Source: Dimargaris cristalligena (taxonomy: Eukaryota). From it: 62,022 nt of DNA. The notes under the pieces are model-generated. The model did not search any database. It was not told the origin of the DNA and worked only from the letters and a program-made list of their open reading frames with translations. Positions 1 to 62,022 of this stretch are shown piece by piece. The position numbers were made by a program, and so were the translations under genes. The stretch spans positions 1-62,022 of the forward strand of contig ML002240.1 of NCBI GenBank assembly GCA_003614675.1. Direction: 5' to 3'. Every line of letters starts with the position of its first letter. Positions within the stretch are counted from its first letter, which is position 1.

Positions 1-2436
1 CCGTCGCTGGTGGAGCCGGATTCCAGCAGCAGCTTCCCTATTCTGCCCTGCCCCTGCGACTGTCAATAGCACCGTATTCTACCCTAATCCTGCCCGACTT
101 TGCCCGCTGGGGAACTGCGGGTGGCCACGGTACCAAAGCGTCATCAGATTTCATCTGAAAGTATCGGTGAGCAGGAGACAGCCAACCCCGTTTATCAGTT
201 GCGAGCAACAATCAGATGGACGTGTGCTGCGGTAGCCGTATATAACCATTTAATGCGGGGAGGGTGCATTGGAGAGAAAGGGTAGTGATCCTTGTGGTGT
301 GTGGGCAGTGGATACACAATAAAAAGGGAGGAACAGGGTCATGGGGACCCCTTATGGTACAGCCTTTAGGCTGAGCCTGGTGCATTTTCTCCGCTTATTA
401 GGGCATTGGGAGGGTGGAAGGGGAATATAATAATATACTGAGAGAGAGGAGGCTGAGGGAGTGGGTTGGGTTGGGTTGGGTTGGTGGTTTCCTCCGCGCC
501 TGTCAGCCAGCTTCCTTTTGATTCGTGGAAATTACCGGGTTTTTTGATTCGTTTCGGATTTTGGGGTTTTGATAGAGAATGTATATAACAATACCCTATT
601 ATTAACAGAGCATTATTAATAATGGTGTGTGGCGGAGGAGTTTCCACTTGGACTTGGACTTGGGCTCGGGTTTCGACCGACCCTCACGTGGAAGCTGCTC
701 ACAGGGTGGATAATAACCCAAAATAAAAAGAAATAAAGAAAGGCGGGATAACAGTAAACGGTGGTGTTGTATTCAGGGGAGAGGTCTCCAGTGACAAAAT
801 GGGCCATTGGGGGCGCTGGTAACACTCCCATCTGCCGCACACCTACATGAGCGTACATTCGCTAATTAAAGCACCGCTCTGTGGGGGAGAACCGCTTATT
901 AATAACTCGGGAAATCAGCATGCAATCCGTATTTTGGAGAAGAAATTGAGATCAAAGGTCCCATCCGGTATAATACAGAACCACTGGTTGACATTATATA
1001 TATATATATATAAATATAAAGCCCCCGGGGTGGTCGTGTCACCTGTCAGCTGTATAAAGAATAGGCCAAGCGTACACAGGGTCCCAAAATACCACTTTAA
1101 GAATACTATAGTTCATCGGGTTGTCCCTGCGCCTTTATATGCCACGGTAGCGGCCAAACTAGTCGCGTGGTTGGTCTATTATTCCAGCCCGGCGCGAGAA
1201 ACTTAACCCTATAACCCCCCTTCTTCCCTCCCGCGCTGGGCATGATCTGGCCCAGCTCCGGGGATTAGCCAAGTTCCATTAATATTCCTGGTGATCAAGC
1301 CCGGATGTTCGATATGGCAATGTAGACGGGCTGGTTGTTCCTGTATTGATGGTCCTTGTGGGGCTTACTAAAAGGATTCCAAAAGGAAACAAATGGTAGT
1401 GGAGAGCAGAGATTTAACAATAACTTGGCAATCTAAGCGGGCCAATCGCTGGCTCTAGGCAATCCATGTACTAACAAAAGAGAGACCTCCCAGAGTGCCG
1501 TTTGTCGTCGCTTTCCCCCCTTCTCTACTCGCATGGGGGAGGGGCAATCTCACACAGTTATGGGCTTGGCAGGGACCTAGTTGATTTGGTATGATCTAGC
1601 ATGGGAAAGTAGGAGGGGGTAATAATCGGGACCAAGTCCATTTGCCTCCTCTCCCGTCACTTCCGACGGCATTGCCGGGGGAGTTAGAAAATAACGCGAG
1701 GCTAGGAAAGGCAGGGGGTTGGGGTGGGCTGATATTGTTCATTAGATTTAAAAGGATGGAACACTGCCATGGCTGCAGCGGGCGGACATTCCGGGACACC
1801 TAAAGATAGCAAGAATAACCCCTTGGACAGCCTGGGGGGGGGGGAATTGATTGCCTGTCTATTTACCTTCATCTGGGGAACCAATCTAAGACCGCGGTGG
1901 TAGGTCTATAGTGTGTGGCTCATTGCCTTCCATTCGTCTGATAATTCCGTTGAAGAGAGAGAGAGGGCGAGTGATCATAGGAGCGGAAGTCCGCTCGGAT
2001 GGTACTGATCATCCCACCGTTTATGAACTTTTCCGCACTCTCCTACGGGTGTCAGAAACAGACCGGCAGTGGGAATAACCACCGTGGTTTGTAGAATAGC
2101 GCCGGAAGGTTTAAGGAAGGACGTGAGATGGGCGGGATTAAAAGGTTGGCAGTTCCCCCCTAAAGGTGGGCCAGGAGGTGGTGGCAGTGTGATGGATTCT
2201 TTCTTAATCGAATCCTGCGGCCGTGGCCCAGCCAGCATCAAAGAGGAGATGCAAGTACCCCGTCGATTGAAGCTTAATTGCTATTTGTCGAATTCCGAGT
2301 GTCCCACGATTATTGGTGGATTCGATAGGATTGAGACGAGACGAGGCGAATATGATTATTTAGGCCGTTACACTAAATGGTCCACAATGACCCCACCATG
2401 TAGGCTATAGGAAAGGAACCGAAAAGAAGTCTACAT

Positions 2437-2468
<32 letters not shown>

Positions 2469-4306
2469 TCCAACTGCCTAGAGATGGCCTAGCTGAAAGT
2501 GGATTGGTGGTCCAACCCCCGAGGGCTCGCCTAAGTCCGGGCTTGGCATTTTAATACCACTTAATCAAACGGGCTTAGGCAAAGGCAACAGCCTCCCCTC
2601 CCAGTCATTGAATGGAAAGAGCGTGATTTCCTCCTCCTTCTTTTCATTACTTAATAAGAGTCCGGTAACTCGGATGTTTTACACCACTCTCTGCTATTAT
2701 TTCACTACCACCGCACCGGTCGGCGGCTTGTCTAATTTGTCCAGTTAGATAGCCTCAGGGGCGACCCCCTCCCTCCGTCAAACCCGCCGACCATGGAATG
2801 CCATTACTCCCCTCCCAGGATACCGGTGGCGAGAGCGACTTTAAAACCCCGGACAGTACGCGAGGAGAACATGCTGAAAGATAGAGTACAAATATACAAA
2901 GATAAAAATATAGATGTAATAAAAAAGACCAAAATTAAACATTTCCTTGCTAGTCAGCCACTCTTTTTCATGCGAGATTTCAACGGGTTTTGTGGTTGGC
3001 TGAAAAGACCGCGACTTGCGCGATTCGATTGAAGGGGTGGAATTTCGAGAACCTGCACCACCAGGGATCAGCCAACCACCGGACACACATGTTTGGGAGG
3101 GGAGAGAGAGTGTGTGATTGATGGATATATAGTGTGTGTGTATATATATATATATTATGTGTGGGGTGTTGGTTAAGGCCTACTTTATGAGGTGAGGCCC
3201 CCTCCTCCTCCCATTGCTGCTCTATTATTTTCCACCCGCCGGACTTCGGCCCCACACTATTCGCGGAATTCAGTGGCACTCGGGAGCGGCAAAATCGCCG
3301 AATTGTATTGTATGGATGGCTGCAATGGGGGAGAGTAAAACAACAAACTGGGCATAATATACATCTATTATTAATATTATTATTATGTATAGTTAAAGAC
3401 GGGCAAGCTATCGTATCGTGTGTTATGGCTTTCCATCACTTAGACCATAGACCTAAATACTTTGAATGAATAGATAGTAGAATCATAATGCGTATCGGGA
3501 AATGTTTTACATGGCCTTCTTTGGTATTCCTGGTGTGGGGGGGGGGAGAGACACACACACGGAACGGAGCTGATAATAAGATGGTTACTTCAATGGACAT
3601 ATGGTTAATTGTATGGGGAGAACGAATACTACTATAATAGATAATGAACGAGAGACATCATCCCCAAGAATGATGGCTACCTAGAATAATCATGGGGTGG
3701 GTTCTCCCCACTATTACTGATGTTCCTAGACCGGCGGGTATGTTGGGCGGGAATATAGTTGAGCCAGGAAAGATATATCCCCCCCCCAAAAAAAAGGGGG
3801 GGCGCCCACTACTATTACTACCCAAAGCGAAATAATAGTGGTGGAAGATAGGCGGGAGGGAGGAGATAGGCGGACGCTTACTAATAAGAGGGCCCCAACT
3901 AGGCCCGGCGCCGTGCGGGGTCTGCGATTCGTGCAAATTTCCGAGGCTGAATAATCGGCCCTTTGGGTTCCCCCGCATGATGGGCTCTATAGTAGTTTAT
4001 TCACTCGCCCACTTTCCGGGTACTAAATAAATAGGGAGAGAGAGAGAGGGTGGTCCCCCCCTTCTCATTAGCCCACCCCGTCCGTCCGTGTGGACTCTCC
4101 CAATATCCCGATAACCCCCTCTAAACCCCGAGACCCTCCTCCCTCTTCCGCCCCCTTTTATTTTGGGGGATGGGATAATCTTGGCAAGATTATATTCCCA
4201 CTAGGCTCACCACCGGGATAAGGGAAGGTCAACGGGGGTTGGCTGGTTGGTCCGTTAGGATTATTGTAGGGGTGGATTAGGTTAATCGCGATACTCAACA
4301 TTCCGT

Positions 4307-4313
4307 TATAAAA
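4307..4313 (+). promoter_or_regulatory. Putative TATA box of the bZIP gene
   Basis: TATAAAA followed by a ~860-nt pyrimidine-rich, ATG-depleted leader that runs to the bZIP start codon at 5204. Confidence 0.45.
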
Positions 4314-5203
4314 GGACCTCCATCGCCTCTCACCCAGAAGGAGCTGGACTGCTTAATAATCTCTTCCTCCGTCTCCTCTGCCGTGTCTTGCTTAGCAACG
4401 ACTCCCACTCCGACCAACCTTCCTTTACTTATTTATCACAACCACACCAACTCACACTCTTAATAGCTGCATCTTCTTGCCCATTATACGCTGTGAACCA
4501 CCTCGTATATATATCCATCTCTTATTGACAGTCCTCTAAAGCCACATAACTCCTCCTCCAATTCTCCCGAATCACACCCCCCGCGGTCACACTTTGCCTC
4601 CGACCGTACATTAGCCCGCATCGAACCAACCTTCCTCTTCTTTGACTATTTATCCGCGTCTGTGTGCATCAGTTATTTGTGCATCCTTCTCACACGCAGA
4701 GTATCCCCCTTCCGACTCCCTATTACTATACTGCCTTCGAGGTCTCTCAACCTCCCCTCCCTCTTTAGGCAACCCCCCCTGTTTTTTGGTACTTCCGTCC
4801 AATCGCGCTCCTTAAATACCCACATCCATCACCCTCTCCTTCATTGTCCCCCCCCTCGGCGCCAAGCCTTTCTATTTTTTTGCTCCCCGCTACACTAGCT
4901 TCGACCGAGTCCAATATTTAACCGCCTTACATCCCCGCCGCTTTAAATATAGATATATTGATACATTGCCTCTGCCTGCCAATGCTTACATTGTCGCAGG
5001 TCCGTATTTTGCCCGTACCACTCCCCCCTGGTCACCTCCCTTATTATAATCATTCCTGATTTCCAAACTATCTATTGCCGGTTGTCCTAATATATATATA
5101 GAGATATATATTCAACATCCATCATTTCACACCCCGCTCCTTTAACCGAAGCTTCATCTTAGCCTCTCCTCTCCCTCGTTGCTCCCACCCCCTTCCCTTA
5201 AAC

Positions 5204-6772
5204 ATGGACCTTAACAGTTCCGCCATTTCCGGCGACCTCCTCAGCTATCTGCTGGACCAGTCGCTGTATCCCGCTCAGTCCGACCCCACTACCGAGTTTT
5301 ACCGCCAGTTGCTCGCCGATATGGTCGTCACCGGCAATAACCCAACTACTACTACCGCCGACATGGTGGCTGCCTCCCCTGTCCACCAACGGTCCCCTTC
5401 GTTCATGTATGACAACTACGGGGTTGGCAGCACCGCCTCGTCGTCCATGGCCACCTCCCCTATATCCCCCGTTATGCCCATCGACCCGGCTACATTTTCC
5501 ATGGTTGCCGCCAACGGTGCCTTTTTCTGCCCCCAATCCATGACTTCCCCTACTCTGGCCACCAACCCCATGGGCAGCAGCAACGGCAGCGGCGCTACCG
5601 TTATGACCACCGACTTGCTTGTGCCACCACCGACGTCAGCCCCGGGAATGTCCGTGAATATCAATTCCGCTCTGGCTTCCTCCCATCCTCAGTCCAATGG
5701 TTCATCACCAGCCATGGCGAATGCCAAGCCTTCGGCGACTGGATCCCACGTTGCCCAGAAATCCAGCATCAGTAGCCAGTCGAGTTGCAGTAGTGGCAGT
5801 AGCATCAGTCACTCAGCCCCAACCTCTGCCTCTTCTACTGCTAATCCTTCTTCTTCGTCTTCGCTAAACCTTAAACGGTCCTCTGAGTGTTTCGACGACC
5901 CAGAAGAAATCGACCTGAAGCAACTGTCGTCCAAAGAGCGCCGCCAGATCCGCAACAAGATCTCGGCCCGCAACTTCCGTCTGCGTCGCAAGGAATACAT
6001 CACCACCCTGGAATCCCAGGTACAGGACCTCCAGGACCACTCCGACAAGCTGCAGAGCGACTTGGATGCCGCCCAGGCGGAAACCCAGCAATTGCGGGAA
6101 CAGCTTCGGCGTATGGCCCAGGTCGTGGATCCCCAAACCCTGAGCCAATTGGGTCCGGAAGGTGCCCTTGCGCTGGACCTCGAAGCGAGTGGTAACTGTG
6201 GGGCCGCGGCTACAATGGCTCTGCCCAAGTCCGGGCTGAGTAGCCGTAAGTCTTCCACCTCCGTCACCACAGTCCTTTCCCTACTGAACCTGTCTACGCT
6301 TCTGCAAAATGAGAAGCTGGGCGCTGATATGCCCGCCGGGGTGCCCCACCTCACCCACCACGCCAAGATGGTCCCCACTACGGGTTCCAATTCGGTCACC
6401 GGGGGTTCCTTCCCGAAGACTCTGACCGATAAGGCGGCCAACACTTCGACGCCCCCCACCCCCTATGCTTCGCCCATCCTAAGCTCCATGTCCACCCCCG
6501 CCACCCTGGTTGGTGACGACGAGCTGTTCCTTTCGCCCCTGCCCACCTCGACGGCGGCTGCCCTGCCTATGTTCAGTAACTCGACCACGGGTGCGACCAA
6601 CTCCCCCATGAACTACAGCAGCAGTCCCCTACTTTCGCCCCTCCAGCAGCACCACCACCACCAACAACTGCCCAAGAGTCAGGCCGAGCTGGAGAACCTC
6701 GAGCATATGTTGGAAAACCAATTCTGCCGAGTATTAACCGTTTCTCTGAATCGGTTGGCCCAGCAACACTAG
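5204..6772 (+). CDS. bZIP transcription factor (single ORF, 522 aa)
   Basis: Basic region KERRQIRNKISARNFRLRRKEY followed by a leucine heptad (ITTLESQVQDLQDHSDKLQSDLDAAQAETQQLREQL); Ser/Thr/Pro-rich flanks. Confidence 0.9.
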   Translation: MDLNSSAISGDLLSYLLDQSLYPAQSDPTTEFYRQLLADMVVTGNNPTTTTADMVAASPVHQRSPSFMYDNYGVGSTASSSMATSPISPVMPIDPATFSMVAANGAFFCPQSMTSPTLATNPMGSSNGSGATVMTTDLLVPPPTSAPGMSVNINSALASSHPQSNGSSPAMANAKPSATGSHVAQKSSISSQSSCSSGSSISHSAPTSASSTANPSSSSSLNLKRSSECFDDPEEIDLKQLSSKERRQIRNKISARNFRLRRKEYITTLESQVQDLQDHSDKLQSDLDAAQAETQQLREQLRRMAQVVDPQTLSQLGPEGALALDLEASGNCGAAATMALPKSGLSSRKSSTSVTTVLSLLNLSTLLQNEKLGADMPAGVPHLTHHAKMVPTTGSNSVTGGSFPKTLTDKAANTSTPPTPYASPILSSMSTPATLVGDDELFLSPLPTSTAAALPMFSNSTTGATNSPMNYSSSPLLSPLQQHHHHQQLPKSQAELENLEHMLENQFCRVLTVSLNRLAQQH

Positions 6773-9056
6773 ACATAGATGGGGGTTTATTTAATTTCAT
6801 CTGCTCAAGAATCCATTTTGCTTTGCACGCTCGCGTTGACCACATCACCTGCCCCATCATCAGTCGCTTGTGAACTTTATATTGTTTTAATAGTCTCCTT
6901 TAAATACCTTATTTTATTTTAATTTCGATCCCCTCCTCCCCCATTTGGCTACCTCTTGGCCATCCACAATTTCAGTTACCCATGAACACACCTCTGGCTC
7001 ATACCTTTTACTGACGCATTCCTACATTATCATCCCCCCCCCCGCCCTTTGTAACATAGTCTAATATGTGCATTTTTGTCTAGTCTTTTTTAATTTGTTT
7101 TGCTCCATTTAGTATGATTTACCCCCGCTTGCGGTTCTTCCCTTTTTTAATTTTTATTTCTATACATAATTCGGTGACCCCCCTCCCCGTTGACTGGGTT
7201 GAATAGTCTCGACTTGATCATTTTACCAATTACGGTATTATTTGCTAATAATAAAAACACGATTATATATAAAAATGGACTACTATTTTTTAAATTCCAG
7301 GGACCGACCTAGTCGAATTAGTTGTTGCTGTTTCACTGCGTGTAAAACAATATTTCTTATTTGGCTGACTTGCAACCACACTGCTGCTGTGCCCTTTCTT
7401 AATTCACCCTCCTCCTCCTACCATAGAGAGTAGGGCGAGAGGCCCTTACTGGTGATGTAGCCTGGTTTATTATGGTTAGGAGAGGGTATATTAAGGGGGT
7501 GTTCTTTAACAAAGTTCTCTAAAAAGAGGGTCTGGCACCTACGGTCCAGAATACTTAGTTTCGATGGAGTTACTTGATCGGTTATGGGGAGGGAGGGGGG
7601 GATATTTTTGTGGGGTCAGTTGTATAGATAATTTTTACCTAATGTGCAAGACCAATAATGGGCTTCTTAGCTGGTAGATACCGGAAAAAAGATACGCGGA
7701 GAAGTGGGGAGGAGCGGCGTGGGTGGGGGTTGCCAGCCCTTCTCCCCCTCCCTCACTCCTTCCACGATGATGATTATTGAGTCATTTGCTGGGAAGTAAT
7801 AGGGAAATACGGGGAAACGGTTAAACAAACATCCGGCGTGCGGGTTGGGTGCGGCAAATTATTGACCCATTCATGGGACCCAGTGCCCGCCATGAACAGG
7901 TCATTAGAAATGCTATGATTGGAGGAATCCGCCGTGTACTATATAAGAGGTGGGTGGGTAACTCCCCGACAATACTACTACTGGCTTCGGGTTTCCAAGG
8001 CTACTTAAAATAAATAGGGCGATTGGTCCGAAGGAATGTAGACCCGACTGGGGGGAATAATGCTACAAAAATCAACCGCCGACTGATCGCCGCATGTTTT
8101 TTCGTTTCGTTTCTTTATACTTTCTGTGGGAGTATTGACCATTATGGTAAACTGGGCGACCGATGCTATATAACTCTATAGATGTATATCCATATGTAAA
8201 CCGCCAAGCGGGGGTGTGAGGTCATGGATGGTGGCGGGGATGTGGCGCTCGTTGCTTGCCACGGAGCCTAAGGCGAAGAGTAATTCTTGGGGTGACATAC
8301 TGGCAACGGAAATCGCCGATGCTGGTTTTCCCAAATCGGTACGATCCGGGATAATAATGTCTATTTGGGTTGGCATGTGCAATAAATAGTCTAACTACCC
8401 AATTGAATATAATTGAGCCTCGGGAGCACACATCGGAGAGTTTAATAGGATAGTAGGCTATTTCAGTAAAAGAGCCAACATGCCACCCGGGGATTATCTA
8501 TTAGCCAAGCACAGCGCCATGGAATTCGCTACCCTGGCCAAAACATAACGTTGGTCTCGTCGACTGCACCCCTCCCTTTCGGCTGCCCGTGTCGCATTTG
8601 ACCCCGAATGGGCGACACTTCTTATCTAGAGAATATAGAGCAGGCAGAAAAGGTCGAGGGCCATTAGGCGTGCTTTCACTACCCGTTTACTTCTCGTACC
8701 TTTGGGCCTTCGAACCAAGCGGGGGGGAGGGGATACATCGGTCTCCCCCTGCAGCGGTAATGGGGCGTGCCATTATGATATCTGTTAAAAGAGAAGGGGG
8801 GAGGACGCTACTGCCGCCTTTTACCATGTGCCAGGCACTATACCCCTTGCCGTCTGGAATGCCGCCATCAATGAGGGAATGGCAGCCCCACTACCCTCTC
8901 CGAAATAGATGTGGACCACTCGAATCCCCCAGCCCCTAAGCCAACCCCATCGTCATGAGTCTCCATTTTCCTCCACCCGTACCAGTTCAGTCAAATTACT
9001 TTTTTTCTCTCTCTCTCTTTCATTTATTCCATTAGGTTGCACTTTTGCTTGTCCGC

Positions 9057-10297
9057 ATGTCGAAGAAGGAGCCGCGGCCAGTCAACCCGGTCGTCCAGCA
9101 ATACCTCCAGGAAGTCGCGCGCCTTAAAGCCGAGGCCGAGGCGACAACGCAAGCCAAACTCGAATTGCCCGTCGAAGCACAACCACCTCCGGTCCACATT
9201 CAACCGCCTAAGCCCGGGGTATACGAGGAAGGGGGTCAGGTAGGCTACTCCAACACACCGAAGGGACCAAATATATCAGTTTCCCAGCCGGAGAGGTGTT
9301 TATGGCCATGCTTATTAATATTATATCATTTATTTTTGGCCAGATGGGAGTCGCCAATTCTGCCCCCACCCCTTCCATCACACCCGGGTTATTTACTGAC
9401 AGCTTAAGGGTCGATTGATTATTGTAATGGTTACACCATATATACCCTTCTTGGAAATCCCTTAGCTTAAACTACGCTTACCCGAGCCACCCCTCGAACC
9501 CACCCTAGACGACTGCTGCCAAAACGGGTGTATGCCTTGCATCTTTGACACCTACCGAGACGAACTTGAGTTTTACCAACAGTCCGTTAAAGAACTCCGC
9601 GAGGAATATGCGACCGCCCAGGCGGGCATGGCCGTCCCTATACCGGAATCATCTACACTTTCACCAGACACCCAATTCCGTGCAGGTTTCTCCTCTTCCT
9701 CCCCGCGCCCACCCCCGGCATTAATCAATAGGGAAAGTTTGGTTAGCGATGCAATGATTCGGAAACCCAACGGAAGTAGCAGCAGTGGTGGTACGCCCGG
9801 GCAACTACTACACGGTCTTACTATTAGTCGCTTTACCGAATTCGGTGTAGTAGCCCTGGAAACAGTCAATGCCGATACCGTTCGCCTAGTCTGCCGGCCT
9901 ATAGGTTCGGATGATCAGCCAAAAGACGCCACCTGGCCCCATCAGCGAATTCACGCCGGCTACCATGTATTTATTCGGTAAGCGGGCCATTAGAACGAAG
10001 CGAGTGTTCAATAAGAGAATTCGGTGCGAAGTGCGCCCTATTTCCCGTACCTTGTAAAAAAAAACAGTCACACCCAATCCTATCATGCGCATGCTATTCA
10101 TTTTTCATGGCCGCTTAATTTGTCCTCTTCGATTACATTTCTGTTTACATTTACTCTACGGTACGCGGTATACCCTACAGAGTCACGGTCCAGGGCAAAT
10201 ACGTGACCCGGCCGTTCACTCCCCTCCAGGTTGATACAGCGACTACCGACCTCACATTTCTAGTCAAGGTAAATAATATACTAACCCCCCTAGAGAT

Positions 10298-10328
<31 letters not shown>

Positions 10329-11457
10329 TTATTTCCCCTAATAATGACGAAAATCCGGACCACTGTTATTTAAGTCATTCTGAATCCAATGGATTGCTAC
10401 GCTGCCCCCATTCATATCGTCGTCTGGACTTCTTTTATCACTGCCCTTGATTGTGTATGTTACACCACTGTGTCTTACAGGTATATCCCAATCACCCCTA
10501 CACCGCCACATTGGCGGATTTAAAGCCCAGTCATCGAGTACTACTACGTGGGCCCATTCCCGGGCCATTTAAGGGCGCGATTGGAGAGGTAAGAACTCTA
10601 CTCGTCTGACGAGCCTTTCTAGCTCAGGAGGGGCCTTTTAATCCACTCTGCACCAAAGTCCTCCAGCGGTAGGAAGGGGAGAAAGACAAGGGGGGTCGAC
10701 CTGAGCGACCATGCGAAATCGACACTGACTCGCCCTATGGTTCCCTCTCTGAACACCCACTTCCCTCGTACATACTGGGAGTATTGATTGGTGTACTTAC
10801 TTATCTCTGCCCTAATCTTTTTTTAAAACACCTTCAACCCCAACCACTACGACTTTATACCAATAGATTCCGCAAGTCATCATGCTGGCCGCCGGGTCGG
10901 GTATTACCCCCATGTTTCAGTATCTCCAGGAATACTTTAATCGTACTCGCTTTGGACCACGCGACCGGCGGGCGCTCCTGGTCTACTCCAATAAGCACTA
11001 TGGCGACATTTGGTTACGGGAGGAGCTGCAGCAATGGGCCGGTACTGACGAGGGGAGTAGTGGATCGGCCCGCCGCCATTTCCACCTCCACTATGTACTG
11101 ACGCGGGCGGATCGTGCGGAGGATAGTCATGGCGGGCCCGACTCGACCCTACCGTCCCCCACGGCAGTAGTGGCAGCGACAGCAGCAGCGGGCCCACCCG
11201 GGGGCACAGTACGGCCAAGGGGAAATGTAACGTACCATTGGGGTCGGGGTAGACTGACGGGACCCTGGCTGGGGGAGATGTTGGACCAGGCGGGTATGCA
11301 GTGGCGCCCACCCGGCGACTGGTTGGTTTCCCCCAGCGCTGTTAATCCGCCCCGCTATGCTGTATTAATTTGTGGTCCCCCGGCCTTTAATCAGGATATA
11401 CGGCACGAGCTGCTCAGTCTCGGGGTTGCCGAGACATCTATTTATATTTTCCAATAG
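9057..11457 (+). CDS. CYB5RL: NADH-cytochrome b5 reductase-like protein with N-terminal oxidoreductase-like Cys domain; exons 9057-9239, 9466-9977, 10181-10268, 10481-10588, 10867-11457
   Basis: GT-AG junctions join in frame. Motifs: PLEPTLDDCCQNGCMPCIFDTY (oxidoreductase-like domain), VTRPFTP (FAD-binding RxY/FTP), LRGP, MLAAGSGITPM and ICGPPAF (NAD-binding). Confidence 0.85.
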
Positions 11458-11975
11458 GAATAATTTTGACTTACCTAACTGTTGAACTTACCGGCAATGA
11501 GTCGACTAAATAATGGTGATGAACCGGAGGTGGGCAGACGGAGGGAGGAAAGGGGGTTGCTACTATGTCCGTTGGTTGGGTCGATGGTGGGGATTACTGA
11601 CAATTTACTGGGCGAAGGAAGTGTGGAGAAGCAATGAGCCAGGGTGCTCAAAGACTAAGAATATAAAGGTGACTAGGGGAGGGAGGAATATGGTTGGACT
11701 TCAAGGGGGGAGGGGTGGTATTAGGCAATCATCATTTAATAATCGGGGCTTAATGGATTTAGCGGGCAATTCTTCAGATTAATTGATTGGGGTATTAATG
11801 GAACGACGAGGCCCCTATGAGTCTTTAAGCGATAGCCAAGAAATCAAAGAGTACGCGGTGTAGAGTGGCAGTGCTGGGCTCTTACGATTAGGGCGCGTTA
11901 ATCCGGGCCACTGCTATAGTCCGGCGGACCAAGAACCGGCTGAAATGTGACGACGAATCCTTTGATTTACTCGCT

Positions 11976-12011
<36 letters not shown>

Positions 12012-12474
12012 TCCTTCGTTTTATCGACACCCCCATCCCCATCCTCCCCCCTTGTGCCCGAAGGTGGGTTGGATCAACTGTAGTGTGGAGTAGATGGGAG
12101 GTCCGGGACCTTTGATTATAACTGGAGGGGAGGGGATGGTTGTGTTTCCAAAGGAATGGCCACTTTTAAGCCGAAAGACCGTACTGCTCAAATGTCCCTC
12201 TTAACGCGCGCGTCTATCCCCGTTGCCCCACTCGCTTCTACTTCGTCCTGCCTTGCTGCAGGGCTATTAGGGGTGTGGGAATAGAGCCCTACGGCGACTA
12301 TCACTTGCATTGGAGCTATTTATAAGCAGGGGGGGTGGGCCCCGAGTGACTGCTCTTTGACACATTTCAAAGGTGTTAATACCCTGGAGGATGTAAAACG
12401 GCAAAATGACAACGCGGTGAGCCACGACGGGGGAGTATAGGTCTGGGCGGAAGGGGAGGAGAGGGGAACGGGAG

Positions 12475-12552
12475 CTTGGGCTTGGGCTTGGGCTTGGACT
12501 TGGACTTGGACTTGGACTTGGACTTGGACTTGAACTTGAACTTGAACTTGGG
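12475..12552. repeat. Hexamer microsatellite (CTTGRR)x13
   Basis: CTTGGG x3, CTTGGA x6, CTTGAA x3, CTTGGG x1; a shorter tract of the same unit lies at 587-610. Confidence 0.9.
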
Positions 12553-13069
12553 TGCCACTGCAGAGGGAGGGAACCTCCGCGGTGCTGTGCAATGTGGGAG
12601 ACGTGGCTTGAATAAAGCAAAGATATATATATACGACTGCCTCGGGCCGTATCACATCCGCCCACAGTTTCGTTGTTGTTTATTATTGCATTATATTTAT
12701 GAAATGACCGACTTGGTCAACCTCTACATTATATTTTATGTTTAAGCATTTTACCAGTAGTTCTGCTCTACAAAACGTCATATATTTTCAATCATTTGTT
12801 CAGTTCGTGATTTCTCCCTTTAAATAACCTATATCGTAGTTCTCTATTTCTCTTCCGCGTTCTCTGTGCCCCTCCTCTTCCTTTACGTGTTTTATACTCT
12901 ATAATCTAGTTTAAGTAGAATAGCCAGGTCCTATTCATCACTACTAGCTTGACAGGCCCCCTAAGTTGACTCTCGTTGGCTTAACTGACGACTTGCCGCC
13001 CTTTATCATCCCCTTCTGTTGCTCACCCACCCATTCATTTATTTCACTTTCCCTTATCCACTCATTAGC

Positions 13070-13354
13070 ATGCTCTTCCACTCCGACTTATTCCGATTCA
13101 CGGCCCCCACCTCGCTTATTTGGTTGGTGGTGCTTTTTTTATTCGTCCTGTTGATATCGACTGGCCCGGCGCCGAGTGAGGCGGCGGCATTGGGACCGCC
13201 TCCGGGCCGGGAGTATCACCGTCGACGGGTTAACAAAAACCGAGTCCCGCGGGCGTTTCTCGTTTCGTCGATTACGGATAGCGACTGGGGGATTCCTACG
13301 ACCGGTGCTGCCGATACCGATGAGAGTGACGACGATGGCGGCATGGACATCTGA
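13070..13354 (+). CDS. Candidate small secreted protein or peptide precursor (94 aa)
   Basis: ATG at 13070; hydrophobic signal-like segment LIWLVVLFLFVLLIST ending in SEA-AA; basic cluster HRRR; acidic C-terminus; GC-richer than its AT-rich flanks; no recognised homology. Confidence 0.4.
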   Translation: MLFHSDLFRFTAPTSLIWLVVLFLFVLLISTGPAPSEAAALGPPPGREYHRRRVNKNRVPRAFLVSSITDSDWGIPTTGAADTDESDDDGGMDI

Positions 13355-14401
13355 AGCGATAGTACCGTCCATCACCATGTCGGCACTATTCCTTTTTAGT
13401 CACCCGCACTCTGCACCCCCTCCCTGCCATTCCTCGCCCGCATCGAACATCCCGCATAGCCACGGCCTTTGCGACGCACTCATGTCAATATCTCATGTAT
13501 TTCCAAGATTTTGTTTCACATTAGCACACTATCCCTTCATTTGTGTTATTCAGCGATGGCCCATTGTTTATTAGACTGTTGGCTATTTTTATGATCCGTT
13601 GATTTGCACTGCACCCCATTTTGCCCCACCGTCACCATCCCTTCAAGATGCACATATTTCCACCATAGCCTAACCGTCCAGACTGAGTTCGAGTTTACTA
13701 CATGTCGTTTGATAAATGACCTGTTTTTTTTACCAGACAGTACGGCTTGCCTTCTCCCAATTACAATCCCCATCTCTCCTTCACTTTAGCTGTACGGAAA
13801 AGCAATTGGCACTCTCCCACCCATGTTGTCCAATAAAAATGGGGAAACAAAAGCATCTACTGAACTCTGAACAGGAGGAAGGGACATAGGTTATCAGGAC
13901 CAAGTCTCACTCTCCCTTCATTAACAACTTCCTCGGTGTAAAATGGACCTTTTGACGGCGACTGTGCTGTGTGGAGCTGCGGTAGAAAGTATAGGCTATA
14001 CATGTAGTAGTAGCAGTTACGGTGATTTAAGGGGCAGTATAGCATCGATGAACATATACACCATGCCCAGCAAGCCAAGGGCCATTTCCCCGTAGTTGTG
14101 GCACATCATCACCGTTGTGGTCTGGTCTCTGGCAAGCGCCACAGGATGAGTCCCGAAGCCCATTCTCTTTTAGAGAGAGACGAGACGGCCTTTGACTTCT
14201 GATGTCCTTCTCTCCCTCTCTCTCTTTCTCTCTTTCCCTTTCTTTCCCGGTTCTTTCTTCGCTTTTTAAGTGACCTCCTCCCCCTTTGCTTCGGCCTTGC
14301 CATCCGACCTCTCCTCGATTGACGGTGTCTTCTTCCTGCTCCATCTCACTCTTTCCCGCTACCTTCCGGTTTACCCTTCTTACGTACACTTTCAGTTTCC
14401 A

Positions 14402-15550
14402 ATGGCCTCCCCCGCCCGCAAATCGAGTTTGAACCCGGACCACGGCTCTGGTATCCAGGGCTCTCCCAAACCACCTGGCTTGAGTGGTTCCCCCTCTATG
14501 AATGCCAGCCGTTTGGTCGGTAATTTCGGTGCATTCAATTTCGCGTCGTCGGCCGGCAGTCCCACCAGCCAGGTCAAGCGGCCGTCTTTCTCATCCCGAC
14601 CCGTGGTCGGTCCACCCGGCTTCCCCAGCCAGCCCCAGGGTCTGGGTCCCGGGAGTATGGCCCAAACTGGTCCCGGCCATTCCCAGGCCCATGTCCACCA
14701 ACACCACACTAACCATAATAGCCATAGCCATGTTCACCATAACAATAGTACGCATCCGAACGGCGGTGGTGCCCACCGGTCGCCCGCCCTTGGACCGACT
14801 TCCATGTCCTCCATGACTCCGTCCAGTGACAGCCAGGCGATCAGTGCGGCAGCCGCGGAGGCCACCGAGGCGGCCCGTAACCTGGTCAAGAGTGACCTGC
14901 CCCTCCAGAACCGCTGGGCATTCTGGCTCGATACGTTCAACTCCCAGCAGCACACCGCCAGCAACTACGAGCAGTTCCTCAAGACTGTCTGCCTGGTCGA
15001 TACCGTCCAGGGCTTCTGGGGGGCCGTCAACAACATGAAAGGTCCCGATAAGCTGGAGGTGCGCCAGAGCTACCACTTCATGAAGGAGGGTATCAAACCC
15101 ACTTGGGAAGACCCGCGTAACCAGAACGGCGGGTCCTATGTGTTCCGCATCAAAACGGCCCAGACCCCGGAAGTGTGGCGCGATCTCCTGATGCTACTGG
15201 TTGGCGAACAGCTCCAGGACTGTATTTCCAGCCGGGACGAGATTTGCGGAGTGTCGGTGAGCCGCCGTTGGAATACCGATTTGTTCCAGATTTGGCACGG
15301 GAATATCCTGGAGCAGACCCCCAACGTCATGGCGTTCCTGCGGCAGTACCTGAAGGTCGAGGTTCAGTCGCCGTACTACAAGGCCCATAAGGATCATAGC
15401 CACTTTAAGACCCAGTCGAATGAATCATCGACGGCCTCGACGCCCGTGAACTCGTCGTTCCCCAACCCCACCCCTGTGACCGGGACTAACCCGCCCGTTT
15501 CCACCGGGTCGACCCATTCGCAGCCGTCGGGTTCGTCCGAGTCGCAATAA
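14402..15550 (+). CDS. Translation initiation factor eIF4E family cap-binding protein, class III (eIF4E3)-like, with long low-complexity N-terminus
   Basis: Motifs LPLQNRWAFWLD, TVQGFW, SYHFMKEGIKPTWEDPRNQNGG, LLVGEQL, DEICGVSVS, FQIW; first ATG at 14402. Confidence 0.92.
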   Translation: MASPARKSSLNPDHGSGIQGSPKPPGLSGSPSMNASRLVGNFGAFNFASSAGSPTSQVKRPSFSSRPVVGPPGFPSQPQGLGPGSMAQTGPGHSQAHVHQHHTNHNSHSHVHHNNSTHPNGGGAHRSPALGPTSMSSMTPSSDSQAISAAAAEATEAARNLVKSDLPLQNRWAFWLDTFNSQQHTASNYEQFLKTVCLVDTVQGFWGAVNNMKGPDKLEVRQSYHFMKEGIKPTWEDPRNQNGGSYVFRIKTAQTPEVWRDLLMLLVGEQLQDCISSRDEICGVSVSRRWNTDLFQIWHGNILEQTPNVMAFLRQYLKVEVQSPYYKAHKDHSHFKTQSNESSTASTPVNSSFPNPTPVTGTNPPVSTGSTHSQPSGSSESQ

Positions 15551-16445
15551 TCACTGGTCCTAGATCGACGCGACTGCGGTGTGAACCCGCTGCCTTTCCA
15601 CACTTGTTTAGGTCACCCTTTATTTATTATTTTATGCACCACTGACCTCCCGAACCGATTAAGCTGGGGCTGATGTTTAGGCTGGAAGTTGGTAAACGAA
15701 TATCGGGCTAGGCCTATTCGTCGCGGAGGATTTCCATCGTTAACTGTCTATCGGAGTGTTTCGCCCTGTACTGGATAATCTCCCTCATGCCGATATCCTC
15801 TTACCAATTGGCGAATACGTGGGTTGAAGATCTACTTACTCCAATAGCCCACGTGGTTTCACCCCATGAACAACCCTGCTGCTCCTTGTGAGAGAGATAT
15901 CTTTGCATTCGTGGTATCAGCCTAACCCTATGACCAGCCCAGTCCGCCTTAATTATCGCTTCGTATTCGCATATCCCTTTAGTTCTCTCTCTCTCTCTCT
16001 CTCCCTCACCTGTCCCAAGGCCTATGCCCCATTCCAACTGATCATACTTTGGACAATCACCTTTGTTCTCCAGCTCCTTATAGTGTGTCTAACTTTGCCA
16101 TTTTCCCTATTCAGTTTATTCCCTTGCTCCCCCCTCTCTAATGTTACCCCTCCCCGACGCAAAGTCGATTTTTAGGGTGGAGGAGAGGTGCTCTGGGTCG
16201 CTCTTCCTTCACAAGTGCCATGTATTTTTCCCCTCCTCCTCCTCTCCGCCCCTTTCTTCCACCTGCCCCCCCACCACCTATGTTGCTTTCATGGGATTTC
16301 TCTATATCCGCATCACCATTTTTAAATAGCAATTCATTTTTTTAAAGCTAAATTATATACGTTCAACTGAAACTGACCTAGCTAAACGCCTAAAATATAG
16401 TGGTGGTAGTGATCGTTGAGGGAAGTTGGTGAATTATTTCGATAT

Positions 16446-16581
16446 GGGAAAGATTCAACCAGGCTGTATAACATAAAATCCGTTGGATGAGGCAAATAGT
16501 ATTGGTTAATAATGAATCTCCCGCACATTTCCTCATATGCCTACCATTTAAACGCTTATACAGTTGGGCCGAATTTCACCC
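16446..16581 (-). mobile_element. MITE-like element, copy C (reverse orientation relative to the copies at 31.5 kb)
   Basis: Imperfect terminal inverted repeats GGGAAAGATTCAACCAGGCTGTATAA ... TTATACAGTTGGGCCGAATTTCACCC, flanked by ATAT on both sides; internal sequence resembles the reverse complement of 31486-31753. Confidence 0.7.
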
Positions 16582-16942
16582 ATATCGTCAACGCATAGAT
16601 TTATTTCACATGGCTGTGGATATTATATTGCATAGTGGGGTAAAAAGAGACCATTCCCAGCTGCTATAGGGCAGGATTGATGGGGCCAACTGATTACTGC
16701 GTCCCCTACGATTGTATGCGCATATAATTGAGTGAGGGGAGGGGCTTCCTCAGCTTTTCTACCAACACCCCTTGAATGAGTTGGTTGGGACTGTCTATCT
16801 CACCTCCCTACCCTAACCAATTGGACTAACCACAACTTTACACTATTGTTTCTGGTTTCCGTCGCTAGAGCCACCCTGCTTATAATTCAAATTGCCACCT
16901 TTCCCCCCTCTTCAACACACCCCTTGAACATTCCCGTTTACC

Positions 16943-18272
16943 ATGCGCAGAATTAGCAACCTAGCCAGATGCATTCAGCACGGGTCAGCGAACCCATTCC
17001 GCCTTAACAGTCACCAGGGTGCTCTAAGTTCAACCGGAGCGGGCATGCGTGCAAGTAACCTGACTCACCGTGCCCTCCATACCTCAGCCGGGGTCTGGAA
17101 CACCGCCGACCAACCACCCGCCACGCCTACACCTAGCGAAGCGGAGACTTCCCCTTCAGCGGCCGCCAAACGCATTAAAATATACACCAAAACGGGCGAT
17201 AAAGGCACGTCTTCCCTGTTCACGGGGGAGCGACGCCCCAAGGACGACGAAGTGTTCGAGGCGCTGGGTGCAACGGATGAACTGACCAGTGCGCTGGGAC
17301 TCGCCAAGGAGTACGGGAAACAGGGCGATTTGGAACTGATTGAGCGTTTGGAAAAGGTAATAATCACCGTCACTGGTTTAAAGGATAAAGATTGAACCGC
17401 TTTGGCTTACTAGCGTGTAATTTGGCCGCACCCTTACCCAAACCTTTAGCTGGGTCCCAAATGAGTCGGTTGTGGTATAGGCTAAGCTATGTTAGGCGGT
17501 TATAGTCTCTGGGGATATACCCCCCCCCTCCTAGTTGTACATATACTTACTGAAGCACATTTTATCGCTTGTGAACTGCACCTAAAATACACTCATGTCA
17601 TCAGATCCAATGCTGTATCCAGGACATCGGCTCAAATGTCGCCACTCCGCGCACCTCAGCCAACGAGGCCCGCCTAAACCGGACAGAGTTTGATCCGCAA
17701 GGCGAATTGATTGCGGAGATGGAAGGGTGGATCGATGAAATGGACGGCCGGCTGCCTCCCTTGCGGAATTTTATCATCCCTGTAAGTACAGGACCTCTAT
17801 TCTATAACTACACTTATGCTGACAGTCCACTTATAGTAATTTAAGTCCTGGGTAATGGAATGCCCACTAACCGACTTGGCAAGTCTTGCGCATTTATATT
17901 TACCTTGTAGTCGGGGGGCTTGCCTAGCACCAGCCTGCATGTTGCGCGCTCGATTTGCCGGCGCGCCGAACGTCGAGTGGTCCCGCTAGTCCAGCAACAG
18001 ATGGCGGATGCCAGTGTCGGACGGTACTTAAACCGGTAAGCGACCCTATGTTATTTGGATAGTGTTTGATTCATATTCCACATGTTGATTCGATGGGATT
18101 TTAACTTATATTATATATATATATATATATGCCATACCTCTGTTGCTCGGGCCTAACTAGGCTGAGCGACTTTTTGTTCACAACGGCACGCTACTCCGCC
18201 ATGAAGATGGGCGAAATTGAAACCATCTACCGCCGGCCCCGGGGAAAGAAAAATACGGAGATCGATGAATAG
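16943..18272 (+). CDS. MMAB: Mitochondrial ATP:cob(I)alamin adenosyltransferase (PduO type); exons 16943-17356, 17605-17781, 17911-18035, 18161-18272
   Basis: [78 protein letters not shown]; Arg/Ser-rich presequence; in-frame GT-AG junctions. Confidence 0.95.
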
Positions 18273-18516
18273 AGATTGTATTGCAGATCCTTCGCTTCAC
18301 CCGCCTTCCCTGGGCTATTCCCTGATCCATAGTATAAAGGCCACCACCGATGCTCTACTATTAGGTTATGTATCCCATCCCCACACGTTATTCCGCCTCG
18401 CAGTCTATTGAAATGTGGTACAACGGCCTTTGCTTCTATTTTTATTATTAATAATAAAATGATATGATATGGTAAGAAAGATAATATAAGCCTACCAAAT
18501 GGATATATATATATTC

Positions 18517-18957
18517 TTAGTGAACCACCTTGACACCCACCGACCGTGCCGACCCAATAATCGATTTACAGATCTTGTATAAATCGACACTGACCATACT
18601 GGGGTCGTTCTTCTTAATCTTGGCAATTTCATAGATGTGCTTCAATGAAATGGTCCCCACCGTTTCCTGGCCGGGATTCGTGGCGCCCTTGGTGACTCCG
18701 GCGGCCCGCAGCAGCAAATAACTGGTCGGGGGCGGCTTGACCACAAAGGTAAACGTCCGGTCGGGCTTGATGTTGATGATCACGGGGGTGGGGGTTAAAG
18801 GGGTGGTATTCTTGGTGCGGTCGTTGAATTGTTTGCAAAAATCCATGGACTTGACACCACGCTGACCGAGGGCGGGACCGACGGGTGGGGAAGGCGTGGC
18901 TTTGCCGGCGGGGACGATCAGCCGGAGGAGGGAGGCGGCGGTTTTGAGATTGGACAT
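18517..18957 (-). CDS. MRPL11: Mitochondrial ribosomal protein uL11m
   Basis: RLIVPAGKATPSPPVGPALGQRGVKSMDFCKQFN, FTFVVKPPPTSYLL and ISLKHIYEIAKIK are uL11 signatures. Confidence 0.95.
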   Translation of the reverse strand: MSNLKTAASLLRLIVPAGKATPSPPVGPALGQRGVKSMDFCKQFNDRTKNTTPLTPTPVIINIKPDRTFTFVVKPPPTSYLLLRAAGVTKGATNPGQETVGTISLKHIYEIAKIKKNDPSMVSVDLYKICKSIIGSARSVGVKVVH

Positions 18958-20241
18958 GGTGATGGAAAGGAAGGAGGGGGTGGTCTACTACTAACGGTCG
19001 AGAGGGTGGTGGTGGGTGATGGGCTCTGTCTAGGCTAGGGCGGCGGGAGAAGGGCTATGTTGCAGGCGGTCCGTATGCGAGGGAGGGGAGGGTGTGGGCT
19101 GCGGGGAAATCGGTAGTATGTGGGGATAAAGTTGATCCTGGGGAATAGGGGAGGGGATGGAGGGGGAGATCTCTAAATGAGTTTAGAAGAAATAACGAAG
19201 GGCAGAAGGGCGGCTGCTCAGCGGGGGAATAGCGGTAACTGGAAAGGCAGGTTGTTGGTTAGTAGTATAGGTCGAGAGAATGCGTGAATCTCGTTCTGTC
19301 CTATTTCATAGTTTGGTAATCCCCCTCTTCCCTCTCTTCTATACCTTTTACCTCACCTCTTTCCTCCAGGCGCATCCCCCACCATTACAGTAATTGACCA
19401 CGGCTAATATACCTAGGCCATTTAGTCGCTGCCTTAATAAGGTCACGTGGAGCATAATGTACCTTCCCTCCCCCCACACATTACTAGCAACCTACCTGCC
19501 TATATATACCACTCACACATTGGACGGAGAAGGGTCCTTACTAAATATCTGACTTGGCAGTGGAGATAAAACACAGAAATATCTGGGATTAAAAGAGCAA
19601 AGTGGTCGAGTTACTACAAACTAGGCTATTTGTCTGATATTGCAAAAACAGCTGTAAAAACTGCCGGAATAGAGGAGCGGTAACATGGACACTCTCACTG
19701 TAGGAATGCACGTAAGGAGACTATAATAATAGCACACAAGGCGATGTAAAAAACGTATGAAAATGAAAACGATAATAATCAACGAAGCCCCCTTTAACCC
19801 CAGTACCGTCGCACAGGAACACCACATAAGCGCCCACAAGACCAGCGGTGGAGAACAACTAGAGACGAAGCCCACAGTTAATAGGCGGGGTGCCACAACC
19901 CCACTCCACCGCTGGTCATGCTTTACTTTCAACTTTGGCTTGGCTTGGCTTAGGTTTGACAGGGCTGGTGGTGGTAGTTATGCCCCTCCTCCCCCCTCTC
20001 TGTATGCGCTACTCTTTATAATAACCCCTCTCACCCTTTCTCTTTCATTACCCCCGTTTCACCTCACTTCACTTCACTTCATTCCATTCCATTCGGCAAC
20101 CCCACAACTCTGTCTCTATTATTTTCTAAGTTAGAGCCGCCCTAAAATTGGCACCGTACCGTCGTCTCCCTGCGACTCCTCCCCCTACCAACCACCCCCG
20201 CATTCCCCTCACCTTTTCCACCCCCTTAACCTCGGTTCACT

Positions 20242-20856
20242 ATGGGTAGCTTCGCCATCGTATGGGTCGGCCTCGTTTTCGTGGCCCTGTCCGGCATCAG
20301 CTTCTACGTCATCCCCAAGACCTGGGACCAAACGTAAGTTAAACCTAGCCAAGACATAGTATATACTGCAATTGTAAACCAAATTAAAAGGCAGCGGGGG
20401 AGTTATAGGCATCTCCCGCCCACCCTCAACGCGCCTGTGTGAGTACCATGCCCTTCCCTTTAGTAGACGGGGTCACCTCAGACGAACGACCCCGACTGGT
20501 AACTAACCTTAACTTGAGCCGCGCTGTTCCCGGATACCTCCACTTCCGACCTACGTTACCTTATTGCTTCGACTTCCCTAGGCTGTGGAGAACCTGTCTT
20601 ATCATGACCTATGTCTGTGTCTATTTAATGTAAGTGATACTATACATGCTGAACCATGAAATGAAGTCATTTTACCAAGGTGATAATTACACCTACACCT
20701 ACATCCCCATAACCATTTCTCGCAAATGTCCTAAAACCCTCTATCCCGGATTATATCTTATTATGCATTCTCGTTCCTAGGTGGGCCGTCACCTACATGG
20801 CTCAGCTCCACCCCCTTATCGCCCCCCAGCGATCCGACCTCAAGATTGAGCACTAA
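20242..20856 (+). CDS. VMA9: V-type ATPase V0 subunit e; exons 20242-20333, 20582-20629, 20781-20856 (71 aa)
   Basis: Spliced product MGSFAIVWVGLVFVALSGISFYVIPKTWDQTLWRTCLIMTYVCVYLMWAVTYMAQLHPLIAPQRSDLKIEH, with the subunit-e motif YLMWAxTYxAQLHPLIxP. Confidence 0.93.
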
Positions 20857-21295
20857 AAAACCACCAAACTGCCTCCGCTGCCGTACTCTCCGCTTTCTAT
20901 TAAAAAAACACCCCCAAGTTTACACACTGAAGTTCCTCTTCCCGCATCTCTCTCCGTAATGGCGAATAGACCCTTTAGTCTTATTCTTTTTGATGACCTT
21001 TCTTATCCCTATTTCCCCCGGTCCTATTTATGACATGGCTCCTTAACCGTAACTGTATTACCAGTAAAGTATGTTTTCCTTATAGATATATATATAGATA
21101 TATATAGAACTGACTGAATTTAGGTTGAGGTGTTTGCTGCGATAACATATATCGACATCTCGGCCTACAAGTAGGAATACTGCTATGTAGTGTTGGCTGC
21201 CACAGTAAGCTAAGGGTTATTATAAACTGATTGGCCATATTGGATCAGCCATGGAACACGCCTTTGTTCAATCGGCCATCTTGGGGAGGGAGGCA

Positions 21296-23034
<1,739 letters not shown>

Positions 23035-23776
23035 GGTGAGGGAATGAGGGGTCGGAGAACGACTGTTGGGGAAGTTGGGGTTAGTTATTACTACTGACCA
23101 GGAATTGGTAGAAAGTAGTGCGTCCTGGTGAAACACTGGGTCGGTGGGTAAATACGGAAATGCCGAAGTGAAAAAGGGAGCAGGGGAAATGCTTCGACGT
23201 ACAAGGCCTCGAATGGGGGGAAGGGGGTATGCTGAGCGGCCAATTCCAATAGCGACGAGCAGGAGGTGTAGTAAAAGGGGTTTCTTTAGTAACGATGTGC
23301 AAGTGGGTTTGGGAATACCAGGAGGAGGACGAGGAGAAGGTGGGGGGAGGGTGGTAGGTAGGTTAGTCTGGGGCTAACTTCGACGGCCTCTTCTATTCCC
23401 CCAAGGTTCACGGTGTCGACATCCCCCCCCCTCCCCATTCGCTTCGACTATTAGTCTAGTCGTACAACCTGCGCTACACGATTTCCTTCGACCAGTTGAC
23501 CACTTCGTACCCCAGACATACTACACACCACCCCGCTAACGCTCATTCCTCTCTAGTATTACCCTCGTTAGTATAGTTTACCAAGCGCCCCGTCACTGAC
23601 TCTAATTACGCTACCCAGACCTTCTTCGCCCTTGCACGATTCCATTCATTCGCACCACACTTTTACAGTACCTCTTGTAATATACACTAGACTATATCTG
23701 TTTTTTATAGAAAAAATATACGATTTTCCCCAAAACGTGACCTCCATTCCCCCACTCCGATACCCTCCCATTCGCC

Positions 23777-24713
23777 ATGAAGATCGAGAAGGCTTTCGGA
23801 CCTCTGTTAAGCAACTATGAGGTACTGGCGCTGCTGAAGGAGCAAGAGACGTACCAGAAAACCCAGTCGAAACTTGACCCCATCGCCACCAGCAACCTAC
23901 TCACCGTCCAGTTCGAGGTAAGTTCTAAAGCGCGCGCACCTAGGTCTAGGTTATGGAGTATAATACATATTTACGGTCGAGCGCCGAAGAGGGAAGTGAT
24001 GGTGGTTACCCCAAAGTTGATTAATCAGGCCCATAGGTCTCGAACGATCTTTACTAATGTTACTAATTTATCTTTGGTTGATCTGGTTGGCATTCCAATA
24101 ATGTCACTGATCAATTGCCAACTTTTACCATCAAAACCCGGCTTACCCAGACCCTCAAATTCCTCAATGAAAGCCCCGCTTCTGTACAAACGCCGGATGC
24201 TCTTCAACAGTATATGGAAGCCATGAAGGACTGGAAACTTACCAAGGCCGAGAAACTCCAGATTTTGAACCTGCGGCCCAAATCGGCCGTCGAGTTATTA
24301 ATTGTAAGTTCCGTGCCTTATAGCGGGGGATTCGACAATCTAATTACTAGACAGCCCACTCACGTCACTCGCCTGACTAAGTACTGTTGTATACGAATAG
24401 TAGATATATCCTAAACTACGGGGCTATTACCGTGCTCTAATTCGACAATATACTTTGCTTGCACTATGATTTACCACTGTACGCGTTGCCATCTACGTAT
24501 GTGCATGGTCTGGGCGCGTTAATTTTGATATATATATAGCTAATTGAAGAGTGTGAAGAACGATTTACCGTCGAACAGCTCGAGGATATCCTCGGTATCG
24601 TCGAGCAGACTCTACCCTACTACGGAGCCGAAGAAGACGCCGAGATGCAGGATCAAGAACAACCCGTAGAAGAAGAGACCACTGAGGAGCAGGTGGTAGT
24701 CGACGTGGTTTAG
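23777..24713 (+). CDS. RPC17: RNA polymerase III subunit Rpc17/RPC9 (CRCP); exons 23777-23917, 24151-24303, 24540-24713
   Basis: LLSNYEVL, NLLTVQFE, LTKAEKLQILNLRP, LIEECEERF; acidic tail. Confidence 0.92.
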
Positions 24714-25148
24714 CCATATTCCCGGAAACTAGACTTATGTTCAGTTGACAAGTCATTAATTTTTGTAACCGTGTTGGTTTGGTGGCTTTGCTATCTCTTT
24801 AACCCCTTTATTCACTGAATATAACGTCTTTCTGTTGAGTCCAGGCCTGGTCCATATGATTAAAATACAATAATTCAAACAGTTATCTTGTAAAGTGGTA
24901 TCTTTTATTGTGAATAATAGTGGGTTGCTTATAATTTGTATAGTAGTAATATGGCGTAGATTCCTAGTTGGAACTGCGAAAGGAGTTGAAGATATTCTAA
25001 GTAGTCGGTTCTATTGTGGGGCGTTTGTCAATCTGAACCAGTGGCTCCTTCCTAGTGGACTCATTCAGTCAATCAATAGGACCAGCAGATGTGGAAATAC
25101 GCGCTTTGACACGTAACTTGGCAGGGGTGCTGCATAGTTGGCCTACCC

Positions 25149-25345
25149 ATCACGTGATTAACCAATATTCCGCTATCCCTCCTAAACCACCCATCCAATG
25201 AAACCTTCCCATTTCGGACGAGGGCGATAAAGATATTTCACATAAAAAAATCCAATGAAAAAAAAAACCACTCCTTTGAAAAAAAATAGTGGAGAGGGAG
25301 GGGGCGATATGGGCGCAGAAGCCAACGGCTTCCCTCTAGTATAAA
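25149..25345 (+). promoter_or_regulatory. Putative Pol II promoter of the snoRNA host gene
   Basis: Palindromic ATCACGTGAT (25149-25158), three CCAAT boxes (25162, 25195, 25252) and TATAAA (25340-25345) directly upstream of the intron array. Confidence 0.5.
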
Positions 25346-25612
25346 GCGGGTATCAATTAGCGCCGGTAATTGCTACCTATCATTCTTTCCATTTATTCAT
25401 TTATCCACTAACATATTATCTGGCCTAGTTCCTTGGAACATGGCCCAGTTAACTTGTTTGCGGTATCTTGGTTTCCTTTTATTATTTATTAGCGGGGTAT
25501 ACATGTGTGTGTTGCTCCTATGTATGTTTCGTCTTGAACCATTAGGGTCGATTATCAATTAAAGTAAGTCACGTCGCAGTTTAGTATCCCTTTGCTATAC
25601 GATGGTACTTTA

Positions 25613-25701
25613 CAGTATCAATGAGGACTGATGCCGCCCCAGGCAGATAACCGCCTATATAGGAGTGTTGAAATTTTGCATCCACAATCTGACTCATACT
25701 G
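25613..25701 (+). ncRNA. snR67: Box C/D snoRNA, snR67/SNORD31-type, copy 1 (type A)
   Basis: C box ATGAGGA 25621; guide TGCCGCCCCAG; D' CAGA; C' GTGTTGA; D box CTGA 25689; terminal stem CAGTAT/ATACTG. Confidence 0.88.
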
Positions 25702-25914
25702 GTTCCATCACAAGTGATTGTTTAATTCTGAGCAATTTGAAGGAAAGCGTCAAGAGCAATAACTAATCAACTAGCTGTTCAATTGTATCGCACATTTGGT
25801 ATTATTGCTTTACTCTGCAAATAGTAAACGTCTTTAGGTTGAACTTCTACTTGTAATATTATATAAAAGGTAAGCCCTTTTCCCAACTCCCACGCGATTA
25901 AGCGATGTCATTTG

Positions 25915-26005
25915 AAAGTATCAATGAGGACTGATGCCGCCCCAGGCAGACAAAAGCCTATATAGGAGTGTTGAAATTTTGCATCCATTATCTGATCCAT
26001 ACTTT
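25915..26005 (+). ncRNA. snR67: Box C/D snoRNA, snR67/SNORD31-type, copy 2 (type B)
   Basis: C box 25924; same guide, D' and C'; D box CTGA 25992; terminal stem AAAGTAT/ATACTTT. Confidence 0.88.
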
Positions 26006-26232
26006 ATTCATTGCGCTTGAACTATTAGTCAACTTGACTATATTTACACTCAAACATTTGGCCATTGACTAATCGATTCGTTATTCTGTTTTTATTTGTG
26101 GATTGTTACGGTCAGCGGGTTAGATTTTTAGGATGATTCTGATTGTATTACGATATTTGTTCTATTCGGGTTTAATTATTATGTAAGTCACTTCGCAGTT
26201 CAGTTCCGCCTTGTTATGCGATGGTGCTTTAA

Positions 26233-26319
26233 AGTATCAATGAGGACTGATGCCGCCCCAGGCAGATAACCGCCTATATAGGAGTGTTGAAATTTTGCAT
26301 CCACAATCTGACTCATACT
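26233..26319 (+). ncRNA. snR67: Box C/D snoRNA, snR67/SNORD31-type, copy 3 (type A)
   Basis: C box 26240; D box 26308; core identical to copy 1; terminal stem AGTAT/ATACT. Confidence 0.88.
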
Positions 26320-26518
26320 GGTTCCATCGCGAGTGATTGGTTAATTATGGACAATTTGAACGAAATCGTCATGGAGACTAACTAATCAACCGGGTATTAA
26401 CTTGTATCGTACATTGGTGTTCTTTGTGAATAGTAGATCCGATTAGGTTAGTACTCTACTTGTAACCTTATAAAAAGGTAAGCCTTTCCTCAATGTCCCT
26501 TAATTGAACGGTGCTGTT

Positions 26519-26613
26519 TGAGAGTATCAATGAGGACTGATGTCGCCCCAGGCAGATCGAAGCCTATTTAGGAGTGTTGAAATTTTGCATCCATTATCTG
26601 ATCCATACTCTCA
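26519..26613 (+). ncRNA. snR67: Box C/D snoRNA, snR67/SNORD31-type, copy 4 (type B)
   Basis: C box 26530; guide TGTCGCCCCAG (C-to-T change gives a G-U wobble); D box 26598; 9-bp terminal stem TGAGAGTAT/ATACTCTCA. Confidence 0.87.
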
Positions 26614-26813
26614 CCGGGAATAGTTGTAGAGTGCTCGTTTTGAGTATTTTATCCTTAAGATCCATTATTAACCAATATTCACCTAATGATATATTTATGA
26701 TCCATCAATGGTTAGTGTTACAGATTGTAAATACATCACCTCGATTGGTACTCAGCGCAGTGTACTTAATTGTAAGTATTTTTTTGCCAATACATTTATA
26801 ATGCACGGTTTTC

Positions 26814-26907
26814 AAAAATATCAATGATGATTTATGCCGCCCCAGGCAGAACGATGCCTACAATAGGAGTGTTGACATATTTGCATACCTTTCTGATCCT
26901 TATTTTT
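26814..26907 (+). ncRNA. snR67: Box C/D snoRNA, snR67/SNORD31-type, copy 5 (divergent type C)
   Basis: Canonical C box ATGATGA 26824; guide TGCCGCCCCAG plus D' CAGA; C' GTGTTGA; D box CTGA 26893; terminal stem AAAAATA/TATTTTT. Confidence 0.9.
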
Positions 26908-27422
26908 ATTACCCCAATTCTTTAATTCTGTGCTGTAAGACAGTTATTTTTACATCTGATTGTAAACTAATTCATTCAATGGGTTGTAATTCTAAATTGT
27001 TGCGATCAGGTTATTTAGGTTGAGGTGCAGCTAAGAGCTCTTGTATTATGCGCTAAACCTCGGTTACTTGTGCATTATAAATAAAATTTAATAGTTATTT
27101 TTCAAATGGTAAATTGGTGTTAGGCCAATGTTGGCCGATAAATTTGAGACCGTTTGATTTTCCCCCAAGTCATCGGTTAGGACTATAGATTGTATTGCTC
27201 ATACAATTGTAATTTATTAGCTAGCCACAACCCTTGCGTGACTTGGTACTTACGCGTATAGTGAAGTGATTCATTGTGGCCGTTAAATGTTATCTAAGTT
27301 TCGTGATAAGATTTTGCTAATAAACATTATTTTCCATTTAAAATATCACACCGCTTTATTGAATGTCACCCATATTTATTACTACTACAATAATGTGCTT
27401 GTTCCCCTGCCTATGTTGGTAT

Positions 27423-29420
27423 TTACAACTTGGCCTTTTGGGCAAGGTACTTCTTGATTTCGTTACGCCCAAACTGGCTCAAATGGACGTCGTCGGGCCC
27501 TAATCATGTGAATATAATAAATAAAAGCTGGTGGTGGTTAGTCGATGGGCTGGGGGAATGGTAGTATTAGTACGGAGAGAGAAATATAGAGTCAGAGAGA
27601 GGGAGAGAGGATTAACCTACCGTCCGCAATACGCAGGGTCCGCGCCCCGGCGTACATTTCGGCCAATATCAGATCCGCGCCGACCCCGGCGGCCCCGTGC
27701 ATCTGGATACAGTCGTCGATGACCTTAAGCACCAAATTGGGCACCCTGATTTTAGCAATGGCGATTTCGCGCTGGGCGCCTTTCGGTCCGACCCGGTCCA
27801 TTTTGCCCGCGGCGTGTAGGACCAGGAGGCGGGCCTGTTCGACATTCATGCGGCAAGTGGCGATTTGGTGCATCACAACGGCGTTTTCGGCAAGTTTGCG
27901 GCCAAAGGCGGTGCGGGAGGTGATTCGGGCTAGGGTGAGGTCCATGGCGCGCTCGGCGAGACCGATGGCCCGCATGCAGTGGTGCAGGCGACCTAAAGGT
28001 GGCATGGAGTGAGGGTGGGGGTATTTCCATTTCGTGATAGTATAATGGCCGGCATGGGATTCAAAATGCGTGTTAAGAATAGGTTAGTATATCCAACGGA
28101 AAATAAGGAGGGTTTAGAGGCCCAATATAGTGATATGTAAGTACCACGCGACTTCGGATGGTAAATTAATTAGCCCACTATAGCGGGCCCACACCGCTTA
28201 CCTGGTCCCAAACGACCCTGGAGAACCTCGAAACCCCGACCTTCCCCCAGGATAATATTATCGACGGGAACCCGCACATTTTCGAACGTAACTTCGCAGT
28301 GGCCGCTGGGGGCATCGTCGTAGCCGAACACTTCCAGGGGTCGGACCACCTTAACGCCGGGGGTTTTAGCGGGCACCAATACGACACTCTGCCGTTGGTA
28401 GGGATTGGGGTGGCTGGGGTTCGTTTGGCCCACCACGAAAAAAAACTGACAGCGGGGATCCCCGGCGCCCGTAATCCACCACTTGTGACCGTTGATAAGG
28501 TAGGTTGCCGTTTTTTCGTCGCGCACGATGGACGTCCCAATGTTCGTGGCGTCGGACGATGCGACATTGGGTTCGGTCATGGCGAAAGCGGAGCGAATCT
28601 CGCCCGCCAGCAACGGAGTGAGCCAGCGCTGCTTTTGGGCGTCCGAACCGTATTTGGCCAGGACTTCCATATTGCCGGTATCGGGGGCGGAGCAGTTGCA
28701 GGCTTCGGGGGCTAAACGGATCGAGCGGCCCATTTGTTCGGCCATCAAGGCGTATTCGAAATTGGTGAGACCGGCGCCGAGGGTGCCGTATTCTTCTTCA
28801 CCCAGGAAGAGATTCCATAGACCGAGGGTTTTGGCCTTGACCTTGAGTTGTTCAAGGACGGGAGGGACAATCTAGAGGCATGGATGGACCCCACCAATGA
28901 ACAAGAGGTTGGGTGAAATCAGAGTTATTATCAAGATGGAAGAAGGACTGGTGTGTATACATACAAATAGCTATGCTGGGCCTTGGAAACTATACTCGAT
29001 GGGTATTAATGGTAAGAGGAATCCGATAGTCCAGCTATCTAACTATATTAGTATATGGGCGTTATCGGCTAGGAAGACCAGTAGCTCGTACCTGGAAGCG
29101 GGCCTCGCCCTTGCCAATTTGCTGGTTGAAGGTGGCTTCGGCGGGAATACAGTCGTTCTAGAATGAAACATAAGGTGGATATGGTGGAAATAAGTGGCGA
29201 GGAAAACGTGAGGATGTATGAGCAGTGCACTGGCGTATGGTACTACTGGGTCCGTCAAAGACATGGCCTTCTTCGGAGGGGTATTCCTGAAGGGCCAGTT
29301 CGAGGCGGAGTGTTTTCCAGCTGGTATTTGGGTTAGGCGGGTGTGACTTACCTCGACAAACTCTTTGAGCACCTTCAGGATACGCTGGGCCTTGGGCGAG
29401 ATTCCGTAGTTCGAAGTCAT
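27423..29420 (-). CDS. Acyl-CoA dehydrogenase (ACAD10/11-type catalytic domain only), predicted peroxisomal; exons 29420-29352, 29157-29092, 28871-28202, 27992-27621, 27499-27423
   Basis: [80 protein letters not shown]; ends in -AKL (PTS1). Confidence 0.93.
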
Positions 29421-31485
29421 GTTGACTAGTATATGGAATTGGTGGCGAATTAGGGAAATGGAATGGGTTGGTAGAAAAGGGTGGGGGCACTTGGAGTATT
29501 GGTTTATCTGTGGAGGGGGTGTTGTCAAGCTGAGTGTAAATGGGGTGGGAGTGAATGGGTTATACGGCGGAATGGGAGCGAATGACGAGCCTAAGGGTAT
29601 ACCAGAAAGACGAAATGGGAGAGTAGAGGGATGGAAAATGATACCAATGTAAGGGGACTATCGGGTGGAGGAGGCGGACGGGAGGTTTCATGGTGGTATA
29701 AATAGCGAATTACGGCACTATAGTTTAGAGCCGACATGTATATATTACGTGCGTGCTGTGTGTGACTGTGTTCAAGTGTCAGCTATTTGGCATATGAGAG
29801 CACAATATTTAGGGGGCATAGGAAGGCTGACCACCGATGGACGCCGTTGAATTGTCCCAAGTGATTTGGTGGCGTGGTGAAGGGGTTCTTGGATATCGGA
29901 GCAACTCGCAAAGCCGGAGCAGTGAGTAAACAGACAGCCTAGAGGCCTGGCAGCAATTGGCGGTGCCGGGTCTAGTAGTAGCGAAGGATTGGCCATACTA
30001 AACGGTCAGGCACCCTAAACCGTATGTCACATGTTCGGCATTTTACAAGTAAGGGGGGGGGGTTATCAAGTGCGAAAGATACAGCCAGTGCTGTGCCAAT
30101 TAAAAGACTGGTCAGTTCAGCAGGTTCTAAGACCAACCGCCGATGGGTTAAACTCAAAGGGAAGAAGTCGTATAGTATAGTTTAGTTTAGCGGGGCTGTG
30201 GTGCTTCGGGTAATATATTGGCCGGGATGGTAATAGCGGCAGGATATGGGGTTGAAGATTCTGCCCTTTTGGAGCCCCGGGATCGAGGGTATTGCAGTGG
30301 TCGACGGAGGAGAATTTTACAACTGTTGCTATCGCAAGTCCTTCTTTTCACCCCCAGTAGTGTGATTTTGTAACAGATACCCCCGTCTAGGATAGTACGA
30401 TAGAAATCCGGAGTGGTGACGGTAGGGGGGTGGCGGATATAGGAACGGGCTTAGCGAGCCACGTGTGTTTGTGGACCAGTGTATACTTGGATGTGAGAGG
30501 GAAATAGATGGGCCCTCCAATCCTTTCTAGCCCAGAGACAAGTAGGTGGGATACAGCCCCATGGCCTTGCGTTGCGAAACACTCCATGGGGGGTCGTTCC
30601 TGGGCCATGGACCTGTTGTATCCCCCGGGGGATTGACCCGAATTCCGAGTGCTGGTCCGAACCGAAAATTGACATCAATTCTGGGCTAGCCATCTAATGG
30701 ACCGGGTCTTGGCAATATTGGATTAGTCAGTGGGGTATATCCAGCCCAGGCTGTCTGGTACCTGTTGCAAGTAATTGCCATGGGAGAGGCGCTCCTCATT
30801 TATTTTCCACTATTCAACGTGAATAACACTACTACTTAGTTAGAGGGTATTCTATAGAATAGTGAATATATATATATATATATAGATAGACCGGCCAGCG
30901 GTATAAAACAGGGAGACCTCCGCGACCAACCCATCCGTCCACATTTGGCGGTGTGAATCATTTATACGGACAATCTTGGTTTCCATTACTCGATTGGCAG
31001 TGGGGGCGGCCAGCTCCGCCAACCAGTGGCCGATATGACATCTTTCTTTTCACACCGCACCCTATTCGAGACGGGTCGGGGAAGATTGGTCTCAATTAGT
31101 GCTTGGCCTTGGATGGTGGTGGTGGTCTCTACCTCCCCCATATATAGCATCGGCTGTTTTCCGAGACGACGAAGAGGAGGGGAGGTCAGCTACGAATATA
31201 GTCATGTGAAGACGATGCGATGCGATGCGATACGATGGGCTGGGACGGAGGGATTGTCCGTGGATATATGGGATCAATAGTTCAATCAAATAGCCCTTGC
31301 GAAGGCCAGTCTGTTACTATAGTTGACTGGGTCGGACGAGGGAGGAGTATACTACTACATGAGGGTCATCTACCTTCCTGGTGGTATGTTAGCCAGGAAA
31401 GCGAGTGGGAAAAGGGAAGGAAGGGGGGGTGACGGTATCACCCTCATTGATTGTATTTCCACGGGGAACTAATATGGATTCATAT

Positions 31486-31611
31486 GGGTGAAATTCAAGC
31501 CGGCTGTATAAAGTTTTACATGATTTGTGTATGGGAGAGTAACCATTTTAACCAGTAATGTTGGCCCCATCTAATGGATTTTTCGTTATACAGCCTGGTT
31601 GAACTACTCCC
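31486..31611 (+). mobile_element. MITE-like element, copy A
   Basis: TIRs GGGTGAAATTCAAGCCGGCTGTATAA ... TTATACAGCCTGGTTGAACTACTCCC, flanked by ATAT on both sides. Confidence 0.7.
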
Positions 31612-31615
31612 ATAT

Positions 31616-31753
31616 GGATGAAATTCAAACCAGCTGTATAGGGTTTTACATAATACGTGTACGGGCGAATATATGTGAGAATAGTTTTTAGCCAGTAATA
31701 GTGGCCCCATCCAACGGATATTTCATTTTATACAGCCTGCACGAACTTCTCCC
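31616..31753 (+). mobile_element. MITE-like element, copy B (tandem with copy A)
   Basis: GGATGAAATTCAAACCAGCTGTATA ... TTATACAGCCTGCACGAACTTCTCCC; shares the ATAT at 31612-31615 with copy A and is followed by ATAT. Confidence 0.7.
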
Positions 31754-33441
31754 ATATGTAATACGGGGAGAGTGGGGCGGCTATATAAGTTGGACAGTGA
31801 AAGCCGGCTTGGATAGTCGGTAGGCCAAAAAATGTAAGCGGGATGTTTGCAACTTGCAGTGTGGCTGTTGGAAGCTGAGCAACAGAAAGAGAGAGTATGT
31901 ATGTGAGCGAGGGGGGCTTCTGCAACAGCGAAGCGTGGGCGCGTGGTAGGTTTGCTATTTTGGGGATCCGATGTGCTTCCCTTGGGAATGTTTTGGCATA
32001 ATCACACCAGTCTTCTTCTACTTCTCACATACACAAGATACGCTCTCTCTCTCTCTCTCCTTCCCCATTTCACACTCGGCTGGCATTGAAACCTAACATC
32101 AAGTAAGCGCCGTCGTGGTGCAAGGTTAAAAACAGGGGCGGAGTGGCCCAGGACCCTGCCTCAGATTGGGAGCAAACACCTGAAAAAGCCTAATCCGCTC
32201 CGGATGAGAGCCGGCGGAGCAATGGGCGGAAAAGAGGTGCCACCTGCCTCCCTCCCTGTTGCCCAAGCGGGAGCCTTGTTGTAGTGTGTGGATGAGAAGA
32301 AATAATGTAGAGGTTGGCAGCATAGTAATGGAAGTGAAGGGAAACGAAGGAGGGCCACGGCTGTTCCTCCCCCCTATGCCTATTAGGGATATGAAGGTCT
32401 TTTTTGCCACTTTACCAAATACACAGCCACAGGGCATTAGAGGGGGGTGACTATAGTTTGGCCGGTCTCTATCCTTTGGGTTTCTTCCTTCCTTTTATAA
32501 TTAATTATTCATATAGATATATACATCCATAATTATTTACATGTATTGTTTAAACATACTCTTCATGCTGCAGTAGAGCCGTCTTGCCTTTCTCTCTATC
32601 TCTCTCCCTCTTGCGGGTTCTTTGAATGAGACCGACTCGGGACCTCAACCACCTTTTGTTGAAGAACATTCCCCGTCCTCGGTTCTATAACCACCACCCT
32701 TCCTCACTCACTTTTTCTCTCTCCTCTCTCTCCCACTTATACTTATCCTTCCTTCACCTTCCCACACCGCTGTTTTTCACTCACTCTCCCTTTCCCTCTC
32801 TTCTTCTCGGCCGCTTCGTCCTTCCTACCAGTCGCTGCCTACGCACTCCATCCGTTCGCCATTGGCCCTCTTCTCGATTTGTGTGCACCTCTCCTTCGCC
32901 TGCGTTGTTGCTGTTGGTCATATTTACTCCTCCGCCCTTCCCATCCAACTTCCACCTATAGACTATTGTACGGGTAAGTATCCTTTGGGAAGCCGCCGCC
33001 CCCTCACTGACGACTTTAGGCCCATCTCTTTAACCCTCCCCAAAAACTATCGTTTTGGGCCGCCGACCCCGGGGTACTTTGGCCTCCTGCATTCGGTCCG
33101 GGGGAGAGAGACAGAGAGGTTGCTTTCCCGTATTTCTCCGGACAGACCCAGTGGTAGCACAGTCCCTGATACTGTACGGTGTAGCCAACGTTTCCGCTCG
33201 GCTGTGTGCCTCCCCCCACACAACCAGGCGGCGGAGATTCCAAGGCTGGGCCGTTAAAGTCGCGTGCGCCATTTAATACCCCCTTCTCCCCCGTAAACAT
33301 ATTATGCAGTGACCGCCCTAACTAACCCTAACGATTCGGATTATCCATTGTATTTCCTTTGTCTATATCCCCCCGTCTTCCACCGGTGCCCTGTATCTCT
33401 AGACCCCTTATTTATTTCTTTAGACTCGCTTATTATACATC

Positions 33442-34678
33442 ATGAGTGACATTCAAGAGAGAATTGCCGCGGCCCGGAAAGAAGCCGAGTCGCTAAAGGA
33501 AAAAATCAAGGCCAAGAAGGACGCCCTGGCCGACACCTCTCGTAAGTACACTGGCACTGGTCCTTTTGCTATGCCATTTATTGGAGGGAGTCCCTGTTTT
33601 ATCCGCATGGGTAGTATATAGGGTTGGTTGCACCCTCCCCTCCCTATTCCCCTGTCATTCAACCACCGCCTTCTCAGGGTATTCCATATGCCGTATACTA
33701 ACCACTACCCTCTTCCATATACACCATATACGCCCCACATCAGTGAAAAACGTGGCCGCCGATGTCGAGCCGCTACCACGTATCGTCATGAAGGTGCGTC
33801 GCACCCTCAAGGGCCATTTGGCTAAAATCTACGCCATGCATTGGGCCGCCGACCAGCGCCACCTCGTTTCGGCCTCCCAGGACGGCAAACTCATCGTCTG
33901 GGACGCCTACACCACCAACAAACTACACGCCATCCCCCTGCGCTCGTCGTGGGTCATGACCTGCGCCTACGCCCCGTCGGGCAATTTTGTGGCCTGCGGT
34001 GGTCTGGATAACCTGTGCTCCATCTACAACCTCCGGACCCGCGAGGGTTCCGTGAAGGTGGCCCGGGAACTGAGTGCCCACACCGGTTACCTGTCCTGCT
34101 GCCGGTTCCTCAACGACCGCCAGATCCTAACCGCCTCGGGCGATATGTCGTGTATGCTGTGGGACATTGACGCCGGCGTGAAGACCATGGAATTCAACGA
34201 CCACGTGGGAGACGTCATGAGTCTGTCCCTGGCCCCCAACCCCAGCGTGTTCGTGTCGGGTGCTTGCGATGCCACCGCCAAGGTATGGGATATCCGGTCC
34301 GGCAAGTGCGTCCAAACCTTCACCGGCCACGAATCCGATATCAACGCCGTCCAGTTCTTCCCCAACGGAAACGCCTTCGGTACCGGTTCCGACGACGCTT
34401 CCTGCCGCCTCTTTGATATTCGTGCCGACCGGGAACTAAACCAGTACACTCACGATAACATTTTGTGTGGTATTACCTCCGTTGGTTTCTCCATTTCCGG
34501 CCGTTTACTCTTCGCCGGTTACGACGATTTCAACTGTAATGTCTGGGACGTGCTTAAGGGCGACCGTGTTGGTGTGTTGTCGGGTCACGACAACCGGGTC
34601 AGTTGTTTGGGAGTGTCCAGCGACGGCATGGCTCTCTGTACCGGTAGTTGGGACAGCTCACTAAAGATCTGGGCTTAA
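33442..34678 (+). CDS. GPB1: Heterotrimeric G-protein beta subunit; exons 33442-33541, 33744-34678; probable 5'UTR intron 32974-33423
   Basis: N-terminal coiled coil [38 protein letters not shown]; seven WD40 repeats ending [11 protein letters not shown]. Confidence 0.97.
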
Positions 34679-36600
34679 AAGTGGTTGGTTGGATTGCTCT
34701 CTTCCCAACTGTTCATGATATATTTGTTCACTTGACTATTTCTCCCCTATTATCCCTCTCTCTCTCTCTCTCTCTATCGCTCGCCGGTTCTCCGTATGTG
34801 TTTCGTCTTCCGTTTCTGGAGATTTACCCATTTAATTTTGTCCTTATTTTCTTTTCACTGGACAAGCTCTGTTTCTGTACTGCCCCCTCTTTTCTCACCT
34901 TTTCACTCTTCCCTTCACCCTTCGTATACTTCTGTGCGAGTCGGTACCACCACCACCGTTCCATTCTAATATATCTCACCCCTCTCCTCTCTCTCTCCCC
35001 ATGATTGATCCGCCCGTTGGCACTTCACACCAGCCTGTCGTTTTGGGCCTGCATTAATGGCTGTCTGCGATCCGCCTGTCTCTTTTCTTATTTTATTTTT
35101 TATGGCCAATATTTATAGTATACCCCATCTAGCTTATCTCCGTATTACATCCCCATGTCGGTCCAGCTTAATATACATACATATTTATATATATATATAA
35201 CTCTCTTTCCATCTACTCCTATATTCTCAGTTATACGGCATTGTACCAAATCCCCATGTAATAGCGGCATTATGGTGCCTGGGGTGTGCTTGGTACGGAT
35301 GGGTTGCCTGTCGCTTTTTCCGTATAAGAAAACCCGGCTTAGTGAAGGATTGCAGTAAACCCTTAATAGGCATTGTTATTTACAGAGTATCGTAGGGTAA
35401 CATGGCGGCAATATACCCCGACTCCCCGTTAAATCCGGAAGCCACATTGTTAGGCTGGCCCCATCGGACGCAATGGCCAAAGTATTACCATACTCGTTTA
35501 TTTTTTATAGTTCACCACACCCCCATTAATGGACTATAGTAGTTCAGGCAGGTACCCGGTAGTATTCCAGTTGGATGAAGTCCCGTCGTAATAGACGGCC
35601 AGTTTAATAAAAACCACATTGTGAATCCCTTCCCGTCGTGGCCTGTATTCGCGTTTAACCACGAGTGATTTGTGAAATTATTGAACTGGACTGTGTGCCC
35701 CTCCCGCCTTCTACTCCTCTTTCTCTACACTCCTTTAATCCAGTGTTTATGAATATCCCAGGCCACAGTGCCCACGGCATTCATAATTCAGAGATCGGCT
35801 CGGGCCAGGTGTCAGCCACGGCCTTAGTTCCTACTTGTAACTATAAATGCCAGTAAAAGTAAAATAACTAGTAGTGGAGTTGAATGTCAGCTGAAATTGG
35901 TATACAGGCCATACTACTCCTCTGTCGTTTCCCACCAACACCCGCCTATTTCTCGAATTTCTCTTCAAATTCCGCCAACCCCTTTCAGTTCAGACTTCTT
36001 GTTAGTCGAATTCTTTTCGCCTTTATGCCGCTCCATTTTTATGGGCCCTCTTTCTTCAGCCGTGGTATGAATATCCCTTACACCCGCCTCAGTTTATTTA
36101 CCAACACGGTTGTTTGTTGTTGGGATGATTAACTTTAGATCGTGTTTGAGGACAGATCGCGTAGTAGTATAGAAAATGAACCGAGTGTTACGTGCAATTA
36201 TGGATTAAGTTTGTGAATATAAAATAAAGTATCTAGCTCTAATAGAGTTGAGGTATAAGTATAATACCCAAAAAACATATTTTATAAAAATCAAATAGTG
36301 GCAAAGAGGGTTTTGTATCGACATTCGAAGGATTAAGTAGAGGAGTCCCATGTGGTTTGGTTAGCTGAGGTTCAGTTGAGATAGTTCTCTAATTGGAGGA
36401 GTATCAGGGAGTAAGAAGAGCTCCTTCCTTTTTACCCCGTTTACTATAGCGGCGCTTTTAGTATTGCAATCCTTTTTTTATGCTAGTAAAAACCGACAGG
36501 GAGGATTGCCATGGGGCTGGACAGAATGCGACCAATTATGTAGCTCGATTGTGTTTTCCCATTGATTCTACTTTATTCATTGACGTTTCTCATTTCCACC

Positions 36601-39097
36601 ATGCACCATTTATTCGGCGAGCCGTCCCTGCCCGAGGATACTGTATACTATCATATCTACCAAGTCCCCGAGGAGGCCCCTCCCGCCCCGACCGCTTCCA
36701 ATGCCCCCGCCGAAGCAGCCTTACCAGCCGCTGCCGAGGAATGGCTTACCCGCATTCAGGCGCTAATCGCACCTTGGGTGGACGATTACCTATGGCATCG
36801 CGAGGCATTGGCCCTACATTGCCCCACGCCCAATTCCACATCGAGCGGACTTAGGCCAGCGGTTGGTGCCTCGACAACCCCACCGCCGCTGCAGCAGCTC
36901 ACCCGGCCGCTGCTCCAAGGCGCCACGGCCTTTGGCGATTGTCTCGAGGACGAATGGTTTATCGTGTTTTTGCTCCAGCGGATAACGGAGACGTTTCCGA
37001 CTTTGGCCGCTACGGTTTACGATACCGACGGGCAGTTTCTGCTGATCGAGGCCGCTGAAGTGATTCCCTCGTGGATTACACCTGACAATAGTGTGAACCG
37101 GGTAAGTCGAATAGGGCACAAGATATTGGCAGCAATTCCCATCCGACCCTGGGTTGCAGTAATTACCGATACACTTAGCCCGTCTTGTTTATTCTGCCCC
37201 TTGTGTCTATCTAATTGCGGAAAATTAGTTATATTTCACCCCTAACTGTTTGTGCAACCTGCCATTAACGTTCAAATGTCATTTCTGCTATTCTTTACTT
37301 GATTTATCTATCCCGCTATACTATACGTTGTCCCACCAGGTATTTCTGTACCGAGGCAATCTTCACATCGTTCCCCCAGCCGTGACGGGCCAGTCATCAG
37401 TTCCGGAATCGGCGGTACTCTATGGGTCCCTCCGATCCCTCGCCGACTGTCCCGCTCGTTCGTTGGCCGATGCTCCCTTGCAACAACTGGCGTTGGCCCG
37501 CATAGTAAACTACCCCGCGACTATCCAAGAGACCAACCGGTTCCGGACCCGGTGTTATGTGCCCCACCGAGTGGCCCACCTGCTCCACCATAACCCCCAA
37601 CTGCTCGCTTCCGCTATTGAGGCCTTTTACCTCCGTCACCCGGCGGCGGTCTCGGCCTGTCGCGACATGCATCAGTTCTCTCCGGAGGACCGGTCCGGCG
37701 GTTGTGTCCTGACAACGGTGCGGTGGTCCCGTACCCTGTATGCCCAAACCCGGAGTCAGAGGTTCGTGGCTCCGCGGGTCTTTGACCGGGCGGTACCGGC
37801 CGAGTCTGCCACGGATGCCTCTCCTGGACCCCGACCCTCGGAAATCGAATTGGGTATGAAGATCGCCTGCGGATTCGAAATGCTCTGTAGCGGGTATGAT
37901 CTGGCGGACCCCCTGCTCCCGGATACTGTAGCCCAACAGGCGGAGGCCGTTCGGGCCGCGGAGTCGTGGGATCGGTACCGGGCCCGGCTCGAGCAGGCCG
38001 GGTATTTTGACGGGTACCGATCCGGGTCCGAGGGGTTCCGGGCCAAAACGGCGGCGGCCCGGCGGGAATTCCAATTGGCACATAAAATGGACGCGCGACC
38101 CATATTGACTGGTGGCGGGGGAGGCCCCGCGGCGGATCCCCTCGAACGTACTCACCGCGTCCTCCGGGATATCATCGAAATCCTCCAACGGCCGCTTGTC
38201 CCCACGGCAACACTGGCCCGGCATTTGATCGGGCAAGACGATAGCGACGACTGGATGTACATCCGGCCCGACTACCTCGAATCGATACTGCAAAAACAAC
38301 AGGCGAACCTGGACCAGTTGCATGCCGAAACTCCGGCCGACCCGACGGATCGACGGGCCACGGCGATACCGTCCGACTCGGAAATGCAAGAGGGGGTCGA
38401 TATGGCGGATATGATTGCGAAATTCCAGCAATTCATGGGGAAGGACGCTGGTATGGACGGGGCCGAATTTTGGAGTGAATCGTCGGACGGGGAAACTAAT
38501 GACGACAGTGACTCAGAAAATGATGATGAGGAGGAGGATAGAGATGCCGGGTCCGAGATTGGCGAAGAGGATTTCCGGTCGGCTACCACGACGACAAAGT
38601 CCCGGGCCCCGCCCTTGAAAACCGCCCCTCTATCCGCGGCACCCATTCAATTCGATCCTGAGGCTTTTCTCACGAGTCTGGAGTCGATCCTGGGTGTCCC
38701 CCTTGCCCAGGACCCGGTGCACCCAACTTCCGACGGGACTCAGGCGGGTAAACAGGTCCGTTTTGCCGAACCGGCGACCCAGAAAGGCGAAGCCGCTGAT
38801 GGGGAGGATACCTTGGAGGAAATCATGGAGGCCATGGACTATGAGCTGGGACAAACTAAAATTGGAGCGTCCTTTGAGCGAGTAGGCGTCGACGACCAGG
38901 GCAGCCGAAGCACCGCGGGCGCTAATGAGGGGCCCGTGGATATTGATTTGAACCTGGTGAAGAATATACTACAGTCATTCAAGGCCCAGGAGGGCCTGCC
39001 CGGCCCCATGGGGAATTTGCTAGGTGGAATGAATATATACTTACCTCCTCATCAGGATAGCGACGATGATGCTGAGGCTGATGCCGATGGTAAATAG
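36601..39097 (+). CDS. ECD: Ecdysoneless/SGT1-family protein; exons 36601-37101, 37340-39097
   Basis: YLWHRE, GATAFGDCLEDEWFIVFLL, DTDGQFLLIEAAEVIPSWITP, NRVFLYRGNLHI, ELGMKIACGFEML, DDSDDWM, PVDIDLNLVKNILQSFKAQEGLPGP. Confidence 0.92.
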
Positions 39098-39737
39098 CTA
39101 ATATAATTATGTATCATTTTTTCTCGTCAGCCAGTTTGTTTCGCTTCTTATGAGGGGCGGTTATCGGCCTGGTAGGCAAACCTTTTGCCCGATCACCTAT
39201 ACTTAACAATTTAGAGAGTATTTCATCCTATTTTTAATAAAATGATGATAATGGTGAATTGGCGTTTAATCCACTTAAATGGAAATTCCCTACCAACTGG
39301 TTCACGGCAAATCCCACACAAAGCTGTATTAGTTATGATTGCGGTTTTTTCGGCGTATTATTTGGCGGGGTTTGAGAAATACATATAGGCCCGCTCTTTA
39401 GCAAACCACCAGCCGAAATCTGGCATCCTGAAAGGTGAGTCTTAATTCCCCATTTTAAAATCGATTCGAATTTACATACTCATAAGTCCAGTCGTTGAAA
39501 ATTTCTCTCCGGAAACTAAAATCAATCGGATATTCGTCAAATCCGACTGGGGTAGTTCAGTGGAGCCCCACAGCCCCACCAGATTGAACCATTCGGACTC
39601 ATTCGTGTACACATCACATTTGATCATTGATTAGCTAAACATTGACGGAGAAGGGGGAATATATAAAAATTGTTAACAAGGTAAATGTATACTGGGATTC
39701 GGATTGGACAGCTGATCCCTCTCGACTTACCCCGCCC

Positions 39738-41120
39738 TTATTCGGGTTGGAAATCCTGCATCTTGTAGTAATCGGGGTATTTTTGGAGTAGTTCCATCGC
39801 CGCCTTCTTCTGTTCAAGAAGAATGGGGGAATCCTCGGGCTTAGCGTACACATCAGTGAAGGCCTCGCTAATGGGCGGCAGGGGTAATTTCTCGGCGTCG
39901 GCAAAAGCCCGGAGCACCTGGGCGCGCAGGTCCGTGCGGGTCTGTTTCTCAAGCTCGGCGTTCCACCAGCCGCGGTTTTCGAGCCATTTGCGGAGACGGG
40001 TGAGGGGATTATCGCGGCGTTTCCAGCCCTCGACCTCGGACTGGGACCGGTACGCGGAGGAGTCGTCGGAGGTGCTGTGGTGCCCGATACGGTAGGTCAG
40101 TGACTCTACCAGGACGGGGCGGTTTTGTTCAACGGCGAGGGCACGGGCCTTTTGGGTGGCATTGTAGACGGCCCAGATGTCGTTGCCGTCGCAGCGGATG
40201 GTGTCGATGCCATAGCCGATACCGCGACTGGCTACACCGTCGCCCCGGTACTGTTCGGCGGCGGGTGTGGATATGGCGAACCCGTTATTGCGGCAGAAGA
40301 AAATCACCGGGCAGCCCAGGGTGGCGGCCATATTCAGAGCAGCGTGGAAGTCCCCTTCACTGGCGGCGCCGTCGCCGAAATAACACATGACGCAGCGCTT
40401 ATCGCCCTGCATTTTAAGGGCGTACGCGGAACCGGTGGCCTGAGGTAACTGGGTGGCTAGGGTCGACGAGATGGTCACAAAATGCAGGTCTTTGGTACCG
40501 TAGTGCACGGGCATCTGGCGGCCCTTACCCAAATCGGCTGAATTACCGTAACACTGGTTCATGAACTGTTCCAGGGTAAACCCCCGGTGGAGGAGGGCAC
40601 CGGCCTCCCGGTACTGGCCGTAGATTTCGTCGGTGGGCTGCAGCGCCGCGGCACTACCGATGATGGCCTCCTCCCCGTAACTGGTCATGTAGAAACTGAT
40701 GCGACCCTGGCGCTGGGCGTCGTAGAGGACCTTGTCCATGATATTGAGAGTGATCATTTCGCGGTACAGACGGGTGGCGAGTTCTTCCGAAACGGCGGGT
40801 TCCTGGGCGGGGTCGGCCACCACTCCCTCGGTGTCCATGACCTGGTAGGTGGCAATGGCCTCCATCTGGATGGTGACGACCAGCTCCGAGGTGAAGTAGG
40901 AGTCGGCGGCGCCGGGGAATTCGGCCTTGCGGGCCGTTGCCTTGGGGGTGGCCGGAGGCGTCTGCTTCAGGCCGGCCGTGGAGGTGGTGGTGGAGGGAAT
41001 GGTTGACTGGCAGCGGGTCGAGCTGCGCTGGTCAACTGGGAATCGGGGCAGGGAGGTGCGGGGGCCGACCCAGGCCCGGAGAAGAGGGGTGGGGGCGGTT
41101 AGACGACGGAAGCTGGCCAT
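39738..41120 (-). CDS. BCKDHA: Branched-chain 2-oxoacid dehydrogenase E1 alpha subunit, mitochondrial
   Basis: AQRQGRISFYMT, GKGRQMPVHYG, TPP motif GDGAASEGDFHAALN, YRIGHHSTSDDSSAYR; N-terminal presequence. Confidence 0.97.
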   Translation of the reverse strand: MASFRRLTAPTPLLRAWVGPRTSLPRFPVDQRSSTRCQSTIPSTTTSTAGLKQTPPATPKATARKAEFPGAADSYFTSELVVTIQMEAIATYQVMDTEGVVADPAQEPAVSEELATRLYREMITLNIMDKVLYDAQRQGRISFYMTSYGEEAIIGSAAALQPTDEIYGQYREAGALLHRGFTLEQFMNQCYGNSADLGKGRQMPVHYGTKDLHFVTISSTLATQLPQATGSAYALKMQGDKRCVMCYFGDGAASEGDFHAALNMAATLGCPVIFFCRNNGFAISTPAAEQYRGDGVASRGIGYGIDTIRCDGNDIWAVYNATQKARALAVEQNRPVLVESLTYRIGHHSTSDDSSAYRSQSEVEGWKRRDNPLTRLRKWLENRGWWNAELEKQTRTDLRAQVLRAFADAEKLPLPPISEAFTDVYAKPEDSPILLEQKKAAMELLQKYPDYYKMQDFQPE

Positions 41121-42144
41121 ATGGGGAGTTGAGAAAGTCGAACTGGTTAAGCTACTGGGATTATGTGTATTATATACAGCGAGACTTGGAATAGACGGTA
41201 AAACGAGGGCCAGCCAGGAAGGCAGGAGAGGAGAGAAGCACTAGACTAGGGTGAAAAACGAAGAAGAGATGGGGAACGGGGAATAGCGCTGACTGCCCCC
41301 CCCCCCCCGCTTTATGCAGTGGGCTCTGGGGGGTGAAAGTCACAACGGCCGGGTTGAGCGGAAAAGCAGTCTCAATAGCAATAATACCAGCAAACCAACA
41401 AACAGCGTGACCTGTTTTCCCACAGCCAAGTACAACTAATAGTATAATAAGTATGTGAAGGCGGGTGATTTGCTCACATTCACCTACTATAATATAATTA
41501 TATGGTCTTTGATTGGCCGTATGGTCATATTACCCCTCCTCCTTCTTGCTTGGTTTCCGTTGTGAGTAGAACGTTCCTTGGCTAAATCACTCGTTTCTGG
41601 TATCCGCAACATTGGATCTCGACGCCAGCGGGGATCAACCTAATAGAGTGTGAAGCACGGGGCCTCTGTAGCGTTGAGCGGCGGTCTCCAGTTCCTAACG
41701 GTCGCCATATTGATATGGGTATATCAATACTATTAATTTAAGATCCCCCAGCATCATTCGTAATATAATGCTCGCACTCTGTATTTCCGGGGCATACTGG
41801 CAAGACCAAAATACCTCGATACCCATTAAAATACGGGTAGTATTCTTAAACCAGCAGTCGGCTAGGAATCCCATTGACGGGGTGCATATTTCTGGGGTAC
41901 ATTATGCTAAGCGGAGAATAAATTTGGCTGGCGGGGAATTATCCGGGGGTTGGATGCCCACAATTCAGAGGGTGAATTAACTCACTAGCCTAATGTAGCT
42001 CTACTTACCAGAAGGCCATGGAAAATACCAATATACCTGTATCTTCCTCCTCCCCGTTCCACATTAGTCACTTCTTCACCTGTCTCCGGTCAAGGCTGTC
42101 TTGGCTTTAAGGATTTGCTCGCCCACCGTCTGCTTCAACAAGCC

Positions 42145-43131
42145 ATGCGCATTCAGCCCACCTCCTCCTATACGGCTATTCACTGCACGGGAGCGTTTCG
42201 CCCAGCCCCGCCCGCCTGGGGACCCGCCTTAAGCCGCGCGTATTCGTCATTCTCGGACTCCAAACGTTGGCTGGACCGACAACGCAATGATCCCTACGTT
42301 AAAAAGGCCCAGCAACTGAATCTTCGTTCCCGGGGGGCCTTCAAGCTGATTGAGATCGACCAGAAATACCATTTCCTCCGCTCCGGAGCGGTTTGCATCG
42401 ACTGCGGTGCGGCTCCGGGGGGCTGGTCCGAAGTACTGGCCCGCAAAGTATACCAGGGCCCCTACCGCTGGCCAAAAGCGTCCGACCAGGCGGCCGCAGA
42501 GGATCCAGCGGCCCCTTCTGCAGCTATTACCGGAACGGCAGGTGGCGGTGACTCGGAAAAATACCGCATTTTCGCCATGGACCTTCTCCCCATGGCCGGC
42601 ATCGACGGGGTCCAGTTTTTCCAACGTGATTTCACCCAGCCGGAGTCTATCGCTCTCCTCAAAAACGCGCTCAAGGGGAAGCCGGTGAATACCATTGTCT
42701 CCGACATGGCCCCCTCGTTCAGCGGGACCCATTCGATTGACCATCTTCGCACCATGAATCTCTGCGAAGACGTGTTGGGGTTGGCGGGACAGGTACTTGC
42801 CCCTGGCGGTACCATGGTTTGTAAGGTGAGTTAATAGCGGCTTTTCTAGGATTCCTTACTGAGTGCAATTTTCGGACCATGCCTCCATTTGATCAAAGAG
42901 GCTAGCCACGATTACGTTTGGTATCTAGACTAATCCTAGTATTTGGTGACTATTCGCCCATCTCTCCTCCTTAATTACTGCAACTAGTTCCTGGTCGGCG
43001 GATCAGAGCAAGAATTCCGCCAAGAACTCCGGAATCATTTTAATAAGGTGAATATTTACAAACCCAAGGCGAGTCGAAAAGAATCGTCGGAGTCGTACTT
43101 TGTGTGTTTGGGCAAAAAACGATCCCCTTAG
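42145..43131 (+). CDS. MRM2: Mitochondrial rRNA 2'-O-methyltransferase (FtsJ/RlmE family); exons 42145-42825, 42988-43131
   Basis: SKRWLDRQRNDPYV, RSRGAFKLIEID, DCGAAPGGWS, VSDMAP, VCKF, KPKASRKESSESY (K-D-K-E tetrad). Confidence 0.92.
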
Positions 43132-43914
43132 GCCAGTGTGCCTAGGCTAAACCGAGGGCCATGGCTCCGAAATCTGTTCTTTGCTGGCTTATTAAGTCAT
43201 TGGGAGGTGGTCGGGCTGTAAAGTGAGGGATATCCTTAGGTCTATACTTGGCGTCATAACTTCTACCCTAGAGATGCCAGTGTGACTATTTGTGTTGCAC
43301 TGTAATATATTACTTGGATCTAAATTTCACATATATTTTTTTCTGTTGGTGGATCATTTCGGTTCAGTTTTTTTAAAATTAAATAAATAAATTAATATGC
43401 TTAACCGTAATTCTTAAGGGGGTCTGCCGATCTTTATTTATGTTTGCCCGGCCAATACTTGTAATGTGAGTTCGAGACGGAATAATTTGACTTACAATGT
43501 AATCGCTATACTCATTCATATTTAATATGTAAATATCAATATGTTTATAATTACTAGGTAGTATTGCCACTTCTTATAACCCTCCTAGTTTCCAGGGTGC
43601 TGGTCTTCCCATGAATGAAGCCATTGTGCACGGATCCTGTTTAAATTTACTGATTTGAAAGATGGTCCCCAGAATGCCCGTATCAGCGATATCAGCGATA
43701 AGGGGAGCACTTGGGTGGCGGAGTGTTGGGATGGAAAAAAATATAATGCACCGACTGGACTGGTAGCTACTAATGTCGAGCCTCGCATTCCGCATTCGCT
43801 TCAGCTCCAGCCAGTCCCGATGCTTTAGGTTAACTCGGTTTTGTTTCTTTTTATATTACATTCGAACCATCCTCCCATTCACTTCTCCCCCCCGTTTTAC
43901 TACCAACACTCAAC

Positions 43915-45363
43915 ATGAAAGTGGTCGCTCTAGTCAGGTAAATGGCCCCCATTCCAAATCCCCCCCCTCGTCCATATGGTCATTCTGTATAGGCTGGCGT
44001 ACTTTGGCTCGGAGGGACTATGGAGAACTAACCGAAGGAACATTACCTTTTACCATTGAACTGCTTAACCTCGGGCGTGTCCATTTACGCTGACCGATTG
44101 GTTGGACTCTTCACTCTTCTCCGTCCGGCGGTTGCGCGAATAGTGGCGGCAAGGACAGCTGCTATAATATGGTCAAGTGCGTCGAGGCCGGGCATGAAAT
44201 CGTGGCACTAGCCAACGCTCACCCAGAGCCTGCCAACGGACAAGGTTCGCTATCTGGGCTATTCTACTCTTACTGTCTTAAGTACCGTATTGTTTGGTCA
44301 GCCCTCGATTATATAGTGCTGGCCAACTTTAATCCCGCTGTTGGGGGGTGGCAACCACCTAGTGCATATATAGCTCTTCCCGCTCACTCGTTCGATTAGC
44401 GTGACTCTCCCGAACCTGAGCCTGGGCCTGAACCCAAACCCAGGTACTAATCTACTCTATCTATCTACCACCCTGCCCATGTTCAGATGAACTCGATAGC
44501 TACCTCTTCCAAACCGTCGGCTACGATGGCGTGCCCTACATTGCCGAATGCATGGACCTCCCGCTCTACCGCCGGGTCATCCGCGGCCGACCCATTCTGC
44601 AGACCATGGAATACCACGTGGTGACGGACGACGAAACGGAAGATCTGTTCGAGCTCATGCAGGACGTACTGGCCTACCACCCCGATGTCGAGGCCGTGTC
44701 GGTAGGGGCCATTTTCTCCAACTACCAGGGCAAGCGCGTCCAGCACGTATGCGACCGCCTCAACCTTAAAATGCTGGCCTACCTGTGGGAACGCGACCAA
44801 AAAGTCCTCCTCAAGGAAATGGCCGATAATGGCATGGAATGTATCCTGATCAAAGTGGCCTGTATGGGACTGAACTCCAGTCACTTGAAACAAACTATCC
44901 GCGACATGCACCCGTATCTGTGCCAGCTGAACGAAAAGTACGAGGCCCATATTTGTGGCGAAGGCGGTGAATACGAGACCTTCACTCTGGATTGCCCGCT
45001 CTTCAAAAGACGTATTGTCATGTAAGTCCAGAGTCTTTATCGACAGGTGAAGCCTAGTGCTGGAGATTGGAAACGGGCTGGTCAATAACCAAGGACATTT
45101 GTAACGATTGATACTGGGGGTTTAACTATTCAAACTATTGGTTCATTTTTTATCACCTAGTTTAGGTTTAGACAGCAGACTAATTTGGACCTTGTTTATT
45201 TCATATATCCATCTATCCTATCTAATTATCTATTGGTGGGGCGGGCGCCATTGCTTACTGACCACAATGTAGTGATACCTCCGAAACAATCGTTCATTCC
45301 GATGACGACTACAGCCCTGTCTCGTACCTCCGGCTAACAGGGCTTCACACGGAACCGAAATAA
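43915..45363 (+). CDS. DPH6: Diphthine--ammonia ligase, short form; exons 43915-43937, 44144-44244, 44487-45021, 45273-45363
   Basis: MKVVALVSGGKDSCYNM, DELDSYLFQTVG, DETEDL, VGAIFSNYQ, LAYLWERDQ, HICGEGGEYETFTLDCPLF. Confidence 0.95.
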
Positions 45364-45664
45364 ATGCATCCCGTATATATCTTTCCCGCAGGTTGGGACA
45401 ACCGGGCCAGCACACTTGGGAACGAATGCCTGATCTACTGTCCCCTCACATACTCAATCTATAAAATTCTTGTCCAATATTTTTAAAAAAAATCTTTTAA
45501 TGTGGCTCGATTGTGTTGGGACGGGTTTATGTGAATCAAAAAGCTATGCAACAATGGACGTTGGAAAATGATAAAAAATAAAACAGAGTAAGCTAAAAAA
45601 CTAAAACATCAAAGAAAGAAAGAAAGAAAGAAAGAGAGTATATAATACATGTATAATTCGCTCA

Positions 45665-46903
45665 TTAGGCTAACTCATTCAAGTCGATAATTTCCAGCTC
45701 TGTACTCACGCCGTAATGATCCGACAGTTGGGTGAAGGCAGCGTTGGGATCATTCTTGCGGGTAAACAGCGGGGCCACGGTCGCATTGACGGGTCGGACA
45801 GTGTACTTGGCTTCCGAGTGACTCTCCGCCACGGGATAGGCCAAAGGATCCGCCCAAAATACGTAATCCAGCCGCTGGCAGGAACCGTGCAATTGATCGT
45901 CAGTGAGAATCCGGTCACGGGCAATACGGCGGCCGTCGGGGAGCTCTTTCACATCGGCAAAGGTGACGGGGTGGTAGCGCCACTGCTGGTACACCAAGTC
46001 TCTGAATGGCAAGTGGTCGATAGGGACCTCTGGCTCAGGTTCAGGCTCGGAATCGGATTTGGACTCGGATAGTAGGAAGGAAGTTTCCTCGGGGGTTTTG
46101 CCGCGAAATATGTTCAGCATCTCCAGGTATTCGGGGGTGGAGCGGGCCTCCTTCAAGTCCTCCTCCTGATCGGGTTCGTGTACACGGGCGTCGACATTAA
46201 AGTCACCCTGAACAATGACGGGCTCGCCGGGCAGGCGGTCGGCAGTCTTGGCCCGCATAAATCGGTGCAAATCGGCAAACTGGCGGAAGCGAATTTGGAC
46301 ACTGGGGGCATCTATGGGAGTCACTTTGCCGTAGGAAGCCTGGGTATGGGTGGTGAAAATGTGGATATGGGTTTTGGGGTTTAGGGCAATTTTGGCGTAC
46401 AGAGCCCCCTTGGCGGCCAGCCAGTCGCTATACTCGCCGCGATCGTAGCGGATAGAGTCCATGTCCACAATAGGGTACCGACTGAGGATGGCTAGGCCAC
46501 CGTCGATGGACAGACCCCATAGCGGTGGGGCGGGACTGGTGACCCAATAATGAAAGCCCAGTTCTTCGGCGGCGCGAATTAGACGCTGGCGCCGGGTGGT
46601 CATAAACGAAAACATTTCCTGTAACGTGATTACGTCGTAGTTGGGCAGCACATGGTCGATGAAGTATTCCAGGCGTTCGTCCTTGTAGTCCGAACTATGG
46701 CTCCGAATACCAGGTGGGCGCATGAACATGTTGACGGTCAGCAGACGAGTGCGGTTGTAGGTCTCGGCGCTGGAGCTGGGACGGGTCGTTAGGGGACTCC
46801 GGTAGAGATGGTCCAGGACAAAGGCATTGAAAATGATGACCAGGGTTGCGAACAGGAACGAGCTGATAGCCATGTACTGCATGGCTTGGACGAAGCGACC
46901 CAT
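45665..46903 (-). CDS. Endonuclease/exonuclease/phosphatase superfamily protein, neutral sphingomyelinase-like, with N-terminal membrane anchor
   Basis: LLTVNMF, DVITLQEMF, DGGLAILSRYPI, LAAKG, FTTHTQA, GDFNVD, RLDYVF, LSDHYGV; hydrophobic N-terminus. Confidence 0.88.
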   Translation of the reverse strand: MGRFVQAMQYMAISSFLFATLVIIFNAFVLDHLYRSPLTTRPSSSAETYNRTRLLTVNMFMRPPGIRSHSSDYKDERLEYFIDHVLPNYDVITLQEMFSFMTTRRQRLIRAAEELGFHYWVTSPAPPLWGLSIDGGLAILSRYPIVDMDSIRYDRGEYSDWLAAKGALYAKIALNPKTHIHIFTTHTQASYGKVTPIDAPSVQIRFRQFADLHRFMRAKTADRLPGEPVIVQGDFNVDARVHEPDQEEDLKEARSTPEYLEMLNIFRGKTPEETSFLLSESKSDSEPEPEPEVPIDHLPFRDLVYQQWRYHPVTFADVKELPDGRRIARDRILTDDQLHGSCQRLDYVFWADPLAYPVAESHSEAKYTVRPVNATVAPLFTRKNDPNAAFTQLSDHYGVSTELEIIDLNELA

Positions 46904-47370
46904 AGTCACAATGAGAGTAGGAAAGAAGTATACTCAGGGAATTGTTACCGGCGGACGGGTTGGAGCGAGAGTCGGGGCTATGGGTACAAGGGTGATACAA
47001 ATAATAGTAGGCTTAGATGAAGCTGGGTCCCAGCGGAGGACTCAGAGATGCAGTCTAGATAACTGGGTTGGTGTCACGCAAGAAGGGCGGTGAAAAAAAT
47101 GATGCAGGTTGTTTCAGAAAGAAGGAAAGCTAACTAAATAGATAAGGGAGAACTAACTGGTCAAGTAAGTGAATGACGTTGGCTTTAAAGATAGATGGAA
47201 AGAAGGAATGGAGGCAGGACAAAGTAATAGTGGCTCTGGGTTATAGGGAAGGTTGCTGATAGGACAATACAATAATATCACTATTGTAGGGTTGCTTTTT
47301 ATACCATTGTAGCCCCCGCTGCTGCTGCGCTATAAAAGAAAACTAGGTGGGTAGCGCATACAACCGTAGC

Positions 47371-47405
<35 letters not shown>

Positions 47406-47842
47406 GCGCATATAGTAACTGGCCTGGCCCTACCACCCCCCCACCTTGTATGCGGCTAGTGGGTTGATTTTACTATATATGATATATACATCACATGTTA
47501 ACTATTGTGGCAGAGAAAGAGATAGTGATGATAGGCCAGTGGCCTGACTATAGGTGTGTGAAAAGGTCCCTTCCCTATCAGCAGCAGATAAGAACCCTCC
47601 CCCAAAATACCTACTATTACAGTCACGCTCACGGCTACACGGTGGTATATTCAGCTGCAACGAGGTCTACAATTGCTAGTCACATACTCCTTCCTTCCTT
47701 CCTTCCCTCCTATCTCTTTCTTACCTTCATCCCAGCCAGCGCGTCCCCTTTTTGTTCTTTATTAATTTAGCCACTGCTAGCTAAATACCCTTTAACTCCA
47801 TACCACCCTCACTCTATAATACTATCCACCCTCACCTCCGCT

Positions 47843-49416
47843 ATGCTGGCTCCCATTCGTCCCGCTGCTCTTCGCTCGCTGACCCGGCAACCGGCCACTT
47901 GGTCCCAACAGGTAAGCCCCAATCTCCCTTTGGCTTATTTTCCCGCTGCATGGGGCTAAACCGGCCCATGGCCAAGGTTGGGCGGGGAGGCGGCAACACC
48001 ATTGGTCTGACCACCTATCCAACTCCTACGATATAGTATAGTAGCGGCCTTCACGTGCTTTTTCAGCAGCAGAATGGAAACTACTGAGCGGTTATCACGC
48101 CATGATTCCCCAGACCCTAACAGTACCTCCGGCCGGTGTATTATACTTGATTTTTCTTCCTTCCACTGGCGGGCCACCCTACTTCCCCCTCTCTAGTCCT
48201 CCGTGCGCTGCTTCAGTGCGTCCTCTCACAAATTGGCCACCCTCCTTGTGGTTGAGCACAAGAACCAAACTGTCGCCGCCGCTTCTCTGAACGCCCTGAC
48301 TGCTGCCGGTAAACTCGGCGAAAAGATCACCGCTCTGGTGGCCGGAAATAACGCCCAGAAGGTCGCCGAGGAGGTCTCCAAGCTCGAGGGAGTTGCCAAT
48401 GTGGTGGTGGCCGATGATGCCGCCTACGACCATGGTCTGCCCGAGGTCTACGCACCCTTAGTGGTTGCCACTCAGAAGCAGATGGGTGCTAAGCATATCC
48501 TCGCCGGCCACACCGCCTTTGGCCGGAGCATCCTGCCCCGCGCGGCCGCCCTGATGGATGTGGCCCAAATCTCGGATATCACGGCCATCGAAAGCGCCGA
48601 TACCTTTGTCCGCCCCGTTTACGCCGGTAACGCCATCGCCACCGTCAAATCCATCGACCCCATCAAGGTGATCACCGTGCGTACCACCGCTTTCCCGGCC
48701 GCCAAGACCAACGCCCAGGCGGCTGCCCCCGTCGAGGCCGCCCCTTCGGCCGATAAGGCTTCCCCAACCGAGTGGGTAAGCGAGGAGCTCAGCAAGAGTG
48801 ATCGCCCCGAACTGGCCAGTGCCAAAATCGTCGTGAGCGGTGGCCGTGCCCTAAAGAGCAAGGAGAACTTCGAGCTGGTCTACAAGTTGGCCGATGCCAT
48901 GGGTGCTGCTGGTAAGTTCACTTGGAATCGGTGTACTTTAGTTAAATAGGCCTGACTTGGTTTTAATTTTACTAGATTGAAATCTGGGTATATATATATA
49001 TACGCACCAGAGATTCGGGCGAGAGCTCGTCGCCCTTTCAATTCCTTCGCGTATCTTACTCCCTTGCTCACGTTGGCCTATCCACTACTATTGTATCCGC
49101 TACATATTCCGTTTTCTGACCAATTCCCTATATCCAATTTGATGTCTCAGTCGGTGCTTCCCGAGCCGCCGTCGATGCCGGCTACTGTGACAATTCCCTC
49201 CAGGTTGGCCAAACCGGTAAGATTGTTGCTCCCCAGCTTTACATTGCTTTGGGTATCTCTGGCGCCATCCAGCATCTGGCCGGTATGAAGGACAGCAAGG
49301 TCATTGTGGCCGTCAACAAGGACGCTGATTCCCCCATTTTCCAGATTGCCGACTACGGCCTGGTTGGTGATGTATTCAAGATTCTTCCCGAAATGACCGA
49401 GAAACTTGCCAAATAG
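47843..49416 (+). CDS. ETFA: Electron transfer flavoprotein alpha subunit; exons 47843-47911, 48197-48911, 49151-49416
   Basis: [71 protein letters not shown]. Confidence 0.97.
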
Positions 49417-50820
49417 ATCACAAATCGTCTTCTTTTTATATACCCAAATATATATATATATATTGGGACCCTCGCCAGTGGCGAAACACCCGGCAACCGG
49501 TTTAAAATTGAAAGCTAGAGGGAGGGTAAACTGACCCATCTGATTAATTAGGGCGCCTCTCCGGTGGGGTTTCCTTATAGTCCGCTATACATACACATAT
49601 CTAGACGCCAGCGGCTATATTTTAAATACTCATAAAGACCATTTCACTACACCCCGGCCCTTTTGCTAGATGATGGTATTCGGCTATGCTAGCTCGAGGA
49701 TGTGGCCGTTTCTGTACGAGAGAAATCCGTGAAACTAATAGCTTAAAATATTACAGTGCGGCAGTCCCTGTTGGGTCAAAAAGCCTGCAAATGAAATACA
49801 AGGCGGCACCATATAGACGGTGCTCTGTTTAGGATTCATCAGGAAGGGGACACATAAGAGAAATAGCATGTACGTGTTGTGATGGATGAGGGAGCCGCTT
49901 GTGAATACTTTTACGAAAGTACACGATCCTGTCAGCAGGGGGGCACCATCGCTGGCTACAACTGGGATATGACATGCCAGCTAATCAGAGCTTACACGAC
50001 TTCTTCGTTGGTGTGTCTGTCTGGTGGCTGAGAAGCGGCCGGGCAAGGGAAGTTCAACCAAGTCTCCCAATCATAAAGATTGGGTGGGTGAATACCGCTT
50101 CTGTACAAGACGAGGCGCACCTGGCTGTGGAACCCTTCTTACATATTTAGCAAGAGGAGATGATTAATCGCTAGAGACTCCCCTCACTCACCGTTCAGCT
50201 GTTCAACGAATTCGGCCCATGTTAGCACTATTAAACGAGGGATTATCTCCGTTGTTGCTGCAGTGGAGAGAAAGGGCCACTGCGCCTCCTTCGATCTACA
50301 AGTGTTACCCAATGTGCCAAATATACTAACAGTTTCTGAACAGTTGCGACTCGACGGACCCATTAGGGTCCAAACACCCGCCATTGGCCGACTTACGGTC
50401 ACACCCAACATCGCACCTGTTGGGGGAGGGAGGATTAAAAGTGGGCGGGATGGGGCGGGAGAGCTATTATGATGCCGGCCATCCCCTTTATAAGTAACCC
50501 ATCTAGCCGGTCGAAAGTTGACCTCGACGGGTATATATTACTCCCCCTCGACTCGATCTCACCAGTTCCCATATTTTACTATTTTTATACCCTACTGCAT
50601 AATAAGATTCCGAAATTATTGGTTTAATCTCCTGACTTGGGCCGCCTTCTTTAGGGACAATTTCCATGATTGGGCGATATTCAGGAGGAAACTACTAATT
50701 AGCAGACTGTATAGTCTCACTTGTCGCCTTAGTATCACTACTACTTACTACCCACGCCCCAATCGGAGCATTTTAATCGGCAATATTTGCATTTGCCCAA
50801 AAAAGTGCTCCTTATTCTTG

Positions 50821-51142
50821 ATGGCGTTTCTGTACATGGGTATCCTGGCCCTGGCCTTCGTTTCAGTTCTACTCAGCGGAGGACGGGGAATGAAATACGA
50901 TGTTCCTGAGTATGAGCTATGCGACAGCTCCTGCCCCATCGATGTAAGTCTAGTCACTCACCGTAGTTTTATCATAATTCGAACGGAGCTCACCCACCGA
51001 AGCGGTTGTTTTGAAAGGCATGGCTGGTAGATGGATCGGTTCATATATCATTTCACACACACTTAAGCCAGCCAGCTCTTGTTTCACCCCAAGTCTATTC
51101 ACCGCATCCGACTTAACTCGCCCCCACCATTATACGCACACC

Positions 51143-51180
<38 letters not shown>

Positions 51181-52102
51181 CATCAAACCCTATCGATATA
51201 TCCACCATACGGCAACTTCCCTACAGCTCCGTCTCTACTTTTCCAATCTATGGGAAACCAACAAAGCCGAAGGCATTTCGGAACTCCTATCCTATCAACT
51301 CGAACTAAGTGATTTCAAGTCCCTCCTCCGCCTAATGGAACGGGGGTTCGTTGATTGGGACGTTCCGTTTGCCAAACGCACGGTCCAAATCTACGAACTC
51401 TACGAAAGCGGCAACCGCCGGCTCTTCCCCCTCCTGGCCGTCACCCTGCATAAACGCCCGGATCTAAGTTTCCGGGTGTTCCGTAATTTTCACTTCCGGT
51501 GGCTAACGCAACGCGCAACGGCGGCATCGACATCAACGGAAACGACAACGACGGAGGCGGACCCGCTTAGCTCGTGGGTACACTACTCCCGGGTCCAAGC
51601 CGGCGCGGCCCTGTGGTACGCCGATGCAGACCGGTACTTGCCCGAAGCACCCCACTATCCGCCCTCCTTCGACCTGTACGACGCCATCGACGTGGTCTAT
51701 AAGCGACTCTACCGCAACGCGATTATCCTGCTGGCCCGCGAAAAGCGCGTTGATGAATTGGGCGTCTTTGTGGAGTTCGCCTACCTCCAGAACTTCCGGC
51801 GGCCCATTGAGCTCTACGCCTACTACTTTCTCATCGCCGCCCTCATCCAAGTTGACCAGCCGATACCATACCGATTCCCCCAGGATGCCCCAGAACAGGA
51901 CAAATCGCGGCTGATGAAATGTCTCGTTGATCTGAAGCGCTGGGAGAAGAACTGGCGCCATATCCTGCCGGTATTTGGTTCAGCCCAAATAGGCCAGTCG
52001 AAGACCCGCGATCGCATTCTAGACTGTTTTAATTATTATCTACCAGGCCAAAAAATCACCGTGATACCCAAGGGATTCTCGTACAGCATCCTCTATTTCT
52101 AA
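50821..52102 (+). CDS. Hypothetical secreted protein; exons 50821-50943, 51227-52102
   Basis: Signal-peptide-like MAFLYMGILALAFVSVLLSGGRG; GTAAGT donor and CTACAG acceptor join in phase 0 to a long, C-ending-codon-rich ORF; no recognised family. Confidence 0.7.
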
Positions 52103-52538
52103 ACTCCCCCCGCCCCCATTAATAAAAGTTGCACCTCATCTCCTAGTCTTTGTCATTAGTTGCCAAAAGCACTTTCGCTAATAAATCAATCAATTATATT
52201 TAGGGCAATTGCAGTTTTGAATAATGAGGTAAAATGTAAAAGAAATAACAGAGAAATGACTTAAATGTCAGCGGAGGGAGTCCATAATTATTGTTTTAAA
52301 AAAAAACACCACCTTGACATTGTCAGAAAAATTAGGCGAGAATACAGAAATACGTACCATGAGTAAGTATAGAAGAATGTAAATTGGATAGAATTAATAG
52401 CCGGGTGCGACTGCTTCCACCTCACGACACGTCGACTTGGATAATATATATGCGGGTGTATAATAATGGGTAGCGGTTGGGTTAATAATTGAGAACAGCA
52501 AGGCAAATCAGGTAGCCGGACCACTAAGTGGCCATTCA

Positions 52539-52572
52539 ACACACACACATATATATATATATGTGTGTGTGT
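52539..52572. repeat. Perfect 34-bp palindromic compound microsatellite (AC)5(AT)7(GT)5
   Basis: Read directly; lies between two convergent 3' ends. Confidence 0.85.
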
Positions 52573-52673
52573 GTGTATGGAATGTGCGGGCAGGTGTATG
52601 TATAAGTAAAAAGACCAATCATTAAACGAAATGGGGCCTGTATTTAAGCACGCTCGAAAAAGAGAGACTCGCC

Positions 52674-55600
52674 CTAGGATTTGACTTTCCAGTTGCTCAC
52701 GGCGTCCATCAGGTCGCCCAAACCGTCAGATGGAGGCAGGGCGGAATCGATGGAGGGGGCCTTCAAGGAAGCCGTGGTCGATGGCTCTGACTGCACCGCG
52801 GCCTGGTCTAATGGCTCGGTTGGGCTCAAGAGAGATTCAGTGCTAGACTTATCGGGAAGGGTGGTCTGGGTAGTAGCACTAAGGGGCGGATCCATGCTCA
52901 TGCTGCTGTCCGCCTCGCCTTCGCCTTCCTCCTCGATGGAGTCCTGCTGAGACTTATTGACTTCAGCATCGGGAATGGCTTCCGCCTCGTCTTCCACGTC
53001 GAAGATCCAGTGGTACTGGAGGATCAAATTCTTGACGATATTCTGATGGTGGCCAAGGTTGGTCATGGAGGTTCCGAAACTATGGGGGCCAGGTAGTGGC
53101 TTCAGTAAAGTGGGCCCGAAGACGATGGCGAGATTGGTGCTGTACATGTGGTTGACCTCTTCAAAGTCGGTAACCCGCTCTAGATGTTCAATGATGCGCT
53201 TAAGGAGAGTGTAACTGGACTTGGGCAAGGCGTGGATCAAATCCTTAATGGCCCATAACCGCTCGTTATAGTCGTCGACGGCAGCGGCATTGATAAAGCC
53301 CTCGTAGAGCTGGAATGTGAGCAGGGGTTCCGGAAGGTCGCGAAGGAATAGCTTCAACACACCAGCTACCACGTTGATGTCGTAGTACTCGTCGGCAGCC
53401 AAATCGATATCCCAGTGACCCTCGTTAAACAAATCCCTGAGCTTGTTGATACCAGCCACACTGCCAGGCACTCGGTAGATACCCACTTCCTCTAACCCAC
53501 GCGACTCGATCTCGCAGAGACAGCGCTCCACAAATGGAGGGATGCGACCATGGGGCATAAGGCTATGCAGGTCCACCCCGAAGGCCCTTGATTCGGCCGT
53601 CCGGGCCGGTCCGTTGCCCCCACCCAATTGTCCAGAAACTACCAGGTCGTCAATCTCCTCATCGGACTCTTGTTCAGGCCCCATGGATCCACCAGGGTTG
53701 GCTCTCTCCCGGCTTTGGCGGGCCTCCTTACGCTTGGCCTCTTGGACAAAGACGGTCAGTCGCCGAGCAGCGGCTTCCTTAGCCGCCTCGTGGACACATC
53801 TGATCCAGTCCAACATATCCTCCTTGCTGCTAGCCTGCATAAGGTACTGGCCCCCTTCTTCGGTGATAATGCGGAAGACGTGGTCGCGTTTTGTATAAGC
53901 GTGCTCGACATCGGTGGTGGAGTTGATTAAGTTAATCACCAAGGCCGCCTTAACAGAGGGCATGCGCCGAATACCTGCTGCGGCTCTAGCGCCCGAAGGA
54001 ACCGGGTGGGCTACACTCCGCATGAGACTTGACATTTTGAGGAGCTGCTCGCTCTTGGCCCTTCGGTGCTGGTGTTCCTTGAGTTGCTTCTTGAGCTGCC
54101 GGTCCCGCTCCTGTTCACGGCGCTTCTGGCTTAATGATAATTCCCGGATTTCCCGCTCTAGTTTCTCGCGCACTTTGCCCTCCCGGCGGCAGCGCTCCTG
54201 TTCGTCAACCACCAGGCGGTGGAATGGTCGCACCAGCTTGAGATTCATGGGACCACCGTGGCTATTAGAGTGGTAGGTATGTATGTGGGTGTTCTCATTG
54301 GCCGCGACCTCGGCCGCTCGCCGGAATGGAAGTGCCGGCAGGTCGCCATATACAGTTAGGAAGGGGAAATTAGGGGTGGCCGGTGGGAGTTGGCCGCGGG
54401 GCTCCTGACATAGCTTGTCGCAAATGGAAATAAGGGCTTGAATGCGCCGCCGTTTCTCAAAATACACCAGCTGTTCGTTATCCACAATATGATCAGTCAC
54501 GTCGTAGCACAGCTCGATCATGTTCTGCAACAGCCAGCCGAGGCCAGGTACCAAACGGGCATTTCCGGCAGCTAAGCCCCGGGCTGTGGATAAATCGGCC
54601 ATGGATGGTCGGGCCTCCGTGGGGCTGGGGGTGCTACTGAAGCCTCCCCCGGATTGGCCACTGCCGTGGAGGGCCTCCAGGAATGAGCCATCGTAACGGA
54701 GTAGAGCCTCGAGGGTGTCGGTCGCCATATTAGTCAAGTGAGCCACTTCGGACCAGGCCTTGCTGAAAGCCCGGCTTTCGGGACTGACCAGGGCACTGGC
54801 AATGGCCGCCTCGACAAAAGACGGGACGTGCAAACGATCAACAGCCGGGCCCAGGGCTCGAGCGGGAATGGCGATATTGCTGCTCAAGTTGGCATTGAGG
54901 GAGTCACGAACAAAATGGACCGCGATCCGGTAGGGATCGGTACGGCAGATCCGCAGCACTTCCAACCAGGTTAACAGGTACTGTACCCGAGTTTCGAGGT
55001 CAATATTGGGGTCAGACAGATTGCTAATGACCCACTGACGGAGATTGCGGTGGAAAAAGAGCAGGTGTTGGATGGCACTGGGGAGGATCTTGGTGAGGAA
55101 GGACTCCCCGGTCTGGACAGTCCCGACCGCCGTGGGTGTGATATCTGGTGCGATGTCCAGCGCCGGGCGGACACGCTTAATGGTTTCCAACACAGTGAGA
55201 ATGTCACCAACGACGGTTTCCTCATCGGACAGTACCAGGGTTCGGCGGGAGGGGTACCAAGCTAAGCCGTCAATCGTCTGGGCCTCAAGCAAGCTGAACG
55301 TAAGCAGCCAGTCCTGGGGCCGGGTACGGGAGAACAGCAAGGTGGCCTCGAAATTAAGGCCATTAAGCAGTGCCAAAGGATCAAATCGCTGCAAATCGAT
55401 ACTGGGCATCTTGGAGGGAGCAACGGTATCAAAACGGGTGCCACAGAGGGCGGGTGCGGAGGATTTACCAGGCGTAGTAGGGGTTTGAAGGGGAGAGAGT
55501 ACCAGAGCAGGGATCAGGCAGCTACGAAGTAGGCGGTTACGAATGCTGGTCGGGCTGGTAGTCTCCAGGGGACCGGGCAATTGAGTGTCTTGGGCAACCG

Positions 55601-58600
55601 CCTGCAAGAAATCAATCATAGCATCGCGAATGCTAAGGGAATCCAGGAAGTCCGCCTGGAAGTAGCGAATCCAGTAGTCGCAGAGACTGAGGACACGGCG
55701 CTTGACGTCACCCACCACCACTTCTTCGTTCCGGGAGAGGGTGGTGGCTCGGGTAATCGCATTCGTCGAAGTGGGATTGGAGGACCCTCCGTCACCACAT
55801 TCACGGGCCAGGGCGACCAGGCGTTTAGCGTACACTGGGGCGCCATCGTAGTACATGCGTAGGAGGTTCAGGACCTCCAGTCCGTTGGCCAGGCTCCGGT
55901 AGGTAGCGAAAAAGGAGGCCTGGTACTGGGGGTAGTCAAGTTGAAGTTCACCTCGCAGAGCAATGGTGGCGTCCCGATTAGACAAGGTGGATAGTTGGTT
56001 TTGATATTGCCGAACACCATGGATCAGTACGTCAACAAGGCGCTCGACGGAGCCGCCATGGACCGATACCATTAGTTCCTCGCGACATGATGTGGTACCA
56101 TCCCGCTTCCGAACGGTCTTATTCTTAAAGTGCTGGATCTTCAGTAGAAGGTCGGAACTCGTGATGGTCAATATAACCCCAGCGGGGAGATCGGCAGCCT
56201 GGAAGCTACTTTTGGAGACCGATCGGCCCATAGGCGTCGATTGCGACCGGGGTGCTGGGGACGGGGAATCGGGCCGAATCACAGAGTCGGTGGTACTTTC
56301 GGCGGACGTGCCCAACTCAGACGAACCCGTATTGCCGGATGAGCTGGGGAAGGACATGGAACGCTTATTCTTTAGGCGGGGAACCGATGCAGAGGGACGA
56401 AGACTGGGCGATTGAGTCTCGCTCGCAGGATAATTCTCCTTTTGAGGTGATAATTTGATTAGAGACGCTGGCAAGGGGCCTGAGATGGCTATTTTACCGT
56501 CCGCCGAAGTGTTCGACCGATTCTTTACCATGCGAGGCCCTTGGGTGGGCGACCGTCTATCCGACCGACCATTACCCGCCCCGTCCGAGTGAGCATTAGA
56601 CACACTAATGGGACCCACACGGGGTGAGCTCGTTAGAGGGGACGAATTGGATCCCACCCCGCAACTGCTATGGTTCGCACCCCCCGCTGACCCGGCACCG
56701 CTATTACCGAGGAGGCCGAAGGAGGATTCCACAGTCGAGATAATGGACGACAATCCGAATCCGGTTAGGGGGCGGATAGCCGCAGCCGCGGCGGCTGCAG
56801 CAGCTGAGCCCACCGAGGACTCCCGCGACATGGCCATCCCATTGGAGTTGGAAGTGCCGTAGTGAAACATGGAGTTGGAGTTGACGCTGGACAAGCGGGG
56901 ACGGGCCATGCCATCGCCGCTGGGCCGGAAGGGAATCATATCCAGACGACCCTGAATGGCCAAGAAATGGGTGAGACGGGTCGATACAATCACTTCGGGA
57001 CAGGCCAGGGGAGAGACCACCGACTCCAGGTTGGCAATTTCCTGTCCGTGGTGAGCCAGGTACTGCTCCGAGGCGGAGGGCTCACACAACAGGGACAGAT
57101 GGAACAGGTGCTTGGGATCATACTCATTCACCAGGGAATTGTGAGCATTGTCACCCCTATATTGATCGAGGGACTTGAAGTAATTTTGGTACGCCAGGTG
57201 AGGCTGAACGGAGCTGATATCTACCCCAGGAGGAAGCTGCGCGTGTAGGCAAGCGAGAGCCGGGTTGGCGGGCGCAGTAGTTGGGCTTTTTCCACCGATG
57301 GACTGTGCCAAGGCCCCCACCACAAGAGCGGGTTTCATAGACGAAAGGGAAATGGAGGAACCACCGGAGTTGCGCGGATTTATACTGGCCCGACTTGAGC
57401 TACGGGACAGACCTGTGGAAGGGGGGGTGTACACCGGCTGCTGAACCGGGGAGTCGCGGATAGCCCGCCACATAATTTCGTACATGGTCCAGAATTTGCG
57501 TAGATTAACGAATTGGGCGTCCTGGTCGCGTACCGTGGTAAGACGGCGGACCTCTTCGATGGTAAGGGTGGTTGGCTCGACATGCTCGATGTGCTCGAGG
57601 GCTTGGCATATGGTCCCGCAGTAGGGGATAGGGGGTAAGGTGGCGGGATTGAATTGCTTCGAGGATGCGCTACCTCTGGGTTCCAAGGTGATGGGGGGCC
57701 TTAAGACGAGAAGCTGGGGTCGTGGTGAAGACAGCAAGGTAGCCGAGTACACCAGGTCATGCTCCAAGAGTAACGGGGCCCATTGGTCTCGGACCGTCTG
57801 TAAAAGAGGCAAGGGAACTTCTTTCCAGGCTTCGAACAGCCGGATGAGCGCTGGGGAGGTTAGAGCCACGGCAACAGCGGCCCAGGTGACGGCATCGTTC
57901 ATGCGGCGGGCAGCCTCGCCTACCTTGATCCAGTGACCGATCAGGGCACTGCGTTTGGAGTGACGAGTCAAGGGCAAGTCAGTGAGCAAATGACAATGAA
58001 TCAATCGAACTATAAAATGAGGGTTCAGAATAGTGAAATGTAAAGCGCGGCTGTGTAGGGAGGGGTCGTTGGCATTGTGATCACTAGCGGGAATAGAGTC
58101 GAGGACAGAACCCCCGTCAGTAACTGAGGCAAGCGCACCGGCGACCCGGGTAAGTTCAGGGGTCAAGAAACTGCGAATGGCCAGCGGATCGTACTGGTAA
58201 TAAAGAGACCAGTGGTAAAGATAGAGCTGCTGAGCCACAACCTCCGGATTTAATCGCAAAAAGAGAGTAGGGTGGAGCCCGTCCCCGTTTAATTGACTTT
58301 CCAGGGTAGGTTCAGCTGGTGCCGAATTTATGGCCGCAGCCATACCCCCCTGGCTCCTTTTATGCAATAGCCGTGGGGAGCGTAACCGACTCGGGCTAGT
58401 AGGCGATCTAGGCGAGGCAGGCGACGAAGGCTCTGGACAATCGACAAAACGAACCTGCTGAGACTTGGGAGCCCCCTTGGAGGCGGGCGGAGCTACCGGA
58501 GTCTCCTCCACCTTAGCGGCACGTTTTACTTCGGGCGGGGGCTTGAGCGCCAGGCTGATGTCTTCTTTAATCTGGGTGGCGAGGGTCATGTTGATGGGCA

Positions 58601-60650
58601 TGATTAATTTGGCACTCAATTTGATCAAGGTATCGGCCAAATCGCTAGAGATGTCGGAAATGGCCCATTTGCACCACCGGGCCAGAAGCTGGCTGAAGTT
58701 GTGCATAAATTGGGTACCCGATTCCTCGGTAGAGGAAATTAGTTCGGCGTATCGCTCGAGTTCCTTCACAAATTCGGCGGGGGTCATAAAACAGGGGTAG
58801 GTGCATAGGAAAGCCATGAGGTAGGTATCAAAGTCTACTCCGGCATGAGCGGCAGAGTCGGGAGTGAAAAAGAGCAGTTCGTGCACCAAAGCGGTTTTGG
58901 TTCCCGCCCGGATGACATAGTCCTTGCTGGACTTGCTCACTTCCTCGGGGGTAAAGATAACCAACTCCGGGTGGCGCTCGGTACTCCAGTAAAGACGACG
59001 ACGTTGATTCCGACCGGTGGAGTGCGATGGCCGGCTGTCGATACTGGCGGCTGGGCGGACCATTGACCCATAGGTGGACGAAACGGTACTTCGCTGGGAA
59101 GAGGCGGGGCGGACATGCTGCTGGCGTAGTCGTCGGCCGAATGCAGCTTTGGAAGCCATAAACCGGGCCACCCACACGGCCTTGTCATTGGCGGAGTTGG
59201 CCACAAACAAGCGGGTACTCGACTCCTTACCCTTACTGACGAACATTTGGAAGGCCTGGACGTTGCCAGAGCCAGCGACGGACGAGAAATCGGTGGACAT
59301 GGTGGACGAGGTGGTCATGACCGAGGTAGACGATATGTTGGTCTGAGAGTAAATGGTGCTGCGACCGTGGGAAGACGGATTGAAGGACGAAGTGGGCACG
59401 GCCAGTCGGGTCGAGGCAGCCTCCACAACATCCACGATAGTAAGTGGGTAGGCCGCGTGTTGCTTCCATTTGGTAAAGTAGCCCGGAGAGCGGCCCTGGG
59501 CATCGATACTGCGCATGGAACAATTGTCCGTGTCCTTCCCGCGAGTGCTGATACTCCGAGCCAGTCGGAAGGCATTGGAAACGGCACCCACCACCCCCTT
59601 GTGCTGTTTGACCCACTTGCGTTTACAAACGACCACCACATCATCGAAGATCAACAGACAAACGTAGCGCTTGAATTTGAATTTGGCCAAATCAACTTCA
59701 GTGAATAGACCGCCGAACATGTACCGGGTGCTGAGGGGGGGGACGATGGTACCACCTTGGACGTCGGATTCGAAAATAAAGGGCACGGCGGAAATGTCAA
59801 ACTCGGCTTCGAGCAGAGGTAACCCCTGGAAAGCAGCGGCCGAATCATCACCGTCAAAGCTTTCCATGTCGGGAGCAGGTAACCGGGGAGAGGCGGTTGA
59901 GAGCGGCGAACCCTCGAAGGGAAATTTCTTGCGCAACTCACCTTCGGATGGTGGTTTATAGAAGTAGAGTTTGGAACCCTTCAACATGACCCGATACACC
60001 TTCCAGCCCCGGGCCAGTAAGGCGGTTGAAACGGGGTTGAGGGGGTTCAGGTCGGTCTTGCGATTAAGATAGCCCTCTTTCATAATATTAGTGCTGCTGG
60101 CGGTGAGACCTAGTCCAGGGGTGGGTGGCGACGGTGAAGGGGAGGGCTCGTAGTCCGGGACCGGCAGCACGGCAGGTGACCGGTGCGGATAGAATGACAT
60201 GAGCGAACTTTTCCGCTGCTCGTAAACGGGAGAGATAAGATCACTGACATGGGCCATATTTGATGGGAACCCGTAAACGGAGGAGACGCGGGTGGAAATG
60301 CTTGGGGGAATACGCTGGTCAATGGATATGGACCGATCGGCCGGCCGGCGGTCACCGATGGCTAGGGGCGAGGCCATATGGGACAGACCAGCGGCGCCGA
60401 TTAAGCGGGCGTCCTTGGCGGGGGGGCGCCCATTCTCAGATCCATGGGACCCCCCCTGGTTAATATGAGACCGGGTATTACCTAAATAGCCGCTGGGATG
60501 GGCATAAGTAGTGGTTGGCCGACGACGGGGCATACTGTGGGAGCCAGGGCCCCGGGAACGTTGGGATAGAATAGCAGAGGTAGAGTCCTGTGACCGGTGG
60601 TCGTTATGTGGGTCACGGGCCGTTTTGGCTGGCGACACCCGTTCACTCAT
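52674..60650 (-). CDS. Bem2-like multidomain Rho GTPase-activating protein (PH, two RasGEF-N/RasGEF-like modules, C-terminal RhoGAP), 2658 aa
   Basis: RhoGAP: FGVDL, IPPFVERCLCEIESRGLEEVGIYRVPGS with Arg finger, KLFLRDLPEPL, NHMYSTNLAIVFGPTL. REM-like: IRAGTKTALVHEL...FLCTY and HGGSVERLVDVL...FFATY. PH motifs also present; uninterrupted ORF. Confidence 0.9.
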   Translation of the reverse strand: MSERVSPAKTARDPHNDHRSQDSTSAILSQRSRGPGSHSMPRRRPTTTYAHPSGYLGNTRSHINQGGSHGSENGRPPAKDARLIGAAGLSHMASPLAIGDRRPADRSISIDQRIPPSISTRVSSVYGFPSNMAHVSDLISPVYEQRKSSLMSFYPHRSPAVLPVPDYEPSPSPSPPTPGLGLTASSTNIMKEGYLNRKTDLNPLNPVSTALLARGWKVYRVMLKGSKLYFYKPPSEGELRKKFPFEGSPLSTASPRLPAPDMESFDGDDSAAAFQGLPLLEAEFDISAVPFIFESDVQGGTIVPPLSTRYMFGGLFTEVDLAKFKFKRYVCLLIFDDVVVVCKRKWVKQHKGVVGAVSNAFRLARSISTRGKDTDNCSMRSIDAQGRSPGYFTKWKQHAAYPLTIVDVVEAASTRLAVPTSSFNPSSHGRSTIYSQTNISSTSVMTTSSTMSTDFSSVAGSGNVQAFQMFVSKGKESSTRLFVANSANDKAVWVARFMASKAAFGRRLRQQHVRPASSQRSTVSSTYGSMVRPAASIDSRPSHSTGRNQRRRLYWSTERHPELVIFTPEEVSKSSKDYVIRAGTKTALVHELLFFTPDSAAHAGVDFDTYLMAFLCTYPCFMTPAEFVKELERYAELISSTEESGTQFMHNFSQLLARWCKWAISDISSDLADTLIKLSAKLIMPINMTLATQIKEDISLALKPPPEVKRAAKVEETPVAPPASKGAPKSQQVRFVDCPEPSSPASPRSPTSPSRLRSPRLLHKRSQGGMAAAINSAPAEPTLESQLNGDGLHPTLFLRLNPEVVAQQLYLYHWSLYYQYDPLAIRSFLTPELTRVAGALASVTDGGSVLDSIPASDHNANDPSLHSRALHFTILNPHFIVRLIHCHLLTDLPLTRHSKRSALIGHWIKVGEAARRMNDAVTWAAVAVALTSPALIRLFEAWKEVPLPLLQTVRDQWAPLLLEHDLVYSATLLSSPRPQLLVLRPPITLEPRGSASSKQFNPATLPPIPYCGTICQALEHIEHVEPTTLTIEEVRRLTTVRDQDAQFVNLRKFWTMYEIMWRAIRDSPVQQPVYTPPSTGLSRSSSRASINPRNSGGSSISLSSMKPALVVGALAQSIGGKSPTTAPANPALACLHAQLPPGVDISSVQPHLAYQNYFKSLDQYRGDNAHNSLVNEYDPKHLFHLSLLCEPSASEQYLAHHGQEIANLESVVSPLACPEVIVSTRLTHFLAIQGRLDMIPFRPSGDGMARPRLSSVNSNSMFHYGTSNSNGMAMSRESSVGSAAAAAAAAAIRPLTGFGLSSIISTVESSFGLLGNSGAGSAGGANHSSCGVGSNSSPLTSSPRVGPISVSNAHSDGAGNGRSDRRSPTQGPRMVKNRSNTSADGKIAISGPLPASLIKLSPQKENYPASETQSPSLRPSASVPRLKNKRSMSFPSSSGNTGSSELGTSAESTTDSVIRPDSPSPAPRSQSTPMGRSVSKSSFQAADLPAGVILTITSSDLLLKIQHFKNKTVRKRDGTTSCREELMVSVHGGSVERLVDVLIHGVRQYQNQLSTLSNRDATIALRGELQLDYPQYQASFFATYRSLANGLEVLNLLRMYYDGAPVYAKRLVALARECGDGGSSNPTSTNAITRATTLSRNEEVVVGDVKRRVLSLCDYWIRYFQADFLDSLSIRDAMIDFLQAVAQDTQLPGPLETTSPTSIRNRLLRSCLIPALVLSPLQTPTTPGKSSAPALCGTRFDTVAPSKMPSIDLQRFDPLALLNGLNFEATLLFSRTRPQDWLLTFSLLEAQTIDGLAWYPSRRTLVLSDEETVVGDILTVLETIKRVRPALDIAPDITPTAVGTVQTGESFLTKILPSAIQHLLFFHRNLRQWVISNLSDPNIDLETRVQYLLTWLEVLRICRTDPYRIAVHFVRDSLNANLSSNIAIPARALGPAVDRLHVPSFVEAAIASALVSPESRAFSKAWSEVAHLTNMATDTLEALLRYDGSFLEALHGSGQSGGGFSSTPSPTEARPSMADLSTARGLAAGNARLVPGLGWLLQNMIELCYDVTDHIVDNEQLVYFEKRRRIQALISICDKLCQEPRGQLPPATPNFPFLTVYGDLPALPFRRAAEVAANENTHIHTYHSNSHGGPMNLKLVRPFHRLVVDEQERCRREGKVREKLEREIRELSLSQKRREQERDRQLKKQLKEHQHRRAKSEQLLKMSSLMRSVAHPVPSGARAAAGIRRMPSVKAALVINLINSTTDVEHAYTKRDHVFRIITEEGGQYLMQASSKEDMLDWIRCVHEAAKEAAARRLTVFVQEAKRKEARQSRERANPGGSMGPEQESDEEIDDLVVSGQLGGGNGPARTAESRAFGVDLHSLMPHGRIPPFVERCLCEIESRGLEEVGIYRVPGSVAGINKLRDLFNEGHWDIDLAADEYYDINVVAGVLKLFLRDLPEPLLTFQLYEGFINAAAVDDYNERLWAIKDLIHALPKSSYTLLKRIIEHLERVTDFEEVNHMYSTNLAIVFGPTLLKPLPGPHSFGTSMTNLGHHQNIVKNLILQYHWIFDVEDEAEAIPDAEVNKSQQDSIEEEGEGEADSSMSMDPPLSATTQTTLPDKSSTESLLSPTEPLDQAAVQSEPSTTASLKAPSIDSALPPSDGLGDLMDAVSNWKVKS

Positions 60651-62022
60651 CGCCGGAAACCAAATAGATAATCAAATGGTGATGGGCAGCGCTTCGGAGC
60701 CGGGAGGAAGAAATGTCGAAGATCTATAGGCAAATCGTCAGATGGAATCAGAAATAACCCAGTCGGCGAATGACTAGAATATATATGACGAGGCCGGGTC
60801 GGGTCAGGGGATACCTAGATGTAGAGGAATGCATCAGAGATCAAAGAAAGAGGGGGGTAATATATATCCAAAAAGAAGGCAATTGCAATGGGAGAGGGGA
60901 TTAGATGAGGTTATTGAAGGAAATGACGGGCACATGACTAGACACGGCCATGATATGCCTTGAAAAGGACATAGATCATATTTTTTTTCATATAAGAGAA
61001 AATGGGGCAGGAAGCAACTCGCTCCACAACCGCTGATCACTCAATGAGAGTTGATCGAGCTACGCATTGATCCAGCCGGAAAACCGGTGATTCTATAGGG
61101 GGAAAACGCTCAGGCCATTCGGGCTGATGACATCGCTATTCCGAAAAACAGTCGATGAAAACCAGCCACAGCTAAAACTTGAAACTGATGGACAGGGTGA
61201 CGTGAAGATTGACCAACTGGGAGTGGAGCATTCAATCACCCCAAATCAGGCTAACTAGAGCAGCTGTATGCAGACCTGGACCACTATTTTGACCCACGGC
61301 AGTGGTTCTAGACAGGGCCCAGGCGTAGGAACGGTGGTTAACCCAGCTACAAGAATCGGACGGCGGTGGAGCAGGGCGTAGATAATCCTGAGTGAGGGGG
61401 GCAATACTTACCGGTCGGGCGGTGATAAACGGCGGAAATAGAGGGGGAATAGAGGGCGAGCAGGGAGCCTAGATGAGCGTTTACTACGGACTGATGGAGA
61501 GAGATGGGCGGGTACCTATACAGCGAGGAACTCGAATGAGGAGGGGAATCGACTTGCGATGCTGAGTGGGCTACTGAGAGACTAGTGGAAAAGAGCGTTA
61601 CCGATGATGGGGTAGATGAGGGACGGGGGCTGTGCCATACAGCGGCTGGTCAATAGTACCCGGCGGTGGACTTATTCGGAATTCTAGGGACGGAACGGCA
61701 CAGGCTAGGTAGGAAGGGGGAACTTAGAAGGAAACGAGAGCGAAAGAGCAGGAAGTATATAGATAGAAGAGGAGGAAAGAGCGATACGTGAGAAGGAGGG
61801 GTATAGGTAATAAACACGATATATATAAAAACACACAAGCTAATCTGCACAGACTTAGCAAACACAAACAGCGGAAAAGGAGGGGAATAGACGGAGCGCA
61901 TACAACAACGAAGACCTGAAGATGAGGTGTGAATAGAAACGGAAGAGAAGAGAATAGTTTTCCCCCTTGCCCACCGACTCTATCTATCTATCGACTATCC
62001 ACTTGGCTGTTGTGTCCTCTAG

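Follow-up and report, generated by a model that had tools for sequence, protein, structure and literature searches.

The region from about 25375 to 27105 on the forward strand of the Dimargaris cristalligena window (the whole 62,022-nucleotide stretch of DNA that was analysed) is probably a non-coding snoRNA host gene of the RNA polymerase II type that stands alone and carries one box C/D snoRNA in each intron. The features behind this reading were demonstrated here, namely the repeats and their boxes, covariation in the terminal stem, constraint, the spacing of the splice signals, the absence of coding capacity and the guide's register. In the predicted architecture, five introns, each about 240-260 nt long and holding one copy of the same ~88-nt snoRNA, would separate six short exons (Table 1). 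The locus is a well-formed yet ordinary case of a known gene type.

Table 1. Features of the predicted snoRNA host gene and of its five snoRNA copies, in positions of the window.
Feature	Positions	Strand	Details
TATAAAG, putative TATA box	25340-25346	+	Read in the sequence; function inferred
Predicted exon 1	25375-25563	+	5' end is a guess from the preliminary description
Predicted intron 1	25564-25824	+	Donor GTAAGT; ACTAAT, branch A 25766; inferred acceptor 25823-25824
snoRNA copy 1	25613-25700	+	C box ATGAGGA 25621-25627; guide 25632-25643; D' box CAGA 25644-25647
snoRNA copy 1, 3' parts		+	C' box GTGTTGA 25665-25671; D box CTGA 25689-25692; terminal stem 25614-25618 with 25696-25700
Predicted exon 2	25825-25869	+	45 nt, or 95 nt with the acceptor at 25774
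Predicted intron 2	25870-26115	+	Donor GTAAGC; GACTAAT, branch A 26072; next AG 26114-26115
snoRNA copy 2	25916-26003	+	C box 25924
Predicted exon 3	26116-26182	+	Splice-model prediction
Predicted intron 3	26183-26433	+	Donor GTAAGT; AACTAAT, branch A 26385; acceptor AG 26432-26433
snoRNA copy 3	26232-26319	+	1 of 88 positions different from copy 1
Predicted exon 4	26434-26477	+	Splice-model prediction
Predicted intron 4	26478-26715	+	Donor GTAAGC; CCTAAT, branch A 26686; AG 26714-26715
snoRNA copy 4	26522-26609	+	Guide variant TGTCGCCCCAGG; best snR67 score, 23.1 bits
Predicted exon 5	26716-26771	+	Splice-model prediction
Predicted intron 5	26772-27009	+	Donor GTAAGT; AACTAAT, branch A 26970; AG 27008-27009
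snoRNA copy 5	26816-26904	+	Most divergent; canonical ATGATGA C box; compensated terminal stem; SNORD31 22.5 bits
Predicted last exon	27010-27105	+	AATAAA 27080-27085; 3' end inferred

The predicted host gene lies alone between an Rpb4-family gene (forward strand) on one side and a convergent acyl-CoA dehydrogenase gene (reverse strand) on the other.

Box C/D snoRNAs are stable RNAs of ~70-120 nt that are bound by fibrillarin, Nop56, Nop58 and Snu13; they have a C box (RUGAUGA) near the 5' end, a D box (CUGA) near the 3' end and a short terminal stem. A repeat search of the region gave direct-repeat starts at 25612, 25915, 26231, 26521 and 26815, spaced 303, 316, 290 and 294 nt apart. The pattern TCAATGAKGA matched at 25618, 25921, 26237, 26527 and 26821, and the C boxes therefore begin at 25621, 25924, 26240, 26530 and 26824. 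The preliminary description had reported a ~90-nt unit recurring five times; five units of ~88 nt were found, with their C boxes exactly where it had placed them. In the copies the C box lies near the 5' end and the D box near the 3' end. The C box had one deviation from the consensus (ATGAGGA) in copies 1-4 and matched it in copy 5, and the D box was CTGA in all five. The CAGA of the D' box and the GTGTTGA of the C' box were invariant across the copies but off consensus, and the intervening CCT/AGG hairpin showed no variation.

The string CGCCCCAGGCAGA had exactly five matches at zero mismatches in the 62-kb window, all within the five-copy region. Allowing up to two mismatches gave no additional matches across the window, a level at which the shuffle control was not striking (mean 1.77 matches; five matches reached in 6 of 100 shuffles). 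A combined scan for C box, D box and terminal stem on both strands of the window recovered copies 1-4 only, with a mean of 0.33 hits per strand in Markov-1 random sequence as the control; copy 5, with a spacer of 4 nt, escaped the scan for that reason. The sole match to a two-part pattern of guide plus D' box and C' box in the metagenome search (candidate L001) had no C box and looked like ordinary coding sequence, and it was discarded as a chance match.

Candidate splice signals were found around every copy. GTAAG begins at 25564, 25870, 26183, 26478 and 26772, which is 52-57 nt before the C boxes and 44-49 nt upstream of all five snoRNA 5' ends. On the forward strand of the whole window GTAAG occurred only 48 times (0.00077 per nt). 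CTAAT, which holds the putative branch A, was found 66-77 nt downstream of every copy, and the interval from 25300 to 27200 contained exactly five such motifs, one after each copy. The earlier statement that CTAAT follows each copy was correct for these five motifs, but an aligned ACTAAT was present in only four of the five units; unit 4 has CCAAT at the aligned branch position and CCTAAT 10 nt further on. The acceptor sites were ambiguous, and unit 1 has an AG (25773-25774) just 8 nt past the branch A. Five introns read by eye in two neighbouring protein genes had the donors GTAAGT (twice), GTAAGC, GTACGA and GTAGGT, each contained CTAAT or CTAAC, and their lengths were roughly 120-240 nt. 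In N. crassa, most intronic C/D snoRNAs are found 41-60 nt from the 5' splice site (PMC2780460). At the level of sequence all five copies are enclosed between GTAAG and CTAAT, and every test of this kind that was run supported the earlier proposal of a host gene with one snoRNA per intron.

An unlikely alternative is that five real snoRNAs are derived from an unspliced cluster, either a polycistronic one with release by endo- and exonucleases or a multi-promoter one in which units 2 and 4 use TATA-like elements of their own. Non-intronic polycistronic snoRNA clusters are described in budding yeast, plants and trypanosomatids (PMC2780460), and the splice junctions of the Dimargaris locus are predictions. 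However, GTAAG at 44-49 nt and CTAAT at 66-77 nt were kept in all five units while their surroundings diverged to about 50%, and the two motifs occur at just 0.0008-0.0009 per nt in the window. The ends of exons 2 and 4 are TATA-like (TATATAAAAG, 25860-25869, and TTATAAAAAG, 26468-26477) and precede copies 2 and 4 by about 45-55 nt, but units 1, 3 and 5 have no such string, and the two strings are simply the exon side of a good donor, AAAG followed by GTAAG.

The exons had been described as ORF-poor and the host as non-coding, and this assessment was upheld, with no ORF above 40 aa in 48 spliced models. Whichever of the 48 acceptor combinations was used, and also without splicing, the longest ATG ORF was 40 aa; it occupies 25440-25562 in exon 1, encodes a hydrophobic peptide and stops 1 nt before the first donor. 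That the host is instead a protein-coding gene for this peptide, with the snoRNAs in 3'-UTR introns, is very improbable. The ORF does begin with ATG in exon 1, downstream of the putative TATA box, but it had no match in Pfam at E values up to 0.1. Furthermore, with the stop just ahead of the first donor, five exon junctions would follow it, which is the classic layout of a nonsense-mediated-decay substrate. UHG and GAS5 have this layout, with exon junctions after the stop. The N. crassa hosts likewise have only short ORFs, of 159-267 bp (PMC2780460).

Differences between the units were concentrated outside the snoRNAs. Each of the 10 unit pairs had many fewer differences in the snoRNA body than in the remainder of the unit (one-sided Fisher p from 6.5e-13 to 1.8e-5). 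Units 1 and 3 differed at 1 of 88 body positions compared to 55 of 219 elsewhere in the unit, and units 2 and 4 at 6 of 88 compared to 104 of 233. Column identity in the unit alignment was 0.71-0.92 for the snoRNA and 0.09-0.52 for the flanks. Strong constraint is restricted to the ~88-nt snoRNA bodies, the evidence of conservation coming wholly from paralogous copies within the locus. The variable positions of the body were in the linker between D' and C' and just before and just after box D. Gene conversion among the copies could contribute to their conservation, since copies 1 and 3 match even where the other copies vary.

The terminal stem was 5-7 bp long. Its cells were paired in 92% of cases, compared to 22-58% when the partner was slid by 1-3 columns, and two pairs were altered on both sides (AU/CG/GC at columns 4/93, and GC to AU at 6/91). 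It was present in the minimum-energy fold of three of the four copies that were folded. The folding energy was no better than that of shuffled sequence (z from +0.03 to -1.11), as is usual for box C/D RNAs. That the units are snoRNA-like pseudogenes in a decaying tandem repeat, or that a single copy is active, is scarcely credible: the C, D' and C' boxes are non-canonical (AUGAGGA in four of five C boxes, CAGA and GUGUUGA), the Rfam scores are below threshold and expression of the copies is predicted, but C box, D box, guide, D'-C' hairpin and terminal stem were kept in all five copies, the stem with compensatory changes, and decay would not spare exactly the functional elements by keeping differences out of the snoRNA bodies in 10 of 10 pairs.

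The guide had been described as the same in each copy. This was so for four of the five, in which TGCCGCCCCAG was exact; copy 4 has TGTCGCCCCAG, in which T replaces C, a substitution that would leave a wobble pair with G and would be neutral for pairing. The guide nucleotide at D'+5 faces the second G of CUGGGGCGG, and in the E. coli 23S rRNA, which reads GACUGGGGCGGU, this second G is position 2251. The best duplex of the guide on the E. coli 23S rRNA was with the P-loop (-23.2 kcal/mol; next site -18.2 kcal/mol) and had 10 contiguous pairs, an antisense element of at least 10 nt beside D or D' being expected of a guide; this test rRNA is from another organism, and pairing in the host beyond the universal CUGGGGCGG core is assumed. 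Yeast snR67 guides G2619, the equivalent of E. coli Gm2251 (PMC11121408), and U31, snR67 and plant U31/snoR35 are tabulated together at the P-loop G site (PMC3511168). The register, the 23S position and the literature agree with the earlier application of the D'+5 rule, which had selected the second P-loop G (E. coli G2251, yeast G2619).

Comparison with the snR67 and SNORD31 covariance models, proposed in the preliminary description, placed the copies in the expected family, although below its gathering scores. The best Rfam matches of all five copies were in clan CL00053 (snR67, RF01177, or SNORD31, RF00089), at 23.1, 21.3, 21.3 and 18.5 bits for snR67 and 22.5 bits for SNORD31. The range of 18.5-23.1 bits compares to gathering thresholds of 55 (snR67) and 40 (SNORD31), and a search at gathering scores gave no hits for the copies. 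In the cmscan alignments CGCCCCAG and the D' box were in the same register as the guide and D' box of the family for all copies shown, and the guide variant of copy 4 agrees with the snR67 consensus core. A P-loop guide in the same register as that of snR67/SNORD31 is, as judged from the DNA, the mark of functional orthology. When the whole window was searched against Rfam at E values up to 0.5, a mir-3149-like match (52532-52580) and a SCARNA7-like match (51011-51245) were the only ones obtained; both were weak and unrelated and were regarded as noise.

A second guide of the snR67 type, from the D box to yeast U2724, was looked for, and the D-side element did not align to the snR67 consensus guide. 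The U2724 target is reported only in Saccharomycotina (PMC5824354), and it is therefore not a defining feature of snR67 outside that group. In the D-side element the 4 nt beside box D were variable, and in copy 5 the element was displaced by 1 nt relative to box D; this displacement speaks against a fixed target for methylation. The best target of this element on E. coli 23S rRNA, 8 bp at positions 24-31 (-15.0 kcal/mol), was unconvincing and in the wrong organism. Upstream of box D a conserved TTTGCAT was found, which could form a helix with the 5' end of the guide (GATGC/GCATC in copies 1-4, compensated to TATGC/GCATA in copy 5). It is a decidedly long shot that the five-fold amplification is a Dimargaritales-specific adaptive dosage device for a hard-to-reach P-loop, with TTTGCAT, instead of being a second methylation guide, as a self-masking or chaperoning partner of the guide or an accessory rRNA-pairing segment; if this were true, the helix of TTTGCAT with the 5' end of the P-loop guide would regulate the availability of the guide.

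Splicing, debranching, trimming and guided methylation are established steps of snoRNA biology. Transcription, splicing, snoRNP assembly and methylation at the five-copy locus are predicted to follow this course. The primary transcript would be spliced, each excised intron would be opened by debranching, and exonucleases would shorten it as far as the terminal stem and the C/D kink-turn, which core snoRNP proteins would shield. The 12-nt antisense element 5' of the D' box (CAGA) would then pair with the large-subunit P-loop CUGGGGCGG, and fibrillarin would 2'-O-methylate its second G, which corresponds to G2251 in E. coli and G2619 in yeast. The spliced exons, an RNA of about 450-550 nt whose 40-aa ORF ends within exon 1, would probably be a by-product.

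The array probably expanded as entire exon-intron units were duplicated in tandem. Its oldest member would be copy 5, and units 1 and 2 and units 3 and 4 would be sister pairs that arose from duplication of a two-unit block of ~610-620 nt. Intron 3 is a paralogue of intron 1, with 87% identity over 233 nt.

D. cristalligena is an early-diverging fungus (Kickxellomycota). The main text of a fungal snoRNA survey (PMC5824354) contained no occurrence of Kickxellomycotina or Zoopagomycota, and a literature search for snoRNA with Dimargaris or Kickxellomycotina found no paper. The snR67/U31 family is reported in Dikarya and Chytridiomycota (PMC5824354), and the present locus would extend this P-loop guide to another early-diverging fungal lineage. 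Non-coding hosts of intronic snoRNAs are already known in fungi (PMC2780460). The earlier claim that an array of a single guide sets this host apart was overstated, as duplication of paralogues into adjacent introns is common in vertebrates (PMC2653536). The locus is a clean case, not annotated before, of a non-coding snoRNA host of the UHG type in Kickxellomycota, and it indicates that intron-snoRNA units undergo tandem duplication in fungi as well, a process that is well described in vertebrates. It should be useful for annotation and for lineage-specific snoRNA models, and it leaves the understanding of snoRNA biology unchanged.

Among known systems, the copies resemble yeast snR67, human SNORD31 (U31) and plant U31/snoR35, in which the P-loop G is specified by a D' antisense element with CGCCCCA (Gm2619 in yeast and Gm4166 in human, the counterparts of E. 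coli Gm2251). Human U31 lies in an intron of the non-coding host UHG/SNHG1, and yeast snR67 is not known to be intronic. Unlike yeast snR67, the Dimargaris guide is present in five copies, and the antisense element of the D box for U2724 is not recognisable. The imprinted arrays SNORD115/116 have tens of copies; they consist of orphan guides without an rRNA target, whereas the Dimargaris array consists of an rRNA guide.

The UHG-like clusters I-V of N. crassa are similar in being fungal non-coding hosts with short ORFs, one snoRNA per intron and canonical splice signals (PMC2780460). The snoRNAs within the N. crassa clusters differ from one another, and singletons make up most of the snoRNA genes of that species (PMC2780460), whereas the five Dimargaris introns share one guide; RT-PCR demonstrated that the N. 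crassa hosts are spliced, whereas splicing of the Dimargaris host is a prediction. The Uhg lncRNA hosts of Drosophila are likewise non-coding snoRNA hosts, but belong to a different kingdom; of the expressed C/D snoRNAs located in host genes, 42% are carried by hosts of this type, and letter suffixes are used in Drosophila nomenclature for multiple copies of one snoRNA gene (PMC11014333). For vertebrates, the spread of snoRNA paralogues into adjacent introns by tandem duplication within one gene (in 'cis') is described as common, and tandemly repeated snoRNAs are present in imprinted regions of eutherian mammals (PMC2653536). As in the vertebrate cis-duplicates, exon-intron-snoRNA units appear to have been duplicated in Dimargaris, with purifying selection on guides and boxes while the flanks diverged (PMC2653536). 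In contrast to the vertebrate and imprinted arrays, which have animal hosts, the Dimargaris locus would represent a constitutive rRNA guide amplified five-fold in an early-diverging fungus.

Repeat analysis of the window revealed a direct-repeat unit present in five copies, with successive starts 303, 316, 290 and 294 nt apart, and a pattern search located TCAATGAKGA once in each. Since the motif lies at these positions, both the five-copy repeat and the C-box starts of the preliminary description were confirmed. A 13-mer comprising the core of the guide plus the internal box gave five exact matches in the 62-kb window, all inside the array, and no further matches with up to two mismatches. 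A simple scanner (C box, D box and terminal stem), applied to both strands of the window, detected copies 1-4 and nothing else; copy 5 was missed because of a 4-nt spacer. On random sequences the scanner averaged 0.33 matches per strand. The five-copy array is real and far above chance expectation.

Features of the snoRNA array and its surroundings, with the best relaxed-threshold Rfam match of each copy (bits; gathering threshold in brackets)
Feature	Position	Strand	Detail
snoRNA copy 1	25613-25700	+	repeat start 25612; TCAATGAKGA 25618; GTAAG 25564; acceptor 25824; snR67, 21.3 (55); from sequence reading, pattern search, alignment
snoRNA copy 2	25916-26003	+	repeat start 25915; TCAATGAKGA 25921; GTAAG 25870; acceptor 26115; snR67, 18.5 (55)
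snoRNA copy 3	26232-26319	+	repeat start 26231; TCAATGAKGA 26237; GTAAG 26183; acceptor 26433; snR67, 21.3 (55)
snoRNA copy 4	26522-26609	+	repeat start 26521; TCAATGAKGA 26527; GTAAG 26478; acceptor 26715; snR67, 23.1 (55)
snoRNA copy 5	26816-26904	+	repeat start 26815; TCAATGAKGA 26821; GTAAG 26772; acceptor 27009; SNORD31, 22.5 (40)
Terminal stem, copy 1	25614-25618 with 25696-25700		AGTAT / ATACT
C box, copy 1	25621-25627		ATGAGGA
Antisense element, copy 1	25632-25643		TGCCGCCCCAGG
D' box, copy 1	25644-25647		CAGA
Small hairpin, copy 1	D'-C' interval		CCT / AGG
C' box, copy 1	25665-25671		GTGTTGA
D-side element, copy 1	25672-25688		17 nt
D box, copy 1	25689-25692		CTGA
TATAAAG	25340-25346
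Exon 1 ORF	25440-25562		40 aa
AATAAA	27080-27085
Rpb4-family gene	23777-24330	+	Rpb4/Rpc9-like RNA polymerase subunit; PF03874, E = 3e-10
Acyl-CoA dehydrogenase gene	27424-29420	-	multi-exon, four introns
SGT1-domain ORF	37229-39097		99% identical to D. cristalligena NCBI protein
Uninterrupted ORF near window end	52674-60671	-	2665 aa

The C box of copy 5 is the canonical ATGATGA. On the five-row alignment 92% of terminal-stem cells were paired, a value that fell to 22-58% when the partner strand was slid by 1-3 columns, and two pairs showed two-sided change (AU/CG/GC at one, GC to AU at the other). Folding energies of the copies were no better than those of shuffles; box C/D RNAs commonly fold no more stably than shuffled sequence, and folding energy carries no weight on snoRNA identity.

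No Rfam match reached the gathering thresholds anywhere in the window; at relaxed thresholds, the best match of all five copies fell in clan CL00053. In the Rfam alignments CGCCCCAG and the internal box lined up with the guide and D' box of the family, and the register is therefore shared with snR67/SNORD31. The fifth nucleotide upstream of CAGA, a C at 25639, is complementary to the second G in CUGGGG. E. coli 23S rRNA carries GACUGGGGCGGU, the second G of which is position 2251, and the top duplex of the guide on this rRNA was the P-loop (-23.2 kcal/mol, 10 pairs; runner-up -18.2 kcal/mol). In yeast, snR67 guides the methylation of G2619, which corresponds to E. coli Gm2251 (PMC11121408), and U31 (Gm4166), snR67 and plant U31/snoR35 are tabulated jointly under CL00053 (PMC3511168). 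Because register, +5 position, duplex and literature agree, the earlier assignment is correct, and the guide is predicted to select the P-loop second G, on condition that CAGA does serve as the D' box and the universal P-loop is retained in this fungus.

The D-side element showed no likeness in the Rfam alignment to the yeast snR67 guide for U2724, a target reported in a fungal survey from Saccharomycotina only (PMC5824354). Four nucleotides adjoining box D vary among copies, the conserved TTTGCAT core is displaced by 1 nt in copy 5, and a duplex search of E. coli 23S, the rRNA of another organism, found no convincing target. The element was treated as an orphan, or as no methylation guide at all. 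Separately, GATGC at the start of the guide region is complementary to GCATC upstream of box D (25633-25637 with 25678-25682 in copy 1), at equivalent positions in all five copies; both sides co-change in copy 5 (TATGC / GCATA), and the 5-bp helix appeared in the minimum-energy folds of the four copies folded. With a single compensatory event, this complementarity may be due to chance.

Each copy had been described as lying between a GTAAG donor and a CTAAT signal, and at the sequence level this held, with fixed spacings, in all five units. GTAAG begins 44-49 nt upstream of each snoRNA 5' end and is unchanged throughout, the sequence after it being only ~45-48% identical. CTAAT occurs exactly five times within 25300-27200, placing the presumed branch A 66-77 nt downstream of each 3' end; across the window GTAAG and CTAAT occur at 0.00077 and 0.0009 per nt. 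The comparison set comprised five introns read by eye from two protein genes, including the four of the acyl-CoA dehydrogenase gene; donors were GTAAGT (twice), GTAAGC, GTACGA and GTAGGT, all five contained CTAAT or CTAAC, and lengths were roughly 120-240 nt. The donor spacing agrees with that in N. crassa, where intronic C/D snoRNAs are mostly 41-60 nt from the donor (Liu et al., PMC2780460). The main rival explanation, a splicing-independent or multi-promoter snoRNA cluster, is disfavoured, since donor and branch motifs are conserved and precisely spaced. Most probably, five box C/D snoRNPs are released through splicing, and all would direct fibrillarin to the P-loop G; having five copies would then serve only to increase guide dosage. 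As far as sequence can indicate, the host-gene interpretation, an intronic guide array, is supported.

Acceptors, taken as the nearest AG at a distance of over 10 nt downstream of each branch, are less certain than donors; in the preferred model introns are 238-261 nt long and internal exons 44-67 nt. A TATAAAG lies upstream of the array and an AATAAA downstream of it. Modelling of 48 combinations of alternative acceptors gave a predicted spliced RNA of ~450-550 nt, in every one of which the longest ATG ORF was the same 40-aa exon 1 frame, with its stop 1 nt upstream of the first donor and no Pfam match. The exons are thus ORF-poor, as had been proposed. This arrangement is, as predicted, that of a non-coding host for snoRNAs, and a peptide-coding function for the gene is unlikely.

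TATA-like strings, TATATAAAAG and TTATAAAAAG, close predicted exons 2 and 4 (25860-25869 and 26468-26477). They directly abut the donors, some 45-55 nt ahead of copies 2 and 4, and could be internal promoters or merely AT-rich exon ends. Upstream of the host gene, palindromic ATCACGTGAT with an E-box-like CACGTG (25150-25160), and a stretch of long A-runs and a 21-nt imperfect tandem repeat (25240-25290), may be promoter elements.

When the units were aligned from donor to next donor (five rows), mean pairwise column identity was 0.71-0.92 in the snoRNA vs 0.09-0.52 elsewhere. Differences were depleted in the 88-90-nt body in all ten pairwise comparisons (one-sided Fisher p, 6.5e-13 to 1.8e-5): 1/88 vs 55/219 in the rest of the unit for units 1 and 3, 6/88 vs 104/233 for units 2 and 4, and 22/90 vs 120/240 for units 1 and 5. 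Variable sites inside the body lie in the D'-C' linker and a few nucleotides flanking box D on both sides; the D' antisense element was invariant save for one C-to-T in copy 4, where the T still pairs with G. Copies 1 and 3 agree even at positions variable among the others, and gene conversion may contribute to this sameness and to body conservation because the copies are paralogues. With or without it, the five bodies are kept intact; that they are an array of pseudogenes is unlikely.

Units 1 and 3 (87% identity over 233 nt, intron flanks included) group as sisters, as do units 2 and 4 by shared snoRNA states and GTAAGCC donors, and copy 5 stands furthest apart, differing from each of the others at 18-22 positions. 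The simplest history would be an old copy 5, duplication into two unit types, then duplication of a two-unit block whose period is about 606-619 nt.

D. cristalligena is an early-diverging fungus of the order Dimargaritales (Kickxellomycota). Its SGT1-domain protein mapped onto two exons of the window, one at 100% and the other at 99.3% identity. The Rpb4-family gene, which uses at least two reading frames and so contains an intron, is the host gene's immediate upstream neighbour, and the acyl-CoA dehydrogenase gene is convergent on its 3' end. The stretch between these two genes that holds the array has a GC content of 42%, vs about 50% elsewhere.

Full-text searches for snoRNA with 'Dimargaris' or 'Kickxellomycotina' found no literature. 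According to the fungal survey, the snR67 family with the P-loop D' target is found in Dikarya lineages and Chytridiomycota, often with multiple paralogues in a single species (PMC5824354); neither Kickxellomycotina nor Zoopagomycota appears in its main text. UHG-like non-coding hosts with one snoRNA per intron, as predicted here, are described in the filamentous fungus N. crassa, with splicing proved by RT-PCR and short ORFs only (PMC2780460). In vertebrates, tandem intragenic duplication into adjacent introns is described as a main route of snoRNA expansion, and tandemly repeated imprinted arrays are also noted (PMC2653536). Drosophila Uhg lncRNAs carry many C/D snoRNAs, and the nomenclature provides for more than one copy of a given snoRNA gene (PMC11014333). 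The suggestion that a single-guide array sets this host apart was overstated, fungal intronic hosts and vertebrate tandem paralogues having already been described (PMC2780460, PMC2653536); novelty lies in the lineage and in a single guide repeated five-fold in a fungal host, and not in the principle.
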